A stretch of DNA of 45,981 nucleotides from an uncultured Candidatus Peribacteria bacterium (GTDB lineage Bacteria; Patescibacteriota; Gracilibacteria; Peribacterales; Peribacteraceae): positions 1 to 45,981 of the forward strand of contig CAZEVM010000005.1 in assembly GCA_964515645.1 (NCBI GenBank), written 5' to 3'. The stretch's first letter is position 1. Each line of letters starts with the position of its first letter. The notes under the pieces are model-generated. The model did no database searches. It was not told the origin of the DNA and saw only the letters and a list, made by a program, of their open reading frames with translations. Position numbers and translations under genes: made by a program. This document shows positions 1 through 45,981 of this stretch, one piece after another.

Positions 1-6
1 CTTTCT

Positions 7-33
7 CCACTTTCTTTGCGCCAAAGAAAGTGG
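7..33. other. Perfect 12-bp stem / 3-nt loop hairpin at the window edge. It may be a terminator or regulatory stem of an unseen upstream gene.
   Basis: CCACTTTCTTTG-CGC-CAAAGAAAGTGG read directly. There is no T-tract on either side, so the function is open. Confidence 0.3.
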
Positions 34-89
34 ATACCCGTTATGGCCGAAGGCCTGATACTATTTCTGTACTTTTTACCCCCTGACCC

Positions 90-1185
90 GTGGAAGAGCT
101 CATCTCCAAACTCACCGAGCTGATGTCTGCCCTGAACACGGGAAAGGACTCTCTTTGAGGCCCGGAAAGTCCCCGAACGCATAGCCGAACTGGATGCTAA
201 AGCGGCCGATCCGGCTATTTACGCCGATCAGAAAGCAGCCAAGACCCTCTTTGCCGAACTCCGCGGCTTAAAGAAGCAGTGGGAACCGCTCATGGCGCTC
301 TTAGGAGACGCCGAGACCGTGCTTGAACTAGCAAAGTCCAGCGGCGAAGGCGACTTGGCCGAGATTCAAGCGGAAGCCGATAAGCTCTTTGCCGCTTGGG
401 CCACACTGGAAGCGCAGCTCTATCTTTCCGGCGAATTCGACCAGAGCGACTGCTACCTCACGATTAGCGGCGGCGCCGGCGGCACCGAAGCGCAAGACTG
501 GGCCGCCATCCTGGTGCGCATGTACATGCGCTACTGCGAGCGCAGCGGTTTTAAGATGTCACTCCTCGATAAGACCGACGGCCAGGAAGCCGGTATTAAA
601 ACTGCCACGTTCCTCATTGAGGGCAGTCCCGCCTACGGCTACCTGAAGTGTGAGAAGGGCACGCACCGCTTGGTACGTATCTCGCCGTTCGGCGCTAAGG
701 CTTTGCGACAAACCAGTTTCGCCCTAGTAGAGGTGCTGCCTGTCATCGAGGGCGCCACGGAGATCCAGATCGACGCGAAGGACCTGCGTGTCGACACCTA
801 CCGCAGCGGCGGCGCCGGTGGCCAGCACGTGAACAAGACCGAGTCGGCCATCCGCATTACGCACTTGCCGACGAATACCGTGGTGAGCTGCCAGACGGAG
901 CGCAACCAATTGCAGAATCGCGAACGCGCGATGCAGATGCTGCAGAGCAAGCTCCTCGCCTTGAAGCGAGAGGAAGAAGAAGCCCAGAAGAGCGAACTCA
1001 AGGGTGCCAGTGCATCGGCCGACTTCGGCCAGCAGATCCGCAGCTATGTGCTGCACCCGTACCAGATGGTGAAGGACCTTCGCACCGACGTGGAAACCTC
1101 GCGCACCCAAGATGTGCTCGACGGCGACATCCAGGCCTTCATCGATGCGGAGCTCAAGCGCGCCGCGCGCGAAAAGACCGCCTAA
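90..1185 (+). CDS. prfB: peptide chain release factor 2, made through a programmed +1 frameshift
   Basis: Frame 0 opens at GTG 90, just after an in-frame TGA at 84-86. It reads MEELISKLTELMSALNTGKDSL and stops at TGA 156-158 inside CTT TGA G. Skipping T156 joins the 292..1185 frame (EARKVPERIAELDAKAADP...). The product has the RF2-specific SPF motif (RISPFGA) and GGQ (GGAGGQHVNKTES). The joined length of about 364 aa is typical for RF2. Confidence 0.93.
144..159 (+). promoter_or_regulatory. RF2 autoregulatory +1 frameshift site
   Basis: An SD-like AAGGA (144-148) is followed by a short spacer and then the slippery CTT plus in-frame TGA (153-158). This is the same layout as the classical prfB CUU UGA site. 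Confidence 0.85.
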
Positions 1186-1260
1186 CTCATCATAGCGGCA
1201 CAGCAGCAACCTGGCCGAATACCTTCAGGACAAGATGTCACCAGACACAGCAAGGCATGG

Positions 1261-1289
1261 TTGAGAAAATCCGTAGAAAAGGCTATACT
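1261..1289 (+). promoter_or_regulatory. sigma-70-type promoter TTGAGA-N17-TATACT for the 1301-7368 operon
   Basis: TTGAGA at 1261-1266, an exact 17-nt spacer and TATACT at 1284-1289. The ATG at 1301 lies 11 nt after the -10, giving a very short leader. Confidence 0.6.
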
Positions 1290-1300
1290 ATAGGGATTAT

Positions 1301-1717
1301 ATGAACGACACCCTCTTCCTCACCCCCCACGAGCGCAGTCAGCTCGACCAACTCTCCGTGAAGGTTCCGGCCGACTGGGCCGTGACCGACGAGGCGTCGT
1401 CCGCCTACGAAACGGACGAGCAGTTGGAGATCCGCGCCCAGATCGCATCCTTCAAGGACAACCCCGCCGTGCTGGCGCTGGTTGAGGCGCTCAAGGCCGG
1501 CAAGGCGCCGCAGGAGTGGCCGGACATTCCGGCCGACGTACTGCCCGAGGTGTATTTCACCATCGGTGCCCGCGGCCTCACCGGCATGATCGGTGGCCTA
1601 CTTGAGAACGCTGCCGACTTGGACGATATCGCCATGCTCTCCGCCCTGACGACACTCCGTCATGAAGTACTCATGACCAACGAGTCCGTCTCCGAGAACC
1701 CCCCTTCGCCCCTATGA
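1301..1717 (+). CDS. hypothetical acidic soluble protein (138 aa), first gene of the orphan operon
   Basis: The ORF follows the promoter above, and its stop overlaps the next start (ATGA at 1714-1717). Composition is normal and D/E-rich. I recognise no family. Confidence 0.7.
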   Translation: MNDTLFLTPHERSQLDQLSVKVPADWAVTDEASSAYETDEQLEIRAQIASFKDNPAVLALVEALKAGKAPQEWPDIPADVLPEVYFTIGARGLTGMIGGLLENAADLDDIAMLSALTTLRHEVLMTNESVSENPPSPL

Positions 1718-2382
1718 TCCGTAATAGCAACACCGCCCCCGAGGCCCTGCCACACTTCCGCCGTGCGGAAGACCTGGACCAGTATGCCCGCACGTACGGC
1801 CTCAACCGCGACTCTCTACGTGCCGGTCGCACGTCAGTGGACGGCCGCCGCGGCGTCATCACCCAACTGCAGCAGGCCGGCCTTAATGGTCAGTCGGAGC
1901 GCGTGGGCGAGCACCTGATGCGCTACCAGCAGGAATTCGACCGTAAGGAATCGTGGCTCCGCCGCATCCCGCTCATCGGCAAGCCGCTCGATTGGACCTG
2001 GACCAAGATGAAGAAACACCCCATCCTGACCGGTCTGATCGGCCTCGGTATCGGCGCCGCCATTCTGGGCTGGTACTACGGCTACCTGGGCAAGAAGCTC
2101 CTCGACTACCTGCCAAACTACTCCGGCGCCGTGAATCGCGTCGGCCGCCAGGCCGCCATTCCCACCACACCCGATGCTGCCCTGAATGGCGTGGGCGTCG
2201 GCGGCGTGGAAGTGACGCCGCGCATCGAGCCGGTAATCCCGAATTCGCCCACGTACCCCATCCCGCAGCGCGGCGTGTTTGCCACTCCGCAGCTTCCGCC
2301 GGTACCAGTGGTCCCCACTCCTCGTATCGTCCCCATGCAACCCAACCCGTCGGGCAGCCGACTGGGAATTGAAGACCTCTAA
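1714..2382 (+). CDS. hypothetical single-pass membrane protein with a Pro-rich C-terminal tail (222 aa)
   Basis: Start/stop overlap with the upstream gene. It has one hydrophobic helix (HPILTGLIGLGIGAAILGWYYGYL) followed by PQLPPVPVVPTPRIVPMQPNP. I recognise no family. Confidence 0.7.
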   Translation: MIRNSNTAPEALPHFRRAEDLDQYARTYGLNRDSLRAGRTSVDGRRGVITQLQQAGLNGQSERVGEHLMRYQQEFDRKESWLRRIPLIGKPLDWTWTKMKKHPILTGLIGLGIGAAILGWYYGYLGKKLLDYLPNYSGAVNRVGRQAAIPTTPDAALNGVGVGGVEVTPRIEPVIPNSPTYPIPQRGVFATPQLPPVPVVPTPRIVPMQPNPSGSRLGIEDL

Positions 2383-2418
2383 GAAGAACGCACACGAACA
2401 TCCACACAAACACCGCCT

Positions 2419-5400
2419 ATGCCCCCACAGGAACAGCCCCAGCAACCGCAGGCCCCCGCCGAGAACCGTGAAACCCCCCAGTGGACGGAATTCCGCCAGG
2501 AGGTCGCGGCCTTTGGCCGCGCGCTCGGACCGCGTCCGCCGTTGCCGGAAAATCCGAGCGATCTCCAGTTGCAGGGGTTGTTGAACGAGTCTCGCAATCG
2601 CGCCACCATCACAAGCTTTAACGAGCTCAACCGTGGCCGCGAGATTCTCTTCCGCTCCACGGCCATCCGCCACGCGGCGGACATGGAAGACCCTCAGAAC
2701 CGCAACCGCTTCAATCGTGAGTCGTACATCGTCTCCGCCCAGGCCGCGACCTACTGCGAGGACCTGTCGAATATCACCGATTTCATTGCACACTCGATGC
2801 GGAACTACGAGCTGTGCCAGGACATCATCGTCACCCTACCAGCCGCGAAGCGCACTCAGCTTGAAACCAAGCGCGCCCAGTCGGTGCTCTTTCTCCGTGC
2901 GCTGCGCGCCGCTACCGAAGAACGCGTGGCCTTTGCCAACGTCCGCAACGCCTACCAAGTATTAGCCGCCGAACGCGCCAAGCCCGAAGGCCAGCGTGAT
3001 AATGCCCGCATCCTCCAGTTCACGACCGTGCGCGACACGGCCATGGACAAGCTGTCGCCGGCCAGCCGCGCGGTCTTCTTGAATGCCGGACCAGACCAGG
3101 CCAACGCCATCCGCACCCAGGCCACCACCCTCGAACGCAAGATCATCGGCATTGCCGCCGGCACGGAGCGTGTACCCGGCGTGGACGCTGGCTGGCTGCC
3201 GACCTATCTCTACCTCGACGTTCTCGAGGCGCGCTACACGCAAATTCAAGACGAACAGAAAGCATTCATCCTTGCCAATCGCCAGCTCGAAGAAGGCGGC
3301 GGCCGCGCGATGGAACTCTTGAACCGCGAACGCGAAGCCGTGATGGGCCAGATGATCGCCTACACGCACGATCTCTCGGGCTATCAGCAGAACATGGCCC
3401 GGCTGAACTCGACGCAGAACCTCTTCACCCGCTGGAACGTGGAAGATGCCCAGCCAAGCCCGGGCCCCACGCCACCCGAGGTGCGCGCCGACATCAACCG
3501 CTCGGTCACCGCACAGCGCGACTTCCACCTGGGCCGCCTCGAAGCTGTGACGAACCAGGCCAACGTGGAATTCCGCGGCGGCGTGTTGAGCCGTGAGCAG
3601 CTCCGCGACGCGCTGGTGAACCAAGTGGTCACCGCGGCCAATATTTCAAACTGGATCTCCCGCATCCTCACGCTCGGCGGCTATGCCGACGTGGGCAACC
3701 GCCTGCAGGGCTTCCTCACTGGCCCCATCTGTGAGGCCCTCCAGTGGCCAAAAAATCCCGACGGCACCTTCAAGACGCGTCTCACGCAGGCTGAAGCCGA
3801 CGCCATCTCCGACCGCCTCGGCCGTTTGAACCAGCTCGTCCAGAACTTCAACCGCAATAACAACGGCGCTCAGATCCGCGACACCATCACCGCCATCAAG
3901 GCCATCGACCCGACGGAAGCGGTCAGCAACGAGCGCGTGGGTCAGGTGCGCGAGCCGCTCCCCGCCGGCCCCATCACAGCCGCGCAGGTGCCAGCCAAAC
4001 TGGCTGAGCTCCAGCAGCAGTACGGCAATCGTCAGGACGCCGTGGCTACACTACAGGCCGCACTCTTGCAGCAGCTGAACGGCTTGTGGGGCACGCTGAA
4101 TCCTGACAATAGATCGGGCACGGGCTTCATTGGTCAGTACGCGACCATGCTCACCGAGATCGAACGCATGATCAACGTGCAGCTCGATGTCGCCGGCGCC
4201 TGCTTCCAGATGAAGGACCGCATGTTCCTTGCGGCCAAGGCCATCCTCATTGCCGTCGGCACGTCGCCGATCTTAACGTGGGGCGCCAGCACAGCTGCCG
4301 GCTTGGCATTCCTCACTCGCTCCGGCCGTCGGGCACTGTGGGCAACAGCCACCGCACCCGTCCGAGGCGGCATCGCCCTCGCACGCCATGAAGTGCGACA
4401 ATTCCGCAGTGCCACAGGCTTCCAGCGGGTCGGCTGGGGCGCAGGTATGGCCGTTGAGGCGTACGCCACCTACGAGGCCTACCAGGACGTCCAGCGAGAG
4501 AATGTGCGCCTGAATGATGTCAAAGCGGAAATCGCGCGACAGCTGGTTCTTGCCGGATTCACCCTTAAACAAGGCACGACGAACGTGTACGAGCACGCCT
4601 GCGGCTCGCGCATTCGCCTGGACGAGTTGAATATGAACCTCGACCAGCAGCGCTACGCCGCCTACACCCGCTTCGGCACGCGCGCCCTCGGCCTTGGCTC
4701 GATGTTGCTCATGGGTCCGCGTATCGCCATGGGCCCGGTCGGTTGGGCACTCATTGGTATTCAAGTCGTCGTTGAAGCCGGTATCTCCGCCTGGGAAAAC
4801 CGCGCTGCCCGCGAGCTTATTGCCAATCCCAACACGCCGCCATGGCTCATCATGGCGCTTGGCACCTCGCAGCTCGTCAACCGCAGCGAGTACGACATGC
4901 TGCTCAATAGCAGCAGCTGGAACACGATCGGCTTCGGCTCTACCGAAGAGGTTAAGAGGACCGTCCGCGAGAAGATGTACTTCACCATCTTCGGCCAAGA
5001 GCTCGGCGCTGCCTCACCAGATCTCCTGCGCGAGATCACCGCTGGCACCCGCAATATTCAGGAAATGGACGCCATCTTCGCTGGCGACTTCAAGACCATG
5101 CTTCTGCCGTACCTGTACGTACGCCTCTTCCAGAAGGCCCGCGCCCGCAACAGCGGCATCGGCTGGGACGCCGTGAAGGACGGCAAGATGGATCGCGGCA
5201 TGGTGGTCATTCCGCCGGACATCACCAACTTGGAGATTCGCGAGGCCATGCGCGAACTCGGCGTACTCTACGTGCAGCACCTGCGCGAGAAGCGCCTCAT
5301 CGATCTACTCGCCCGCCGCCGCGCCCAAGAGGCCGAGGTGGCCGCCGCCCCCGCCGACCAACAGAAACGCGAGCGCCTTGCAGACACCAATCACATGCTC

Positions 5401-7368
5401 GAGCTCATGGCCACTGAAACAGTCTTTGGCCAGCCGCTTTCAACGCTCACCCAGGCCCAAATCGATGGCAATAACGGCAAGACGCGCGCCCAACTCCTCA
5501 TGGAGACGATCTACGGCCAGGTGAATGGCAACCCCGGCGCGCCGAACTTCCGCTTGAATCAGGCGGCCGTGGCCAACATCCAAGGCCTGCCCGCCTCCAT
5601 GGCCAACGGCGTGGACTTCACGAGTGCTGACGCCATCCTCACCACCTCGGTCACGAATCCCGTCGAGATGGCAAACCTGCGCCGCATCGGCCCGCTCACC
5701 ACCGACGAACCTGAAGGCCGCGTGTTCCCCGCTTGGAACGATTGGGCCGGCCATGGCCGACGCCTACTGCAGATGCCGACCGGCATCGACGAAGCGGACG
5801 GCGTGCATGCCGCCCGCACGGCCGCGAACAACGCCGCCCAGGGCGCCGGCTTGCCGAACGTAGCGGAGAACGCCAGTTTCGAAGCCGCACGTGACCGCAT
5901 CACCGAAGCAGGCATGAAGCTTTTCAACAGGAATAACCGGAGCTTCACACGTAATAATGACCTGGCGAACACTCTGTATGGCCGCGAGCAGCACCTTCCG
6001 CTCGTCTTCACCAATCTCAATCCACGACTTCAAGGCAATATCGATACGCAACGTCTGCTGATGGGCAATGCCCGCATGCCGAACATCAACGGAGGCGGAG
6101 CAGCGTTTGCCTTCAATCAGGTCCGCGCCGTCTTCATCGAGAGCGAGACCTTGCCGAGCGGCCACGATATCGTTCACTTCACATTCATCTTCGGCGACGT
6201 GGAAGCCATCGGCCTTCGTAACACGCGCGTCTACGTGGTACAGCAATCAGCCGCAAGCAGCCGCACTCGTGGTCAGAACATTATCGTCGGACGCGCTGTT
6301 GGCCTGACGGAGGCCGGCTTGCGTCAGCAGGCAGGCGGCGACCGCATCTTCAACCAAACGATCACAGGCCTCCAGCAGCAAGCCTTCGAGCGCCAGCATG
6401 CCAATCAGGAAGCAGCCGAGCGTGAGCGTGTACGTCTGGAACAGGAAGCGCGTGAACGTCCGGCACGTGAAGCGCGCGAGCGCGCCATCATCGATGCCCG
6501 CAACGAGCGTATCCGGGTGGCCATGGAACGCGTCCGTGCCAACCCCAACACCTACGTCTCGGTGGAGAACGCCAACGGCAACGGCAGCCGCTTCGTGATG
6601 CGCTACACCGATCAGGGTCGCGACCAGATCGTGTCGATCGCCCCGTACGCCCAAGATGGCGGCGCACGCTTCGAGGCTCTGCCGTCCGGCGTGATGAAGG
6701 ACCCTGAGCTCACCGCTAGCGTGACCATCGACGGCCGCAGCCTGAACATCCCGTGGAACTTCATGAATAACCGCGATGTCAGCTGGGGCGACGCGCGCTT
6801 CTACCTGCGCATCCTCACCACGCCGCACCCCGGCGAAGAGGCCATGCCGTTCGAGCGCATCATGTCGATGATCCCGCACTACGACACGCTCAAGTACGAC
6901 GTGCGCGGTAACCTCCGCAACCTCTACAACGAGGCAAAAGACAAAGAAGGCTTCCTCTACTACCTCATCATGCTGGCCGGTGCCCGCGGCGGCTTCACGC
7001 GTGGCACCGTCATCAACCCGCTGTTCGGCGATAACGACAACCGCATCGTGAGGTTGTTCCGGGACAACATGAACATGTTCAACGCCGAGGGCCGCGGCGC
7101 CAGGGACCGTGACTTACTTTCACAAGGCCTCGGCCTGATGGGCAACGACCAGCCCAACGAGTACGGCATCTGGTGGATTCGTAAGGATCCCCGGGCCACG
7201 CCGATTGGCTACCGCTTCATCTTTGGCCAGGGCTGGCAATGGACTCCGCACGAGGGTGGAGACCGCCATTGGATGAATGTCGACACGGAAACCGTGAGCA
7301 ACGGCCGTTGGCGCGGCCAGTCGCCCACCCAGGCCAACCTGGACTTCATCCGCTCGCTTCCCCGCTAA
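2419..7368 (+). CDS. giant orphan integral-membrane protein (1,649 aa)
   Basis: This is an uninterrupted 4,950-nt ORF with ordinary amino-acid composition, whereas all overlapping antisense ORFs are Arg/Gly/His-rich shadows. A hydrophobic cluster spans about aa 595-800 (nt ~4200-4830; e.g. MFLAAKAILIAVGTSPILTWGASTAAGLAFL and ALGLGSMLLMGPRIAMGPVGWALIGIQVVVEAGISAW). An E/R-rich coiled coil lies at nt ~6370-6535 and the C-terminus is Trp-rich. I recognise no catalytic motif or known domain. Confidence 0.85.
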   Translation: MPPQEQPQQPQAPAENRETPQWTEFRQEVAAFGRALGPRPPLPENPSDLQLQGLLNESRNRATITSFNELNRGREILFRSTAIRHAADMEDPQNRNRFNRESYIVSAQAATYCEDLSNITDFIAHSMRNYELCQDIIVTLPAAKRTQLETKRAQSVLFLRALRAATEERVAFANVRNAYQVLAAERAKPEGQRDNARILQFTTVRDTAMDKLSPASRAVFLNAGPDQANAIRTQATTLERKIIGIAAGTERVPGVDAGWLPTYLYLDVLEARYTQIQDEQKAFILANRQLEEGGGRAMELLNREREAVMGQMIAYTHDLSGYQQNMARLNSTQNLFTRWNVEDAQPSPGPTPPEVRADINRSVTAQRDFHLGRLEAVTNQANVEFRGGVLSREQLRDALVNQVVTAANISNWISRILTLGGYADVGNRLQGFLTGPICEALQWPKNPDGTFKTRLTQAEADAISDRLGRLNQLVQNFNRNNNGAQIRDTITAIKAIDPTEAVSNERVGQVREPLPAGPITAAQVPAKLAELQQQYGNRQDAVATLQAALLQQLNGLWGTLNPDNRSGTGFIGQYATMLTEIERMINVQLDVAGACFQMKDRMFLAAKAILIAVGTSPILTWGASTAAGLAFLTRSGRRALWATATAPVRGGIALARHEVRQFRSATGFQRVGWGAGMAVEAYATYEAYQDVQRENVRLNDVKAEIARQLVLAGFTLKQGTTNVYEHACGSRIRLDELNMNLDQQRYAAYTRFGTRALGLGSMLLMGPRIAMGPVGWALIGIQVVVEAGISAWENRAARELIANPNTPPWLIMALGTSQLVNRSEYDMLLNSSSWNTIGFGSTEEVKRTVREKMYFTIFGQELGAASPDLLREITAGTRNIQEMDAIFAGDFKTMLLPYLYVRLFQKARARNSGIGWDAVKDGKMDRGMVVIPPDITNLEIREAMRELGVLYVQHLREKRLIDLLARRRAQEAEVAAAPADQQKRERLADTNHMLELMATETVFGQPLSTLTQAQIDGNNGKTRAQLLMETIYGQVNGNPGAPNFRLNQAAVANIQGLPASMANGVDFTSADAILTTSVTNPVEMANLRRIGPLTTDEPEGRVFPAWNDWAGHGRRLLQMPTGIDEADGVHAARTAANNAAQGAGLPNVAENASFEAARDRITEAGMKLFNRNNRSFTRNNDLANTLYGREQHLPLVFTNLNPRLQGNIDTQRLLMGNARMPNINGGGAAFAFNQVRAVFIESETLPSGHDIVHFTFIFGDVEAIGLRNTRVYVVQQSAASSRTRGQNIIVGRAVGLTEAGLRQQAGGDRIFNQTITGLQQQAFERQHANQEAAERERVRLEQEARERPAREARERAIIDARNERIRVAMERVRANPNTYVSVENANGNGSRFVMRYTDQGRDQIVSIAPYAQDGGARFEALPSGVMKDPELTASVTIDGRSLNIPWNFMNNRDVSWGDARFYLRILTTPHPGEEAMPFERIMSMIPHYDTLKYDVRGNLRNLYNEAKDKEGFLYYLIMLAGARGGFTRGTVINPLFGDNDNRIVRLFRDNMNMFNAEGRGARDRDLLSQGLGLMGNDQPNEYGIWWIRKDPRATPIGYRFIFGQGWQWTPHEGGDRHWMNVDTETVSNGRWRGQSPTQANLDFIRSLPR

Positions 7369-7397
7369 CTACCGAATCCCTCTTTCACGCCAAAAAA

Positions 7398-7488
7398 TGG
7401 CGGTGGGAGAGGGATTCGAACCCTCGAGACCCTTTAGGGGCCTACACGATTTCGAGTCGTGCGCCTTCGACCACTCGGCCATCCCACC
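7398..7488 (-). tRNA. tRNA-Ser (anticodon CGA), class II with long variable arm, CCA encoded
   Basis: The reverse complement reads GGTGGGA-TG-GCCGAGTGGTCGAAGGC-G-CACGA-CTCGAAA-TCGTG-TAGGCCCCTAAAGGGTCTC-GAGGG-TTCGAAT-CCCTC-TCCCACC-G-CCA. The acceptor, anticodon and T stems all pair, and the anticodon loop CT-CGA-AA gives CGA. Confidence 0.92.
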
Positions 7489-7646
7489 GCCGCGTATTGT
7501 AGCGATGGCGCGCTGAAGGGAAACCCCCGTCAATTGCTTCTCCCTCCTCTGAGGGTCCGCGAAGTCGAGAATTGGCCCTTGCGGCCAAAGGACGGGCCTG
7601 GAACAATCAGGCCCGCTTTACTCTTATTTCTTTCTTCCCCCTTCTT

Positions 7647-8006
7647 ATGAGTTACGTTGTTGCTTCCAAGGTGAAGGAGACCGTCAACGCCAAGGATATG
7701 ATGGCTGCCGGTGACCTCGCTGAAGCTCTCAGCAAGCACGTCGAGATGTGGCTCGGCCTCGGTGTGAAGGCTGCCCAGGCTAACGACCGCAAGACGGTCC
7801 GCGGCGCTGACATCCTCGCCTTCAACCCGGGCAAGGCTCAGCTCGTCGTCGCCTCGAAGGTGAAGGAGTTCATCAACGGTAAGGACATGATGGCCTCTGG
7901 CGACCTGCCGGAGTACGTCAGCGGCCTCGCCGAGTGGCTCCTCGCTAAGGCTATGGAGCGCGCCAAGGCCAACGACCGCAAGACGGTCCGCGAGAACGAC
8001 CTCTGA
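7647..8006 (+). CDS. tandem histone-fold (DUF1931-like, pseudodimeric) small DNA-binding protein, 119 aa
   Basis: The internal ATG at 7647 (MSYVVASKV...) was preferred over the track start at 7572. Two tandem repeats are present: VVASKVKETVNAKDMMAAGDLAEALSKHVEMWLGLGVKAAQANDRKTVRGADILAF and VVASKVKEFINGKDMMASGDLPEYVSGLAEWLLAKAMERAKANDRKTVRENDL. Each shows a helix-loop-long helix-loop pattern with the RKT(V/I)xxxD(I/L) L2 signature seen in archaeal HMf histones (GRKTIKAEDI). The gene is followed by a strong terminator. Confidence 0.7.
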   Translation: MSYVVASKVKETVNAKDMMAAGDLAEALSKHVEMWLGLGVKAAQANDRKTVRGADILAFNPGKAQLVVASKVKEFINGKDMMASGDLPEYVSGLAEWLLAKAMERAKANDRKTVRENDL

Positions 8007-8028
8007 TCCGTTCCATTGCGAACGATCC

Positions 8029-8056
8029 AAAAAGGCCCCGAAAGGGGTCTTTTTGT
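8029..8056 (+). terminator. rho-independent terminator of the histone-fold gene
   Basis: AAAAAGGCCCC-GAAA-GGGGTCTTTTTGTT, a GC stem with a GNRA-type loop and a T-tract. Confidence 0.8.
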
Positions 8057-8086
8057 TGGTCGCCTGGGCGCCTACACTGGCCCCCA

Positions 8087-9391
8087 ATGAAATTGGTTGT
8101 GGTCGGCACCGGCTATGTGGGTCTCGTCTGCGCGGCGACGTTCGCCAAGACGGGCTGTGACGTGGTGGGCGTCGATATCGATGCCGCCAAAGTAGAGCGC
8201 CTGCGCCGCGGCGAATCCCCCATCCACGAGCCCGGCCTGGAGGAGCTGATGAAGGAAGGCTTGGCCAACGACTGCCTATCGTTCTCCACCGACCTCAAGG
8301 AGGCGATCAAGGACGCGCACATCGTCCTCTCGGCTGTGCCCACGCCCACCAGCGCCGACGGGGCCAAGGCCGACCTAAGCGCCGTTCTGGCCGTCATCGA
8401 CGCGGTCGGCGAGCATGTGCAGGACGATCTCGTGTTCATCAACAAATCGACCGTGCCTGTGGGCACCGGCCGCGTCTGCCAGGCGCGCCTGGACAAGGCG
8501 CTCGCCGCCCGCGGGGCGAAGGCGCGCGTGGTGGTGGTGAGCAACCCGGAGTTCCTCCAAGAAGGCTCGGCCGTGCAGAACTCGCTCCAGCCCCACCGCA
8601 TCGTCATCGGTATCGACGACGGACCAGCCAAGATGATGGCCGCCGAACGCATGGCCGCGCTGTATCGCCCGTTCATTGGCGAGGGTGTGCCGGTAGCCCT
8701 GATGGATCTGCCGAGCGCCGAGGTGGTGAAGTACGCCAGCAACTCCTTCCTCGCCACGAAGATCAGCTTCATCAACATGATGAGCGAACTCTGCGAGAAG
8801 GTGGGCGCCGATGTGCGCGCCGTGGCCGCCGCCATGGGCCAAGACCCGCGCATCGGCAAAGCGTTCCTCAACGCTGGCGTAGGCTACGGCGGCAGCTGTT
8901 TCCCTAAGGATGTGCGCGCCCTGCTTGCCACAGGTGAGGAGTACGGCCTCGACCTGTCGCTCATCGCCGCCACCCAGCAGATCAATACGCACCAGCGCCA
9001 GCGCTTCTTCCAGATCATCCTCTCCACTCTGCCCGCCGCCTCCGAGGTGGCGGTATGGGGACTCGCCTTCAAGCCCGAGACCGACGACGTGCGCGAGTCG
9101 CCCAGTTTGGAACTCATCGCCGCCCTCAACGCCGCTGGCCACCATGTACGCGCCTACGACCCGGCCGCTAAACCACAGCTCCAGAATGTCACCATCGCCA
9201 AGGACGCCATAGAGGCCGTGACGGGAGCGGGCGCCCTGGTGCTCATGACCGAATGGGCCGAGTTCCGCGGCGCCGATCTGCCCGCCGTCCGCAAAGCGAT
9301 GGCCGGAAACCTGCTATTTGACGGTCGAAACATCTACGGACACGAGGCAGCCGAAGGCGCTGGCTTCGTCTATCGAGGGCTCGGTATCTGA
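8087..9391 (+). CDS. ugd: UDP-glucose 6-dehydrogenase
   Basis: N-terminal Rossmann motif VVGTGYVGLVCAATFAKTGCDVVGVDID. The GGSCFPKDV catalytic-Cys motif is present, and length is typical for the family (434 aa). Confidence 0.9.
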   Translation: MKLVVVGTGYVGLVCAATFAKTGCDVVGVDIDAAKVERLRRGESPIHEPGLEELMKEGLANDCLSFSTDLKEAIKDAHIVLSAVPTPTSADGAKADLSAVLAVIDAVGEHVQDDLVFINKSTVPVGTGRVCQARLDKALAARGAKARVVVVSNPEFLQEGSAVQNSLQPHRIVIGIDDGPAKMMAAERMAALYRPFIGEGVPVALMDLPSAEVVKYASNSFLATKISFINMMSELCEKVGADVRAVAAAMGQDPRIGKAFLNAGVGYGGSCFPKDVRALLATGEEYGLDLSLIAATQQINTHQRQRFFQIILSTLPAASEVAVWGLAFKPETDDVRESPSLELIAALNAAGHHVRAYDPAAKPQLQNVTIAKDAIEAVTGAGALVLMTEWAEFRGADLPAVRKAMAGNLLFDGRNIYGHEAAEGAGFVYRGLGI

Positions 9392-9397
9392 TACACT
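9389..9397 (+). promoter_or_regulatory. extended -10 (TGaTACACT) placed 6 nt before ATG 9404 (leaderless arrangement)
   Basis: TG-A-TACACT followed by cggggc and then the ATG, read directly. Confidence 0.5.
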
Positions 9398-9403
9398 CGG
9401 GGC

Positions 9404-10351
9404 ATGAAGATTCTCCTCACTGGCGCCGCTGGATTCATCGGCTATCACACCGCCGTCCGTTTGCTCGAGCGTGGTGACGAAGTAATCGGCTACGACAACG
9501 TCAGTCCCTACTACGATCCCGAGCTGAAGCGCGCCCGCCTGGAGAAGCTCTCGAAGTACTCAAACTTCACCTTCACTGAGGCAGACATTCTCGACCGCCC
9601 GTCTCTGGCCAAGGCCATGACCGGCGTCGACCGCGTCATCCACTTGGCCGCCATCGCCGGTGTACGGTACTCGCTCGAGCATCCCGAGGAGTACATCGAG
9701 ATCAACATCCGCGGCTTCTTCCACGTGATCGACGAAGTGAAAAAGCAGCAGATCCCGGGCCTCATCTACGCCAGTTCCAGCTCCATCTACGGCGGCAACA
9801 CGAGCTTTCCGTCGAAAGAGAGCGACCAAACGGAGAACCAACTCTCGCTCTACGGGCAGAACAAGAAGGACAACGAGCTCATGGCTCGCACGTACTGGAA
9901 CATGTTCAAGGTGAAGTCGACGGGACTGCGGTTCTTCACCGTCTACGGCCCGCTCGGCCGACCGGACATGGCGCTCTTCCTCTTCACCGACGCCATCCTC
10001 AAGGACCAGCCGATCAAGGTCTTCAACGCCGGCAAAATGCAGCGCGACTTCACATACGTGGACGACATTGTCTCGGGCATCGTCGCCGCCACCGACAAGA
10101 ACTACGACTGCGAACTCTTCAACCTCGGCTGCGGCCGCACGGAGGAACTGATGGATTACATCGGCGCCGTGGAGAAGGCCGTCGGTAAGGAGGCGAAGAA
10201 GGAGATGCTGCCCATGCAGACTGGTGACACCTCACGCAGCGCTGCCGACCTCACCAAAGCCAAGGCCATGCTCGGCTTCGACCCCCAGACGCCCATCAGC
10301 ATCGGTGTGCCGAAGTTTGTGGCCTGGTACCGGGAATACTACGGAATGTAA
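9404..10351 (+). CDS. NAD-dependent sugar-nucleotide epimerase (UDP-glucuronate 4-epimerase-like)
   Basis: It has the GAAGFIGYH Rossmann motif, the SDR YxxxK signature (YGQNKKDNE) and an extended-SDR length of 315 aa. It lies directly downstream of ugd. Confidence 0.8.
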   Translation: MKILLTGAAGFIGYHTAVRLLERGDEVIGYDNVSPYYDPELKRARLEKLSKYSNFTFTEADILDRPSLAKAMTGVDRVIHLAAIAGVRYSLEHPEEYIEINIRGFFHVIDEVKKQQIPGLIYASSSSIYGGNTSFPSKESDQTENQLSLYGQNKKDNELMARTYWNMFKVKSTGLRFFTVYGPLGRPDMALFLFTDAILKDQPIKVFNAGKMQRDFTYVDDIVSGIVAATDKNYDCELFNLGCGRTEELMDYIGAVEKAVGKEAKKEMLPMQTGDTSRSAADLTKAKAMLGFDPQTPISIGVPKFVAWYREYYGM

Positions 10352-10375
10352 GCCATATTGGTTAATTCACAGTAT

Positions 10376-10404
10376 TTGACAATATATTTTTTATATTGTT
10401 TAAT
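10376..10404 (+). promoter_or_regulatory. AT-rich sigma-70 promoter TTGACA-N17-TTTAAT
   Basis: A perfect -35 at 10376-10381, a 17-nt spacer and TTTAAT at 10399-10404, inside a conspicuously AT-rich island in a GC-rich window. Confidence 0.6.
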
Positions 10405-10461
10405 ATGATTATCGGTAACGCAGGCGTCTGCGGCCGAGAGCGCCCTTTCACTGGAGGCAGC

Positions 10462-10899
10462 ATGTTGATTCACTGGTTGGTCGCCGCGCTCAAGACGATG
10501 GCGATCATGTTGGCCACGCAGATTTGCACCCTGACCCTCATGTTCGGGACGGGATTGCTCATCAAGAGCAGCGGGATCCAGCACGTGGTGACGATCGATC
10601 GGATGTTGATCGATCTCATCATCGCCGTCAGCCTCGGCGTCACGGCCGGCCTGCTCTACGTGTCCCTGGCCGTTCGCCGGCGCACGGACGATGAGTCGAT
10701 CGTCTGGATGGCGCTGATGACGGCTCAGTCATTCATCGGACTGATCGCCGATCTCAGCATCATCGACAGGCTGTATGGCACGCACTGGGCACCGCACATC
10801 GGTTCCCCGTACAACTACATCGGGGCCGGGGTCTACCTGACCCTGGCGCTCATCCTCATCGCCCTACAGGGCATCTCCACCTCACGGCCCACGACGTAA
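10462..10899 (+). CDS. hypothetical multi-pass membrane protein (145 aa)
   Basis: ATG 10462 is preceded by GGAGG (10453-10457), whereas the track start at 10396 is a TTG inside the promoter. The protein has about four hydrophobic helices. I recognise no family. Confidence 0.65.
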   Translation: MLIHWLVAALKTMAIMLATQICTLTLMFGTGLLIKSSGIQHVVTIDRMLIDLIIAVSLGVTAGLLYVSLAVRRRTDDESIVWMALMTAQSFIGLIADLSIIDRLYGTHWAPHIGSPYNYIGAGVYLTLALILIALQGISTSRPTT

Positions 10900-10914
10900 C
10901 CTCGGGCCACACCC

Positions 10915-10949
10915 ATCCCGTCTGCCACCTCGGCCGGCGGGATTTTTTA
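10915..10949 (+). terminator. imperfect hairpin plus T-tract between convergent genes
   Basis: ATCCCG...CGGGAT outer stem with GC-rich inner pairing, followed by TTTTTTAT. It overlaps the stop codon of the minus-strand dehydrogenase gene. Confidence 0.5.
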
Positions 10950-11861
10950 TGCCAACGCCAACGCCGGCCGCTTACCCTCGAGCCACTCGCGGATGGAGAC
11001 CGCCGTCTGGCCATAGAGCTCTTTCACGCTGTCATCGGTGTAGAAGGCCACGTGCGGCGTTACCACCACGTTGGGATGATCGATGAGGCCGTGCTCCGCG
11101 CTGAGATCATGCTCGTCGGGCAGAACGTCGAGCAGCGCCTTGCCGACGCGACCGCTCTTGAGCGCGGCCACTAAGGCTTCAGCATCGATGAGAGCGCCGC
11201 GGGCCGTGTTCACCAAGACCAGTCCGGGCTTACAGGCGGAGAGGGTCTTCTCATTCACCATGTTCTTCGTCTCCGGCAGTAGCGGCATGTGGAGTGACAC
11301 CACGTCGCTCTGCTTCCAGAGCTCATCCCATTCCACGTAATCGACGCCCTGCACCCTGAAGACGTCGTAGGCGATCACGCGCATACCGAATCCTTGCGCG
11401 ATCTGGATGAGATTGCGGCCAATGCGGCCCGTGCCCGCCACGCCCATCGTCTTGCCCCGCAGCGCCATGCCCTTAAGCCCCTGCCACGAGAAATCACCCG
11501 CCTTCACTCGCTTGTCCCCTTCCGGCACATGACGCACGGCCGAGAGCAGCAGCGCGAAGGCGTGCTCGGCGATGACGTGCGCGCCGTAGTCGGGCACGGA
11601 GCAGACGACGATGCCGCGCGCCTTGCAAGCGGCCAGGTCGATGTGATCAGTCCCGGCGGAACGTGTGCAGAGCAGTTTTAGATTGGGCAACGCGGCGATG
11701 GTCTCGGCCGTGAAGCGCGAGGTGACGAACGTGACGATAACGTCGGCGTGAACCATCTCCGCAACCGGCGCATCAGCCGGGGCAAAGGTGGCATCGGGAA
11801 AATTGCCCAGCACGAGCGACTGCTCGTCAGGCGCGACGTCGAGAAAGAGGGGGGAGGCCAT
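10947..11861 (-). CDS. D-isomer-specific 2-hydroxyacid dehydrogenase family protein
   Basis: It has the NAD-binding motif GVAGTGRIGRNLIQIAQGFGMRVIAYD, RGALID and the catalytic-His region TPHVAFYT. The start was set to ATG 11861 (MASPLFLDV...) because the 65-aa N-terminal extension in the track looks non-coding. Confidence 0.85.
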   Translation of the reverse strand: MASPLFLDVAPDEQSLVLGNFPDATFAPADAPVAEMVHADVIVTFVTSRFTAETIAALPNLKLLCTRSAGTDHIDLAACKARGIVVCSVPDYGAHVIAEHAFALLLSAVRHVPEGDKRVKAGDFSWQGLKGMALRGKTMGVAGTGRIGRNLIQIAQGFGMRVIAYDVFRVQGVDYVEWDELWKQSDVVSLHMPLLPETKNMVNEKTLSACKPGLVLVNTARGALIDAEALVAALKSGRVGKALLDVLPDEHDLSAEHGLIDHPNVVVTPHVAFYTDDSVKELYGQTAVSIREWLEGKRPALALA

Positions 11862-11943
11862 AGGAGATGGCCAAACGATACAGACAACGGAACGGTCTGG
11901 CGAGAAAGGTGAAAGAGCGCCCCTCGGGAGTACAGTTCGCCTA

Positions 11944-12522
11944 ATGCCAACCAAGCCCAAGAAGACTGCCCGCCACCGCCCCTCTGCCCTGCTGAATAAG
12001 GAACATCTGGCAGCCGCCGTGGAGCGGAACATTAAAACGCTGTCCGAGATCCGCAATCAGATGGAACGTAGCCGCACCATCCAAGATCGTATCGCGGATA
12101 TGATCACAAACTTCTCGGGCTCGACGCTCTTCCTCTACCTCCACATCCTGTGGTTTGGTACGTGGATCATCATCAACACCGGTTCTCTTGAGAAACTTGG
12201 GCTGCCCGCCTTCGATCCGTTCCCCTACGGACTACTGACGATGATTGTCTCGCTCGAGGCGATCTTCCTCTCCACCTTTGTTCTCATCAGTCAGCAGCGC
12301 CTCTCGGAGGTGCAGGATGACCGCGCCGATTTAGATCTGCAGATCGACCTACTCGCCGAATACGAGATCACGAAGATCCTGACGATCGTCGATGCCATGG
12401 CTCATAAGATGGGCCTGCACGAAGGCAAGGACCCTGAATTGGCCGAGTTGAAGACCGAGATCAAGCCCGAACAGATCCTGCGCGAGATAGAAGCTCGCAA
12501 AAAGCGCTTAGGCCTCCAATAA
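11944..12522 (+). CDS. DUF1003-like membrane protein
   Basis: The start was set to ATG 11944 (MPTKPKK...), which is preceded by TACAGT-N7. Supporting pattern: ADMITNFSGSTLFLYLHILWFGTWIIIN ... FDPFPYGLLTMIVSLEAIFLSTFVLISQQR, followed by a coiled C-terminus. Confidence 0.7.
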   Translation: MPTKPKKTARHRPSALLNKEHLAAAVERNIKTLSEIRNQMERSRTIQDRIADMITNFSGSTLFLYLHILWFGTWIIINTGSLEKLGLPAFDPFPYGLLTMIVSLEAIFLSTFVLISQQRLSEVQDDRADLDLQIDLLAEYEITKILTIVDAMAHKMGLHEGKDPELAELKTEIKPEQILREIEARKKRLGLQ

Positions 12523-12529
12523 AGCGCGC

Positions 12530-12535
12530 TATACT
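12530..12535 (+). promoter_or_regulatory. -10 box TATACT placed 6 nt before ATG 12542 (leaderless arrangement)
   Basis: TATACT-gggtcc-ATG read directly. Confidence 0.5.
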
Positions 12536-12541
12536 GGGTCC

Positions 12542-13135
12542 ATGAAGATCCTCGCCCTCGAGACGAACGAGGACCGGCTCAAGGAAGACCTGATCACTGC
12601 CAACGAGCAGCTGCTCCTGGCGATACATTTCTCGGGCTTCCTCTTTGGCGCCCGTTTGATCAGGAGCATCTTTTGGACGTTGGTTCTCACGGGCGTCACG
12701 ATCGGGGAAATTCTCGCCGGAGTCGAACCCTTCTGGGCCATTCTCCTGTCGATCATCATCTGGATTCCGTGGGTTGGCTGGCGGATGCTCACCGCTTGGA
12801 TCGATTGGCGCTACGACGTCTTGCTGGTGACCACCGACAAGATCATCGTCGTCGACCAATCGTCGATCGTCCGCTCGTCCATCCAGCAGATGAACATCGA
12901 GAACATCGCCAGCGTCACCGCCCACACCCAGTTTGGTGATCTCTTCCCCTTTGGCCGCCTCTGCTTCGACCTCAAGGAAGGCACCGGCCAGCGCATGATC
13001 TTGCCCTACGTGCCCCGCGCCCGGGCCGTGGCCTCCACCATCGCCAACATCGTCATGGACTTCCAGGGCCGCCGCGCCGTGAAGGCGCCCAACGTCCACG
13101 TGCACGACTCCCTCGAGCCACAGATCAACATTTGA
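12542..13135 (+). CDS. membrane protein with a membrane-flanked PH (bPH_2/YdbT-like) domain
   Basis: Two N-terminal hydrophobic helices are followed by WRYDVLLVTTDKIIVVDQSSIVRSSIQQMNIENIASV, a pattern typical of the bacterial PH family. Confidence 0.55.
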   Translation: MKILALETNEDRLKEDLITANEQLLLAIHFSGFLFGARLIRSIFWTLVLTGVTIGEILAGVEPFWAILLSIIIWIPWVGWRMLTAWIDWRYDVLLVTTDKIIVVDQSSIVRSSIQQMNIENIASVTAHTQFGDLFPFGRLCFDLKEGTGQRMILPYVPRARAVASTIANIVMDFQGRRAVKAPNVHVHDSLEPQINI

Positions 13136-13161
13136 CGGCCGTGACCGGAAGGCTCGGCATG

Positions 13162-13170
13162 TGCTAGCGT
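13162..13170 (+). promoter_or_regulatory. extended -10 (TGcTAGCGT) 6 nt before ATG 13177 (leaderless arrangement)
   Basis: TG-C-TAGCGT-aatcac-ATG read directly. Confidence 0.45.
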
Positions 13171-13176
13171 AATCAC

Positions 13177-14607
13177 ATGCCTCCCCGCCTTGCTGATCCC
13201 GCCCAGGATTTCCCCCAGTGGTACCTCGACGTCATTGCCCACGCCGACTTGGCGGAGCATGCCGACGTGAAGGGTTGCATCATCTTCAAGCCCTACGGTT
13301 ACGCTATCTGGGAAGCCATCCAGGCCGACCTCGACCGGCGCATCAAGGCGCTGGAGGTGCAAAACGCCTACTTCCCGCTCTTCATCCCGGAATCGGTGAT
13401 GAACAAGGAAAAGGACCACATCGAGGGATTCGCACCCGAGTGCGCGGTGGTCACCCACGGCGGCGGCAAGGAACTGACCGAGAAGCTCTACGTCCGACCC
13501 ACCAGCGAGACGATCATTTACTCCACGTTCGCCAAGTGGATTCAGAGCCACCGTGACCTGCCCATGCGCGTGAACCAGTGGTGCAACGTCGTGCGCTGGG
13601 AGATGCGTACGCGCCCGTTCCTGCGCACGCTCGAGTTCCTCTGGCAGGAGGGCCACACCGCCCACGCCACCAAGGCCGAGGCCGACGAGATGGTGGAGAA
13701 CGCCCTCAAGATGTACGCCGACTTCGACCGCGAGATGCTGGCCCTGCCGGTGCTCCGCGGCCGCAAGCCCGAGCACGAGAAGTTCGCCGGCGCGCTCTAC
13801 ACGCTGACCACCGAGGCCCTCGCCCGCGACGGCAAGGCCATCCAGGCCGGCACCTCGCATAACCTGGGCAACGAGTTCTCGGCCGCCTACGGCATCAGCT
13901 ACCTCGACGAGGCCGGCCAGCAGCAGTCCCCCTGGACCACCAGCTGGGGTCTCTCCACACGCATCATCGGCACCATGATCGTGGTGCACGGCGACGCCAA
14001 GGGCCTGCGCCTACCGCCCCGCGTGGCGCCGGTGCAGGTGGTGATCGTGCCCATCTACAAGGCCGACGAGGAGCGCGCAGCCGTGCTGGCCAGCTGTGAC
14101 GCCATCAAGAAGGCGCTCGGTTCGGTGCGCACCAAGATCGACGACCGCGACAACAAGTCCCCCGGCTTCAAGTTTAACGAGTGGGAAATCAAGGGCGTGC
14201 CCGTCCGCATCGAGGTGGGCCCGCGCGACCTGCAGGAGAAGAAGGTCACCGTCGTGGACCGCAGCACCGGCGAGAAGAGTCAAATGGACATCGCCGCCTG
14301 CACTGAGGCCGCCTTCAAGGCGCACCTCGATGACGTGCACGACCGCATGCTCAAGGAAGCGGAGAGTTTCCTGAAGGAGCGTACCTTCACCGTCGAGACG
14401 TTCGCCGAGTTGGAGGAGAAGATGGAGGCCGGCGGCTTTGCCTGGGCCCCGTGGGACGGCACGCTTGAGACGGCCAACAAGATCAAGGATAAGACGAAGG
14501 CCACCATCCGCCTGTTGCCGGAAGGCGAGCAGAAGATGGACGGCAAAAAGGACGTCCTCAGCGGCGCTCCGGCCGTGACGATGGCGCTCTTCGCGAAGGC
14601 CTACTGA
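13177..14607 (+). CDS. proS: prolyl-tRNA synthetase, archaeal/eukaryote-like type
   Basis: FPQWYLDVIAHADLAEHADVKGCIIFKPYGYAIWE, class II motifs (TSETIIY, FLWQEGHTAH, GTSHNLG) and a length of 476 aa without the bacterial editing insertion. Confidence 0.9.
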   Translation: MPPRLADPAQDFPQWYLDVIAHADLAEHADVKGCIIFKPYGYAIWEAIQADLDRRIKALEVQNAYFPLFIPESVMNKEKDHIEGFAPECAVVTHGGGKELTEKLYVRPTSETIIYSTFAKWIQSHRDLPMRVNQWCNVVRWEMRTRPFLRTLEFLWQEGHTAHATKAEADEMVENALKMYADFDREMLALPVLRGRKPEHEKFAGALYTLTTEALARDGKAIQAGTSHNLGNEFSAAYGISYLDEAGQQQSPWTTSWGLSTRIIGTMIVVHGDAKGLRLPPRVAPVQVVIVPIYKADEERAAVLASCDAIKKALGSVRTKIDDRDNKSPGFKFNEWEIKGVPVRIEVGPRDLQEKKVTVVDRSTGEKSQMDIAACTEAAFKAHLDDVHDRMLKEAESFLKERTFTVETFAELEEKMEAGGFAWAPWDGTLETANKIKDKTKATIRLLPEGEQKMDGKKDVLSGAPAVTMALFAKAY

Positions 14608-14613
14608 GGCCGC

Positions 14614-15033
14614 TCAGCGGTTGATGAAGATGATGCCCAGGAACGTCACCAGGGCGCCGAAGGCGATGCCGCCGAGCACTTCGGTGAACGAGTGCCCCAA
14701 GCGCTCCTTGAGGTGCTGCCAGTGCTGCAGGCGATTCAAGATCTGCGCCTGTTGGCCCAGCTGGCGGCGCACGGCCACGGCGTCGTACCAGACGATGCAG
14801 GCCAGGATGAAGGCAATCGCGAACTCGGTGGACTCGATCCCCTGGCGCTTCCACACCACGAGCATGAGCGACGTGACGAAGGCCGAGTGCGAGCTGGGGA
14901 ACCCACCAGGATGGAAGAGCTTCTCCTCCCAGTTACCGGCGCGCAGGTAATGCACGAAGAACTTCGTGAACTCCGTCAGCACGAGCACGACGACGGGGAT
15001 CAGGAAGATGTACGTCGAGAGGAGGCGTTCCAT
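14614..15033 (-). CDS. divergent PAP2 / DUF212 family membrane protein
   Basis: It has the GGFPSSHSAFVTSL motif and about three hydrophobic helices. The start was set to ATG 15033, which is preceded by TGcTATTCT-N6. Confidence 0.75.
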   Translation of the reverse strand: MERLLSTYIFLIPVVVLVLTEFTKFFVHYLRAGNWEEKLFHPGGFPSSHSAFVTSLMLVVWKRQGIESTEFAIAFILACIVWYDAVAVRRQLGQQAQILNRLQHWQHLKERLGHSFTEVLGGIAFGALVTFLGIIFINR

Positions 15034-15069
15034 GGCGGAAGAATAGCAGTAAACCGGCACCAGCGCCTC

Positions 15070-16152
15070 TTACGCCTGAGACTTGAAGGTCAGGCGGACG
15101 TTCTCGACCGCACCGGCGCCGCCGGCCTGGCGACGGGTCGGCACATCCACAACCACGTCGGCCGTGCCGACGGGCGAGTTCTGCACGCGGGTCAGGGCGG
15201 CCACCAGGTCGGCGCGAGCGATGTAGCGCACCTCCGCACCATTGTTCACGCTCAGCGTGGCCTCGGCGCCACTGAGGCGCAGCGTGGTGGGTTCGTTGCG
15301 GAAGCGCGTGCTCAAGTTGCCGAGCGTACCATCGGCCGTGAGGCTGAAGGTGCGCGTGCCAACACGCAGGTTGGTGGTATTCGTCGTGCCTTCGGTGCCG
15401 TTCACAAAGCCGATGTCCAAACCCGGTGCCAGGGTGATGGTGCGGCCCTGAAGTTGGGAGGCGAGGAGGTTCAGGTTCTCGATCTGAGCAACCGGAATAG
15501 CGCCGGACACACTCTGCAACTGCGTGAGACGGCTCGCCTCATCATTGCCGCTGTCTGTAGGAGCACCCTCGCGAGCACGCGCCCACGGCGTCAGGCCGGC
15601 AAAGCCCGAAAGAATAACGCCACCGCCGAGGATCGCGGCGATCGCTCGCTTGGGAGCCGACGAAATGCCGCGCCACAAACGACGCAAACCAGCGACCAAC
15701 GCTGCACCGCCAGCCGCGGCCAGGGCAAACACTCCGACGCGCTTGATCGTCGAATTACCCTCTGCATCAAGGTTTCGCGCCAGAAACGATGACGTACTTT
15801 CAAAGGCAGTACTGACGCCGCGACGAGCGCCGCCGGCCAATACCGTAGCGCCACTCGCGATGGTATCCACCGTACTCATCGCCGCGTCCTGAGTGGCCTC
15901 GCCCCAGCCGCGCTCAAGAGCGCGATGCATGGCATCAAGGCTGTTACGGGTATTCACCTCGACATTCTGGCGAGCAGAAAGCCAACGTTGGATGAGTCCC
16001 CGTAGTTCGTTGCGCTGCTGGCGAGAAATGCGATTGTCCCGAACAGCATTCGCCACCGACTGTTGCAGGCGGTTCAGGTCTGCGATATTCACCTCCTGAT
16101 TCTGTCGCAGGCTCTCGATGACGGGGTGATCGGCGAAGTTGAAGTTAGCCAT
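15070..16152 (-). CDS. hypothetical membrane protein, third gene of the orphan trio (360 aa from ATG 16152; the track offers GTG 16167)
   Basis: It has a Q/R-rich helical N-domain and two hydrophobic helices (VGVFALAAAGGAALVAGL and AIAAILGGGVILSGFAGL), followed by a Thr/Val/Gly-rich beta-type C-domain. The ATG lies 4 nt after the stop of the preceding gene. I recognise no family. Confidence 0.75.
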   Translation of the reverse strand: MANFNFADHPVIESLRQNQEVNIADLNRLQQSVANAVRDNRISRQQRNELRGLIQRWLSARQNVEVNTRNSLDAMHRALERGWGEATQDAAMSTVDTIASGATVLAGGARRGVSTAFESTSSFLARNLDAEGNSTIKRVGVFALAAAGGAALVAGLRRLWRGISSAPKRAIAAILGGGVILSGFAGLTPWARAREGAPTDSGNDEASRLTQLQSVSGAIPVAQIENLNLLASQLQGRTITLAPGLDIGFVNGTEGTTNTTNLRVGTRTFSLTADGTLGNLSTRFRNEPTTLRLSGAEATLSVNNGAEVRYIARADLVAALTRVQNSPVGTADVVVDVPTRRQAGGAGAVENVRLTFKSQA

Positions 16153-16156
16153 AAGA

Positions 16157-17317
16157 TTAGGAGACACGGAGAGTGCGCGTCAGCGACGTCGGCGGGGCGC
16201 CGACGGCGAGCGTGAGGGTAGCGGCGGGAGAAGCTGTGGCACCGCGCTGAATGCGGATGCCGGTCGGTGTGCGGGAGATCGTCACAGCGCCCACAGTGAC
16301 AGCTCGCGCTGTAGTCACCGCCTGGCCGTTCAAGCTCACCGGAGCGCTGGGAGGCGTGAGGATGAAGTCCTGACTGAAGTTGCGCGTCACGTTGAGGCCG
16401 GCGGCCGGCACGTTAATGGACGCGACCGCGGCGCGCGGGCCGACGCCAGCCGTCTCTTGGGCCAAGCTCACGATCTGCTGGAGCGTGACAGTGCCGTTGG
16501 TGGCACGCAGGCGCGTCTGGGCGCGCTGGGCGAGCTGCTGCAGGTAGAGGTTGGCGTCGGTACCGGCGCTCACGGCGTTCTGCTGAAGCGTCTTGAGCGT
16601 AGTAAGCAGCGCCTCGTCACCACGGACGCGGACGATGCGCAAATTCACCACCGAGAACTGATTCTGGAGCGGCCCAAGAATATCGCTGGCGCCAGCCATG
16701 GCACTCACGCTCTGTGTCAGCTGGGTCTCCACCACAGAAGAGACCGCTCCGCCTCCCATAAAGTTGCGGAAGAGGCCAAGCACGGCCGTAGTGCCGACGG
16801 CACTCATGATCGGCGCGGCGGCCGGATTTTGGGCAAAGCGCTCGCGAATCCAGTTGCCAGCACGGCCGGCGTAGAACGACGCGCGAGCGATGAGGTTATC
16901 GATGCGCTGCGACGTAGAAGTGGGATTCGGGAACGGCGGCACGAACGTCGGAGCGGGCGTCGGACCCTGCGGCGTCACCGGCACGGCCTCAATGGGAGCC
17001 GGCTCAGGTTCAGGCTCAGGGGTCGGCGTCGGTTCTACCGGCGCGGCCGGCTCTTCGCTGAGGAGACTCTCCGCAAATTGGCTATGCTGATCGACAACGG
17101 TATCGAGTTCGGTCTGGATGGCTGGACGATCGGCGGCGTCGAGTTGCTGTACCTGGGTGCGCAACGTCGTCAGACGCGAGCGAACATCACGAGCCACGCG
17201 GACGCGCTCGGCGCGGTCGGCCGAGGCGCGAGCCTGCTGGATGTCGTACCGCACGGCTTCCAGGCTGCAGCGGACGTCGACGGGATTAGGCCGATCGGGA
17301 GTGGTTTCACTGGGCAT
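16157..17317 (-). CDS. hypothetical protein with coiled-coil N-domain, Pro/Glu/Thr linker, hydrophobic segment and beta-rich C-domain (386 aa)
   Basis: Segments in order: RAERVRVARDVRSRLTTLRTQVQQLD, the linker EPTPTPEPEPEPAPIEAVPVTP, the hydrophobic stretch IMSAVGTTAVLGLFRNFMGGGAVSSVV, and a T/V/A-rich C-terminus. There is a 3-nt gap to the upstream gene. The 631-aa ORF on the opposite strand is an Arg/Gly/His-rich shadow. Confidence 0.75.
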   Translation of the reverse strand: MPSETTPDRPNPVDVRCSLEAVRYDIQQARASADRAERVRVARDVRSRLTTLRTQVQQLDAADRPAIQTELDTVVDQHSQFAESLLSEEPAAPVEPTPTPEPEPEPAPIEAVPVTPQGPTPAPTFVPPFPNPTSTSQRIDNLIARASFYAGRAGNWIRERFAQNPAAAPIMSAVGTTAVLGLFRNFMGGGAVSSVVETQLTQSVSAMAGASDILGPLQNQFSVVNLRIVRVRGDEALLTTLKTLQQNAVSAGTDANLYLQQLAQRAQTRLRATNGTVTLQQIVSLAQETAGVGPRAAVASINVPAAGLNVTRNFSQDFILTPPSAPVSLNGQAVTTARAVTVGAVTISRTPTGIRIQRGATASPAATLTLAVGAPPTSLTRTLRVS

Positions 17318-17320
17318 GAC

Positions 17321-18214
17321 TTAGTTGGAAGCGCGGACGCGGAGGATCTTGGTCTCGCCGTTGAACTTCAATTTGCGCTCGCCCGCGGTGGCGTTGGCCG
17401 TCACCTCGACGGTGATCTTCTCCTCGCCCGCGGCACGCGTGAGCTTGAGGCCGTTGATGATCACCGAACCAGCCGTGCTGCCAGCCAGCTTGCCGGCCTG
17501 GCCTTCCACCGAGACGTCGGCCGAGAAGGGCACGTTTACGGTGCGCTTGTCATTACGGTTAAGTTCTTCGTTCTCGCCGAGCGCACGCACCTCCGGCACG
17601 GCCGGGGGAGGTGTGTTGGGCGTTGTTTCCGTGGCAGGGGCCTGCGGAGCGACCGTGAGGGCGATGGTCTTCGCCTTATTCACCACTTCGGCCAGCGTGA
17701 TGTTCGTGTTCGTACCGATGGCGGCGCCGAGCTGCGCGAAGAAGCGACTCATCACCGGACCGTTGCCGGCCGTCTGGCGCACGCGGTCAATCTCACCCGC
17801 CAGCTGCGTGAGCAGGGCGCGATCCTCGCTACGCGTGGCGTCGACCCAACCCGTCAGGTTGCCGGGCAGCATGCGATTATTCGCGTGGTTCGGGACCATG
17901 CGGTTCAGCTGCGTGGCGAGCGCCTCGGGACTCTTGGAGAGCATGCCCATCAGAGCGCGAATCGGCTCCGGGAACATCGGCATCTGGCCGAGACTCTCCA
18001 GCTGCAGCGAACCATAACGACCCACTGCTTTTGACACTTCGCCGAGCAGACGGGTAAAGGCCTCCGTCGCACGGTTCACCTGCTCACCAAAGTTGTTCAG
18101 CTGCAGGTTCGTACCGCGGAGCACATCAGGGCGAGTGCGCGGCGTGACACTCAGACTATCCGGCCGACTCTGCGGCAAACCATCCGGACCAACATTGGGG
18201 GAGACAACGTTCAT
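17321..18214 (-). CDS. hypothetical protein, first gene of the orphan trio (297 aa from ATG 18214)
   Basis: ATG 18214 (MNVVSPNVGPDG...) lies downstream of a TGgTATAAT promoter that falls inside the longer TTG-initiated track ORF. It has a helical N-part, a TTPNTPPPAVP linker and a beta-rich C-terminus. I recognise no family. Confidence 0.75.
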   Translation of the reverse strand: MNVVSPNVGPDGLPQSRPDSLSVTPRTRPDVLRGTNLQLNNFGEQVNRATEAFTRLLGEVSKAVGRYGSLQLESLGQMPMFPEPIRALMGMLSKSPEALATQLNRMVPNHANNRMLPGNLTGWVDATRSEDRALLTQLAGEIDRVRQTAGNGPVMSRFFAQLGAAIGTNTNITLAEVVNKAKTIALTVAPQAPATETTPNTPPPAVPEVRALGENEELNRNDKRTVNVPFSADVSVEGQAGKLAGSTAGSVIINGLKLTRAAGEEKITVEVTANATAGERKLKFNGETKILRVRASN

Positions 18215-18244
18215 AGGGTGGGTTTTGTGTGGAAATTTCTCACC

Positions 18245-18274
18245 ATTATACCACGAGAGCACCCTCCGGGGCAA
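18245..18274 (-). promoter_or_regulatory. promoter of the orphan trio: TTGCCC-N18-TGgTATAAT
   Basis: On the minus strand there is a perfect TATAAT (18250-18245) with an extended TG, and TTGCCC at 18274-18269. About 30 nt of leader follow, containing CCACACAAAACCCACCCT. Confidence 0.6.
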
Positions 18275-18348
18275 CGGGCAGCCCAGAGTGCGTGCCAAGG
18301 CAAAGAACGGCTGGTAGAGTGACAAATTGCTTCTTTTCCCCCTCTTCT

Positions 18349-18729
18349 ATGAACGTCCAACACTTCGAGAAAGGGATCGTCTACAGCAACGCGGAGCTTC
18401 TGCTCCTCACGCGGAAGATCGGCAAATTGGCCACATACTGTGAGCGATTGAAAGACGAAGCTTCAGGCATCCGAGTTGAAGCCGAACACCGCCCCACCGA
18501 GAAGGAGCGCGACAGTGTAAAGGTGATGATCAACGTGACCCTGCCCCGTATGGTGCTACGCGCCGAGTCTCGCCGTGCTCGCGCCATCGAAGCGGTGGAC
18601 CGCTGCATTGAGAAACTCGAGCCACAGATTAAGCGCTACAAAGAGATGCAGACCGGCCGCGACAGCGCCCATCGCGCCGCCAGGCGTCAGGCGCAGCCCA
18701 TGGAAATGGAACCGGAGTTGGTCGCTTAA
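18349..18729 (+). CDS. hpf: ribosome hibernation promoting factor / RaiA family
   Basis: MNVQHFEKGIVYSNAELLLLTRKIGKL...VKVMINVTLPRMVLRAESRRARAIEAVDRCIEKLEPQIKRYKEM matches the YfiA/HPF beta-alpha-beta-beta-beta-alpha pattern. The start was set to ATG 18349. Confidence 0.8.
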   Translation: MNVQHFEKGIVYSNAELLLLTRKIGKLATYCERLKDEASGIRVEAEHRPTEKERDSVKVMINVTLPRMVLRAESRRARAIEAVDRCIEKLEPQIKRYKEMQTGRDSAHRAARRQAQPMEMEPELVA

Positions 18730-18747
18730 GAACACACCAAAAAGAAT

Positions 18748-18785
18748 CCCCTCCTCTCGACCAGCGGCGGCTGGGAGAGGAGGGG
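18748..18785 (+). terminator. long GC-rich hairpin after hpf (terminator-like, no U-tract)
   Basis: CCCCTCCTCTC-GA-CCAGC-GGCG-GCTGG-GAGAGGAGGGG, which gives 11+5 bp of pairing. Confidence 0.5.
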
Positions 18786-18954
18786 CGGTGAGGAAGGCAC
18801 CCATCCCCAAGGCGCACACCACGCCAAGGGCACCTAACCCTCACCAATATTGTTCCCACGCGGGCGTGGGATCGCGGTCATTGTAGGCCGTCGAAAATGA
18901 GAGTCAATCAATAGAACTGACATTATGGCAAATTTGACGAAAGATGGCTTCATC

Positions 18955-18983
18955 TTGAAAGAAAAACGGATTTAGGCCATACT
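18955..18983 (+). promoter_or_regulatory. candidate promoter TTGAAA-N17-CATACT, 6 nt before the trmD GTG
   Basis: TTGAAA at 18955-18960, a 17-nt spacer, CATACT at 18978-18983, then tcctcg and GTG 18990. Confidence 0.45.
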
Positions 18984-18989
18984 TCCTCG

Positions 18990-19652
18990 GTGCGCATCGA
19001 CGTCTTAAGTCTCTTTCCCGGCATGTTCCAAGGCCCGCTGTCGGAGAGCATTCTCAAGCGTGCCCGCGAGGCCGGCCACTTCACGCTCGCGCTCCACGAC
19101 ATCCGCGACCAAGGTAAGGGCACGCACCGCCAAGTGGATGACCGTCCGTACGGCGGCGGCGCCGGCATGCTGCTCATGGCCGAACCGGTCGTGGCCGCCA
19201 TCGAAGCGGCGACAGCCGCCAATACCGACACAAAGAAGAAACCCCACCGCATTTTCCTCACGCCGGGCGGCAAGCGCCTGACGCAATCGCGCGTGGAACG
19301 TCTCGCGAAGAAGCCGTGGCTCATGCTCCTCTGTGGACACTACGAAGGCATCGACCAGCGCGTGAAGGACCTGGGGTACATCGACGAGGAGATCTCCATC
19401 GGCGACTACGTCCTCACGGGCGGCGAGTTGCCCGCGATGGTGCTCATCGACGCCGTCGCCCGCCACCTGCCCGGCGTGCTCGGGCACGAGGACTCCGCCC
19501 ACGAAGAAAGCTTTTCCGCATCCCTCGGCCGCAAGCGCGAATACCCACACTACACCCGACCGGAGGTGTTCCGGGGCCTCAAAGTGCCTGACATCCTGCT
19601 CTCGGGCGATCACAAGAAGATCGCCGAGTGGCGCCTCAAGAACGCACGCTGA
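18990..19652 (+). CDS. trmD: tRNA (guanine37-N1)-methyltransferase
   Basis: [24 protein letters not shown] and [11 protein letters not shown] motifs; 220 aa. Confidence 0.92.
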
Positions 19653-19921
19653 TGACGCTGGACGATCTCCGCCGCCGGCTCGTGAGCGACCGGCAGCTCA
19701 CGCTCGTCGTGCGCTGCCATCCGGGCGCAAAAGCCGCCAAGATCAATGACGAACTGATGGCCGACGACAGCCTGAAAATTTCCGTGCGCGCCAAGGCCGA
19801 AGACGGCCGCGCCAACGATGAGCTGCTCGCCCTGCTCGCCGAGGCTTTCGCCGGCGCGGAGGCCGTCCTACTCTCTGGTCAGACCTCGCGACGGAAGACC
19901 GTCCGACTCACGCTCGCATGA
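19652..19921 (+). CDS. DUF167 (YggU-like) protein
   Basis: The start ATG overlaps the trmD stop (TGATG). The pattern LKISVRAKAEDGRANDELLALLAEAF...SGQTSRRKTV is typical of UPF0235/DUF167. Confidence 0.7.
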   Translation: MTLDDLRRRLVSDRQLTLVVRCHPGAKAAKINDELMADDSLKISVRAKAEDGRANDELLALLAEAFAGAEAVLLSGQTSRRKTVRLTLA

Positions 19922-20649
19922 CCCAGCGCATCCCCGTCCTCGGCGCCCCGATCGATGCCGTCACCCCGGCCGAGGCGGTCGCGCGCCTGCGCGAGATGTT
20001 AGCCGGGAACGCGCAGAACCACGTCATGACGCCGAACAACGAGATGCTCGTGTATGCCGCAAGCCATCGCGATTTTCTCGCGCTCTTGAACCGCACCGCT
20101 CTGAACATTCCCGACAGCACGGGCGTGGTGTGGGCCATGCGCCGCGCGGGCGCGCCGCCTCAAGAGCGCGTGACGGGTGTGGACACAGTGCAGCGCCTCT
20201 GTGCCGAGCTCGACGAGAACACGCCCGTGTTTTTCCTCGGCGGCCGTGACGGCGTCGCCAACGAGGCCGCGAACATGCTCCGTCGTCGCAACCCCCACTT
20301 CGCCATCGCCGGCACGCACGAAGGCAGCCCCCGCCCTGAAGACGCCCCAGCCATCATCGCCGCCGTGAACGCGAGCGGGGCCAAGCTCTTACTCGTTGCC
20401 TACGGCGCGCCGAAGCAAGACGAATGGATCGACCACTACCTCACGCAAATGCCCGGTGTGCGCGTGGCCATGGGCATCGGCGGCACCTTCGACTTCATCG
20501 CCGGACGCATCAAGCGCGCGCCCCGACTGGTGCAGTCACTCAAGCTCGAATGGCTCTGGCGGCTCATCCAAGAGCCGTCGCGCTTCCCACGCATCTGGAA
20601 AGCCGTCGTCACGTTCCCACGCCTCGTCCGCTCAGAGCGTCGCGCCTGA
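19918..20649 (+). CDS. WecG/TagA/CpsF family glycosyltransferase
   Basis: ATGA overlap with the upstream gene. Supporting motifs are NIPDSTGVVWA, FFLGG, AYGAPKQDEWI, GIGGTFDFIAGRIKRAP and LEWLWRLIQEP. Confidence 0.85.
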   Translation: MTQRIPVLGAPIDAVTPAEAVARLREMLAGNAQNHVMTPNNEMLVYAASHRDFLALLNRTALNIPDSTGVVWAMRRAGAPPQERVTGVDTVQRLCAELDENTPVFFLGGRDGVANEAANMLRRRNPHFAIAGTHEGSPRPEDAPAIIAAVNASGAKLLLVAYGAPKQDEWIDHYLTQMPGVRVAMGIGGTFDFIAGRIKRAPRLVQSLKLEWLWRLIQEPSRFPRIWKAVVTFPRLVRSERRA

Positions 20650-20970
20650 CGCCGTCGGATGGAGCTCCTCGTACGAACCGACGACCCACTCGTTGCCCTT
20701 CTTCTCAAGGTGCACGAGCAGTTCGCCCTTGTTGCTGTCAGCCCAGTAGTCGCGCTCGTCACCCATGTCGCGCAGCAACTCGGTCTGCCCCAATTCCAAC
20801 TCTGGAAGGAGTAGGTAGATGCCGACGTCAGGCTTGTTGATGAGTGCAGCCTGAATGTTCACCATCGCCTTCCCGAGTAGGGCGGCGGCGGCCACGATGA
20901 GAATGCACGTGATCAGGCCCAGCACGATGCTGGTGCGCGGCTCCGGCTCATCGAAGTTGTAGTGCTGCAT
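20632..20970 (-). CDS. hypothetical single-pass membrane protein (112 aa)
   Basis: The start was set to ATG 20970, which lies 7 nt after TGcTATAAT (20986-20978). It has one N-terminal helix (SIVLGLITCILIVAAAALLG). The 3' end overlaps the convergent wecG-like gene by 18 nt. Confidence 0.6.
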   Translation of the reverse strand: MQHYNFDEPEPRTSIVLGLITCILIVAAAALLGKAMVNIQAALINKPDVGIYLLLPELELGQTELLRDMGDERDYWADSNKGELLVHLEKKGNEWVVGSYEELHPTASGATL

Positions 20971-21043
20971 TCCCCCCATTATAGCAGAAAAACCCCCCGC
21001 CGTTCCAGTGGTTGGAAGCGAGTCTGGACGCTAGGATGCCCGC

Positions 21044-22552
21044 ATGCCCCGTTTGTGTCTCATCATTATCGATGGCTTTGGAGTGGCCCCGGCCAGCCCG
21101 GGAAACGCCCGCACCCTCGCCACGCTCCCCACGATCTCGCGCCTTGAAAGGGAGGTGCCGAGTGTCATCATGCAAGCCTCCGGTGAGGCCGTCGGACTGC
21201 CGCCCGGACAACAGGGCGCCAGCGAACCAGGCCACCTCACCATCGGTGCCGGACGCATCGTCTGGCAGCCGCTCGCCGAGATCGACCGTGCCATCCGCTT
21301 AGGAGAATTTGAGAAGAACACCGTCCTCGCCTCCGCCTGCGAGCGCGCCGCCAAGAAGGGCGTACCGCTCCACCTCGTCGGCCTCTACTCGGTGGGCGGC
21401 GTGCACAGTTCGGCCGAGCACTTTCACGCCATGCTCCGCCTAGCCAAGACCAAGGGCGTGACGCAGGTCTTCCTTCACCTCTTCGGCGACGGCCGCGACG
21501 TAGGCGAGCAGCAGTTCTCCACCGACTTCCAATTGCTCCAGAAAGAGATCGACACCCAGAAGATCGGCGCCGTCGCCTCGCTCGTCGGCCGCTACTTCGG
21601 TATGGACCGCGACAAGCAGTACGCCGACCGCACCAAAGTGGCCTACGACCTGATCACCCAGGGCACCGGCACCGAGACGGACGACGTGCTGAAGAGCGTG
21701 AAGAACTGGTATCTCGAAGCCCCCGACGGCCAGAAGACCGACTATTACCTCCGCCCCCTCAAGACGCCCGCTTTCCATGCCATCGGTGCCGACGACGTCT
21801 GCGTCTGCGTGAACTTTCGCAGCGACCGCATGCTGCAGATGGTGGCCGCCCTAGAGGGCGAGGACTTCACGGAGTTCCCGCGCCCCATCCGCGTCACCGA
21901 CGTGGTCTGCATGGGTCCGTACTCCAACCATCTGCCAATCGCCTTCCCACCCGCCGAAGTGAAGAACACGCTCGGTGAGGTCATCTCCAAGGCAGGTCTC
22001 AAGCAGCTGCGCGTGGCCGAGACGGACAAGTTTGCCCACGTCACGTTCTTCTTCAATGCTCAGCAGCAGGAGCCCTACCCCGGCGAGGAGCGCCTACTCG
22101 TGGAATCACCGAAGGTTCCTAACTTCGCTGAGGCGCCACAGATGAGTGCCAATCAGCTGACCGACGAGGTGATCAAGAACGTGGAGCAGGAGACATACGA
22201 CATTATCATCATGAACTACGCCAACCCCGACCTAGTCGGCCACGGCGGCAAGATCTCGGCTGTCGTCGAAGGCTGCGAGACTGTTGATCGCAATCTCGCC
22301 AAACTGTTGCCGGTCCTGGAGAAGCACGGCTACGACTGGGTGATCACCGCTGATCATGGCAACGCCGAAGAGATGATCGTACCGGGCACCGAGACCATCA
22401 GCCCCAGTCACAGCGGCAACCCCATCCAGACCTTCGTGCACTCATCCGTGTTCCCGACCAGCGAGAGTTTGAAGGACAAGACCGGCCTCAAGGACATCGC
22501 CCCGCTCTGCCTCACCATCATGGGCCTGCCGGTGCCGCCCGACATGCGCTGA
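21044..22552 (+). CDS. gpmI: 2,3-bisphosphoglycerate-independent phosphoglycerate mutase
   Basis: IIIDGFGVAP, ASGEAVGLPPGQQGASEPGHLTIGAGRIVWQ, NPDLVGHGG and ITADHGNAE motifs. TAGGAT lies 6 nt before the ATG. Confidence 0.9.
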   Translation: MPRLCLIIIDGFGVAPASPGNARTLATLPTISRLEREVPSVIMQASGEAVGLPPGQQGASEPGHLTIGAGRIVWQPLAEIDRAIRLGEFEKNTVLASACERAAKKGVPLHLVGLYSVGGVHSSAEHFHAMLRLAKTKGVTQVFLHLFGDGRDVGEQQFSTDFQLLQKEIDTQKIGAVASLVGRYFGMDRDKQYADRTKVAYDLITQGTGTETDDVLKSVKNWYLEAPDGQKTDYYLRPLKTPAFHAIGADDVCVCVNFRSDRMLQMVAALEGEDFTEFPRPIRVTDVVCMGPYSNHLPIAFPPAEVKNTLGEVISKAGLKQLRVAETDKFAHVTFFFNAQQQEPYPGEERLLVESPKVPNFAEAPQMSANQLTDEVIKNVEQETYDIIIMNYANPDLVGHGGKISAVVEGCETVDRNLAKLLPVLEKHGYDWVITADHGNAEEMIVPGTETISPSHSGNPIQTFVHSSVFPTSESLKDKTGLKDIAPLCLTIMGLPVPPDMR

Positions 22553-22553
22553 C

Positions 22554-23276
22554 ATGGCCACTACCCCCGCCCCCGCCTCGCCCCGCGCGATCGCCGTCGT
22601 TCCCGACGGGCAACGCCGCTGGGCCCGTGCACATGGGAAATCTTTTCGCGAAGCCTACGAGATTGGCGCCGAGAACATTCGCCAGATCATCGGCATAGCC
22701 CGCGACGAGGGGGCTCAGCTCTTCTTCGTTTGGGGCGGCTCGGTGGAAAACCTGAAGGAGCGCCCGGCAGAAGAACTACTCGTGCTGCACCAGGTCTACG
22801 AGAAATTCCTGCGCCAGGTCCGCGACGAGTGGATGGACCAAACCGAGAATGCAAACTCGCGCTTCGTGCACATGGGCCGCGCTGAACTCTTGAACAACAC
22901 CGAGAGAGCACTCATTGTTGAGATCACGGAGGCAACCAAACACCGCACCGGCATGGTGGTGGCGCTCTGCTTGGGCTACAGCGGACTCGATGAACAGGAA
23001 CGAGCACTCACCGCCTGGAAGCTAAGCGGCCAACACGGTAACTGGAAAGACCACCTCGATCTCCCCCGCCAAGGCGTGCCGTGGCAGCCGATCGACTTGA
23101 TTATCCGCACTGGCGAGGGCGGCAACGAGATCGTGCACGACAATGAGTTCCTCCACGGCTACCGCAGCGAAACGCGCCTCTGCTTCCATACCGAATTCTT
23201 CCCTGATGTAACACCCGAAATGTTCAGAGCCGATCTCATTCGCTATCGCCAAGGAGAGCAGCGCCGCGGAGCGTGA
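22554..23276 (+). CDS. uppS: isoprenyl (undecaprenyl) diphosphate synthase family
   Basis: IAVVPDGQRRWA (the cis-prenyltransferase DGNRRWA-type motif), plus LIIRTGGE-like DLIIRTGEGGNE. The start lies 1 nt after the gpmI stop. Confidence 0.8.
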   Translation: MATTPAPASPRAIAVVPDGQRRWARAHGKSFREAYEIGAENIRQIIGIARDEGAQLFFVWGGSVENLKERPAEELLVLHQVYEKFLRQVRDEWMDQTENANSRFVHMGRAELLNNTERALIVEITEATKHRTGMVVALCLGYSGLDEQERALTAWKLSGQHGNWKDHLDLPRQGVPWQPIDLIIRTGEGGNEIVHDNEFLHGYRSETRLCFHTEFFPDVTPEMFRADLIRYRQGEQRRGA

Positions 23277-24724
23277 TCTGCTATTCTGCCCTCCTTATGG
23301 TAACCGCCACGCCGACCGGCCTCCCTGCCCTCCAAAGACTGCGCGAAAACCTCGCCGTGGTACTAGTGGCGCTGTTACCGCTGCACGCGCTCTTGGTGAC
23401 GGTGTTCACGCGCCTGATCGTGGGACCCAACCACGCCCCGCTCGCTTGGCTCGCCTTTTGGAAGGAAGCACTTCTCGTGGGCATCTTGGCGATCGCCGTG
23501 ACGGAGATAACGCAAACCTACCGCCGCGAGCGACACGTGCCGCGCTCCGACCTGCTCGACGCCCTGGTGGTGTCGCTCTTCGGCTTGGCCGTGCTCTCAG
23601 CCGCGCTCCTCGGCACGCCGCTCATGAAGCTGGCACTTGGCCTGCGCTACGACATCCTCGCCCCGCTCTCGTTCGTCATTCTCCGCAAAGTGCCATGGTC
23701 GGCCGGCGGTTGCGCCCGCCTCATCCGCGCCATCCTTTGGGTAGCCATCGGCGTGGCGGCCTTTGGCCTCATCGGCCTAATACTTCCACTCTCGGCCTTC
23801 GGCGCGCTCGGCTATGCCACCAACTTCCACTCGCTCTACCTGCCCGATTCGCCGCTGGCACCCTTCAGCCAGATCGGTGAGACGATGATCCGCCGCGCGC
23901 AGTCGAGCATGAGTGGCCCAAACCAACTCGGCATCTGGCTAGCCATCCCCATCGCCATCCTGCGGGCCCGCGCCACGCACCGCCGCTCAGTGCGCCGCAG
24001 TACCGGCGTCGCTGGCATCCTCTTCATTGCCGCGCTATTCGCCACTTTCTCGCGCACGGCCTGGATCGCCGTCACGGCCAGCCTGCTCGGCGCCGCGGCG
24101 GTGCAGTTGAGCAGCAAGACCATCCGCCGCTGGTTCGTACCGGTGGCCGCCAGCATCGCCGTCTTCTCCCTCATCGCCATCCTGGCCGCCCCCAAGGCCA
24201 TCGTCCGCATCTCCTCGTCGCGCGGACACTTTGAGAAGCCGCTCGAGGCCATCGCACGCATGACCGAGCACCCGTGGGGTGAAGGCCTCGCCAGCGCCGG
24301 CCCAGCCAGCAGTCGCTTCGCCGATGCGTGCGTAGTCCTGCGCCCCGAGGACGATCCGTCGTGGGCCAAGGCCCAGCCCGAACTCTGCGTCTTCTTAGGC
24401 GACAAGCAGGTACAACCGGAGGACCGCCTCTGCCACTGCCCGTTCCATCCGGAGAACTGGTACCTGCAACTCGGCGTCGAACTCGGTTGGCTCGGCCTCC
24501 TCCTCTGGGTGGCCATCATCGGTCTCACGCTCCGCCGCCTCCTGCCACTCACCCTCTCGCGTGAGCCTGTCGGCACCGCAGCCGCCGTGGCCCAGCTCGC
24601 CATGGCGGTAGCCAGTCTCTTCCTTCATGCCTGGGAAGATGCCGCCGTCGCCTTCACCATCTGGATCCTGACCGCGATTGCCCTCCAAAAAGACGAGCAT
24701 TCTGGATCAAAAGTCCACTCTTAA
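23273..24724 (+). CDS. O-antigen ligase-like (Wzy_C) polytopic membrane protein
   Basis: It has more than 10 hydrophobic helices and the FATFSRTAWIAV loop motif typical of O-antigen ligase/polymerase families. GTGA overlap with uppS. Confidence 0.7.
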   Translation: MICYSALLMVTATPTGLPALQRLRENLAVVLVALLPLHALLVTVFTRLIVGPNHAPLAWLAFWKEALLVGILAIAVTEITQTYRRERHVPRSDLLDALVVSLFGLAVLSAALLGTPLMKLALGLRYDILAPLSFVILRKVPWSAGGCARLIRAILWVAIGVAAFGLIGLILPLSAFGALGYATNFHSLYLPDSPLAPFSQIGETMIRRAQSSMSGPNQLGIWLAIPIAILRARATHRRSVRRSTGVAGILFIAALFATFSRTAWIAVTASLLGAAAVQLSSKTIRRWFVPVAASIAVFSLIAILAAPKAIVRISSSRGHFEKPLEAIARMTEHPWGEGLASAGPASSRFADACVVLRPEDDPSWAKAQPELCVFLGDKQVQPEDRLCHCPFHPENWYLQLGVELGWLGLLLWVAIIGLTLRRLLPLTLSREPVGTAAAVAQLAMAVASLFLHAWEDAAVAFTIWILTAIALQKDEHSGSKVHS

Positions 24725-24756
24725 GGGAGAAAAGGGGCTATACTGCGGCCCCGCGT

Positions 24757-25326
24757 ATGGAAAACCAGGCCATCGATGACGGGCGGCTCAAAGCCCTCGT
24801 CCGGCAGGCACAGCAAGGCGACACCGCCGCCTTCGGCGAGGTGTACGACCTCTGCTTCAGCGCCGTCTACCGCTACGCCGCATTCCGCTTGCCGCAGGAG
24901 GTAGCCGAGGACGTAACGGCCGACATCTTCGTGAAAGCCTGGGAGAAGCTAAACAGCTACAAGCCCCAGCCACACGTGCCGTTCTTGGCGTGGCTCTTCC
25001 AGATTGCACGCCGTTCGGTGATCGACGTCTACCGCCGCGACCGCCATTTTGAAGAAATGCCCGAAGACGTTCCCGACGAGGACGAACTCAACCGCGCCGA
25101 CACCGCCCTTCAGCGCAAGGCCACCATCCAGACGGTACGTACGGCCGTCGACCAGCTGCCCACCCGCTACCGCGACGTGCTGCTGCTGTCGTATGTCGGC
25201 AACCTACCCGGCAGCGCTGTCGCCCAGATTCTGCACACCACCGAGGGCGGCGTGCGCGTACTGAAGATGCGGGCCCTGCGGAAACTTGAGGGCCTTTTGC
25301 CCCCAGAAATCGACCCGCGAACGTAA
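24757..25326 (+). CDS. ECF-type RNA polymerase sigma-70 factor
   Basis: Region 2 (FGEVYDLCFSAVYRYAAFRL...EDVTADIFVKAWEKL) and region 4 HTH (LPGSAVAQILHTTEGGVRVLKMRALRKL). TATACT lies 12 nt upstream. Confidence 0.88.
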   Translation: MENQAIDDGRLKALVRQAQQGDTAAFGEVYDLCFSAVYRYAAFRLPQEVAEDVTADIFVKAWEKLNSYKPQPHVPFLAWLFQIARRSVIDVYRRDRHFEEMPEDVPDEDELNRADTALQRKATIQTVRTAVDQLPTRYRDVLLLSYVGNLPGSAVAQILHTTEGGVRVLKMRALRKLEGLLPPEIDPRT

Positions 25327-25363
25327 CATCCGCTCCTTTTTGCCGTTTGTATCAGCGACAACC

Positions 25364-27364
25364 GTGAACATCCTTCATCTCCTCCACCGGCTCCGCGACG
25401 TTCTGCCTTCATGGCAGGAGCGTCTTGCGGCGTGCAAGGAAAAGACAGAAAATGACATCCTGGAGCCAAAAAAACTGGCCAATCTCCGCCAAAACCTAGA
25501 ACCGAGTGCTGCCGCCAAGGCCCGCGTTTGGCAGCAGATTCAGGCCAACATGGAACCTCAGCGCGCCAACGATCTGCTCACCCAAGTAAGCCGCTGGCTC
25601 GAGCCCGATAGCGCCCTGCAGACCCGCGTCCGCACCCTGATGACATCCCGACTGGCACCGGCGCCGGCCCCAGCTGGCGGACTGGGCTTTGCCAAGTGGA
25701 CAGTGGCCTTCCTCATCTTCGCCCTCGTCATCAAGAGCAGTCCGCTCCTGTTCATCGCCCCCCGCACCATTGCCGCCACCTCGGTCTCGGTCTCGGCTAC
25801 GCGCGGCACCGTTTCGATCGGCGATGAGGGCCTCCTCCAGCCGGTCACTGGCGAAGTGACGCTTGAGGCCGCCGGCCGCGTCACCACTGGCGACGGCGAG
25901 GCCACGCTCATCTTGCACACCTATGGCGTCGTGCGCCTGGCACCGAACACCGTCATTACCATCGAGGACCTTGCCCACCATCCCACCCTGCCAGTCACCG
26001 GCTCCCTCGCCGAAGGCACGGCCTGGGTCTACGGCCTCGTCCCCAACAGTATCGCCGGTATCAGCATCGAGACACCCGTCGGCATTGTCACCGTCAACGA
26101 AGGCAGTGCCAACCTGACAGTTCGCGGCTCGACGCTCACGGTCGACGCCTGGGACCGCGCCGTGCGTGTGGCCATCAACGGCGAAGAGTACATTCTCCAG
26201 AACGCCCAGCGCCTGGTGGCCGCCGCCGATGCCGCACCTCGCATCTCCACCTTGGACCCGTCCTCGGATGACGCTTGGGTGGCCGAGAACTTCACGCGTG
26301 ACGCCGCCCACCGCCGCGAACTGGCCCAGTGGCAGCGCGAGATCCGCGTGGCCAATGCCGGCATCTTACCCACCTCGCCGCTCTACCCCGTGAAGCGCGC
26401 AGCCGAAGCTGTGGACCTACTGCTCACCTTCAGCGGCGAAGCCCGCGCCCAGAAGACGCTCGCCCTAGCTGAGACGCGCCTGAACGAAGCCGTCGCCCTA
26501 TTGGCCGAACAGCCCACTAACCCCGTCGCCACGACGTCCGAAGTACTCCGCCTGGCCGCCAGCGGCGCCACCATGCCGTCCGTCACCGATGATGCTACGG
26601 GCAGCGGCGCTATGGTCCGCTCACTCCTTGACGAGTACCGCAGCACTATCCTCACTCTGGCCGAACGCACTGCCGATGTCACCAGCTCGGGTGCCACCAC
26701 TGCCGCCATCGTGACCAACGAGCTCGCCTCGAGCACTGTCGAGCTCGCTGCCGCCCTGCCGAGTGACGCCGCCTATCCGCTCAAGCAAGCCGTGTTAGCC
26801 ACCACTGCCGCCCTGCCGGAGACGGCCAACGAACCGCAGATCGAGCGTGAGACCGTACTCCTCGATGCTCTCGTCTCGCTGCGCACCTCGCTGCAGGCCG
26901 AACCCGAGACCGACCTCTCCGATCTGGCTGACCTCACGCCGCTGCTTGGTGAACTGCGCTCCGACATCGAGGAAAACTCGGCCGAGATCCAGCGCGAGGC
27001 CACGGCCCTGGAACAGACCATCGCTTCGCTCACCCGTCAGCGCCGCGACGAAACGCCGGTGGAGACCGCTTCCCGCCGTGGCCCGACCACGCCGAACCCG
27101 CTGCCTCGCCTCTCCGAGCTGGAGATCGAGAACCTCGTGGCCCACATCATCGCCAACATCGAGATCTACCGTTTGCCCGCCTCGCGCTTCAATCAGCTGG
27201 TGGCCGAACTGCGCGCCATCGAGGGTACGCCCGACGAGGGACAGGTGCTCCGCCGCCTCGACGCCGCCATCACCGACGAACCCGGTCTGACCGCTCGCAT
27301 CCAGGCCCGCATGCGCCAGCTCAAGGAGCAGCGTGCAGCGGAAAATAGCCAGAAAGCCGACTAA
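25364..27364 (+). CDS. membrane protein with a FecR-like domain and a DUF5667-like helical C-terminal region (putative anti-sigma / sigma-partner)
   Basis: It lies immediately downstream of the ECF sigma gene and has a single TM helix (WTVAFLIFALVIKSSPLLFIA). A FecR-like beta region follows (GTVSIGDEGLLQPVTGEVTLEAAGRVTTGDGEATLILHTYGVVRLAPNTVITIED), then PTSPLYPVKRAAEAVDLLL. The start is uncertain: GTG 25364 is preferred over TTG 25286, which overlaps the sigma gene. Confidence 0.65.
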   Translation: MNILHLLHRLRDVLPSWQERLAACKEKTENDILEPKKLANLRQNLEPSAAAKARVWQQIQANMEPQRANDLLTQVSRWLEPDSALQTRVRTLMTSRLAPAPAPAGGLGFAKWTVAFLIFALVIKSSPLLFIAPRTIAATSVSVSATRGTVSIGDEGLLQPVTGEVTLEAAGRVTTGDGEATLILHTYGVVRLAPNTVITIEDLAHHPTLPVTGSLAEGTAWVYGLVPNSIAGISIETPVGIVTVNEGSANLTVRGSTLTVDAWDRAVRVAINGEEYILQNAQRLVAAADAAPRISTLDPSSDDAWVAENFTRDAAHRRELAQWQREIRVANAGILPTSPLYPVKRAAEAVDLLLTFSGEARAQKTLALAETRLNEAVALLAEQPTNPVATTSEVLRLAASGATMPSVTDDATGSGAMVRSLLDEYRSTILTLAERTADVTSSGATTAAIVTNELASSTVELAAALPSDAAYPLKQAVLATTAALPETANEPQIERETVLLDALVSLRTSLQAEPETDLSDLADLTPLLGELRSDIEENSAEIQREATALEQTIASLTRQRRDETPVETASRRGPTTPNPLPRLSELEIENLVAHIIANIEIYRLPASRFNQLVAELRAIEGTPDEGQVLRRLDAAITDEPGLTARIQARMRQLKEQRAAENSQKAD

Positions 27365-27488
27365 AGGCAGGGTTGACGGGGTTTGAAAGGATGAGCAGAC
27401 TGTCATCATCACGGTCACGGTCATGGACCGTAGCCAATCCTTCAGCCAGGGCAGGCTCTTTTGCCACCCTGCACTTCCTCTCAACGCT

Positions 27489-28052
27489 ATGTACACCATC
27501 ACCGATCTCAAGCCCGGCCGCGCTATCACCGTTGATGGTGAGCCTTACCTCGTCGTCAGCTCCCAGTTTGGCCGCAAGAGCCAGAGCAAGGCGAACATGC
27601 AGTGCAAACTGAAGCACCTCAAGACGGGCGCCGTCCTGGCTAAGAACTTCCAGGGATCGGAGAAGATCGAGCCCGCCGACGTGGGCTACCGCCGCGTGCA
27701 GTTCCTCTTCAAGGCCGGTGACGAGTTCACCTTCATGGACCAGGAGAGCTACGACCAGTTCGTACTGCGCGCTGACGCGCTGGAGGACATCATCCCCTTC
27801 CTCATTGAAGGCGGAGAGGTGGATGCTGTGATGTACAACGACCTGCCGATCGGTATCCAGCTGAAGGCGACGGTGGAAATGAAGGTCATCGACACTATCC
27901 CGGGCGTGAAGGGCGACACCGCCACCGGCGGCTCCAAGCCTGCCACCCTCGAGAGCGGCCTCGTCGTAAACGTGCCCCTCTTCATCAACGTCGGCGAAAA
28001 GGTGAAGGTGAACACGGAGACGCAGGAGTACATGAGCCGCGTGAACGACTAA
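27489..28052 (+). CDS. efp: translation elongation factor P
   Basis: DLKPGRAITVDGEPYLVV and C-terminal PGVKGDTATGGSKPATLESGLVVNVPLFI motifs; 187 aa from ATG 27489. Confidence 0.9.
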   Translation: MYTITDLKPGRAITVDGEPYLVVSSQFGRKSQSKANMQCKLKHLKTGAVLAKNFQGSEKIEPADVGYRRVQFLFKAGDEFTFMDQESYDQFVLRADALEDIIPFLIEGGEVDAVMYNDLPIGIQLKATVEMKVIDTIPGVKGDTATGGSKPATLESGLVVNVPLFINVGEKVKVNTETQEYMSRVND

Positions 28053-28121
28053 TTTTGAGTCGTTTTACCGCTGCATAACCCCTTGGGAGGCGCCTCAGCG
28101 CCTGGTAGTCTTTGCCTGCCC

Positions 28122-29573
28122 ATGGCAAAGGAACTCGAAGTGATCATCGGCCTGGAAGTGCACGCCCAAGTCGCCACCAAGACAAAGATGTTCTGCGGCT
28201 GCGACAATGACGCTTTTGAGAAGGAACCGAACACGACCGTCTGCCCCATCTGCATGGGCCACCCCGGCACGCTCCCCGTCCCCAACGCCGAGGCCGTGCG
28301 CCTGGCCGTGCGCGCCTCGCTGGCGCTCGGTTGCACCGTGCATCCCGACTGCCACTTTGACCGCAAGCACTACTTCTATCCGGACCTGCCCTCGGGCTTC
28401 CAGATTTCGCAGTACGACTTCCCGCTGGCCACCGAAGGCGCCGTGGAATACGACCAGGTGGCCGCCGACGGGGCGACGACGGAGACGAAGACCTGCCGCA
28501 TCCACCGTCTGCACCTGGAGAACGACGCCGGCAAGCTGACGCACCGCGGATTGCAGACCCTCTGCGATTACAACCGCGCCGGCACGCCGCTGATGGAGAT
28601 CGTCACCAAGCCCGACCTCCGCTCGGCCGACGAGGCCAGCGCTTTCGCCCAGGAGCTTCGCCGCATTCTCATCGCGGTCGGCGCCTCCGAGGCCGACATG
28701 TTCAAAGGCATGATGCGCTTCGATGCCTCCATCTCCTTGCGGGAAAAGGGAACAGAGAAGCTCAACCCCCGCAGCGAGATCAAGAACCTGAACTCCTTCA
28801 AGGCACTCGAGCGCGCGCTCGCCTACGAGGAGCGCCGCCTGCGCGACCTCTGGGAAGAGACCGGCGGCCCGCTCAAGGGCGATATCACCGTCGGCTGGCA
28901 GGACGACGAGGGCGTCACGCGCATGCTCCGCGATAAGGAATCGGCCCAGGACTACCGCTACTTCCCCGAGCCGGACATCCCGCCGCTGTCGTTCTCCGAA
29001 GAATCGCTCAAGAAGGCCCTCGAAGAGCTCCCCCTGCTCCCCCGCGCCCTGCAAAAGCGCTACGGCGAGCTAGGCCTGAACCCAGCCGAACAGCGCCTGG
29101 TGCTCGATGATGCCAAGCTCCGCGAGCGTTACGACGCCGTGTACTTCGTCACCAAAGATGGCCGCCGCGCCTCGAGCCTCGTGTTGACGCAGATGCTCGG
29201 CTTCCTGAATGCCCAGAACAAGACGACGGCCGAGGCCCCGGAAATCCAGGGACTCCTAGAGCTGGTAGCCGCCATCGACGACGGCACCATCAGCGGCAAC
29301 ACCGCCAAGCAGGTACTCGAACTCATGGTCCAGACCGGCAAGCTCCCGCGCGCGATCATCGCCGAGCAGGGCATGGGACAGATCAGTGACGATGGCGCGC
29401 TCAAGAAGATGGTGGAGGACGCGCTGGCCGCCAATCCCAAGGCTCTCGAAGACTTCAAGGCGGGCAAGGCCGCGGCGCTGGGCGCCATTGTCGGCGCGGT
29501 GATGAAAGCCTCCAAGGGCCAGGCCAACCCGGCCAAGGTGCAGGAGATCTTGAAGACGGTGGTGGGCGCATAA
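28122..29573 (+). CDS. gatB: Asp/Glu-tRNA(Asn/Gln) amidotransferase subunit B
   Basis: VIIGLEVHAQV..KMFCGC, CPICMGHPGTLP and NRAGTPLMEIV motifs, plus a C-terminal YqeY-like tail. ATG 28122 is preceded by TGgTAGTCT. Confidence 0.92.
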   Translation: MAKELEVIIGLEVHAQVATKTKMFCGCDNDAFEKEPNTTVCPICMGHPGTLPVPNAEAVRLAVRASLALGCTVHPDCHFDRKHYFYPDLPSGFQISQYDFPLATEGAVEYDQVAADGATTETKTCRIHRLHLENDAGKLTHRGLQTLCDYNRAGTPLMEIVTKPDLRSADEASAFAQELRRILIAVGASEADMFKGMMRFDASISLREKGTEKLNPRSEIKNLNSFKALERALAYEERRLRDLWEETGGPLKGDITVGWQDDEGVTRMLRDKESAQDYRYFPEPDIPPLSFSEESLKKALEELPLLPRALQKRYGELGLNPAEQRLVLDDAKLRERYDAVYFVTKDGRRASSLVLTQMLGFLNAQNKTTAEAPEIQGLLELVAAIDDGTISGNTAKQVLELMVQTGKLPRAIIAEQGMGQISDDGALKKMVEDALAANPKALEDFKAGKAAALGAIVGAVMKASKGQANPAKVQEILKTVVGA

Positions 29574-29600
29574 AAAAAACCCGCCGGAAGTCCGGCGGGT
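29572..29600. terminator. bidirectional hairpin between gatB and the convergent gene, with a T8 run on the minus strand
   Basis: AAAAAAAA-CCCGCCGG-AAGT-CCGGCGGG. Read on the minus strand the stem is followed by TTTTTTTT. Confidence 0.75.
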
Positions 29601-29609
29601 CAGTCTCTT

Positions 29610-30104
29610 TCACGAGCTACGAATGTACCGCGAGAGGCAATACTTCTGGGGCGAATTTCCGAACCGCTTCACCAACTGCAGGCGGCGGTCGATGCCGATC
29701 GTCACGGCGAGGTCGGAATGCCTGCAGAAGACGATCTGGTTCGTGACACCCTTGGGGCGGGGCAACAGGCTCTCGCCCGTGCCCATCATGTGGATCATCG
29801 CGGCAACGATGACCAGGGGCAGCGGCGCCAGGACCCAGTCATTCCGCAGATCGGGTTCGTCTACCAGGCGGAGGCTGTACGAACCGCCGGACGTGACATA
29901 GCGCTCGGGGGTGATGTGCGCCGGATCGATGTCGTGCCAGCGGCGGCCGTGCTCATGCCGGAGAAAATACTCAACATTCTGTCCGGGATGATTGAACACT
30001 AACTCATCATCACCACCTTGGAGCATGACCACTTCGTACGGCGGCTGAAGTCCACCGGTTTCCCAAATCTGTTTCACGATCCGTTCGGAATACACATACA
30101 TCAT
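29610..30104 (-). CDS. hypothetical protein (164 aa)
   Basis: The ORF has its own AT-rich promoter, a long structured leader and a terminator. It has one hydrophobic stretch (WVLAPLPLVIVAAMIHMMG). I recognise no family. Confidence 0.6.
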   Translation of the reverse strand: MMYVYSERIVKQIWETGGLQPPYEVVMLQGGDDELVFNHPGQNVEYFLRHEHGRRWHDIDPAHITPERYVTSGGSYSLRLVDEPDLRNDWVLAPLPLVIVAAMIHMMGTGESLLPRPKGVTNQIVFCRHSDLAVTIGIDRRLQLVKRFGNSPQKYCLSRYIRSS

Positions 30105-30232
30105 GACCGTCCCCAGTGCGGGACACCGACAGGTACCGTCGGCACGGTCTTGCCTCAGTTTCTGAGAGGCAAGCGGCTTAGGAACGCGAGAATTCCCAAA
30201 GCGCTTGCCTCGGAGCGGTGTGAAAGGACATT
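30105..30232 (-). promoter_or_regulatory. structured 5' leader of about 125 nt with mutually exclusive hairpins
   Basis: Three segments on the plus strand can pair alternatively. These are CTTGCCTC (30149-30156), GAGGCAAGCG (30166-30175) and CGCTTGCCTC (30202-30211). The middle segment pairs with either flank (8 or 10 bp). Two further small hairpins lie next to the start codon. Confidence 0.5.
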
Positions 30233-30233
30233 G

Positions 30234-30264
30234 GTTATAGTAAATTATTTTTGTTTTTTGTCAA
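30234..30264 (-). promoter_or_regulatory. AT-rich promoter TTGACA-N19-TATAAC on the minus strand
   Basis: On the minus strand, TTGACA lies at 30264-30259 and TATAAC at 30239-30234, in an A/T-rich block immediately after the def stop. Confidence 0.45.
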
Positions 30265-30265
30265 A

Positions 30266-30748
30266 TCACATCTCCTCTCCCCCGTGCTTGGGCTCCTTCT
30301 TTTTCTTGGTGGAATAATCGACGATCAGGACGCCATCCAAATGATCCACCTCGTGCTGGATGACGCGGGCGTTCATGTCCGAGAGGCGCAGCTCCTGCTG
30401 CTTACCGTTCACGTCGAGGAACTTCACACCGATCGCCTTGTCGCGCTGCACCATCACGTATTCATGCGGCAGACTCAGGCAGCCCTCTTCATCGCGCACC
30501 ATCTCGCCGGAGCGCCAGGTGATCTCCGGATTCACCAGGCCCACCAGGCGATCATTGAGCACGGCCACGATCACACGCTCCGAGACGCCGATCTGCGGCG
30601 CAGCCAACCCCTGGCCATCGGCCATGATGCAGGTCTCAGCCATGTCCTTGAGCAACTCCTGGACCTCCTTGGTCACCTTGGCCACCGGCTTGGCTTTCGC
30701 CCGCAGGACAGGAGTATTTTCGCCGGTGACGATCTCGCGCTTGGGCAT
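30266..30748 (-). CDS. def: peptide deformylase
   Basis: GLAAPQIG, EGCLSLP and HEVDHLDG motifs; 160 aa. Confidence 0.93.
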   Translation of the reverse strand: MPKREIVTGENTPVLRAKAKPVAKVTKEVQELLKDMAETCIMADGQGLAAPQIGVSERVIVAVLNDRLVGLVNPEITWRSGEMVRDEEGCLSLPHEYVMVQRDKAIGVKFLDVNGKQQELRLSDMNARVIQHEVDHLDGVLIVDYSTKKKKEPKHGGEEM

Positions 30749-30793
30749 GTCGAACTGGGCTAGTGTACGCGACGACGATGGGTCGCCTCAATG

Positions 30794-31393
30794 TCAGCGA
30801 CGAGCGGCCACAGGGGCTTTGGCAGCCGCTAGGGCCAATCCAGCGACGCGTCGCAGCTGCTCGATGGTCGAGACCTTCGCCTGCGGCAGCATGGCCACGA
30901 GCGCATCGGCGGTGAGCAGCACGTCGGGCAACGCGCGGTGGCGATCCTTCGGAATCTCCAAGTTGAGCCGCGTACCCACCTGGTCGAGCGTGTGGCGGAA
31001 GGCGGTCGGCCAGATGTGCTGCGAGAGCTTCATGGTGCAGAAGGCCTCAGGCAGCTCCAGGTAGCCCCAGCAGAACTCCTTTTCCGTCTCCAAGAAGGAC
31101 ATGTCGAAATTGGCGTTGTGGGCCACCAGATAGGTTCCCTGGGCGAATTCGAGGAATTGCGGCAGTACCGCCATGATGGTGGGCGCGCCGGCCACGTCTT
31201 CGTCGCTGATGTGCGTGATCTGCTTCACCTCCGCGGGGATGTCGCGCTCGGGATTCACGAACGTGCAGAAGGTTTTCTCCCGCTGCACTTGGCCATTCTC
31301 AATGCGCACGGCGCCGAGCTCTGTAATACGGTGGCCGCGCTTGGGATCGAGACCGGTCGTCTCGACGTCGAAGACAGTGAAACTCGGGAGCAT
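30794..31393 (-). CDS. DnaQ-like DEDDh 3'-5' exonuclease (DNA polymerase III epsilon family)
   Basis: FTVFDVETTGL (Exo I), LVAHNANFDMSFL (Exo II) and HRALPDVLLTADAL (Exo III). The start was set to ATG 31393, with a TAGAGT -10 lying 10 nt upstream. Confidence 0.85.
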   Translation of the reverse strand: MLPSFTVFDVETTGLDPKRGHRITELGAVRIENGQVQREKTFCTFVNPERDIPAEVKQITHISDEDVAGAPTIMAVLPQFLEFAQGTYLVAHNANFDMSFLETEKEFCWGYLELPEAFCTMKLSQHIWPTAFRHTLDQVGTRLNLEIPKDRHRALPDVLLTADALVAMLPQAKVSTIEQLRRVAGLALAAAKAPVAARR

Positions 31394-31571
31394 GTCGGCC
31401 CAGACTCTACGCACCAGGCGAGTTCGAATCCAGCGCGATTTTAGGCCGCTAAACCTCTCATTTCTCGTCATATCGAGAAAACATTTATTGAACTATGGCA
31501 AGAGTAAGGACTTGTCGATGGGCGACCCGGGCTTTAGGGTCGACGTCCGGCATTTCTTTCCCCTTTTTTCT

Positions 31572-31982
31572 ATGCAAAAGATGCTTTTCCCTGCCGTCCT
31601 CGCCGCCGCTCTTCTGAGCGCTTGCAGCATGAATGGAACCACTACGACCGGTAGCGGCGCCACGATGTCCGCCTCGGGCGCCGTGATGTCCGCCGACAAC
31701 TCTTCTGCCCTGTCCTCGTCGTCGGAGATGGCCGCCAAGGCCAACATGATCGGCGTCACGATGCGTGGCGGCGTCATGTACACCCTCTGGAGCGACAGCT
31801 CGATCCAGGAGCTCACCGAGGACATGGTCCTCAGCAACGGCACCGTCGTGAAGAAGGACGGTAACGTCGTGCTCGTGGGTGGTAAAACCCAGATGATGGT
31901 CGACGGCGACATGGTCACCCGCGAGGGCGCCATGACGACCGATGACAGCAACGCCATGCGCGATGGCGCCGACCAAGAGTAA
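31572..31982 (+). CDS. small lipoprotein (136 aa)
   Basis: Signal peptide with lipobox (MQKMLFPAVLAAALLSAC), a Ser/Thr-rich linker, then a Gly/Val/Met-rich repeat-like domain. The start was set to ATG 31572. Confidence 0.7.
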   Translation: MQKMLFPAVLAAALLSACSMNGTTTTGSGATMSASGAVMSADNSSALSSSSEMAAKANMIGVTMRGGVMYTLWSDSSIQELTEDMVLSNGTVVKKDGNVVLVGGKTQMMVDGDMVTREGAMTTDDSNAMRDGADQE

Positions 31983-32004
31983 TCCTGCTCGTCGATTCGG
32001 AATC

Positions 32005-32030
32005 AAACGCCCGGGCAACCGGGCGTTTTT
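32005..32030. terminator. bidirectional rho-independent terminator
   Basis: AAACGCCCGG-GCAA-CCGGGCGTTTTTGTG between the convergent lipoprotein and thyX-like genes. Confidence 0.8.
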
Positions 32031-32035
32031 GTGTC

Positions 32036-33331
32036 TCAGGCGTCCTTGCGGACGATGTCCTGATTGCCGCGCTTAATGTTCCACGTGCCCGGCGAGGTGT
32101 CGTGATGCATCACAAGACCAGGCACGGCCTGCGCGAGCGCGTCGCCCATGCGCTGGGCCTGCACACGCAGGGTGGGGTGCACGGTATCGGCGGCGCGCAG
32201 CTCGGCGATGTACACGGCCGAGGGCAGCGAACAGGTCATGACCACGGCCACGGTGTAGCCCATGCCGATGTAGTACTGGCGGATCTCCTCGCTGCACGAC
32301 AGGGCGGCAATGCGCGCCTCCTGCTCTTTCAGGAAATTTTCAGCCTCGGTGCGCAATTCGGGCGTGAGTTGCTCCAGGTACCACCCCTCGAAGCCGTGCT
32401 TGGTGGTGAGCAGCGGCATCTCCTGCACGGCGCTGCGCTGGCGCTGCAGATCGCGGTAGGAACCGAAGTCGAGCGGAAAGCGGAAGACAATGTCGCCGTA
32501 CTGGCGCAGGCGATTATGAAGCTCGGCCTTGGGCGGACGAGCGGAGAGCAGGTCCTGGTGCTTTTTGAGTCCCTGTAGATCGAGGCGGACCGCATAGGAG
32601 AACTCTTTGGACGGCGCCTCGGTGCAGTAGGCGAAGGCAGCCATGGATTGCTCCACGTAGGCCTCTTCAGCCTCGTACGCTTTATGGAGGAAGCTCGACT
32701 GGTACTTGGCCTGCAGCGCGCCAAGGATGGCGGCGGCCGTCTCGCGCACCTCGGGCAGCGGGTGGTGGCGCATCTCCTTCAGGTGGTCATGCGCCTGGCG
32801 CAGGTTGGTGTGCCAGCTGGCGAAGGTGGTGGCACCGGCCGGCAGGAAGCCGCGAGCGATATCGAAGGCGCGGGCCTTGATCGCCTTCTCGTAGAGAGAC
32901 TCCTTCTGCCCTTCTTCAATCGGGAAACGCAGCTTGAGAGCAGGCACGAGGGTCTCGAGGGCGTGCACGTAGAACGCCCGCCACTTCTCCTGGATCTCAG
33001 CGCCCTCGGGCGTGCCGAGCGGATTGAGCATTTCCTGCTTAGCCATGTCGAGATAGCGCGTGGACGCCTCCTGGCCGCTGTAGAGCGGCCAATCCTGCAC
33101 CGCCTTGGCCACGAGCATGCTCACGTTCTCCACGAAGATGGAGACCGAGCCGCAGTCGCCGATCGACTTATGGCCGTAGCCGACGTAGTAGTTGGCCATG
33201 AACTTCTCCGCGCCCACGGTGCGCACCTGCTCGAGGTGCTCCACGACACTCTTGGGGCTGCGCGAATAGAGCGCCTGCAACATGGCGTTGGCCTCCGGCG
33301 GCACGTCGTCGATGACGAAAATCTCGCGCAT
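32036..33331 (-). CDS. thyX: long ThyX-like (Thy1-fold, tandem) flavin-dependent thymidylate synthase family protein
   Basis: The N-half HKSIGDCGSVSIFVENVSMLVAKAVQDWPLYSGQEASTRYL resembles the ThyX core ending in Q-S-x-RY. The C-half has YRDLQRQRSAVQE where RHR-x7-S is expected. At 431 aa it is about twice a canonical ThyX. TGgTACTCT-N6 precedes the ATG. Confidence 0.55.
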   Translation of the reverse strand: MREIFVIDDVPPEANAMLQALYSRSPKSVVEHLEQVRTVGAEKFMANYYVGYGHKSIGDCGSVSIFVENVSMLVAKAVQDWPLYSGQEASTRYLDMAKQEMLNPLGTPEGAEIQEKWRAFYVHALETLVPALKLRFPIEEGQKESLYEKAIKARAFDIARGFLPAGATTFASWHTNLRQAHDHLKEMRHHPLPEVRETAAAILGALQAKYQSSFLHKAYEAEEAYVEQSMAAFAYCTEAPSKEFSYAVRLDLQGLKKHQDLLSARPPKAELHNRLRQYGDIVFRFPLDFGSYRDLQRQRSAVQEMPLLTTKHGFEGWYLEQLTPELRTEAENFLKEQEARIAALSCSEEIRQYYIGMGYTVAVVMTCSLPSAVYIAELRAADTVHPTLRVQAQRMGDALAQAVPGLVMHHDTSPGTWNIKRGNQDIVRKDA

Positions 33332-33387
33332 GGACGGAGAGTACCACGAAGTACGCCTCAGCCGAGACGATCGTGGAAATGGCGATC

Positions 33388-33756
33388 TTAGGCCTTTTGT
33401 GACTCCGGCTTACTGGTGATCCAGCTCGTCACCACACGCTCGAACGCTTCGTGGAAGACAGCGGTTGTGATCGGGATCGCGCCGTACGTCTCGGCATTCA
33501 CTTCCATGTGCCGACGCACGGTCTCAGCAAAGCGAAGAGCTTGATCACGCTCCATGTAAATGCCAGTCGGTTGGCGCTTCTCCCAGTAATCCATGGCTGC
33601 ACGAGCGATGAGGCCACGATAAAATCCGTCGACGACATCCTGGTAGCGATAGATGCGCTCCTGGACGACGGCATCCGCTGTCTCAGCGACGACAGGCGTG
33701 GCGGCCTCGAGGGTTTCCCCGGCAGGGGGAGGGTCTTCTTCGGGAAGTTGATGCAT
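33388..33756 (-). CDS. hypothetical protein (122 aa)
   Basis: It has an acidic N-terminus and a helical remainder. TGtTATTCT lies 8 nt before the ATG. I recognise no family. Confidence 0.6.
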   Translation of the reverse strand: MHQLPEEDPPPAGETLEAATPVVAETADAVVQERIYRYQDVVDGFYRGLIARAAMDYWEKRQPTGIYMERDQALRFAETVRRHMEVNAETYGAIPITTAVFHEAFERVVTSWITSKPESQKA

Positions 33757-33802
33757 GGGACGCGGAGAATAACACCCTGAGGCGGTGGCGCAAGAAAAAC
33801 TT

Positions 33803-33811
33803 TGCTATGCT
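33803..33811 (+). promoter_or_regulatory. extended -10 (TGcTATGCT) 6 nt before ATG 33818
   Basis: TG-C-TATGCT-cccggc-ATG has the same geometry as the other leaderless genes, but it points at the upstream copy of the yebC start. Confidence 0.5.
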
Positions 33812-33817
33812 CCCGGC

Positions 33818-33910
33818 ATGTCTGGACATAGTAAATGGCACCCTGCTTCACTCCTTCGGAGCTACGCCGGGGCAAGCAACATCTCCCCTACCTCACATGT
33901 CAGGTCATAG
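33818..33910 (+). other. 30-codon uORF whose first 8 codons duplicate the yebC start (MSGHSKWH)
   Basis: ATGTCTGGACATAGTAAATGGCAC at 33818-33841 compared with ATGTCAGGTCATAGTAAGTGGCAC at 33897-33920. There are 3 differences, all synonymous. The uORF runs in another frame and ends at TAG 33908-33910, overlapping the yebC ATG region. Confidence 0.6.
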
Positions 33911-34658
33911 TAAGTGGCACAACATCCGGGTGAAGAAGACCGCCGAGGACGCGAAGCGCGGCAAGGTCTACACGCGTCACGCCAAGCTCATCGAAATGGC
34001 GGCGCGCAGCGGCGGCGACCCGGATATGAACCCGGGCCTTCGTACGGCCATCGACAGCGCGAAGGCGGATAACGTTCCCAATGCCAACATTGACCGCGCC
34101 ATCCAGAAGGGCACAGGCGCGCTCAAGGGCGCAGCCGCCATCGAGGAGGTGACCTACGCGGCCTACGGTCCGGGCGGCGTGGCCTGCCTAGTGGAGTGCC
34201 TGACCGACAACAAGAACCGCACGCTCAGTAACCTTAAGCTCGCCATCAGCAAGGGCGGCGGCACCTGGGCCGAGAGCAACGCCGTGGCCTGGATGTTCGA
34301 ACGAAAGGGCTTCGTGACCGCCGAGAAAGCCGGTCTCTCCCCCGCAGCTCTGGAAGAGATGGAACTGGAACTCATCGACTTCGGCGCCGAGGACCTCGAC
34401 CTGCAGGGCGAGGTGCTCACCGTCACCACCGGCCTCTCCGACTGGCCGGCCATCCGCGACTTCCTGACCAAGAACGGCTTCACCGTCTCGGGCTCGGGCC
34501 TGCGCCTCGTGCCGAACCAGCGCCAGGCCGTAGCAGATGCCGAGGGCGCCAAGAAGCTCGCCGCCTTCATCGAGGCCGTGGAGGCCGACGACGACGTCTC
34601 GGAGGTGTTCCACAACGCCGAGTTCTCGGAGGAGGCAGTGAGAGGATTGGAGGCATAA
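33897..34658 (+). CDS. yebC: YebC/PmpR family transcriptional/translation-associated regulator
   Basis: [37 protein letters not shown]...; 253 aa of typical YebC sequence throughout. Confidence 0.92.
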   Translation: [253 protein letters not shown]

Positions 34659-34685
34659 AAAAACCGCACCCCCATGGGGGTGCGG
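34657..34685. terminator. bidirectional hairpin, with a T7 run on the minus strand
   Basis: AAAAAAA-CCGCACCCCC-AT-GGGGGTGCGG between yebC and the convergent low-GC gene. Confidence 0.75.
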
Positions 34686-34704
34686 CCTTCGGAACAGAAG
34701 AGGT

Positions 34705-35217
34705 TTATGAGGAGAGCATGACATATCTGAGCCAATGCCTGACGTAGAGATCAACATCTATTTCCTGTTGAAGCAAATCCCCTTTATGAGATGAGAAAGG
34801 CTCCGGCTCACGACCGATTTCCTTGGTGAGCTTCTTCATTAAGCGATACACATATGTCACGCCAGCCCGACAAAGACACCGGCGCAGTGGACTTGGCTTT
34901 TCCCAGAGCATGTCTGTCAGCGCAGAACCTGCCTCATCCGCTAATATGTCGCGATCTTCCTTGTTCGAGATGTTCCGTAGAAAATCAATGAACCCACTGA
35001 ATGTAGGAGTCGGTCCGACGACACGTATTGCCATGCGCAACACACGGATGATTTTTTTAAGATCCCTCTCGACTCCTCGCTTGATTTGAGGCGGAGGAGT
35101 AGACGACTGCTTCATAGAGACATAAGACTGCAGCACTTCTTCCAAATTAAGAGGGGGAACAGTGCTACGAATCTTCGGCCACAGAGACTCCATATATCGG
35201 AATTCGTGATTCGCCAT
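34705..35217 (-). CDS. hypothetical protein (170 aa) in the low-GC islet
   Basis: The ORF has an AGGAAG ribosome-binding site 7 nt before the ATG, an AT-rich promoter region upstream and a terminator downstream. It is markedly AT-richer than its neighbours. I recognise no family. Confidence 0.65.
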   Translation of the reverse strand: MANHEFRYMESLWPKIRSTVPPLNLEEVLQSYVSMKQSSTPPPQIKRGVERDLKKIIRVLRMAIRVVGPTPTFSGFIDFLRNISNKEDRDILADEAGSALTDMLWEKPSPLRRCLCRAGVTYVYRLMKKLTKEIGREPEPFSSHKGDLLQQEIDVDLYVRHWLRYVMLSS

Positions 35218-35261
35218 TTCGGCACTTCCTACTGTTTACAGTTCTGTGAAAAAACACTGAA

Positions 35262-35294
35262 TAAAATATTTATCACATAATTATTAATTGTCAA
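35262..35294 (-). promoter_or_regulatory. AT-rich promoter region with a perfect TTGACA (-35) for the 34705-35217 gene
   Basis: On the minus strand the sequence reads TTGACAATTAATAATTATGTGATAAATATTTT. The -35 lies at 35294-35289, and the exact -10 choice is ambiguous (TAAATA or AAATAT). Confidence 0.4.
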
Positions 35295-35309
35295 TAACAC
35301 CTAAATCAA

Positions 35310-35349
35310 TCACTCCCCCTCCGGCAGGTTGATATCCGGCACGCTCGAG
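35310..35349 (-). repeat. direct-repeat copy A: orphan duplicate of the last 12 codons plus stop of the PBP gene
   Basis: 37 of 40 positions are identical to 36002-36041. In the PBP frame it still reads SSVPDINLPEGE-stop (gat/gac, aac/aat and tga/taa are the only changes). Confidence 0.85.
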
Positions 35350-35365
35350 TTTTCCGGAAGTACAA

Positions 35366-35390
35366 TAAAAAGCCACGCTGGGGCGTGGCT
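35366..35390 (-). terminator. rho-independent terminator of the 35473-35910 gene
   Basis: The minus strand reads AGCCACGC-CCCA-GCGTGGCT followed by TTTTTAT. Confidence 0.75.
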
Positions 35391-35472
35391 GATGGTCGGA
35401 GTGGCGAGCAGCCACTCAGGCTGACTTTTTTAATGAGAAGAGCAAACAATGTCATACGATGATGCGGCCCCA

Positions 35473-35910
35473 CTACATTTGCTGTAGCCAATGTCGCACA
35501 AATCTAGCTAAAGCCAATGATGCAGGCTCATGTACCTCCCGCCATTGCACTACAGCCTGCAGGATGCGTGTGCAGGAGATCAGGCTGCACGCATGAAAGA
35601 TTGTATTGGCCACCATGTGTGAGAACGCAAGCTCTAAATACACCCTTTCCGTACTGTCGGCAGGCAGGGCAGCAATTTCTGTAAAAACACGGCGATACGG
35701 AACAAGGTTGCCGAGACGTTGGGCCAGAGCGGTCTCAAGACTGAGATGAGCCAATGTGCCCGGGTAGATCATTTCTGGCCTTCCTTCCCCGGCCGGAACT
35801 ACCAACTGCAGTTGGCACGCTTCAGCAAAACTAAATACCCAGCGTTCTTCATACAGAGCTGTTTTAAATTCCTCCAAAAAACCCAACGCCTGTTCCTGCA
35901 AAATATTCAT
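35473..35910 (-). CDS. hypothetical protein (145 aa) in the low-GC cassette
   Basis: It has a consensus promoter, a GGGAGA ribosome-binding site 6 nt before the ATG, and its own terminator. The protein looks helical. I recognise no family. Confidence 0.65.
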   Translation of the reverse strand: MNILQEQALGFLEEFKTALYEERWVFSFAEACQLQLVVPAGEGRPEMIYPGTLAHLSLETALAQRLGNLVPYRRVFTEIAALPADSTERVYLELAFSHMVANTIFHACSLISCTRILQAVVQWREVHEPASLALARFVRHWLQQM

Positions 35911-35951
35911 GAAACTTCTCCCTGTAATATAAAGAGCGGGCGAATAATCGT

Positions 35952-35980
35952 ATTATAAAATATTATTATTATTTTATCAA
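35952..35980 (-). promoter_or_regulatory. near-consensus sigma-70 promoter TTGATA-N17-TATAAT
   Basis: On the minus strand, TTGATA lies at 35980-35975, followed by an exact 17-nt A/T spacer and TATAAT at 35957-35952. Confidence 0.7.
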
Positions 35981-36001
35981 ATAATCGCAAAATGCTCGCT
36001 T

Positions 36002-36041
36002 TTACTCCCCCTCCGGCAGATTGATGTCCGGCACGCTCGAG
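36002..36041 (-). repeat. direct-repeat copy B: the functional 3' end of the PBP gene
   Basis: See copy A. The two copies are offset by exactly 692 bp. Confidence 0.85.
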
Positions 36042-39000
36042 GTGCTCGGTGGGATGATCATGATGCTGATCACATCCTCCGAGAGGTTGCCCGCGCTGTC
36101 CTCAGCCGTCACGCGAAGGCGGCGACGACCGGAGTAGTCGGCCAAAGGAATGATCGCCTCGTACGGCTCGCGCGGACGCGAAGTGATGAGCTGCTGGTCA
36201 ACGTAGAACTTCACGCTCTTGAGGGCACCTTCGCTCTCGCTCGCTTCGGCCGTGACGGTCAGCGTGTCAGTAGTCATAAAGACGGCCTCGGGCTCTGGTG
36301 ACGTAATACGCACCATCGGCGCGCCACTATCCTCACCAAAGCGGATGGTCACCTCGTCAGTGGCCTCGTTGTAGAACCGATCAAGAATGCGCACCTTCAG
36401 CTTGTGCTCGCCGGTCAGCGACATCGACTTGGGCACGCGCACCGTGTAGGTGAAGGGCGGGTTCAGCTCATCCATCACCGGCTTATCGTCGATCGTGGCG
36501 TGCACCTCGCGCACTGAAGAACCCGTTGTAATATCGAGCTTCATGCGGAAGGTCGGCGCCGTGGCGAGCTGCATGCCACCAGGCGAGAGGATGTTGACCG
36601 TGGGCTTGTCCAAGCGGCCAGGCGTCTTACTGGCATCGCATGACTCGGTGGGCACGAGCGGCAACACTGCACCGGAGCTAGTGGCCCACTCAGCCACGCC
36701 CTGCACCCACTGCGGAAATCGGTCGGACAAGACCGACTGCGGCACCAGGTAGCTGCCCGACTGGGCCGCCTCAGGCGGACAGAGTGACGAAGCGAGGGTA
36801 TTAGTCACGCGGTCGACCATCACCGAGACGCAGCCCGGATCGATCTCAGTCGGGGCGCGTTCAGCCAAGAAGAGCTCAGGCCTGCGCAAATCGAGCGGCG
36901 TGCAGTCGCTCGGCAGCTGGCCGGAGAGGCCGGAGGCCAGCACCGTCACGAGGCCCTCAGGCTGCGTGAAGGTGGCCGGACCTTCCACCTTGGCGTTGGC
37001 CGAGGAGAGGAACTGCTGCCAGATCGGCGCAGCCACGTTGAGACCGTCGGCGCTGGGCGAGAGGGCGGTGTAGTCAGCATTGCCCACCCACACGCCGGCC
37101 ACAAGCTTGGGCGTGTAGCCGATCGTCCAAACATTGCCCGGACGACGCTCCTGGCAGTTGCCGTCGTCGTCGGCCTTGAGACACTGGTTACTAGTGCCGG
37201 TCTTGGCAGCAGCGGGCGAACCGGCCACGGAGAGCGCGGCCTTCCAGAAGTCCGTCGGACGGGCACCCTCATCGCTCAAGATGGAGGTGACCTGGTAGGC
37301 AATACGCGGATCGAGCACCTGTTCACCCTCCTGTGCCTCCGTCTGACAGATGGGGCACGGCAGAATGTTCCCATTACGATCGGTGATGCGGCGGATCGAG
37401 ACGAGCGGGCGGTACTGGCCGGCGTCGGCGATGGAGGCGAATGCCTGCGTCATTTCCGTCAGCGGCACCTCAGCCGCGCCAATGGCCAGGGCCGGACCGT
37501 AGCCCTTCTCCGGCTTCTTCTCGCGTGCCGTGGGCGCGCCCAAGCTAGCGGCCAAGGCCAGGATGGGATCCTCTTCGCCGGCTAGATAGTAGGCCTTGAT
37601 GGCAGGGATGTTGCGTGACGAACCAAGTGCCTGACGGGCGGTCATCACGCCCCAAAAGCCGCCGTCGAAGTTCTGCGGACGGTAGGCGCCGAGCGTGATT
37701 GGGAGGTCATGCAAGACCGTGCCCGGGCCGTAACCGGCGCGGAAGGCGGCGGCATAGACGATGGGCTTAAAGCTGGAACCCGGCTGCAGGGCGGCGCGGG
37801 CCATATCCACCTTGCCGTCGTGCTCGTCGTCGTTGTAGTCGGCGTTGCCCACGTAGGCCATCACCTCGCGCGTGTAGGGGTTGAGAGCGACTAAGGCAGC
37901 ATTATGGGCGCCGTAGAGCTTCACGTTGGTCTCGGTGCGGTCGGCCACTGCCTCCTCAGCAAGCTGCTGCAGATTCCAATCAAGCGTCGTTTCCACTGTC
38001 AGGCCGCCTTCGGCAATGAGGCGCTCTTCATCGGAGCCAGCAAGCATCTGCTCCACCTGCTGCCTCACCCAGAGCACAAAGTGTGGGGCACGAATATCTT
38101 CGCGAGTGGACTCGAACTTCAGCGTGGCAAACTCCTCCTGCGCCGCGCGCATCTCGGACTCCTTGATGAAGCCGAGATCAACCATGTTCTGCAACACCTG
38201 ATCAGCACGGCCGCCGATGTAGACTAGGCGTGAGCCGGTGCCGACCTTCTGGCCGAGCAGACCGATGGTAATCTCATCATCGGGAATATCGTCGGAGTCG
38301 GTAATGACGCCCGAGGCAATGTCCGCCAACACACTCTCGGAGACCGTGGTGTAACGATGCTTACCAAACGGTGCGAAGTACGACGGGCGCTGTGGCAGCG
38401 AGGCCAGCGTCACCGACTGGGCCAAGGTGAGACCCGAGGCCGACTGACCAAAGAACCGATGGCTGGCCTGCTCGATGCCGTACGCGTTGGCGCCGAACGG
38501 AATCCAGTTGAGATAAAGCTCGAGCACCTTGTCTTTGCCGTACTTCCATTCGAGCTCGCAGCCGAGGAAGAGCTCCTTCAGCTTGCGACTAACAATGTTC
38601 TCGTTCTGCAGGTCCAGAGCGTTGCGAGCCAGCTGGCGAGTAATCGTGGACGCACCGCCACGGGAACCGAAGGTGAGCACCACGCGGCCAAGGGCGCGGA
38701 TGTCGAGACAGCCGCGAGTAGCGAAGCGTTGGTCCTCGATGGCAATGATGGCCTGTTTCATCGAGTCCGGAATCGTGTCAGCCGGAATGTAGGTGCGATC
38801 CTCCTCGCTGAAGAGACGATAGAGCTCGGTGCCGTTGCGATCGGTGATGACAGTGCTCTGCGCGGCAAAGAGCGTCTTCGTCACGTCGGGCAGAGTGACC
38901 CAGAGGAACAAGAAATAGAGCACGCCGAGGCCGACCGCGCCGCCGCACACCTTCCAGGGATGCTTGCGCACCCACATGTAGGCCTCCAAGGCATGCGCCT

Positions 39001-39085
39001 TGAGCGATTCGACGTCCATCTTCTGCCGCCGCTGATGACGGCGGGGAGGAGGACTCGACAGTGTTGAATGGGTGAATCCAGCCAC
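36002..39085 (-). CDS. class A penicillin-binding protein (GT51 transglycosylase + transpeptidase) with a long Ig-like C-terminal extension
   Basis: GT51 motifs are AIEDQRF and GASTITRQLARN. Transpeptidase motifs are SSFKP (SxxK), SRN and KTGTS. It has one N-terminal TM helix. The start is ambiguous: GTG 39085 (9 nt after TGcTACACT), ATG 39019, or the track's TTG 39091. Confidence 0.9.
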   Translation of the reverse strand: MAGFTHSTLSSPPPRRHQRRQKMDVESLKAHALEAYMWVRKHPWKVCGGAVGLGVLYFLFLWVTLPDVTKTLFAAQSTVITDRNGTELYRLFSEEDRTYIPADTIPDSMKQAIIAIEDQRFATRGCLDIRALGRVVLTFGSRGGASTITRQLARNALDLQNENIVSRKLKELFLGCELEWKYGKDKVLELYLNWIPFGANAYGIEQASHRFFGQSASGLTLAQSVTLASLPQRPSYFAPFGKHRYTTVSESVLADIASGVITDSDDIPDDEITIGLLGQKVGTGSRLVYIGGRADQVLQNMVDLGFIKESEMRAAQEEFATLKFESTREDIRAPHFVLWVRQQVEQMLAGSDEERLIAEGGLTVETTLDWNLQQLAEEAVADRTETNVKLYGAHNAALVALNPYTREVMAYVGNADYNDDEHDGKVDMARAALQPGSSFKPIVYAAAFRAGYGPGTVLHDLPITLGAYRPQNFDGGFWGVMTARQALGSSRNIPAIKAYYLAGEEDPILALAASLGAPTAREKKPEKGYGPALAIGAAEVPLTEMTQAFASIADAGQYRPLVSIRRITDRNGNILPCPICQTEAQEGEQVLDPRIAYQVTSILSDEGARPTDFWKAALSVAGSPAAAKTGTSNQCLKADDDGNCQERRPGNVWTIGYTPKLVAGVWVGNADYTALSPSADGLNVAAPIWQQFLSSANAKVEGPATFTQPEGLVTVLASGLSGQLPSDCTPLDLRRPELFLAERAPTEIDPGCVSVMVDRVTNTLASSLCPPEAAQSGSYLVPQSVLSDRFPQWVQGVAEWATSSGAVLPLVPTESCDASKTPGRLDKPTVNILSPGGMQLATAPTFRMKLDITTGSSVREVHATIDDKPVMDELNPPFTYTVRVPKSMSLTGEHKLKVRILDRFYNEATDEVTIRFGEDSGAPMVRITSPEPEAVFMTTDTLTVTAEASESEGALKSVKFYVDQQLITSRPREPYEAIIPLADYSGRRRLRVTAEDSAGNLSEDVISIMIIPPSTSSVPDINLPEGE

Positions 39086-39115
39086 GGGCAATGGAGTGTA
39101 GCACCGATCCTCGGC

Positions 39116-39745
39116 TCAGTCCGGCTTTATCCGCACGGATTCTCCGCCTAATTTTTCGAGCCGATCGACGGCTTCCAAGCATTCGGCCGCGCGTGGGTTT
39201 TGAGGATCAAGCTGCTGCACACGGGTAAAAAGTGCTTTGGACTTGGCGAAATTACGAAGCTCTAGATAGAGCACACCCAAGTCGCAGAGGACGAAGGTAT
39301 TGTCGGGATCGAGGTTGAGTGCACGCTCCATGGTGACAACGCCCTGTGGCTTCTGGCCGCCGCGGAAGAGCGCCCAGCCCAGGCGACGCAGGATATCGGG
39401 ATCGTTGCCGCGCAGCTTGTTGGCGCGCTGTAACAGATCGATCGCCTCGGGCCAGATCTCTTTCTCCACCCGGATCTGCCCCAATGTGGAGAGTCCGCTC
39501 GCACTCGTCGGATCCAACTCCACCGCCTGGGCGGCGGCTACTTCGGCGCGGTCATACCGCTCTAATTCCAACTCGTGCTCCGCCACCTGCTCCAGCGCAG
39601 CCACGTGGGCCGGGTCCTCGATGAGGATCTGCTCCAACAGGAGAAGGGCATCGTCGAAACGCCCCTCTTCCGCCGCATCGGCGGCGGCCTGGATACGCTC
39701 CTCGATCGAAGCGTCCGCTGGCGGCTGAGGAGTTCCGTCGGTCAT
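39116..39745 (-). CDS. tetratricopeptide-repeat protein
   Basis: It contains several 34-aa A/L/Y-patterned repeats (e.g. ALLLLEQILIEDPAHVAALEQVAEHELE and WPEAIDLLQRANKLRGNDPDILRRLGWALF). Confidence 0.8.
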   Translation of the reverse strand: MTDGTPQPPADASIEERIQAAADAAEEGRFDDALLLLEQILIEDPAHVAALEQVAEHELELERYDRAEVAAAQAVELDPTSASGLSTLGQIRVEKEIWPEAIDLLQRANKLRGNDPDILRRLGWALFRGGQKPQGVVTMERALNLDPDNTFVLCDLGVLYLELRNFAKSKALFTRVQQLDPQNPRAAECLEAVDRLEKLGGESVRIKPD

Positions 39746-39751
39746 GGGTGA

Positions 39752-40081
39752 TTACGTGGTGTAGAGGATGTAGAACACCATCTGCAGAATGCCTGCTGAA
39801 CCTAATACCACAGCCAGGCCGATGAGCGAATACAGAACCAAGTCTTTTCCACGGCTCTTGAGCGGGTCCTCACCACGCGACGCGACGATGAAAAGCGCGC
39901 CCAAAATGACCAGTGCGGCACAGACGATACCAATCGAGCGAGCCAGGAAGGTCACAACATTCTCGCCAATCTCTAAAATAGACTGGCGCGTGCCGAGTTC
40001 CACCGTGAGCGTGCGCTGAGCGGCGGCGATCGCAGGGACGAACGCGAGGAGAGAGGCGGGGAGGACGCGGCGGAATCGCAT
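39752..40081 (-). CDS. small two-helix membrane protein resembling TrbC/VirB2-type (T4SS pilin-like) proteins
   Basis: It has a signal-like N-terminus (MRFRRVLPASLLAFVPAIAAAQ) and two hydrophobic helices separated by SRGEDPLKSRGKD. This topology is typical of VirB2-like mini-pilins common in CPR genomes. ATG 40081 lies 6 nt after TGgTATATT. Confidence 0.5.
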   Translation of the reverse strand: MRFRRVLPASLLAFVPAIAAAQRTLTVELGTRQSILEIGENVVTFLARSIGIVCAALVILGALFIVASRGEDPLKSRGKDLVLYSLIGLAVVLGSAGILQMVFYILYTT

Positions 40082-40149
40082 GGACCCAATATACCAGTTG
40101 GTGGCCAATCGCGCTGCAGGAGGGTGCTGGCGGGTATAGAATCGTCGCC

Positions 40150-41121
40150 ATGAGCGACCGCGTTTCCTCCTCTCTGCAATTCCAACGCGGCGTCCACCGG
40201 GGACTCCGCACGCTCGCCCGCGAAGGACGCATCTTCAGCAGTCTCCTCACCGTGGCGGCACTTCTCCTGCTGTTGGGATTGCTATTGCTCACCTTCCTCG
40301 GCATTCAGATGGGCAGCGATGTGCTGCGCTCCAACTCAACGCTGCGCCTGGAAATTCAACGCACGGCCAGCACCGAACAGACCCAAGATCTGTATCGCGC
40401 CCTGGAGGATGTGCCTGGCGTAACCCAGACCGAACTCACGACCAAGGACCAGGCCTACCAAGCTGTTCGTGAGCGCGATCCGTCGGTGGTCTCATTCATC
40501 GACGCCTTCGGCCTGCAAAACCCCTTCCCTGACACGATTACCGTCACGCTCTCTTCCGTGGACGTCTACGCCGACCTACTCACCTTCCTGCAACAGCCGC
40601 GCTGGCAGGGCATCGTCGCCCCAGAATTTCTCGACCGCGCCGCCAGCCAAGAAGAGCAACTAACCGAAGTGCTGCGCGTCACCGAAACAGGCAGCCAGGC
40701 TACCACCGTCATCCTCACCGTCACCGCCGCCACGCTGCTCCTGGCGCTCATCTCGCTCCTTCATCGCCGCATCCTCCAGCGCAACGCCGACACGCAGACG
40801 CAACTACTGCTGGGCGCCGGCCCCAGCGATCTCTTCGTGCCGCTCTGGACCGAGACCACCATCCTCCTGCTCGGCGGCCTACTCTTGGCCGCAACCGCCT
40901 TAGCTGGCCTATCCTTCGCCCTACCCTCGCTCCTGCCGAGCGCCGGCCAGAGCGCCTTCATGCTGTCGGTGAGTGAGTCGCTCCTCCCTGCCCTGCTCAA
41001 CCTCGGCCCGATCGCACTCGGCATCGCCGTAGGCATTACGCCGGTGGTGGCGGCCTTCGCCACACTGCTTGGCCTCACCAGTCAGTCGAAGTTCGGTTTC
41101 TTGCATCGCTCACACGCCTGA
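40150..41121 (+). CDS. ftsX: FtsX-like permease (cell-division ABC transporter permease family)
   Basis: An N-terminal TM helix is followed by an extracytoplasmic alpha/beta domain (EDVPGVTQTELTTKDQAYQAVRERDP...QNPFPDTITVTL) and three C-terminal TM helices. No ftsE gene is adjacent. Confidence 0.7.
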   Translation: MSDRVSSSLQFQRGVHRGLRTLAREGRIFSSLLTVAALLLLLGLLLLTFLGIQMGSDVLRSNSTLRLEIQRTASTEQTQDLYRALEDVPGVTQTELTTKDQAYQAVRERDPSVVSFIDAFGLQNPFPDTITVTLSSVDVYADLLTFLQQPRWQGIVAPEFLDRAASQEEQLTEVLRVTETGSQATTVILTVTAATLLLALISLLHRRILQRNADTQTQLLLGAGPSDLFVPLWTETTILLLGGLLLAATALAGLSFALPSLLPSAGQSAFMLSVSESLLPALLNLGPIALGIAVGITPVVAAFATLLGLTSQSKFGFLHRSHA

Positions 41122-41122
41122 G

Positions 41123-41782
41123 ATGGGCAAGACATTTTCCGATGAGGCCCTGGTCCTGCGCGCCTTCGATCTGGGCGAAGCCGACCGGCTCTATGTGCTG
41201 CTCACGGCCCACCACGGGCGCATCGCCATGCGTGCCGGCGGCGCCCGCAAGCCGCTCTCGAGGCTTGGCGGCCACTTGGCCGCGCTCTCGCACGTGCGTA
41301 TCCAGTGCACAGAGACGATCGGCGGCTTCCGTCTGACCTCAGCCCTTTCTGAACCCATGCCGCCCGTGCGCCCCACTGCTGACGAGCTCTGCGCCGCCAG
41401 CGAGATGGTGGAACTTCTGCTGCGATTAACAGAGGAACAGACTCCCCTCCCTGGACTCTTCGAGCTCTTCAAACAGTACATCGAAGGCGGCGAATGGCAG
41501 GCCCGCCAGCCGCTCTACGCCGCGCGCCTGCTCCACCTGCTTGGACACCTACCAGTGGAACCCGGGGCACCCGAGCTGCAGGGCATGTCGCTCGAGAGCC
41601 AGTCACTCCTCTTTGAGAGCTTGGCCGAAAGCGACGTTCAAGCAGCGGCTCCCGCTTCCACCACACGCGAAATCGGCGCTCTGCTCCAACGCGTCATCGA
41701 ACCGCTCTTGGCTCGTCCGCTCAAGGCTCAGGAAGTCCGCCTCTCAATCGCCGCCGAACCACGTCGGCACTTCAACGTCTAA
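41123..41782 (+). CDS. recO: DNA repair protein RecO
   Basis: It has an OB-fold N-terminus (DEALVLRAFDLGEADRLYVLLTAHHGRIAMRAGGARK) and a helical C-terminus. The start lies 1 nt after the ftsX stop. Confidence 0.7.
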   Translation: MGKTFSDEALVLRAFDLGEADRLYVLLTAHHGRIAMRAGGARKPLSRLGGHLAALSHVRIQCTETIGGFRLTSALSEPMPPVRPTADELCAASEMVELLLRLTEEQTPLPGLFELFKQYIEGGEWQARQPLYAARLLHLLGHLPVEPGAPELQGMSLESQSLLFESLAESDVQAAAPASTTREIGALLQRVIEPLLARPLKAQEVRLSIAAEPRRHFNV

Positions 41783-43024
41783 GGCACCGCCACTACCAGC
41801 GGGTATGAGTTCGGCCGCATCGACTCCCACCTGGGTGTAGTTGGGGCGTGCTTCATAATTGGAGAACACCGACTCGACCACCGGCTCTTGCCCCGGCTTC
41901 TGGAGTAGGCGGAACCACATCGCTTTCACTCCCGGTACGGCCTTGCCAACCTTGCGCGTCTCGCCCGGCGGAAGATCCGCGGTCTTCTCGACGCGGTCGG
42001 GCGGCGGATTGGTGCGGCCCCACGTAAAGGGCCCGATGACCTCAGAACGGCGATCATCCTTGGTGCCGTAAAACAAGAAGTATGCCAATTCATTCTCCTG
42101 ATACGTCTGAATCAGCAGATCGCCAGGACTGTCATTCTTAAACTTCATGTCCACGTTCGGCGGATAAATCGTGGCATCGGTTCCCTGTGGGAAGTAGTGG
42201 CTCACCGAGTAGCTGTGATTCTTGCGCTGTACGATCGGGAAGCCGTACTCCCACACGCCGCGATAGGCCGTGGAGCTAATCTGGCAGAGACCGCCGCCGT
42301 AGTCGGGAATGGTCTTATCGCCCTTAATCACGAGCTCTTCGCGGTAGCCGGTGGACGCATCAACCGGACCGAGCGTGCCCACGAACGAAAAAACGGAATC
42401 CTTGGGAATGATATGGCCGTTAAATTTCCGCAATCCCACGCCGATGTTGTGGACGCGATTCACGGGCGAATTGCTGAAATCGGATTCACCAATGGTCACA
42501 AGCTCCTGAATACCCTGAGCGCGCAGTCCTGGATCGGTCACAGTGACAGAGGGTGGCGTGTGGATGAGCGGCAACGTCACGCGGTTCACACCAGCCTCGA
42601 GAGCGGCGATGGTCAGGTCGACAGCCGCGTCGATATCAACCTTCTGACCAGGCATGCCCACGCCCTCGAAAAGAATGACACCCGAGCCGTTCTTGGAAAT
42701 GGTCACTGAGCCCGGCTCACGGTCGTGAACAGCGGCGATGTTGTCCCGAATGGAAAACGCAATCGCCTCCCGATCCCAGTTGCCCGTTGTGACGCGTTGA
42801 ATGCCTGGCGGCAAGGTGCCAGTACCTGACAGGACTCCAACCGGCAGTTCAATAGGAAAACCCTCGTATTCGTAGTGCGTTTCAGAACCCTGCCACGCCG
42901 TACTTGAGGTGAGCGTGTAGAGGAAATGACGGTCGTGGTACGTCAGCGTGGCTGCTTCGGCCGAGTGGGCGCGAGCGAGGAGGAGAAAAAAAGCCCCGAT
43001 GAGGATGACAGCCGATCGGTTCAC
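41744..43024 (-). CDS. VanW family protein
   Basis: An N-terminal signal/TM segment plus the GGGLCQISSTAYRGVWEYGFPIVQRKNHSY core motif. The GTG start lies 6 nt after TGgCACAAT. Confidence 0.85.
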   Translation of the reverse strand: MNRSAVILIGAFFLLLARAHSAEAATLTYHDRHFLYTLTSSTAWQGSETHYEYEGFPIELPVGVLSGTGTLPPGIQRVTTGNWDREAIAFSIRDNIAAVHDREPGSVTISKNGSGVILFEGVGMPGQKVDIDAAVDLTIAALEAGVNRVTLPLIHTPPSVTVTDPGLRAQGIQELVTIGESDFSNSPVNRVHNIGVGLRKFNGHIIPKDSVFSFVGTLGPVDASTGYREELVIKGDKTIPDYGGGLCQISSTAYRGVWEYGFPIVQRKNHSYSVSHYFPQGTDATIYPPNVDMKFKNDSPGDLLIQTYQENELAYFLFYGTKDDRRSEVIGPFTWGRTNPPPDRVEKTADLPPGETRKVGKAVPGVKAMWFRLLQKPGQEPVVESVFSNYEARPNYTQVGVDAAELIPAGSGGALDVEVPTWFGGD

Positions 43025-43049
43025 CTGCGCATTGTGCCAGCGATCCGCC

Positions 43050-43670
43050 TCAACGGAAGAGGGAAGGCCGGGAAACTGGACGGGCGGGCGATGCCGTCAG
43101 CTTCGCTTCATCCAAAGCGCGATTCACCAGGGCATCAGCACGGTGGTTATCCTCGCGCGGGATGTGGACGAAGACGATGTCGGAGAAGCGCAGGGCCAGC
43201 TGCTTAATCTCATCCACGAAGGCCTTCAGGCTCTGCACCTTCACTTGGTATTGGCCGTTCAATTGGCGCACCACAAGCTCGGAATCGAGGTGGCAGATGA
43301 GACGATTAGGGTGGAACTGCTCGGCCAGCTTGAGCCCCTCGATGAGGGCGCGGTACTCGGCCACGTTGTTCGTCTCGATGCCGATGCGGGCGGCATACTC
43401 CTTCAGAACCGTACCGCGCAGGGGGTCCTCCAGCACGCACGCGATGGCCGACTGACCGGGATTGCCGCGGCTGCCGCCATCGGTAAAGAGATGCAGCGTG
43501 CCGCCGATGGACGGGGGTGCTTCTTGGCTAGGGGCAGCGGCGGAAATACTCGTCGGCTGTAGATCTTCCACCGCGCGCTCGACGGCTTCCGCGATGAAAC
43601 GGTCCCGGTCGGCAGGGGCCGGAAAGAGGAGCGCGAGGCGCCGCTCGAGGGAGGGAGGGAGGCGGACCAC
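43050..43670 (-). CDS. rnhA: RNase H (type 1) with an N-terminal ribbon-helix-helix-like extension
   Basis: DGGSRGNPG, NNVAEYRALIEGL and REDNHRADALVN catalytic-region motifs. The N-terminus is VVRLPPSLERRLALL...RDRFIAEAVERAV. The start was set to GTG 43670, 6 nt after TGcTATACT (the track gives TTG 43700). Confidence 0.85.
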   Translation of the reverse strand: MVRLPPSLERRLALLFPAPADRDRFIAEAVERAVEDLQPTSISAAAPSQEAPPSIGGTLHLFTDGGSRGNPGQSAIACVLEDPLRGTVLKEYAARIGIETNNVAEYRALIEGLKLAEQFHPNRLICHLDSELVVRQLNGQYQVKVQSLKAFVDEIKQLALRFSDIVFVHIPREDNHRADALVNRALDEAKLTASPARPVSRPSLFR

Positions 43671-43700
43671 GACGGGAGTATAGCAAAAGCCAATGAGCAA

Positions 43701-44957
43701 TCACTGAGTTAGCTCATCGTCTCGCTCCAGAGGCGGAGCCTTGGAACCGAAGAGGGCGTAGGCCGCCTCAAGCTGGGGATCGCGCTCAGCCAGAAAATCC
43801 TCGGTCGTGCGATCGACGACGATGTCGGGCGCAATCTTCTCAGTACCGATGTCACGACCGCTCGGTGTCACCCAGCGGGCTGTCGTCACCTTGATACTAC
43901 TGCCGCCGGGCAGGTCGATCACATCCTGGACAGTCCCCTTGCCGAAGGTCAGGGTGCCAACGATCGTCGCGCGGTGATGATCTTGAAGCGCGCCGGCCAG
44001 GATCTCAGCGGCACTGGCCGTGCCCTGGTTCACCAGCACGACAACTGGGAGTTTGGGCACCAGCGGAGCGCTGGCCGTGCGATGCTCTTCACTGTCGCCA
44101 GTGCGGCGCTGTACCGACACCACGAGCGTGTTCTTCGGCACGAAGAACTGGGCAATGTCCGTGGCCCCCTCCAGGTATCCGCCACCGTTACCGCGCAAGT
44201 CAATGACGAGGCCAATGGGCTTTTGCGGAAGGAGAGCACCCAACGCATCGGCAAATTCGGCCGTCGTACTGTCGCCGAATTGATTGAGGGTAATGAGGCC
44301 AACCGAGCCATGCGCCGTCTGCTCGAGCGATGCCTCCACACTCGGGATCTTGATATCATCTCGCACGATCGGGAGAACCTGCTCTGTACGTTCCTCGCCG
44401 CGTACGATGGTGAGCGCTACGGTTGTGCCCTTCGGACCGCGAATGGAATGCACAACCTCGTTCAGAGTCTTGCCGTCGACTGAGTTGCCATCCACGGCTG
44501 TGATGTTGTCACCGGGCAGTAGGCCAGCTTTCTCGGCTGGTGAACCGCGCAGCGGAGAAATCACGAGAATAAGACCATTCTCGAGATCAAGCTCGGCGCC
44601 AATACCTTGCAGCTGACCAAAGAGCGCACTGCGGAAATCAGCATTTTCCTGCGGGGGCATGAAGACCGTGTACGGATCGTCCACACTCTCGACGAGGCCG
44701 CTGATGGCGCCATAGAGGAGCTTCTCGTCGTCGAGCTTTTCCGGATGGATGTAACTCTCGCCCAAAGCCTGTCGGGCCAGCCAGAAGAGCGACATGTCGG
44801 TGTCGCGCTCCAGAGCGGCTGCGCCGGACATGGCGCCACCCTCCATCCACTGCCCGCCCGTCGTTGGAGGCGCTGAATCGCGTCCCAGCTGCCAACCGAG
44901 CAGCAGCGTGAGGACAATAACGCCGAGAAAGACGAGAGGGTGTTTGACGAACGACAT
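43701..44957 (-). CDS. ctpA: S41 carboxy-terminal processing protease (PDZ-containing)
   Basis: An N-terminal TM helix, a PDZ domain (SPLRGSPAEKAGLLPGDNITAVDG), LVIDLRGNGGGYL and VLVNQGTASAAEI motifs. The start was set to ATG 44957. Confidence 0.88.
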   Translation of the reverse strand: MSFVKHPLVFLGVIVLTLLLGWQLGRDSAPPTTGGQWMEGGAMSGAAALERDTDMSLFWLARQALGESYIHPEKLDDEKLLYGAISGLVESVDDPYTVFMPPQENADFRSALFGQLQGIGAELDLENGLILVISPLRGSPAEKAGLLPGDNITAVDGNSVDGKTLNEVVHSIRGPKGTTVALTIVRGEERTEQVLPIVRDDIKIPSVEASLEQTAHGSVGLITLNQFGDSTTAEFADALGALLPQKPIGLVIDLRGNGGGYLEGATDIAQFFVPKNTLVVSVQRRTGDSEEHRTASAPLVPKLPVVVLVNQGTASAAEILAGALQDHHRATIVGTLTFGKGTVQDVIDLPGGSSIKVTTARWVTPSGRDIGTEKIAPDIVVDRTTEDFLAERDPQLEAAYALFGSKAPPLERDDELTQ

Positions 44958-44966
44958 AGGCCAAAC

Positions 44967-44975
44967 TGGTAGAAT
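44967..44975 (+). promoter_or_regulatory. extended -10 (TGgTAGAAT) 6 nt before ATG 44982 (leaderless arrangement)
   Basis: TG-G-TAGAAT-gagaat-ATG read directly. Only 24 nt separate the two divergent start codons. Confidence 0.55.
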
Positions 44976-44981
44976 GAGAAT

Positions 44982-45578
44982 ATGCCTGCCGCGAAGAAAC
45001 AGCCAGCGAAGCACTCACACAATACCGCGCCTATCAGCGCCGGAATGCTGGTATCGCAGATTATCGGATTGCTACCAGAAGCGGGGCCACTCCTAGGCGA
45101 ATATGGCCTGCACTGCTTCAGCTGTGACCATAACGACAGGGAGACGCTGCGCGACGGTTGCGCCAGCCACGGTTTCGGCGATGATGAGATTGATGAATTA
45201 GTGGTCGAACTGAACCGCCTGTACGTCGAGCGACCGCCGCGCCCGCAGACACTCACCGTCACGCGCGAAGCAGCGCTGGGGCTGCGCGAAGTACTGGAAG
45301 GAGAGGGAAAACTCGGCCACATCCTCGTGGTTGGCCTCGATGAGGGTGGTACTTTTTGCCTAGAATTCGCTGAAAAGACACCCGCCGGTGCCAAAGTCTT
45401 CACGCAGCGCGAGGTGCCGGACGTCATCGTGGCTGCACTCGAAGAGACGCTTGCCAAGATCGGCGGCGCCACCATCGACAAGCGCGAGGGTCGCTTCAAG
45501 CTAGACCTGCCGGAAGCCGCCGCCCGTCCTGCCTGTGGATGCGGTGGAGGGCGGTGCAGCTGCGCCGACCGCGTTTAA
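44982..45578 (+). CDS. fusion of a DUF1858-like (hybrid-cluster-associated redox disulfide) domain and a HesB/IscA-like Fe-S carrier domain
   Basis: The N-part is MLVSQIIGLLPEAGPLLGEYGLHCFSCDHNDRETLRDGCASHGF. The C-part is LTVTREAALGLREVL...GGTFCLEF...IDKREGRFKL with a terminal Cys cluster (CGCGGGRCSC). Confidence 0.6.
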   Translation: MPAAKKQPAKHSHNTAPISAGMLVSQIIGLLPEAGPLLGEYGLHCFSCDHNDRETLRDGCASHGFGDDEIDELVVELNRLYVERPPRPQTLTVTREAALGLREVLEGEGKLGHILVVGLDEGGTFCLEFAEKTPAGAKVFTQREVPDVIVAALEETLAKIGGATIDKREGRFKLDLPEAAARPACGCGGGRCSCADRV

Positions 45579-45981
45579 GCCGTCCGTCCGAAGTCGTCCT
45601 GCAGCCGCACGATGTCTTGTTCGTCGCTCGGAGCGTCGGGATCAGTGTGCTGCCAGATCTCCGCGACGGCGCCCCAGCCCTGGCCGCCGATGAGGCGATG
45701 GCGTTCGCCCTGCGCCAGGCACACGACACCCTCAGGCAACGGATGCGCTTCTGGCAGGTCATCCGTGGGACCGGAAGCAAGGGCCGGATCACCCGCCAGC
45801 GCACGCCAGAGTTCGGCGCGGCGATGATGGTACTGCCAGGAGAGACGCTTGCCGGGAGCAACGACGAGGAACTTGGGGCTGAGCTTCCCCTGTCCGACTA
45901 CCTCACCCGGGAAGTACCGCTCGGCAAAGGCTGGTGCTTGCGTTTCGTCGATGACGAAGAACCCGCCCCAAGGGCGGGTCC
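45575..45981 (-). CDS. type II phosphomannose-isomerase-like cupin domain protein (5' end outside the window)
   Basis: This is an open frame to the window edge and is not in the ORF track because no start is visible. It reads RPWGGFFVIDE...KFLVVAPGKRLSWQYHHRRAELW...GVVCLAQGERHRLIG...EQDIVRLQDDFGRTA, the classical PMI/ManC C-terminal cupin pattern. Its stop overlaps the convergent gene's stop (TTAA). Confidence 0.75.
   Translation of the reverse strand, partial: TRPWGGFFVIDETQAPAFAERYFPGEVVGQGKLSPKFLVVAPGKRLSWQYHHRRAELWRALAGDPALASGPTDDLPEAHPLPEGVVCLAQGERHRLIGGQGWGAVAEIWQHTDPDAPSDEQDIVRLQDDFGRTA

Follow-up and report, generated by a model that had tools for sequence, protein, structure and literature searches.

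At positions 7647 to 8006 (forward strand) of a 45,981-nucleotide stretch of DNA from an uncultured Candidatus Peribacteria bacterium (referred to here as the window), we identified a gene for a 119-aa fused double histone. The product is predicted to be an intramolecular pseudodimer of two mini histone folds, and it belongs to the alpha3-truncated prokaryotic histones, not to the DUF1931/Aq_328 pseudodimers. In the interpretation that we favor (probability, approximately 0.55), a singlet histone was duplicated and fused in place to give a single-chain alpha3-truncated pseudodimer, which would act as a nonspecific nucleoid protein and possibly form a dimer of doublets.

The open reading frame (ATG start; TGA stop, 8004 to 8006) translates to the 119-aa product quoted in an earlier interpretation of this DNA (the sequence-only reading). 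A mechanical list of open reading frames also contained a longer TTG-start version (7572; 144 aa). Given that all homologs begin with MSY and that the conserved promoter described below lies inside the TTG extension, the start was assigned to 7647. Full-length homologs of the doublet numbered 47, with identities down to 45%. The dN/dS of the whole doublet CDS was 0.18 (N-half, 0.11; linker, 0.54; C-half, 0.23), and purifying selection acts on both halves. A scan of viral contigs yielded no relative of the doublet, and the GC content around the gene was the same as that of its flanks (62% GC in the window). On the basis of these two results, a phage origin was rejected.

The internal duplication proposed in the sequence-only reading was recovered. 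Residues 4 to 56 aligned with residues 67 to 119 without gaps (31 of 53 positions identical [58%]; BLASTP E value, 9e-19), corresponding to two 53-aa repeats with a period of 63 aa. Both motifs previously pointed out, VVASKVKE..N.KDMMA.GDL and A(Q/K)ANDRKTVR..D(I/L), were present in each half. The halves were 68% identical at the DNA level and 60% identical at third codon positions, which shows that the duplication is old and was not created during assembly.

The AlphaFold2 single-chain model (pLDDT, 96.8; pTM, 0.88) contained the succession alpha1-L1-alpha2-L2-stub alpha3 twice. The N-terminal fold (residues 1 to 57; positions 7647 to 7817, forward strand) was predicted to comprise alpha1 (residues 6 to 14), an L1 bridge (19 to 20), alpha2 (24 to 45), an L2 bridge (50 to 51), and an alpha3 stub (53 to 56). 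The linker AFNPGKAQ (residues 58 to 65; positions 7818 to 7841, forward strand), which joins this stub to alpha1 of the second fold, was modeled as coil with high pLDDT and varies among orthologs. The C-terminal fold (residues 66 to 119; positions 7842 to 8003, forward strand) would consist of alpha1 (69 to 78), alpha2 (87 to 108), and an alpha3 stub (116 to 118), with the chain terminating one residue later. Thus, alpha2 is 22 aa long in each half, and alpha3 is 4 and 3 aa long, respectively.

Foldseek matched the model to histones only. The best matches for the whole chain were single-chain histone pseudodimers (top, 1f1e; TM, 0.68), and each half superposed on HLp of Leptospira perolatii (9qt0/9qt1; root mean square deviation [rmsd], 0.9 A; TM, 0.94) and on HBb of Bdellovibrio bacteriovorus (9f0e; 1.1 A). 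PF00808 matched two stretches at 27.5 bits (gathering cutoff, 21.4). The profile search and structure prediction suggested earlier therefore both agree with a histone fold in each half and with a single-chain pseudodimer of the helix-strand-helix type, and helix 3 is, as had been claimed, truncated in both halves.

Alpha3-truncated histones have an alpha3 of 3 to 4 residues and an alpha2 that is 4 to 5 residues shorter than that of nucleosomal histones (Schwab 2024). The window protein presents this fold topology twice, with a short alpha2 and an alpha3 stub, and 43 sequences all keep its RxTxxxxD L2 motifs (R48-K-T50...D55 and R111-K-T113...D118). In PDB searches, the family matches of the protein and its profiles were HLp, HBb, and HTkC (Thermococcus kodakarensis) only, with HLp as the best match for the protein and for the C-half and singlet profiles. 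The profile scores were 56.6 (HLp), 47.8 (HBb), and 43.3 bits (HTkC) for Peribacteria singlets, 49.2 (HLp) and 34.1 bits (HBb) for C-halves, and 38.8 (HBb) and 38.2 bits (HLp) for N-halves. Raw identity was nondiscriminating, being 34 to 42% to face-to-face and bacterial-dimer references alike. The HBb-type bacterial-dimer class was not supported, as the window protein retains N46, N109, and R105, where HBb has Ser and Asp; in the tree, 88% of bootstraps placed HBb with the doublet of Bacteriovoracaceae, away from the Peribacteria units. HMfA and HMfB surfaced only at E values of 0.008 to 0.5 in the C-half and singlet profile searches, and the NCBIfam archaea_histone model (NF043032) reached 28.1 bits (cutoff, 50). 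Nucleosomal archaeal histones have an alpha3 of approximately 10 residues, and the stubs of 3 to 4 residues also place the window protein outside this HMfB-type class.

The sequence-only reading had attributed the protein to the DUF1931/Aq_328 group. PF09123 (DUF1931) scored 16.4 bits, below its cutoff of 21.8, and covered 26 of 138 profile positions, while 1r4v and 1wwi were absent at E values of ≤1 from PDB searches with the protein and three profiles; membership was rejected on this evidence. The DUF1931 proteins of Aquifex (Aq_328; 1R4V) and Thermus (1WWI) are also bacterial single-chain double histone folds (1wwi TM, 0.61), but they are longer (148 residues in 1wwi versus 119). DUF1931 pseudodimers form a separate sequence cluster and lack the canonical DNA-binding residues, which the window protein keeps. 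PDB entry 9QT0, the face-to-face histone HLp, carries the deposit name "DUF1931 domain-containing protein," and the earlier mention of DUF1931 thus had a basis.

HLp (PDB 9QT0-2) and HTkC (9F2C) share with the window protein the same mini fold, short alpha2, and one-turn alpha3. Each half is 39 to 40% identical to HLp, and most DNA-contact residues and the Arg-Asp clamp are common to both proteins; specifically, both halves match HLp at A13, S14, K15, K17, G29, and T57 and at the R55/D62 clamp, and HLp K21 and T27 are replaced by Asn (N14/N77) and Ala (A20/A83), respectively. Across 43 sequences, no variation was seen at S7, K10, R48, K49, T50, D55, S70, K73, R111, K112, or T113. The net charge is just +2 per pseudodimer (pI 8.9), approximately half that of an HLp dimer by our own count. 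HBb (Bd0055; PDB 8FVX, 8CMP, and 9F0E) has the same fold (38 to 44% identity per half) and has the RKTV L2 motif and alpha1 lysines in common with the window protein.

The two halves differ at the face-to-face interface. In published face-to-face histones, this interface includes an Arg and an Asn (R48/N52 in the HMM; R49/N53 in HLp), both of which are lacking in bacterial dimers, and in published descriptions the Arg pairs with the C-terminal carboxylate on the opposing side. The pattern R(i)/N(i+4)/R(i+6), which corresponds to R49/N53/R55 of HLp, was present in all singlets and all C-halves. In the window protein, the C-half has R105/N109/R111 and a free C-terminal L119, and none of R105, N109, and the terminal Leu varies among C-halves. 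The N-half has A42 in place of the Arg, together with N46; the Arg is gone in 12 of 12 core orthologs (Ala in 11 and Ser in one), and N-halves keep the Asn and the second Arg of the signature with a variable last residue. The putative signature of a face-to-face tetramer is therefore complete in the C-half only. Other doublet lineages (Poseidoniales, L017, L018, P0043, and P0045) retain the N-half Arg, indicating that its loss is not a necessary result of fusion.

As in HLp and HTkC, the C-half of the window protein and the ancestral singlets carry R/N/R and a C-terminal hydrophobic residue, while the strictly dimeric HBb has Ser and Asp where face-to-face histones have Arg and Asn. HLp and HTkC are singlets of approximately 60 aa that form D2 homotetramers, whereas a fused protein could attain C2 symmetry at most. 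The window protein further differs from them in that its N-half lacks the interface Arg and a free C terminus, its L2 motif is RKT and not RTT, and it has no N-terminal tail. Methanopyrus HMk (1F1E), Haloferax HstA, and the Marseilleviridae H4-H3/H2B-H2A doublets have the same intramolecular pseudodimer architecture but contain nucleosomal folds, in which alpha3 is complete and tetramers form through a four-helix bundle, and they are 14 to 18% identical to the window protein.

Approximately 47 orthologous doublets were found, of which the named ones were nearly all from Candidatus Peribacteria/Peregrinibacteria. The closest loci were all from Candidatus Peribacteria/Peregrinibacteria metagenome-assembled genomes (MAGs), and the guess of a CPR-like genome in the sequence-only reading proved correct despite the high GC content of the window. 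The 79 loci that we fetched each came from a different assembly; no doublet genome thus had a second copy among them. At the same locus, beside tRNA-Ser(CGA), other Peribacteria encode a 56-aa singlet histone. These singlets (Candidatus Peribacter riflensis and Peregrinibacteria) share with the doublet the MSYVVASK start, the tRNA neighbor, the promoter, the CU-rich leader, and the terminator layout, but they are single folds that need to homodimerize; all have the face-to-face Arg and a C-terminal Leu. Each half of the window protein is 57 to 65% identical to Peribacteria singlets and 33% identical to the Bacteriovoracaceae doublet. N-halves were monophyletic in 79% of bootstraps and C-halves in 30% (57 columns).

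Judged from the sequence relationships, the shared tRNA-Ser(CGA) neighbor, and the promoter and leader layout common to doublet and singlet loci, the fusion arose within the Peribacteria lineage and independently of the Bacteriovorax doublet. A common origin of the two was rejected because of the 33% identity and the 88% bootstrap support for grouping that doublet with HBb. The doublets of Bacteriovorax sp. ICPB 3264 (PMC11789641) and of Bacteriovoracaceae MAGs (L077) are likewise fused alpha3-truncated doublets, presumed to be equivalent to a dimer, but they are HBb-like, have RKTVM without the R/N signature, and stem from another phylum. Earlier publications already contain the fold family, the Peregrinibacteria singlets (as catalog entries), and a fused Bacteriovorax doublet. 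Peribacter singlet histones appear in Supplementary Table 1 of Hocher et al. 2023, where the Peregrinibacteria singlets are cataloged but neither discussed nor characterized, and the Bd0055-like fused doublet of Bacteriovorax sp. ICPB 3264 has been reported (Genome Res 2025; PMC11789641). Hence, the fused doublet that had been called unusual for a CPR genome is indeed present, but it is less unprecedented than was supposed. Our search for natural four-fold histone chains found none; the long matches were a ZZ finger plus a doublet or a signal peptide plus a doublet. One 4,889-aa protein (P0095), an Ig-like repeat protein of Halomonas, was set aside because its 11 matched stretches are probably spurious and due to the repeats.

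The gene is a stand-alone promoter-leader-terminator unit, as expected from the earlier description of it as monocistronic. A putative sigma70-type promoter lies at 7579 to 7607 on the forward strand (TTGCGG at 7579 to 7584, a 17-nt spacer, and TGg-AACAAT at 7599 to 7607). A consensus scanner found no promoter; we made the assignment from conservation among 29 aligned Peribacteria histone upstream regions, most of which have cTTGC(a/g)-N17/18-TAGAAT at this site. A terminator-like hairpin that the scanner reported at 7593 to 7615 was dismissed as incidental, as it overlaps the putative -10 box and its inverted repeat is not kept in L002 or L012. The 5' leader cttTACTCTTATTTCTTTCTTCCCCCTTCTT (7615 to 7646, forward strand; inferred 5' end) is nearly free of purines and has CCCCC at 7637 to 7641, the usual place of a Shine-Dalgarno sequence. 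In the last 25 nt before the ATG, the purine fraction is 0.04, compared with 0.24 to 0.68 in the 36 other genes of the window, and each of the 29 aligned loci, doublet or singlet, had a CU-rich leader with a CCCC block; the C-run leader noted earlier is therefore distinctive. Downstream, an intrinsic terminator (AAAAA-GGCCCC-GAAA-GGGGTC-TTTTTGTT; 8029 to 8057, forward strand) was missed by a pattern scanner, but it is contained in the RNAfold structure of positions 8004 to 8070 (-30.1 kcal/mol), and orthologs have an equivalent GC hairpin and T-run 25 to 45 nt past the stop codon. The strong terminator of the sequence-only reading is thus conserved.

A further conserved motif, GTCAATTGC (7529 to 7537, forward strand), contains the palindrome CAATTG and lies approximately 115 nt before the ATG. 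It was conserved in at least 70% of the 29 aligned loci. The exact 9-mer occurred once per locus, approximately 105 to 115 nt 5' of the histone ATG where the ATG position was checked; 32 loci had an exact match, in 28 of them on the forward strand, and the window has a single exact copy.

By homology to HLp and HBb, the protein is most likely a nonspecific DNA-binding chromatin protein, and we infer a nucleoid-protein role from the conserved contact residues and the strong stand-alone transcription unit. In the favored scheme, a 56-aa singlet would have been duplicated in tandem in place and then fused in one Candidatus Peribacteria sublineage. The paired alpha1 N termini (A6-S7-K8/K10 and A69-S70-K71/K73) would contact the DNA backbone, as in the homologs; two L1-L2 beta-bridges (G22 with K112-T113 and G85 with K49-T50) may also touch DNA, and an Arg-Asp clamp (R48-D55 and R111-D118) would hold each L2. 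More speculatively, by analogy with the HLp/HTkC tetramer, two doublets might pair face to face and wrap roughly 50 to 60 bp (the HLp tetramer wraps approximately 60 bp). Such a dimer of doublets would have an intact C-half interface (R105 to the L119' carboxylate and N109 to R111') and a reduced N-half interface of N46 to R48' alone, since fusion takes away the free C terminus of the N-half and the partner Arg is now Ala. The low net charge, the equal N-half profile scores for the strictly dimeric HBb and for HLp, the N-half Arg kept by other doublet lineages, and the 30% bootstrap support for C-half monophyly on 57 columns speak against the favored interpretation.

It is possible, though we consider it doubtful, that a lone pseudodimer bends or coats DNA like an HBb dimer or HU without face-to-face assembly. 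According to published work, HBb forms dimers only and bends DNA, and the Bacteriovorax doublet is assumed to be a dimer equivalent (PMC11789641). Moreover, the N-half profile favors HBb at least as much as HLp, the pair of face-to-face Arg residues is reduced to one, and the L2 motif is RKT, as is usual for bacterial dimers and nucleosomal histones, and not the RTT of HLp. Against this, C-halves and ancestral singlets show no variation at R105, N109, or the C-terminal Leu, residues of the R105/N109 type are published as separating face-to-face histones from bacterial dimers, and HLp clearly outscores HBb in the C-half and singlet profiles. A role as a histone-fold scaffold without DNA binding, as for DUF1931/Aq_328, with a protein-protein or other function, appears very improbable. 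The weak partial PF09123 match (26 residues), the Foldseek similarity to 1wwi, the low net charge, and the caution that histone-fold proteins need not all organize genomes (Schwab 2024) would fit it, but that match is below the Pfam cutoff, three profile searches returned no DUF1931 chains at E values of ≤1, and the truncated helix 3 is unlike that of DUF1931 structures. The conserved palindromic motif at a fixed distance 5' of the histone gene in approximately 27 Peribacteria loci, and essentially nowhere else there, raises the idea of a dedicated regulator, for instance a sequence-specific factor or an autoregulator that acts at sites like GTCAATTGC, instead of a bulk chromatin protein. We regard this as extremely improbable: the characterized relatives all contact the DNA backbone without sequence specificity, singlet loci carry the motif equally, and nothing ties the motif to the histone protein. 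The chance that the gene is not real is negligible. Spurious open reading frames are common in high-GC DNA, and an antisense frame of 185 aa overlaps the locus, but a chance frame or an assembly-made duplication is already refuted by the 47 orthologs, the dN/dS, the substantial divergence of the halves at synonymous sites, the conserved promoter and terminator, and the confidently predicted structure.

A bolder version of the favored pseudodimer, which we think unlikely, is that, in one Peribacteria sublineage, the doublet took over from the singlet to become the only histone, and perhaps the principal chromatin protein of a reduced CPR genome, with fusion allowing the once identical halves to specialize in an asymmetric dimer of doublets. 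The C-half would keep the face-to-face interface, and the N-half would have a rebuilt surface (an invariant KAAQAND segment; dN/dS, 0.11), its C terminus now being buried in the linker. If so, the dimer of doublets might be polar, C2 symmetric, or open and would wrap DNA in a geometry that differs from the HLp torus. It would be a bacterial parallel to the evolution of eukaryotic histones, in which symmetric homodimers gave way to obligate asymmetric pairs (H3-H4 and H2A-H2B). tblastn searches with Escherichia coli HupA and IhfA and Bacillus subtilis HBsu gave no match in the window and the 79 loci, which are a small fraction of the genomes, and neither histones nor nucleoid proteins come up in the paper on the complete Peribacteria genomes.

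To our knowledge, two bacterial histones, HBb and HLp, have been experimentally characterized, and neither is from the Candidate Phyla Radiation. The Peribacteria doublet does not overturn current views, but it adds CPR bacteria to the organisms with possibly histone-based chromatin. The 56-aa singlet of the face-to-face type and the fused doublet, with their shared locus and regulatory signals, form a natural before/after pair in one lineage, and the doublet halves have diverged asymmetrically exactly at the tetramer interface. This pair opens the questions of how covalent fusion breaks the symmetry of histone assembly and whether it shifts the balance between DNA wrapping and bending.

The neighboring genes are unrelated housekeeping genes (release factor, UDP-glucose dehydrogenase, epimerase, and ProRS), and SMC is not among them, unlike in Leptospira; an operon or functional linkage was thus rejected. 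Rfam detected only tRNA-Ser(CGA) in the leader region and across the whole window. This tRNA gene (7398 to 7488, reverse strand; ARAGORN and Rfam) is functionally separate from the histone gene and serves as a syntenic marker of the locus: it was located 0.15 to 2.2 kb 5' of the histone in 15 of the 16 Peribacteria loci tested, whether doublet or singlet and in either orientation.

The doublet gene (7647..8006, + strand) starts with ATG and encodes a 119-aa product, MSYVVASKVKETVNAKDMMAAGDLAEALSKHVEMWLGLGVKAAQANDRKTVRGADILAFNPGKAQLVVASKVKEFINGKDMMASGDLPEYVSGLAEWLLAKAMERAKANDRKTVRENDL. Residues 4 to 56 of this protein align without gaps with residues 67 to 119 (58% identity; E = 9e-19), in agreement with the internal duplication of a ~55-aa unit proposed in the sequence-only reading. 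The DNA identity between the two repeats was 68%. Of the 31 residues shared by the repeats, only 21 are encoded by the same codon in both, so the duplication is old and did not result from misassembly. A longer ORF with a TTG start was also considered; it was rejected because all of the homologs start with MSY and a conserved promoter lies inside the extension.

The Pfam model PF00808 (CBFD_NFYB_HMF) matched two stretches of the window protein above its gathering score (27.5 bits; gathering score, 21.4), PF09123 (DUF1931) remained under its cutoff (16.4 bits; cutoff, 21.8), and the score for the NCBIfam archaeal-histone model was also under its cutoff. Bacterial and archaeal mini-histones were the only real matches in a sequence search of the PDB, i.e., the Leptospira perolatii histone HLp (9QT0; second half, E = 1e-6), the Bdellovibrio bacteriovorus histone HBb/Bd0055 (8FVX and 8CMP; first half, E = 1e-4), and the Thermococcus kodakarensis histone HTkC (9F2C). 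Profile searches with 56-aa single-fold histones (singlets), C-halves, and N-halves recovered no DUF1931 chains at E ≤ 1. The earlier assignment to the DUF1931/Aq_328 type was therefore abandoned.

An AlphaFold2 model of the doublet, built from a 43-sequence alignment (pLDDT, 96.8; pTM, 0.88), contained helices at residues 6-14, 24-45, 53-56, 69-78, and 87-108 and short bridges at 19-20, 50-51, 82-83, and 113-114, corresponding to two successive alpha1-L1-alpha2-L2 units, each followed by a one-turn alpha3. In Foldseek searches with the whole chain, the top matches were single-chain histone pseudodimers (Methanopyrus kandleri HMk [1f1e; TM, 0.68], Melbournevirus doublets, engineered H2B-H2A chimeras, and the DUF1931 protein 1wwi). 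When searched separately, each half superposed on both HLp (0.9 Å; TM, 0.94) and HBb (1.1 Å). These results bear out a tandem histone-fold pseudodimer with helix 3 truncated in both halves, as had been read from the sequence. By the published definition of alpha3-truncated histones (alpha3 of 3 to 4 residues, shortened alpha2, and RxTxxxxD), the window protein is such a histone in the form of a covalent doublet.

Two subfamilies of alpha3-truncated histones have already been described, namely, face-to-face (FtF) histones, such as HLp, a tetramer that wraps about 60 bp, and "bacterial dimers," such as HBb, a DNA bender. FtF histones differ from the bacterial dimers in having conserved Arg and Asn residues where alpha2 ends (HMM R48/N52; HLp R49/N53). 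In the opposing dimer, the partner of the Arg is the C-terminal residue or carboxylate, and that of the Asn is the L2 Arg. R/N/R and an invariant C-terminal Leu are found in every Peribacteria singlet and every doublet C-half (R105/N109/R111/L119 in the window protein). The N-halves retain N46 and R48; the Arg position is occupied by Ala (Ser in one ortholog), and the former C-terminus is a variable residue that now continues into the linker. This Arg is retained in the N-halves of other doublet lineages. In profile searches of the PDB, the singlets scored 56.6 bits against HLp and 47.8 bits against HBb, and the C-halves scored 49.2 and 34.1 bits, respectively. From these signatures, we infer that the ancestor of the doublet was an FtF-type tetramer former. 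The N-half profile scored almost equally against HBb (38.8 bits) and HLp (38.2 bits), and a doublet acting as a stand-alone, HBb-like bender is plausible. The doublet may still pair face-to-face with a second doublet, in which case the C-C' interface would be intact and the N-N' interface reduced.

Over 12 orthologs, the N-half had a median dN/dS of 0.11, compared with 0.23 in the C-half and 0.54 in the linker. In HLp-DNA crystals, DNA is contacted by A13, S14, and K15 (the "paired ends of helices"), K17, and K21, by T27 and G29 of L1, and by T56 and T57 of L2, which is clamped by R55-D62. The window equivalents are A6-S7-K8 and K10 (A69-S70-K71 and K73) in alpha1, G22 (G85) and K49-T50 (K112-T113) in the loops, and R48-D55 (R111-D118) for the clamp. 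Most of these residues were invariant over 43 sequences. The window protein differs from HLp at K21 (N14/N77) and T27 (A20/A83), and its net charge is modest (+2; pI 8.9). DUF1931 pseudodimers are the opposite case, in that the DNA-binding residues are missing from them.

Among 5.8 billion proteins, a word-indexed search identified 81 relatives, 47 of which were full-length doublets (nearly all exactly 119 aa; 45 to 99% identity), with Candidatus Peregrinibacteria and Altimarinota as the named sources. The 13 closest loci among one-genome-per-species contigs (64 to 90% identity) were all from Candidatus Peribacteria/Peregrinibacteria MAGs, confirming the suspected CPR-like genome despite a window GC content of 62%. 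Many other Peribacteria encode a 56-aa singlet, e.g., MSYVVASKVKELLKAADMMTAGDLADAASKYLEDALKKAAKRAQENGRKTVRACDL of Ca. Peribacter riflensis, which is already included in Supplementary Table 1 of Hocher et al. 2023; diagnostic strings of the doublet were not found in the accessible part of that table. When 1.84 billion representatives were searched exhaustively with HMMER, only 111 relatives were obtained at E ≤ 1e-3. Of these, ~40 are of doublet length; they originate from archaea of the Poseidoniales, from Actinomycetota, and from HBb-like lineages, and some have a signal peptide or ZZ finger. Fused alpha3 doublets are thus rare but recurrent.

In an alignment of 70 single-fold units (57 columns), the mean identity of the window halves was 57 to 65% to Peribacteria singlets, 51% to two DPANN-type archaeal singlets, 38% to Poseidoniales doublet halves, and 33% to a Bacteriovoracaceae doublet; the halves were 58 to 59% identical to each other. 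Of 200 NJ bootstraps (57 columns), 79% supported monophyly of the N-halves of 12 core doublets, 88% clustered the Bacteriovoracaceae halves with HBb, and 30% (weak support) recovered C-half monophyly. In 15 of the 16 Peribacteria loci tested, whether doublet or singlet, a tRNA-Ser(CGA) gene was located 0.15 to 2.2 kb upstream of the histone, and the upstream layout was common to all 29 aligned loci. No doublet genome with an additional singlet was observed among the 79 fetched loci, all of which are from different assemblies. The simplest reading is that, within Peribacteria, the singlet was duplicated in tandem at its own locus, fused, and thereby replaced, independently of the fused HBb-like doublet published for Bacteriovorax sp. 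ICPB 3264 (PMC11789641).

Singlet and doublet size classes of bacterial histones have been published, and a 2026 review lists the DUF1931 type as the only bacterial double histone folds. We found no literature linking histones with Peregrinibacteria or CPR nucleoid biology. The new elements are the occurrence in a CPR class of a single-chain doublet that is lineage specific and FtF derived, and the conserved asymmetric divergence of its halves at the tetramer interface.

Several other histones were also noted. Singlets of 56 aa (MSYSVASKVKELIKAREMNC.GD...ERAKANDRKTVRG.DL) in an Aenigmatarchaeota MAG (L019, 1771-1941) and an unclassified archaeal MAG (L026, 6001-6171) share the MSY start and are 51 to 56% identical to Peribacteria histones, a hint that DPANN archaea and CPR bacteria have exchanged histone genes. 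Two Peribacteria MAGs (L015, 5998-6399; L017, 6001-6381) carry a second, divergent doublet lineage (~41% identity to the window protein), in which L1 contains Cys (GCNCAGDA) and the C-terminus bears a short extension (DFVCM/DFMCA); it is more like Poseidoniales/Guaymas archaeal doublets than the main Peribacteria clade. Poseidoniales/MGII archaea (L021, L028, L040, L043, L044, and others) encode alpha3-type doublets of ~119 to 124 aa (MSMVYNSKMKEAIKAGGCNTAGD...) with the FtF R/N signature in both halves; "acidic quadruplet" histones have been reported in this order. Judged by eye, the distant alpha3 doublets of a further set of proteins (P0100, P0141, P0143, P0166, and P0186; P0135) come after a hydrophobic N-terminus or what looks like a signal peptide, and one protein has a ZZ-type zinc finger ahead of an HBb-like doublet. 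Exported histone-fold doublets would be odd.

Three elements upstream of the histone gene were common to 29 Peribacteria loci: GTCAATTGC near -115, the sequence cTTGC(a/g)-N17/18-TAGAAT, and a leader of ~25 to 30 nt that is poor in purines and carries a CCCC block in the Shine-Dalgarno (SD) position. An exact match to the 9-mer GTCAATTGC (palindromic core, CAATTG) is located at 7529-7537 (+) in the window. In roughly 27 doublet and singlet loci, it lies ~105 to 115 nt upstream of the histone ATG, once per locus where an exact match exists, irrespective of the orientation of the neighbouring tRNA-Ser; L001, L002, L003, L009 to L014, L020, and L033, among others, share this relative position. 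It looks like a histone-promoter-specific cis element. Conservation places a putative promoter at TTGCGG (7579-7584, +), a 17-nt spacer, and TGgAACAAT (7599-7607), followed by a purine-free leader of ~30 nt (7615-7646; 5' end from conservation) with CCCCC at the SD position. The purine fraction of this leader (0.04) was the lowest among the 37 window genes. A GGCCCC-GAAA-GGGGTC hairpin and T-run, conserved in orthologs, follow the stop codon. The flanking genes are unrelated housekeeping genes (release factor, UDP-glucose dehydrogenase, epimerase, and ProRS), two unknown ORFs, and a gene for a 1649-aa protein. The description of the gene as monocistronic with a distinctive leader and a strong terminator is therefore supported; high abundance of the protein is plausible.

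An inverted repeat, CGGGCCTG-GAACAAT-CAGGCCCG (7593-7615, +), was flagged as terminator-like and overlaps the putative -10 box. Present in the window and L001 and degenerate in L002 and L012, it is probably incidental but could be a clade-specific operator. SD-like motifs preceded only 3 of the 37 putative window genes. In several genes, a -10-like box (TATACT, TACACT, or TAGAAT) ended 7 to 15 nt before the start codon (stretches 1271-1300, 8057-8086, 24727-24756, 39092-39121 [-], and 40120-40149), which suggests leaderless or very short-leader transcripts for these genes; the histone gene, with its leader of ~30 nt, departs from this pattern. The lineage may have an unusual way of initiating translation.

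The 1649-aa ORF (2419-7368, +), directly upstream of the tRNA/histone locus, and the two ORFs preceding it (1301-1717 and 1714-2382) had no Pfam match at E ≤ 1e-3. The rest of the window encodes TrmD, iPGM, UppS, a sigma factor, EF-P, GatB, ThyX, YebC, and PBP1; no HU or SMC gene was present in its 45,981 nt. The local GC content decreased to 0.49 at 34501-36000 (~0.62 elsewhere in the window), and several putative ORFs without a Pfam match, including 12461-13105 and 14692-18034, had low GC3 (0.50 to 0.66 versus ~0.8); possible explanations are foreign DNA, sequence that does not code for protein, or wrongly called ORFs. The prolyl-tRNA synthetase (13177-14607, +) has a C-terminal ProRS-C_1 domain, which marks the archaeal/eukaryote-like ProRS type.
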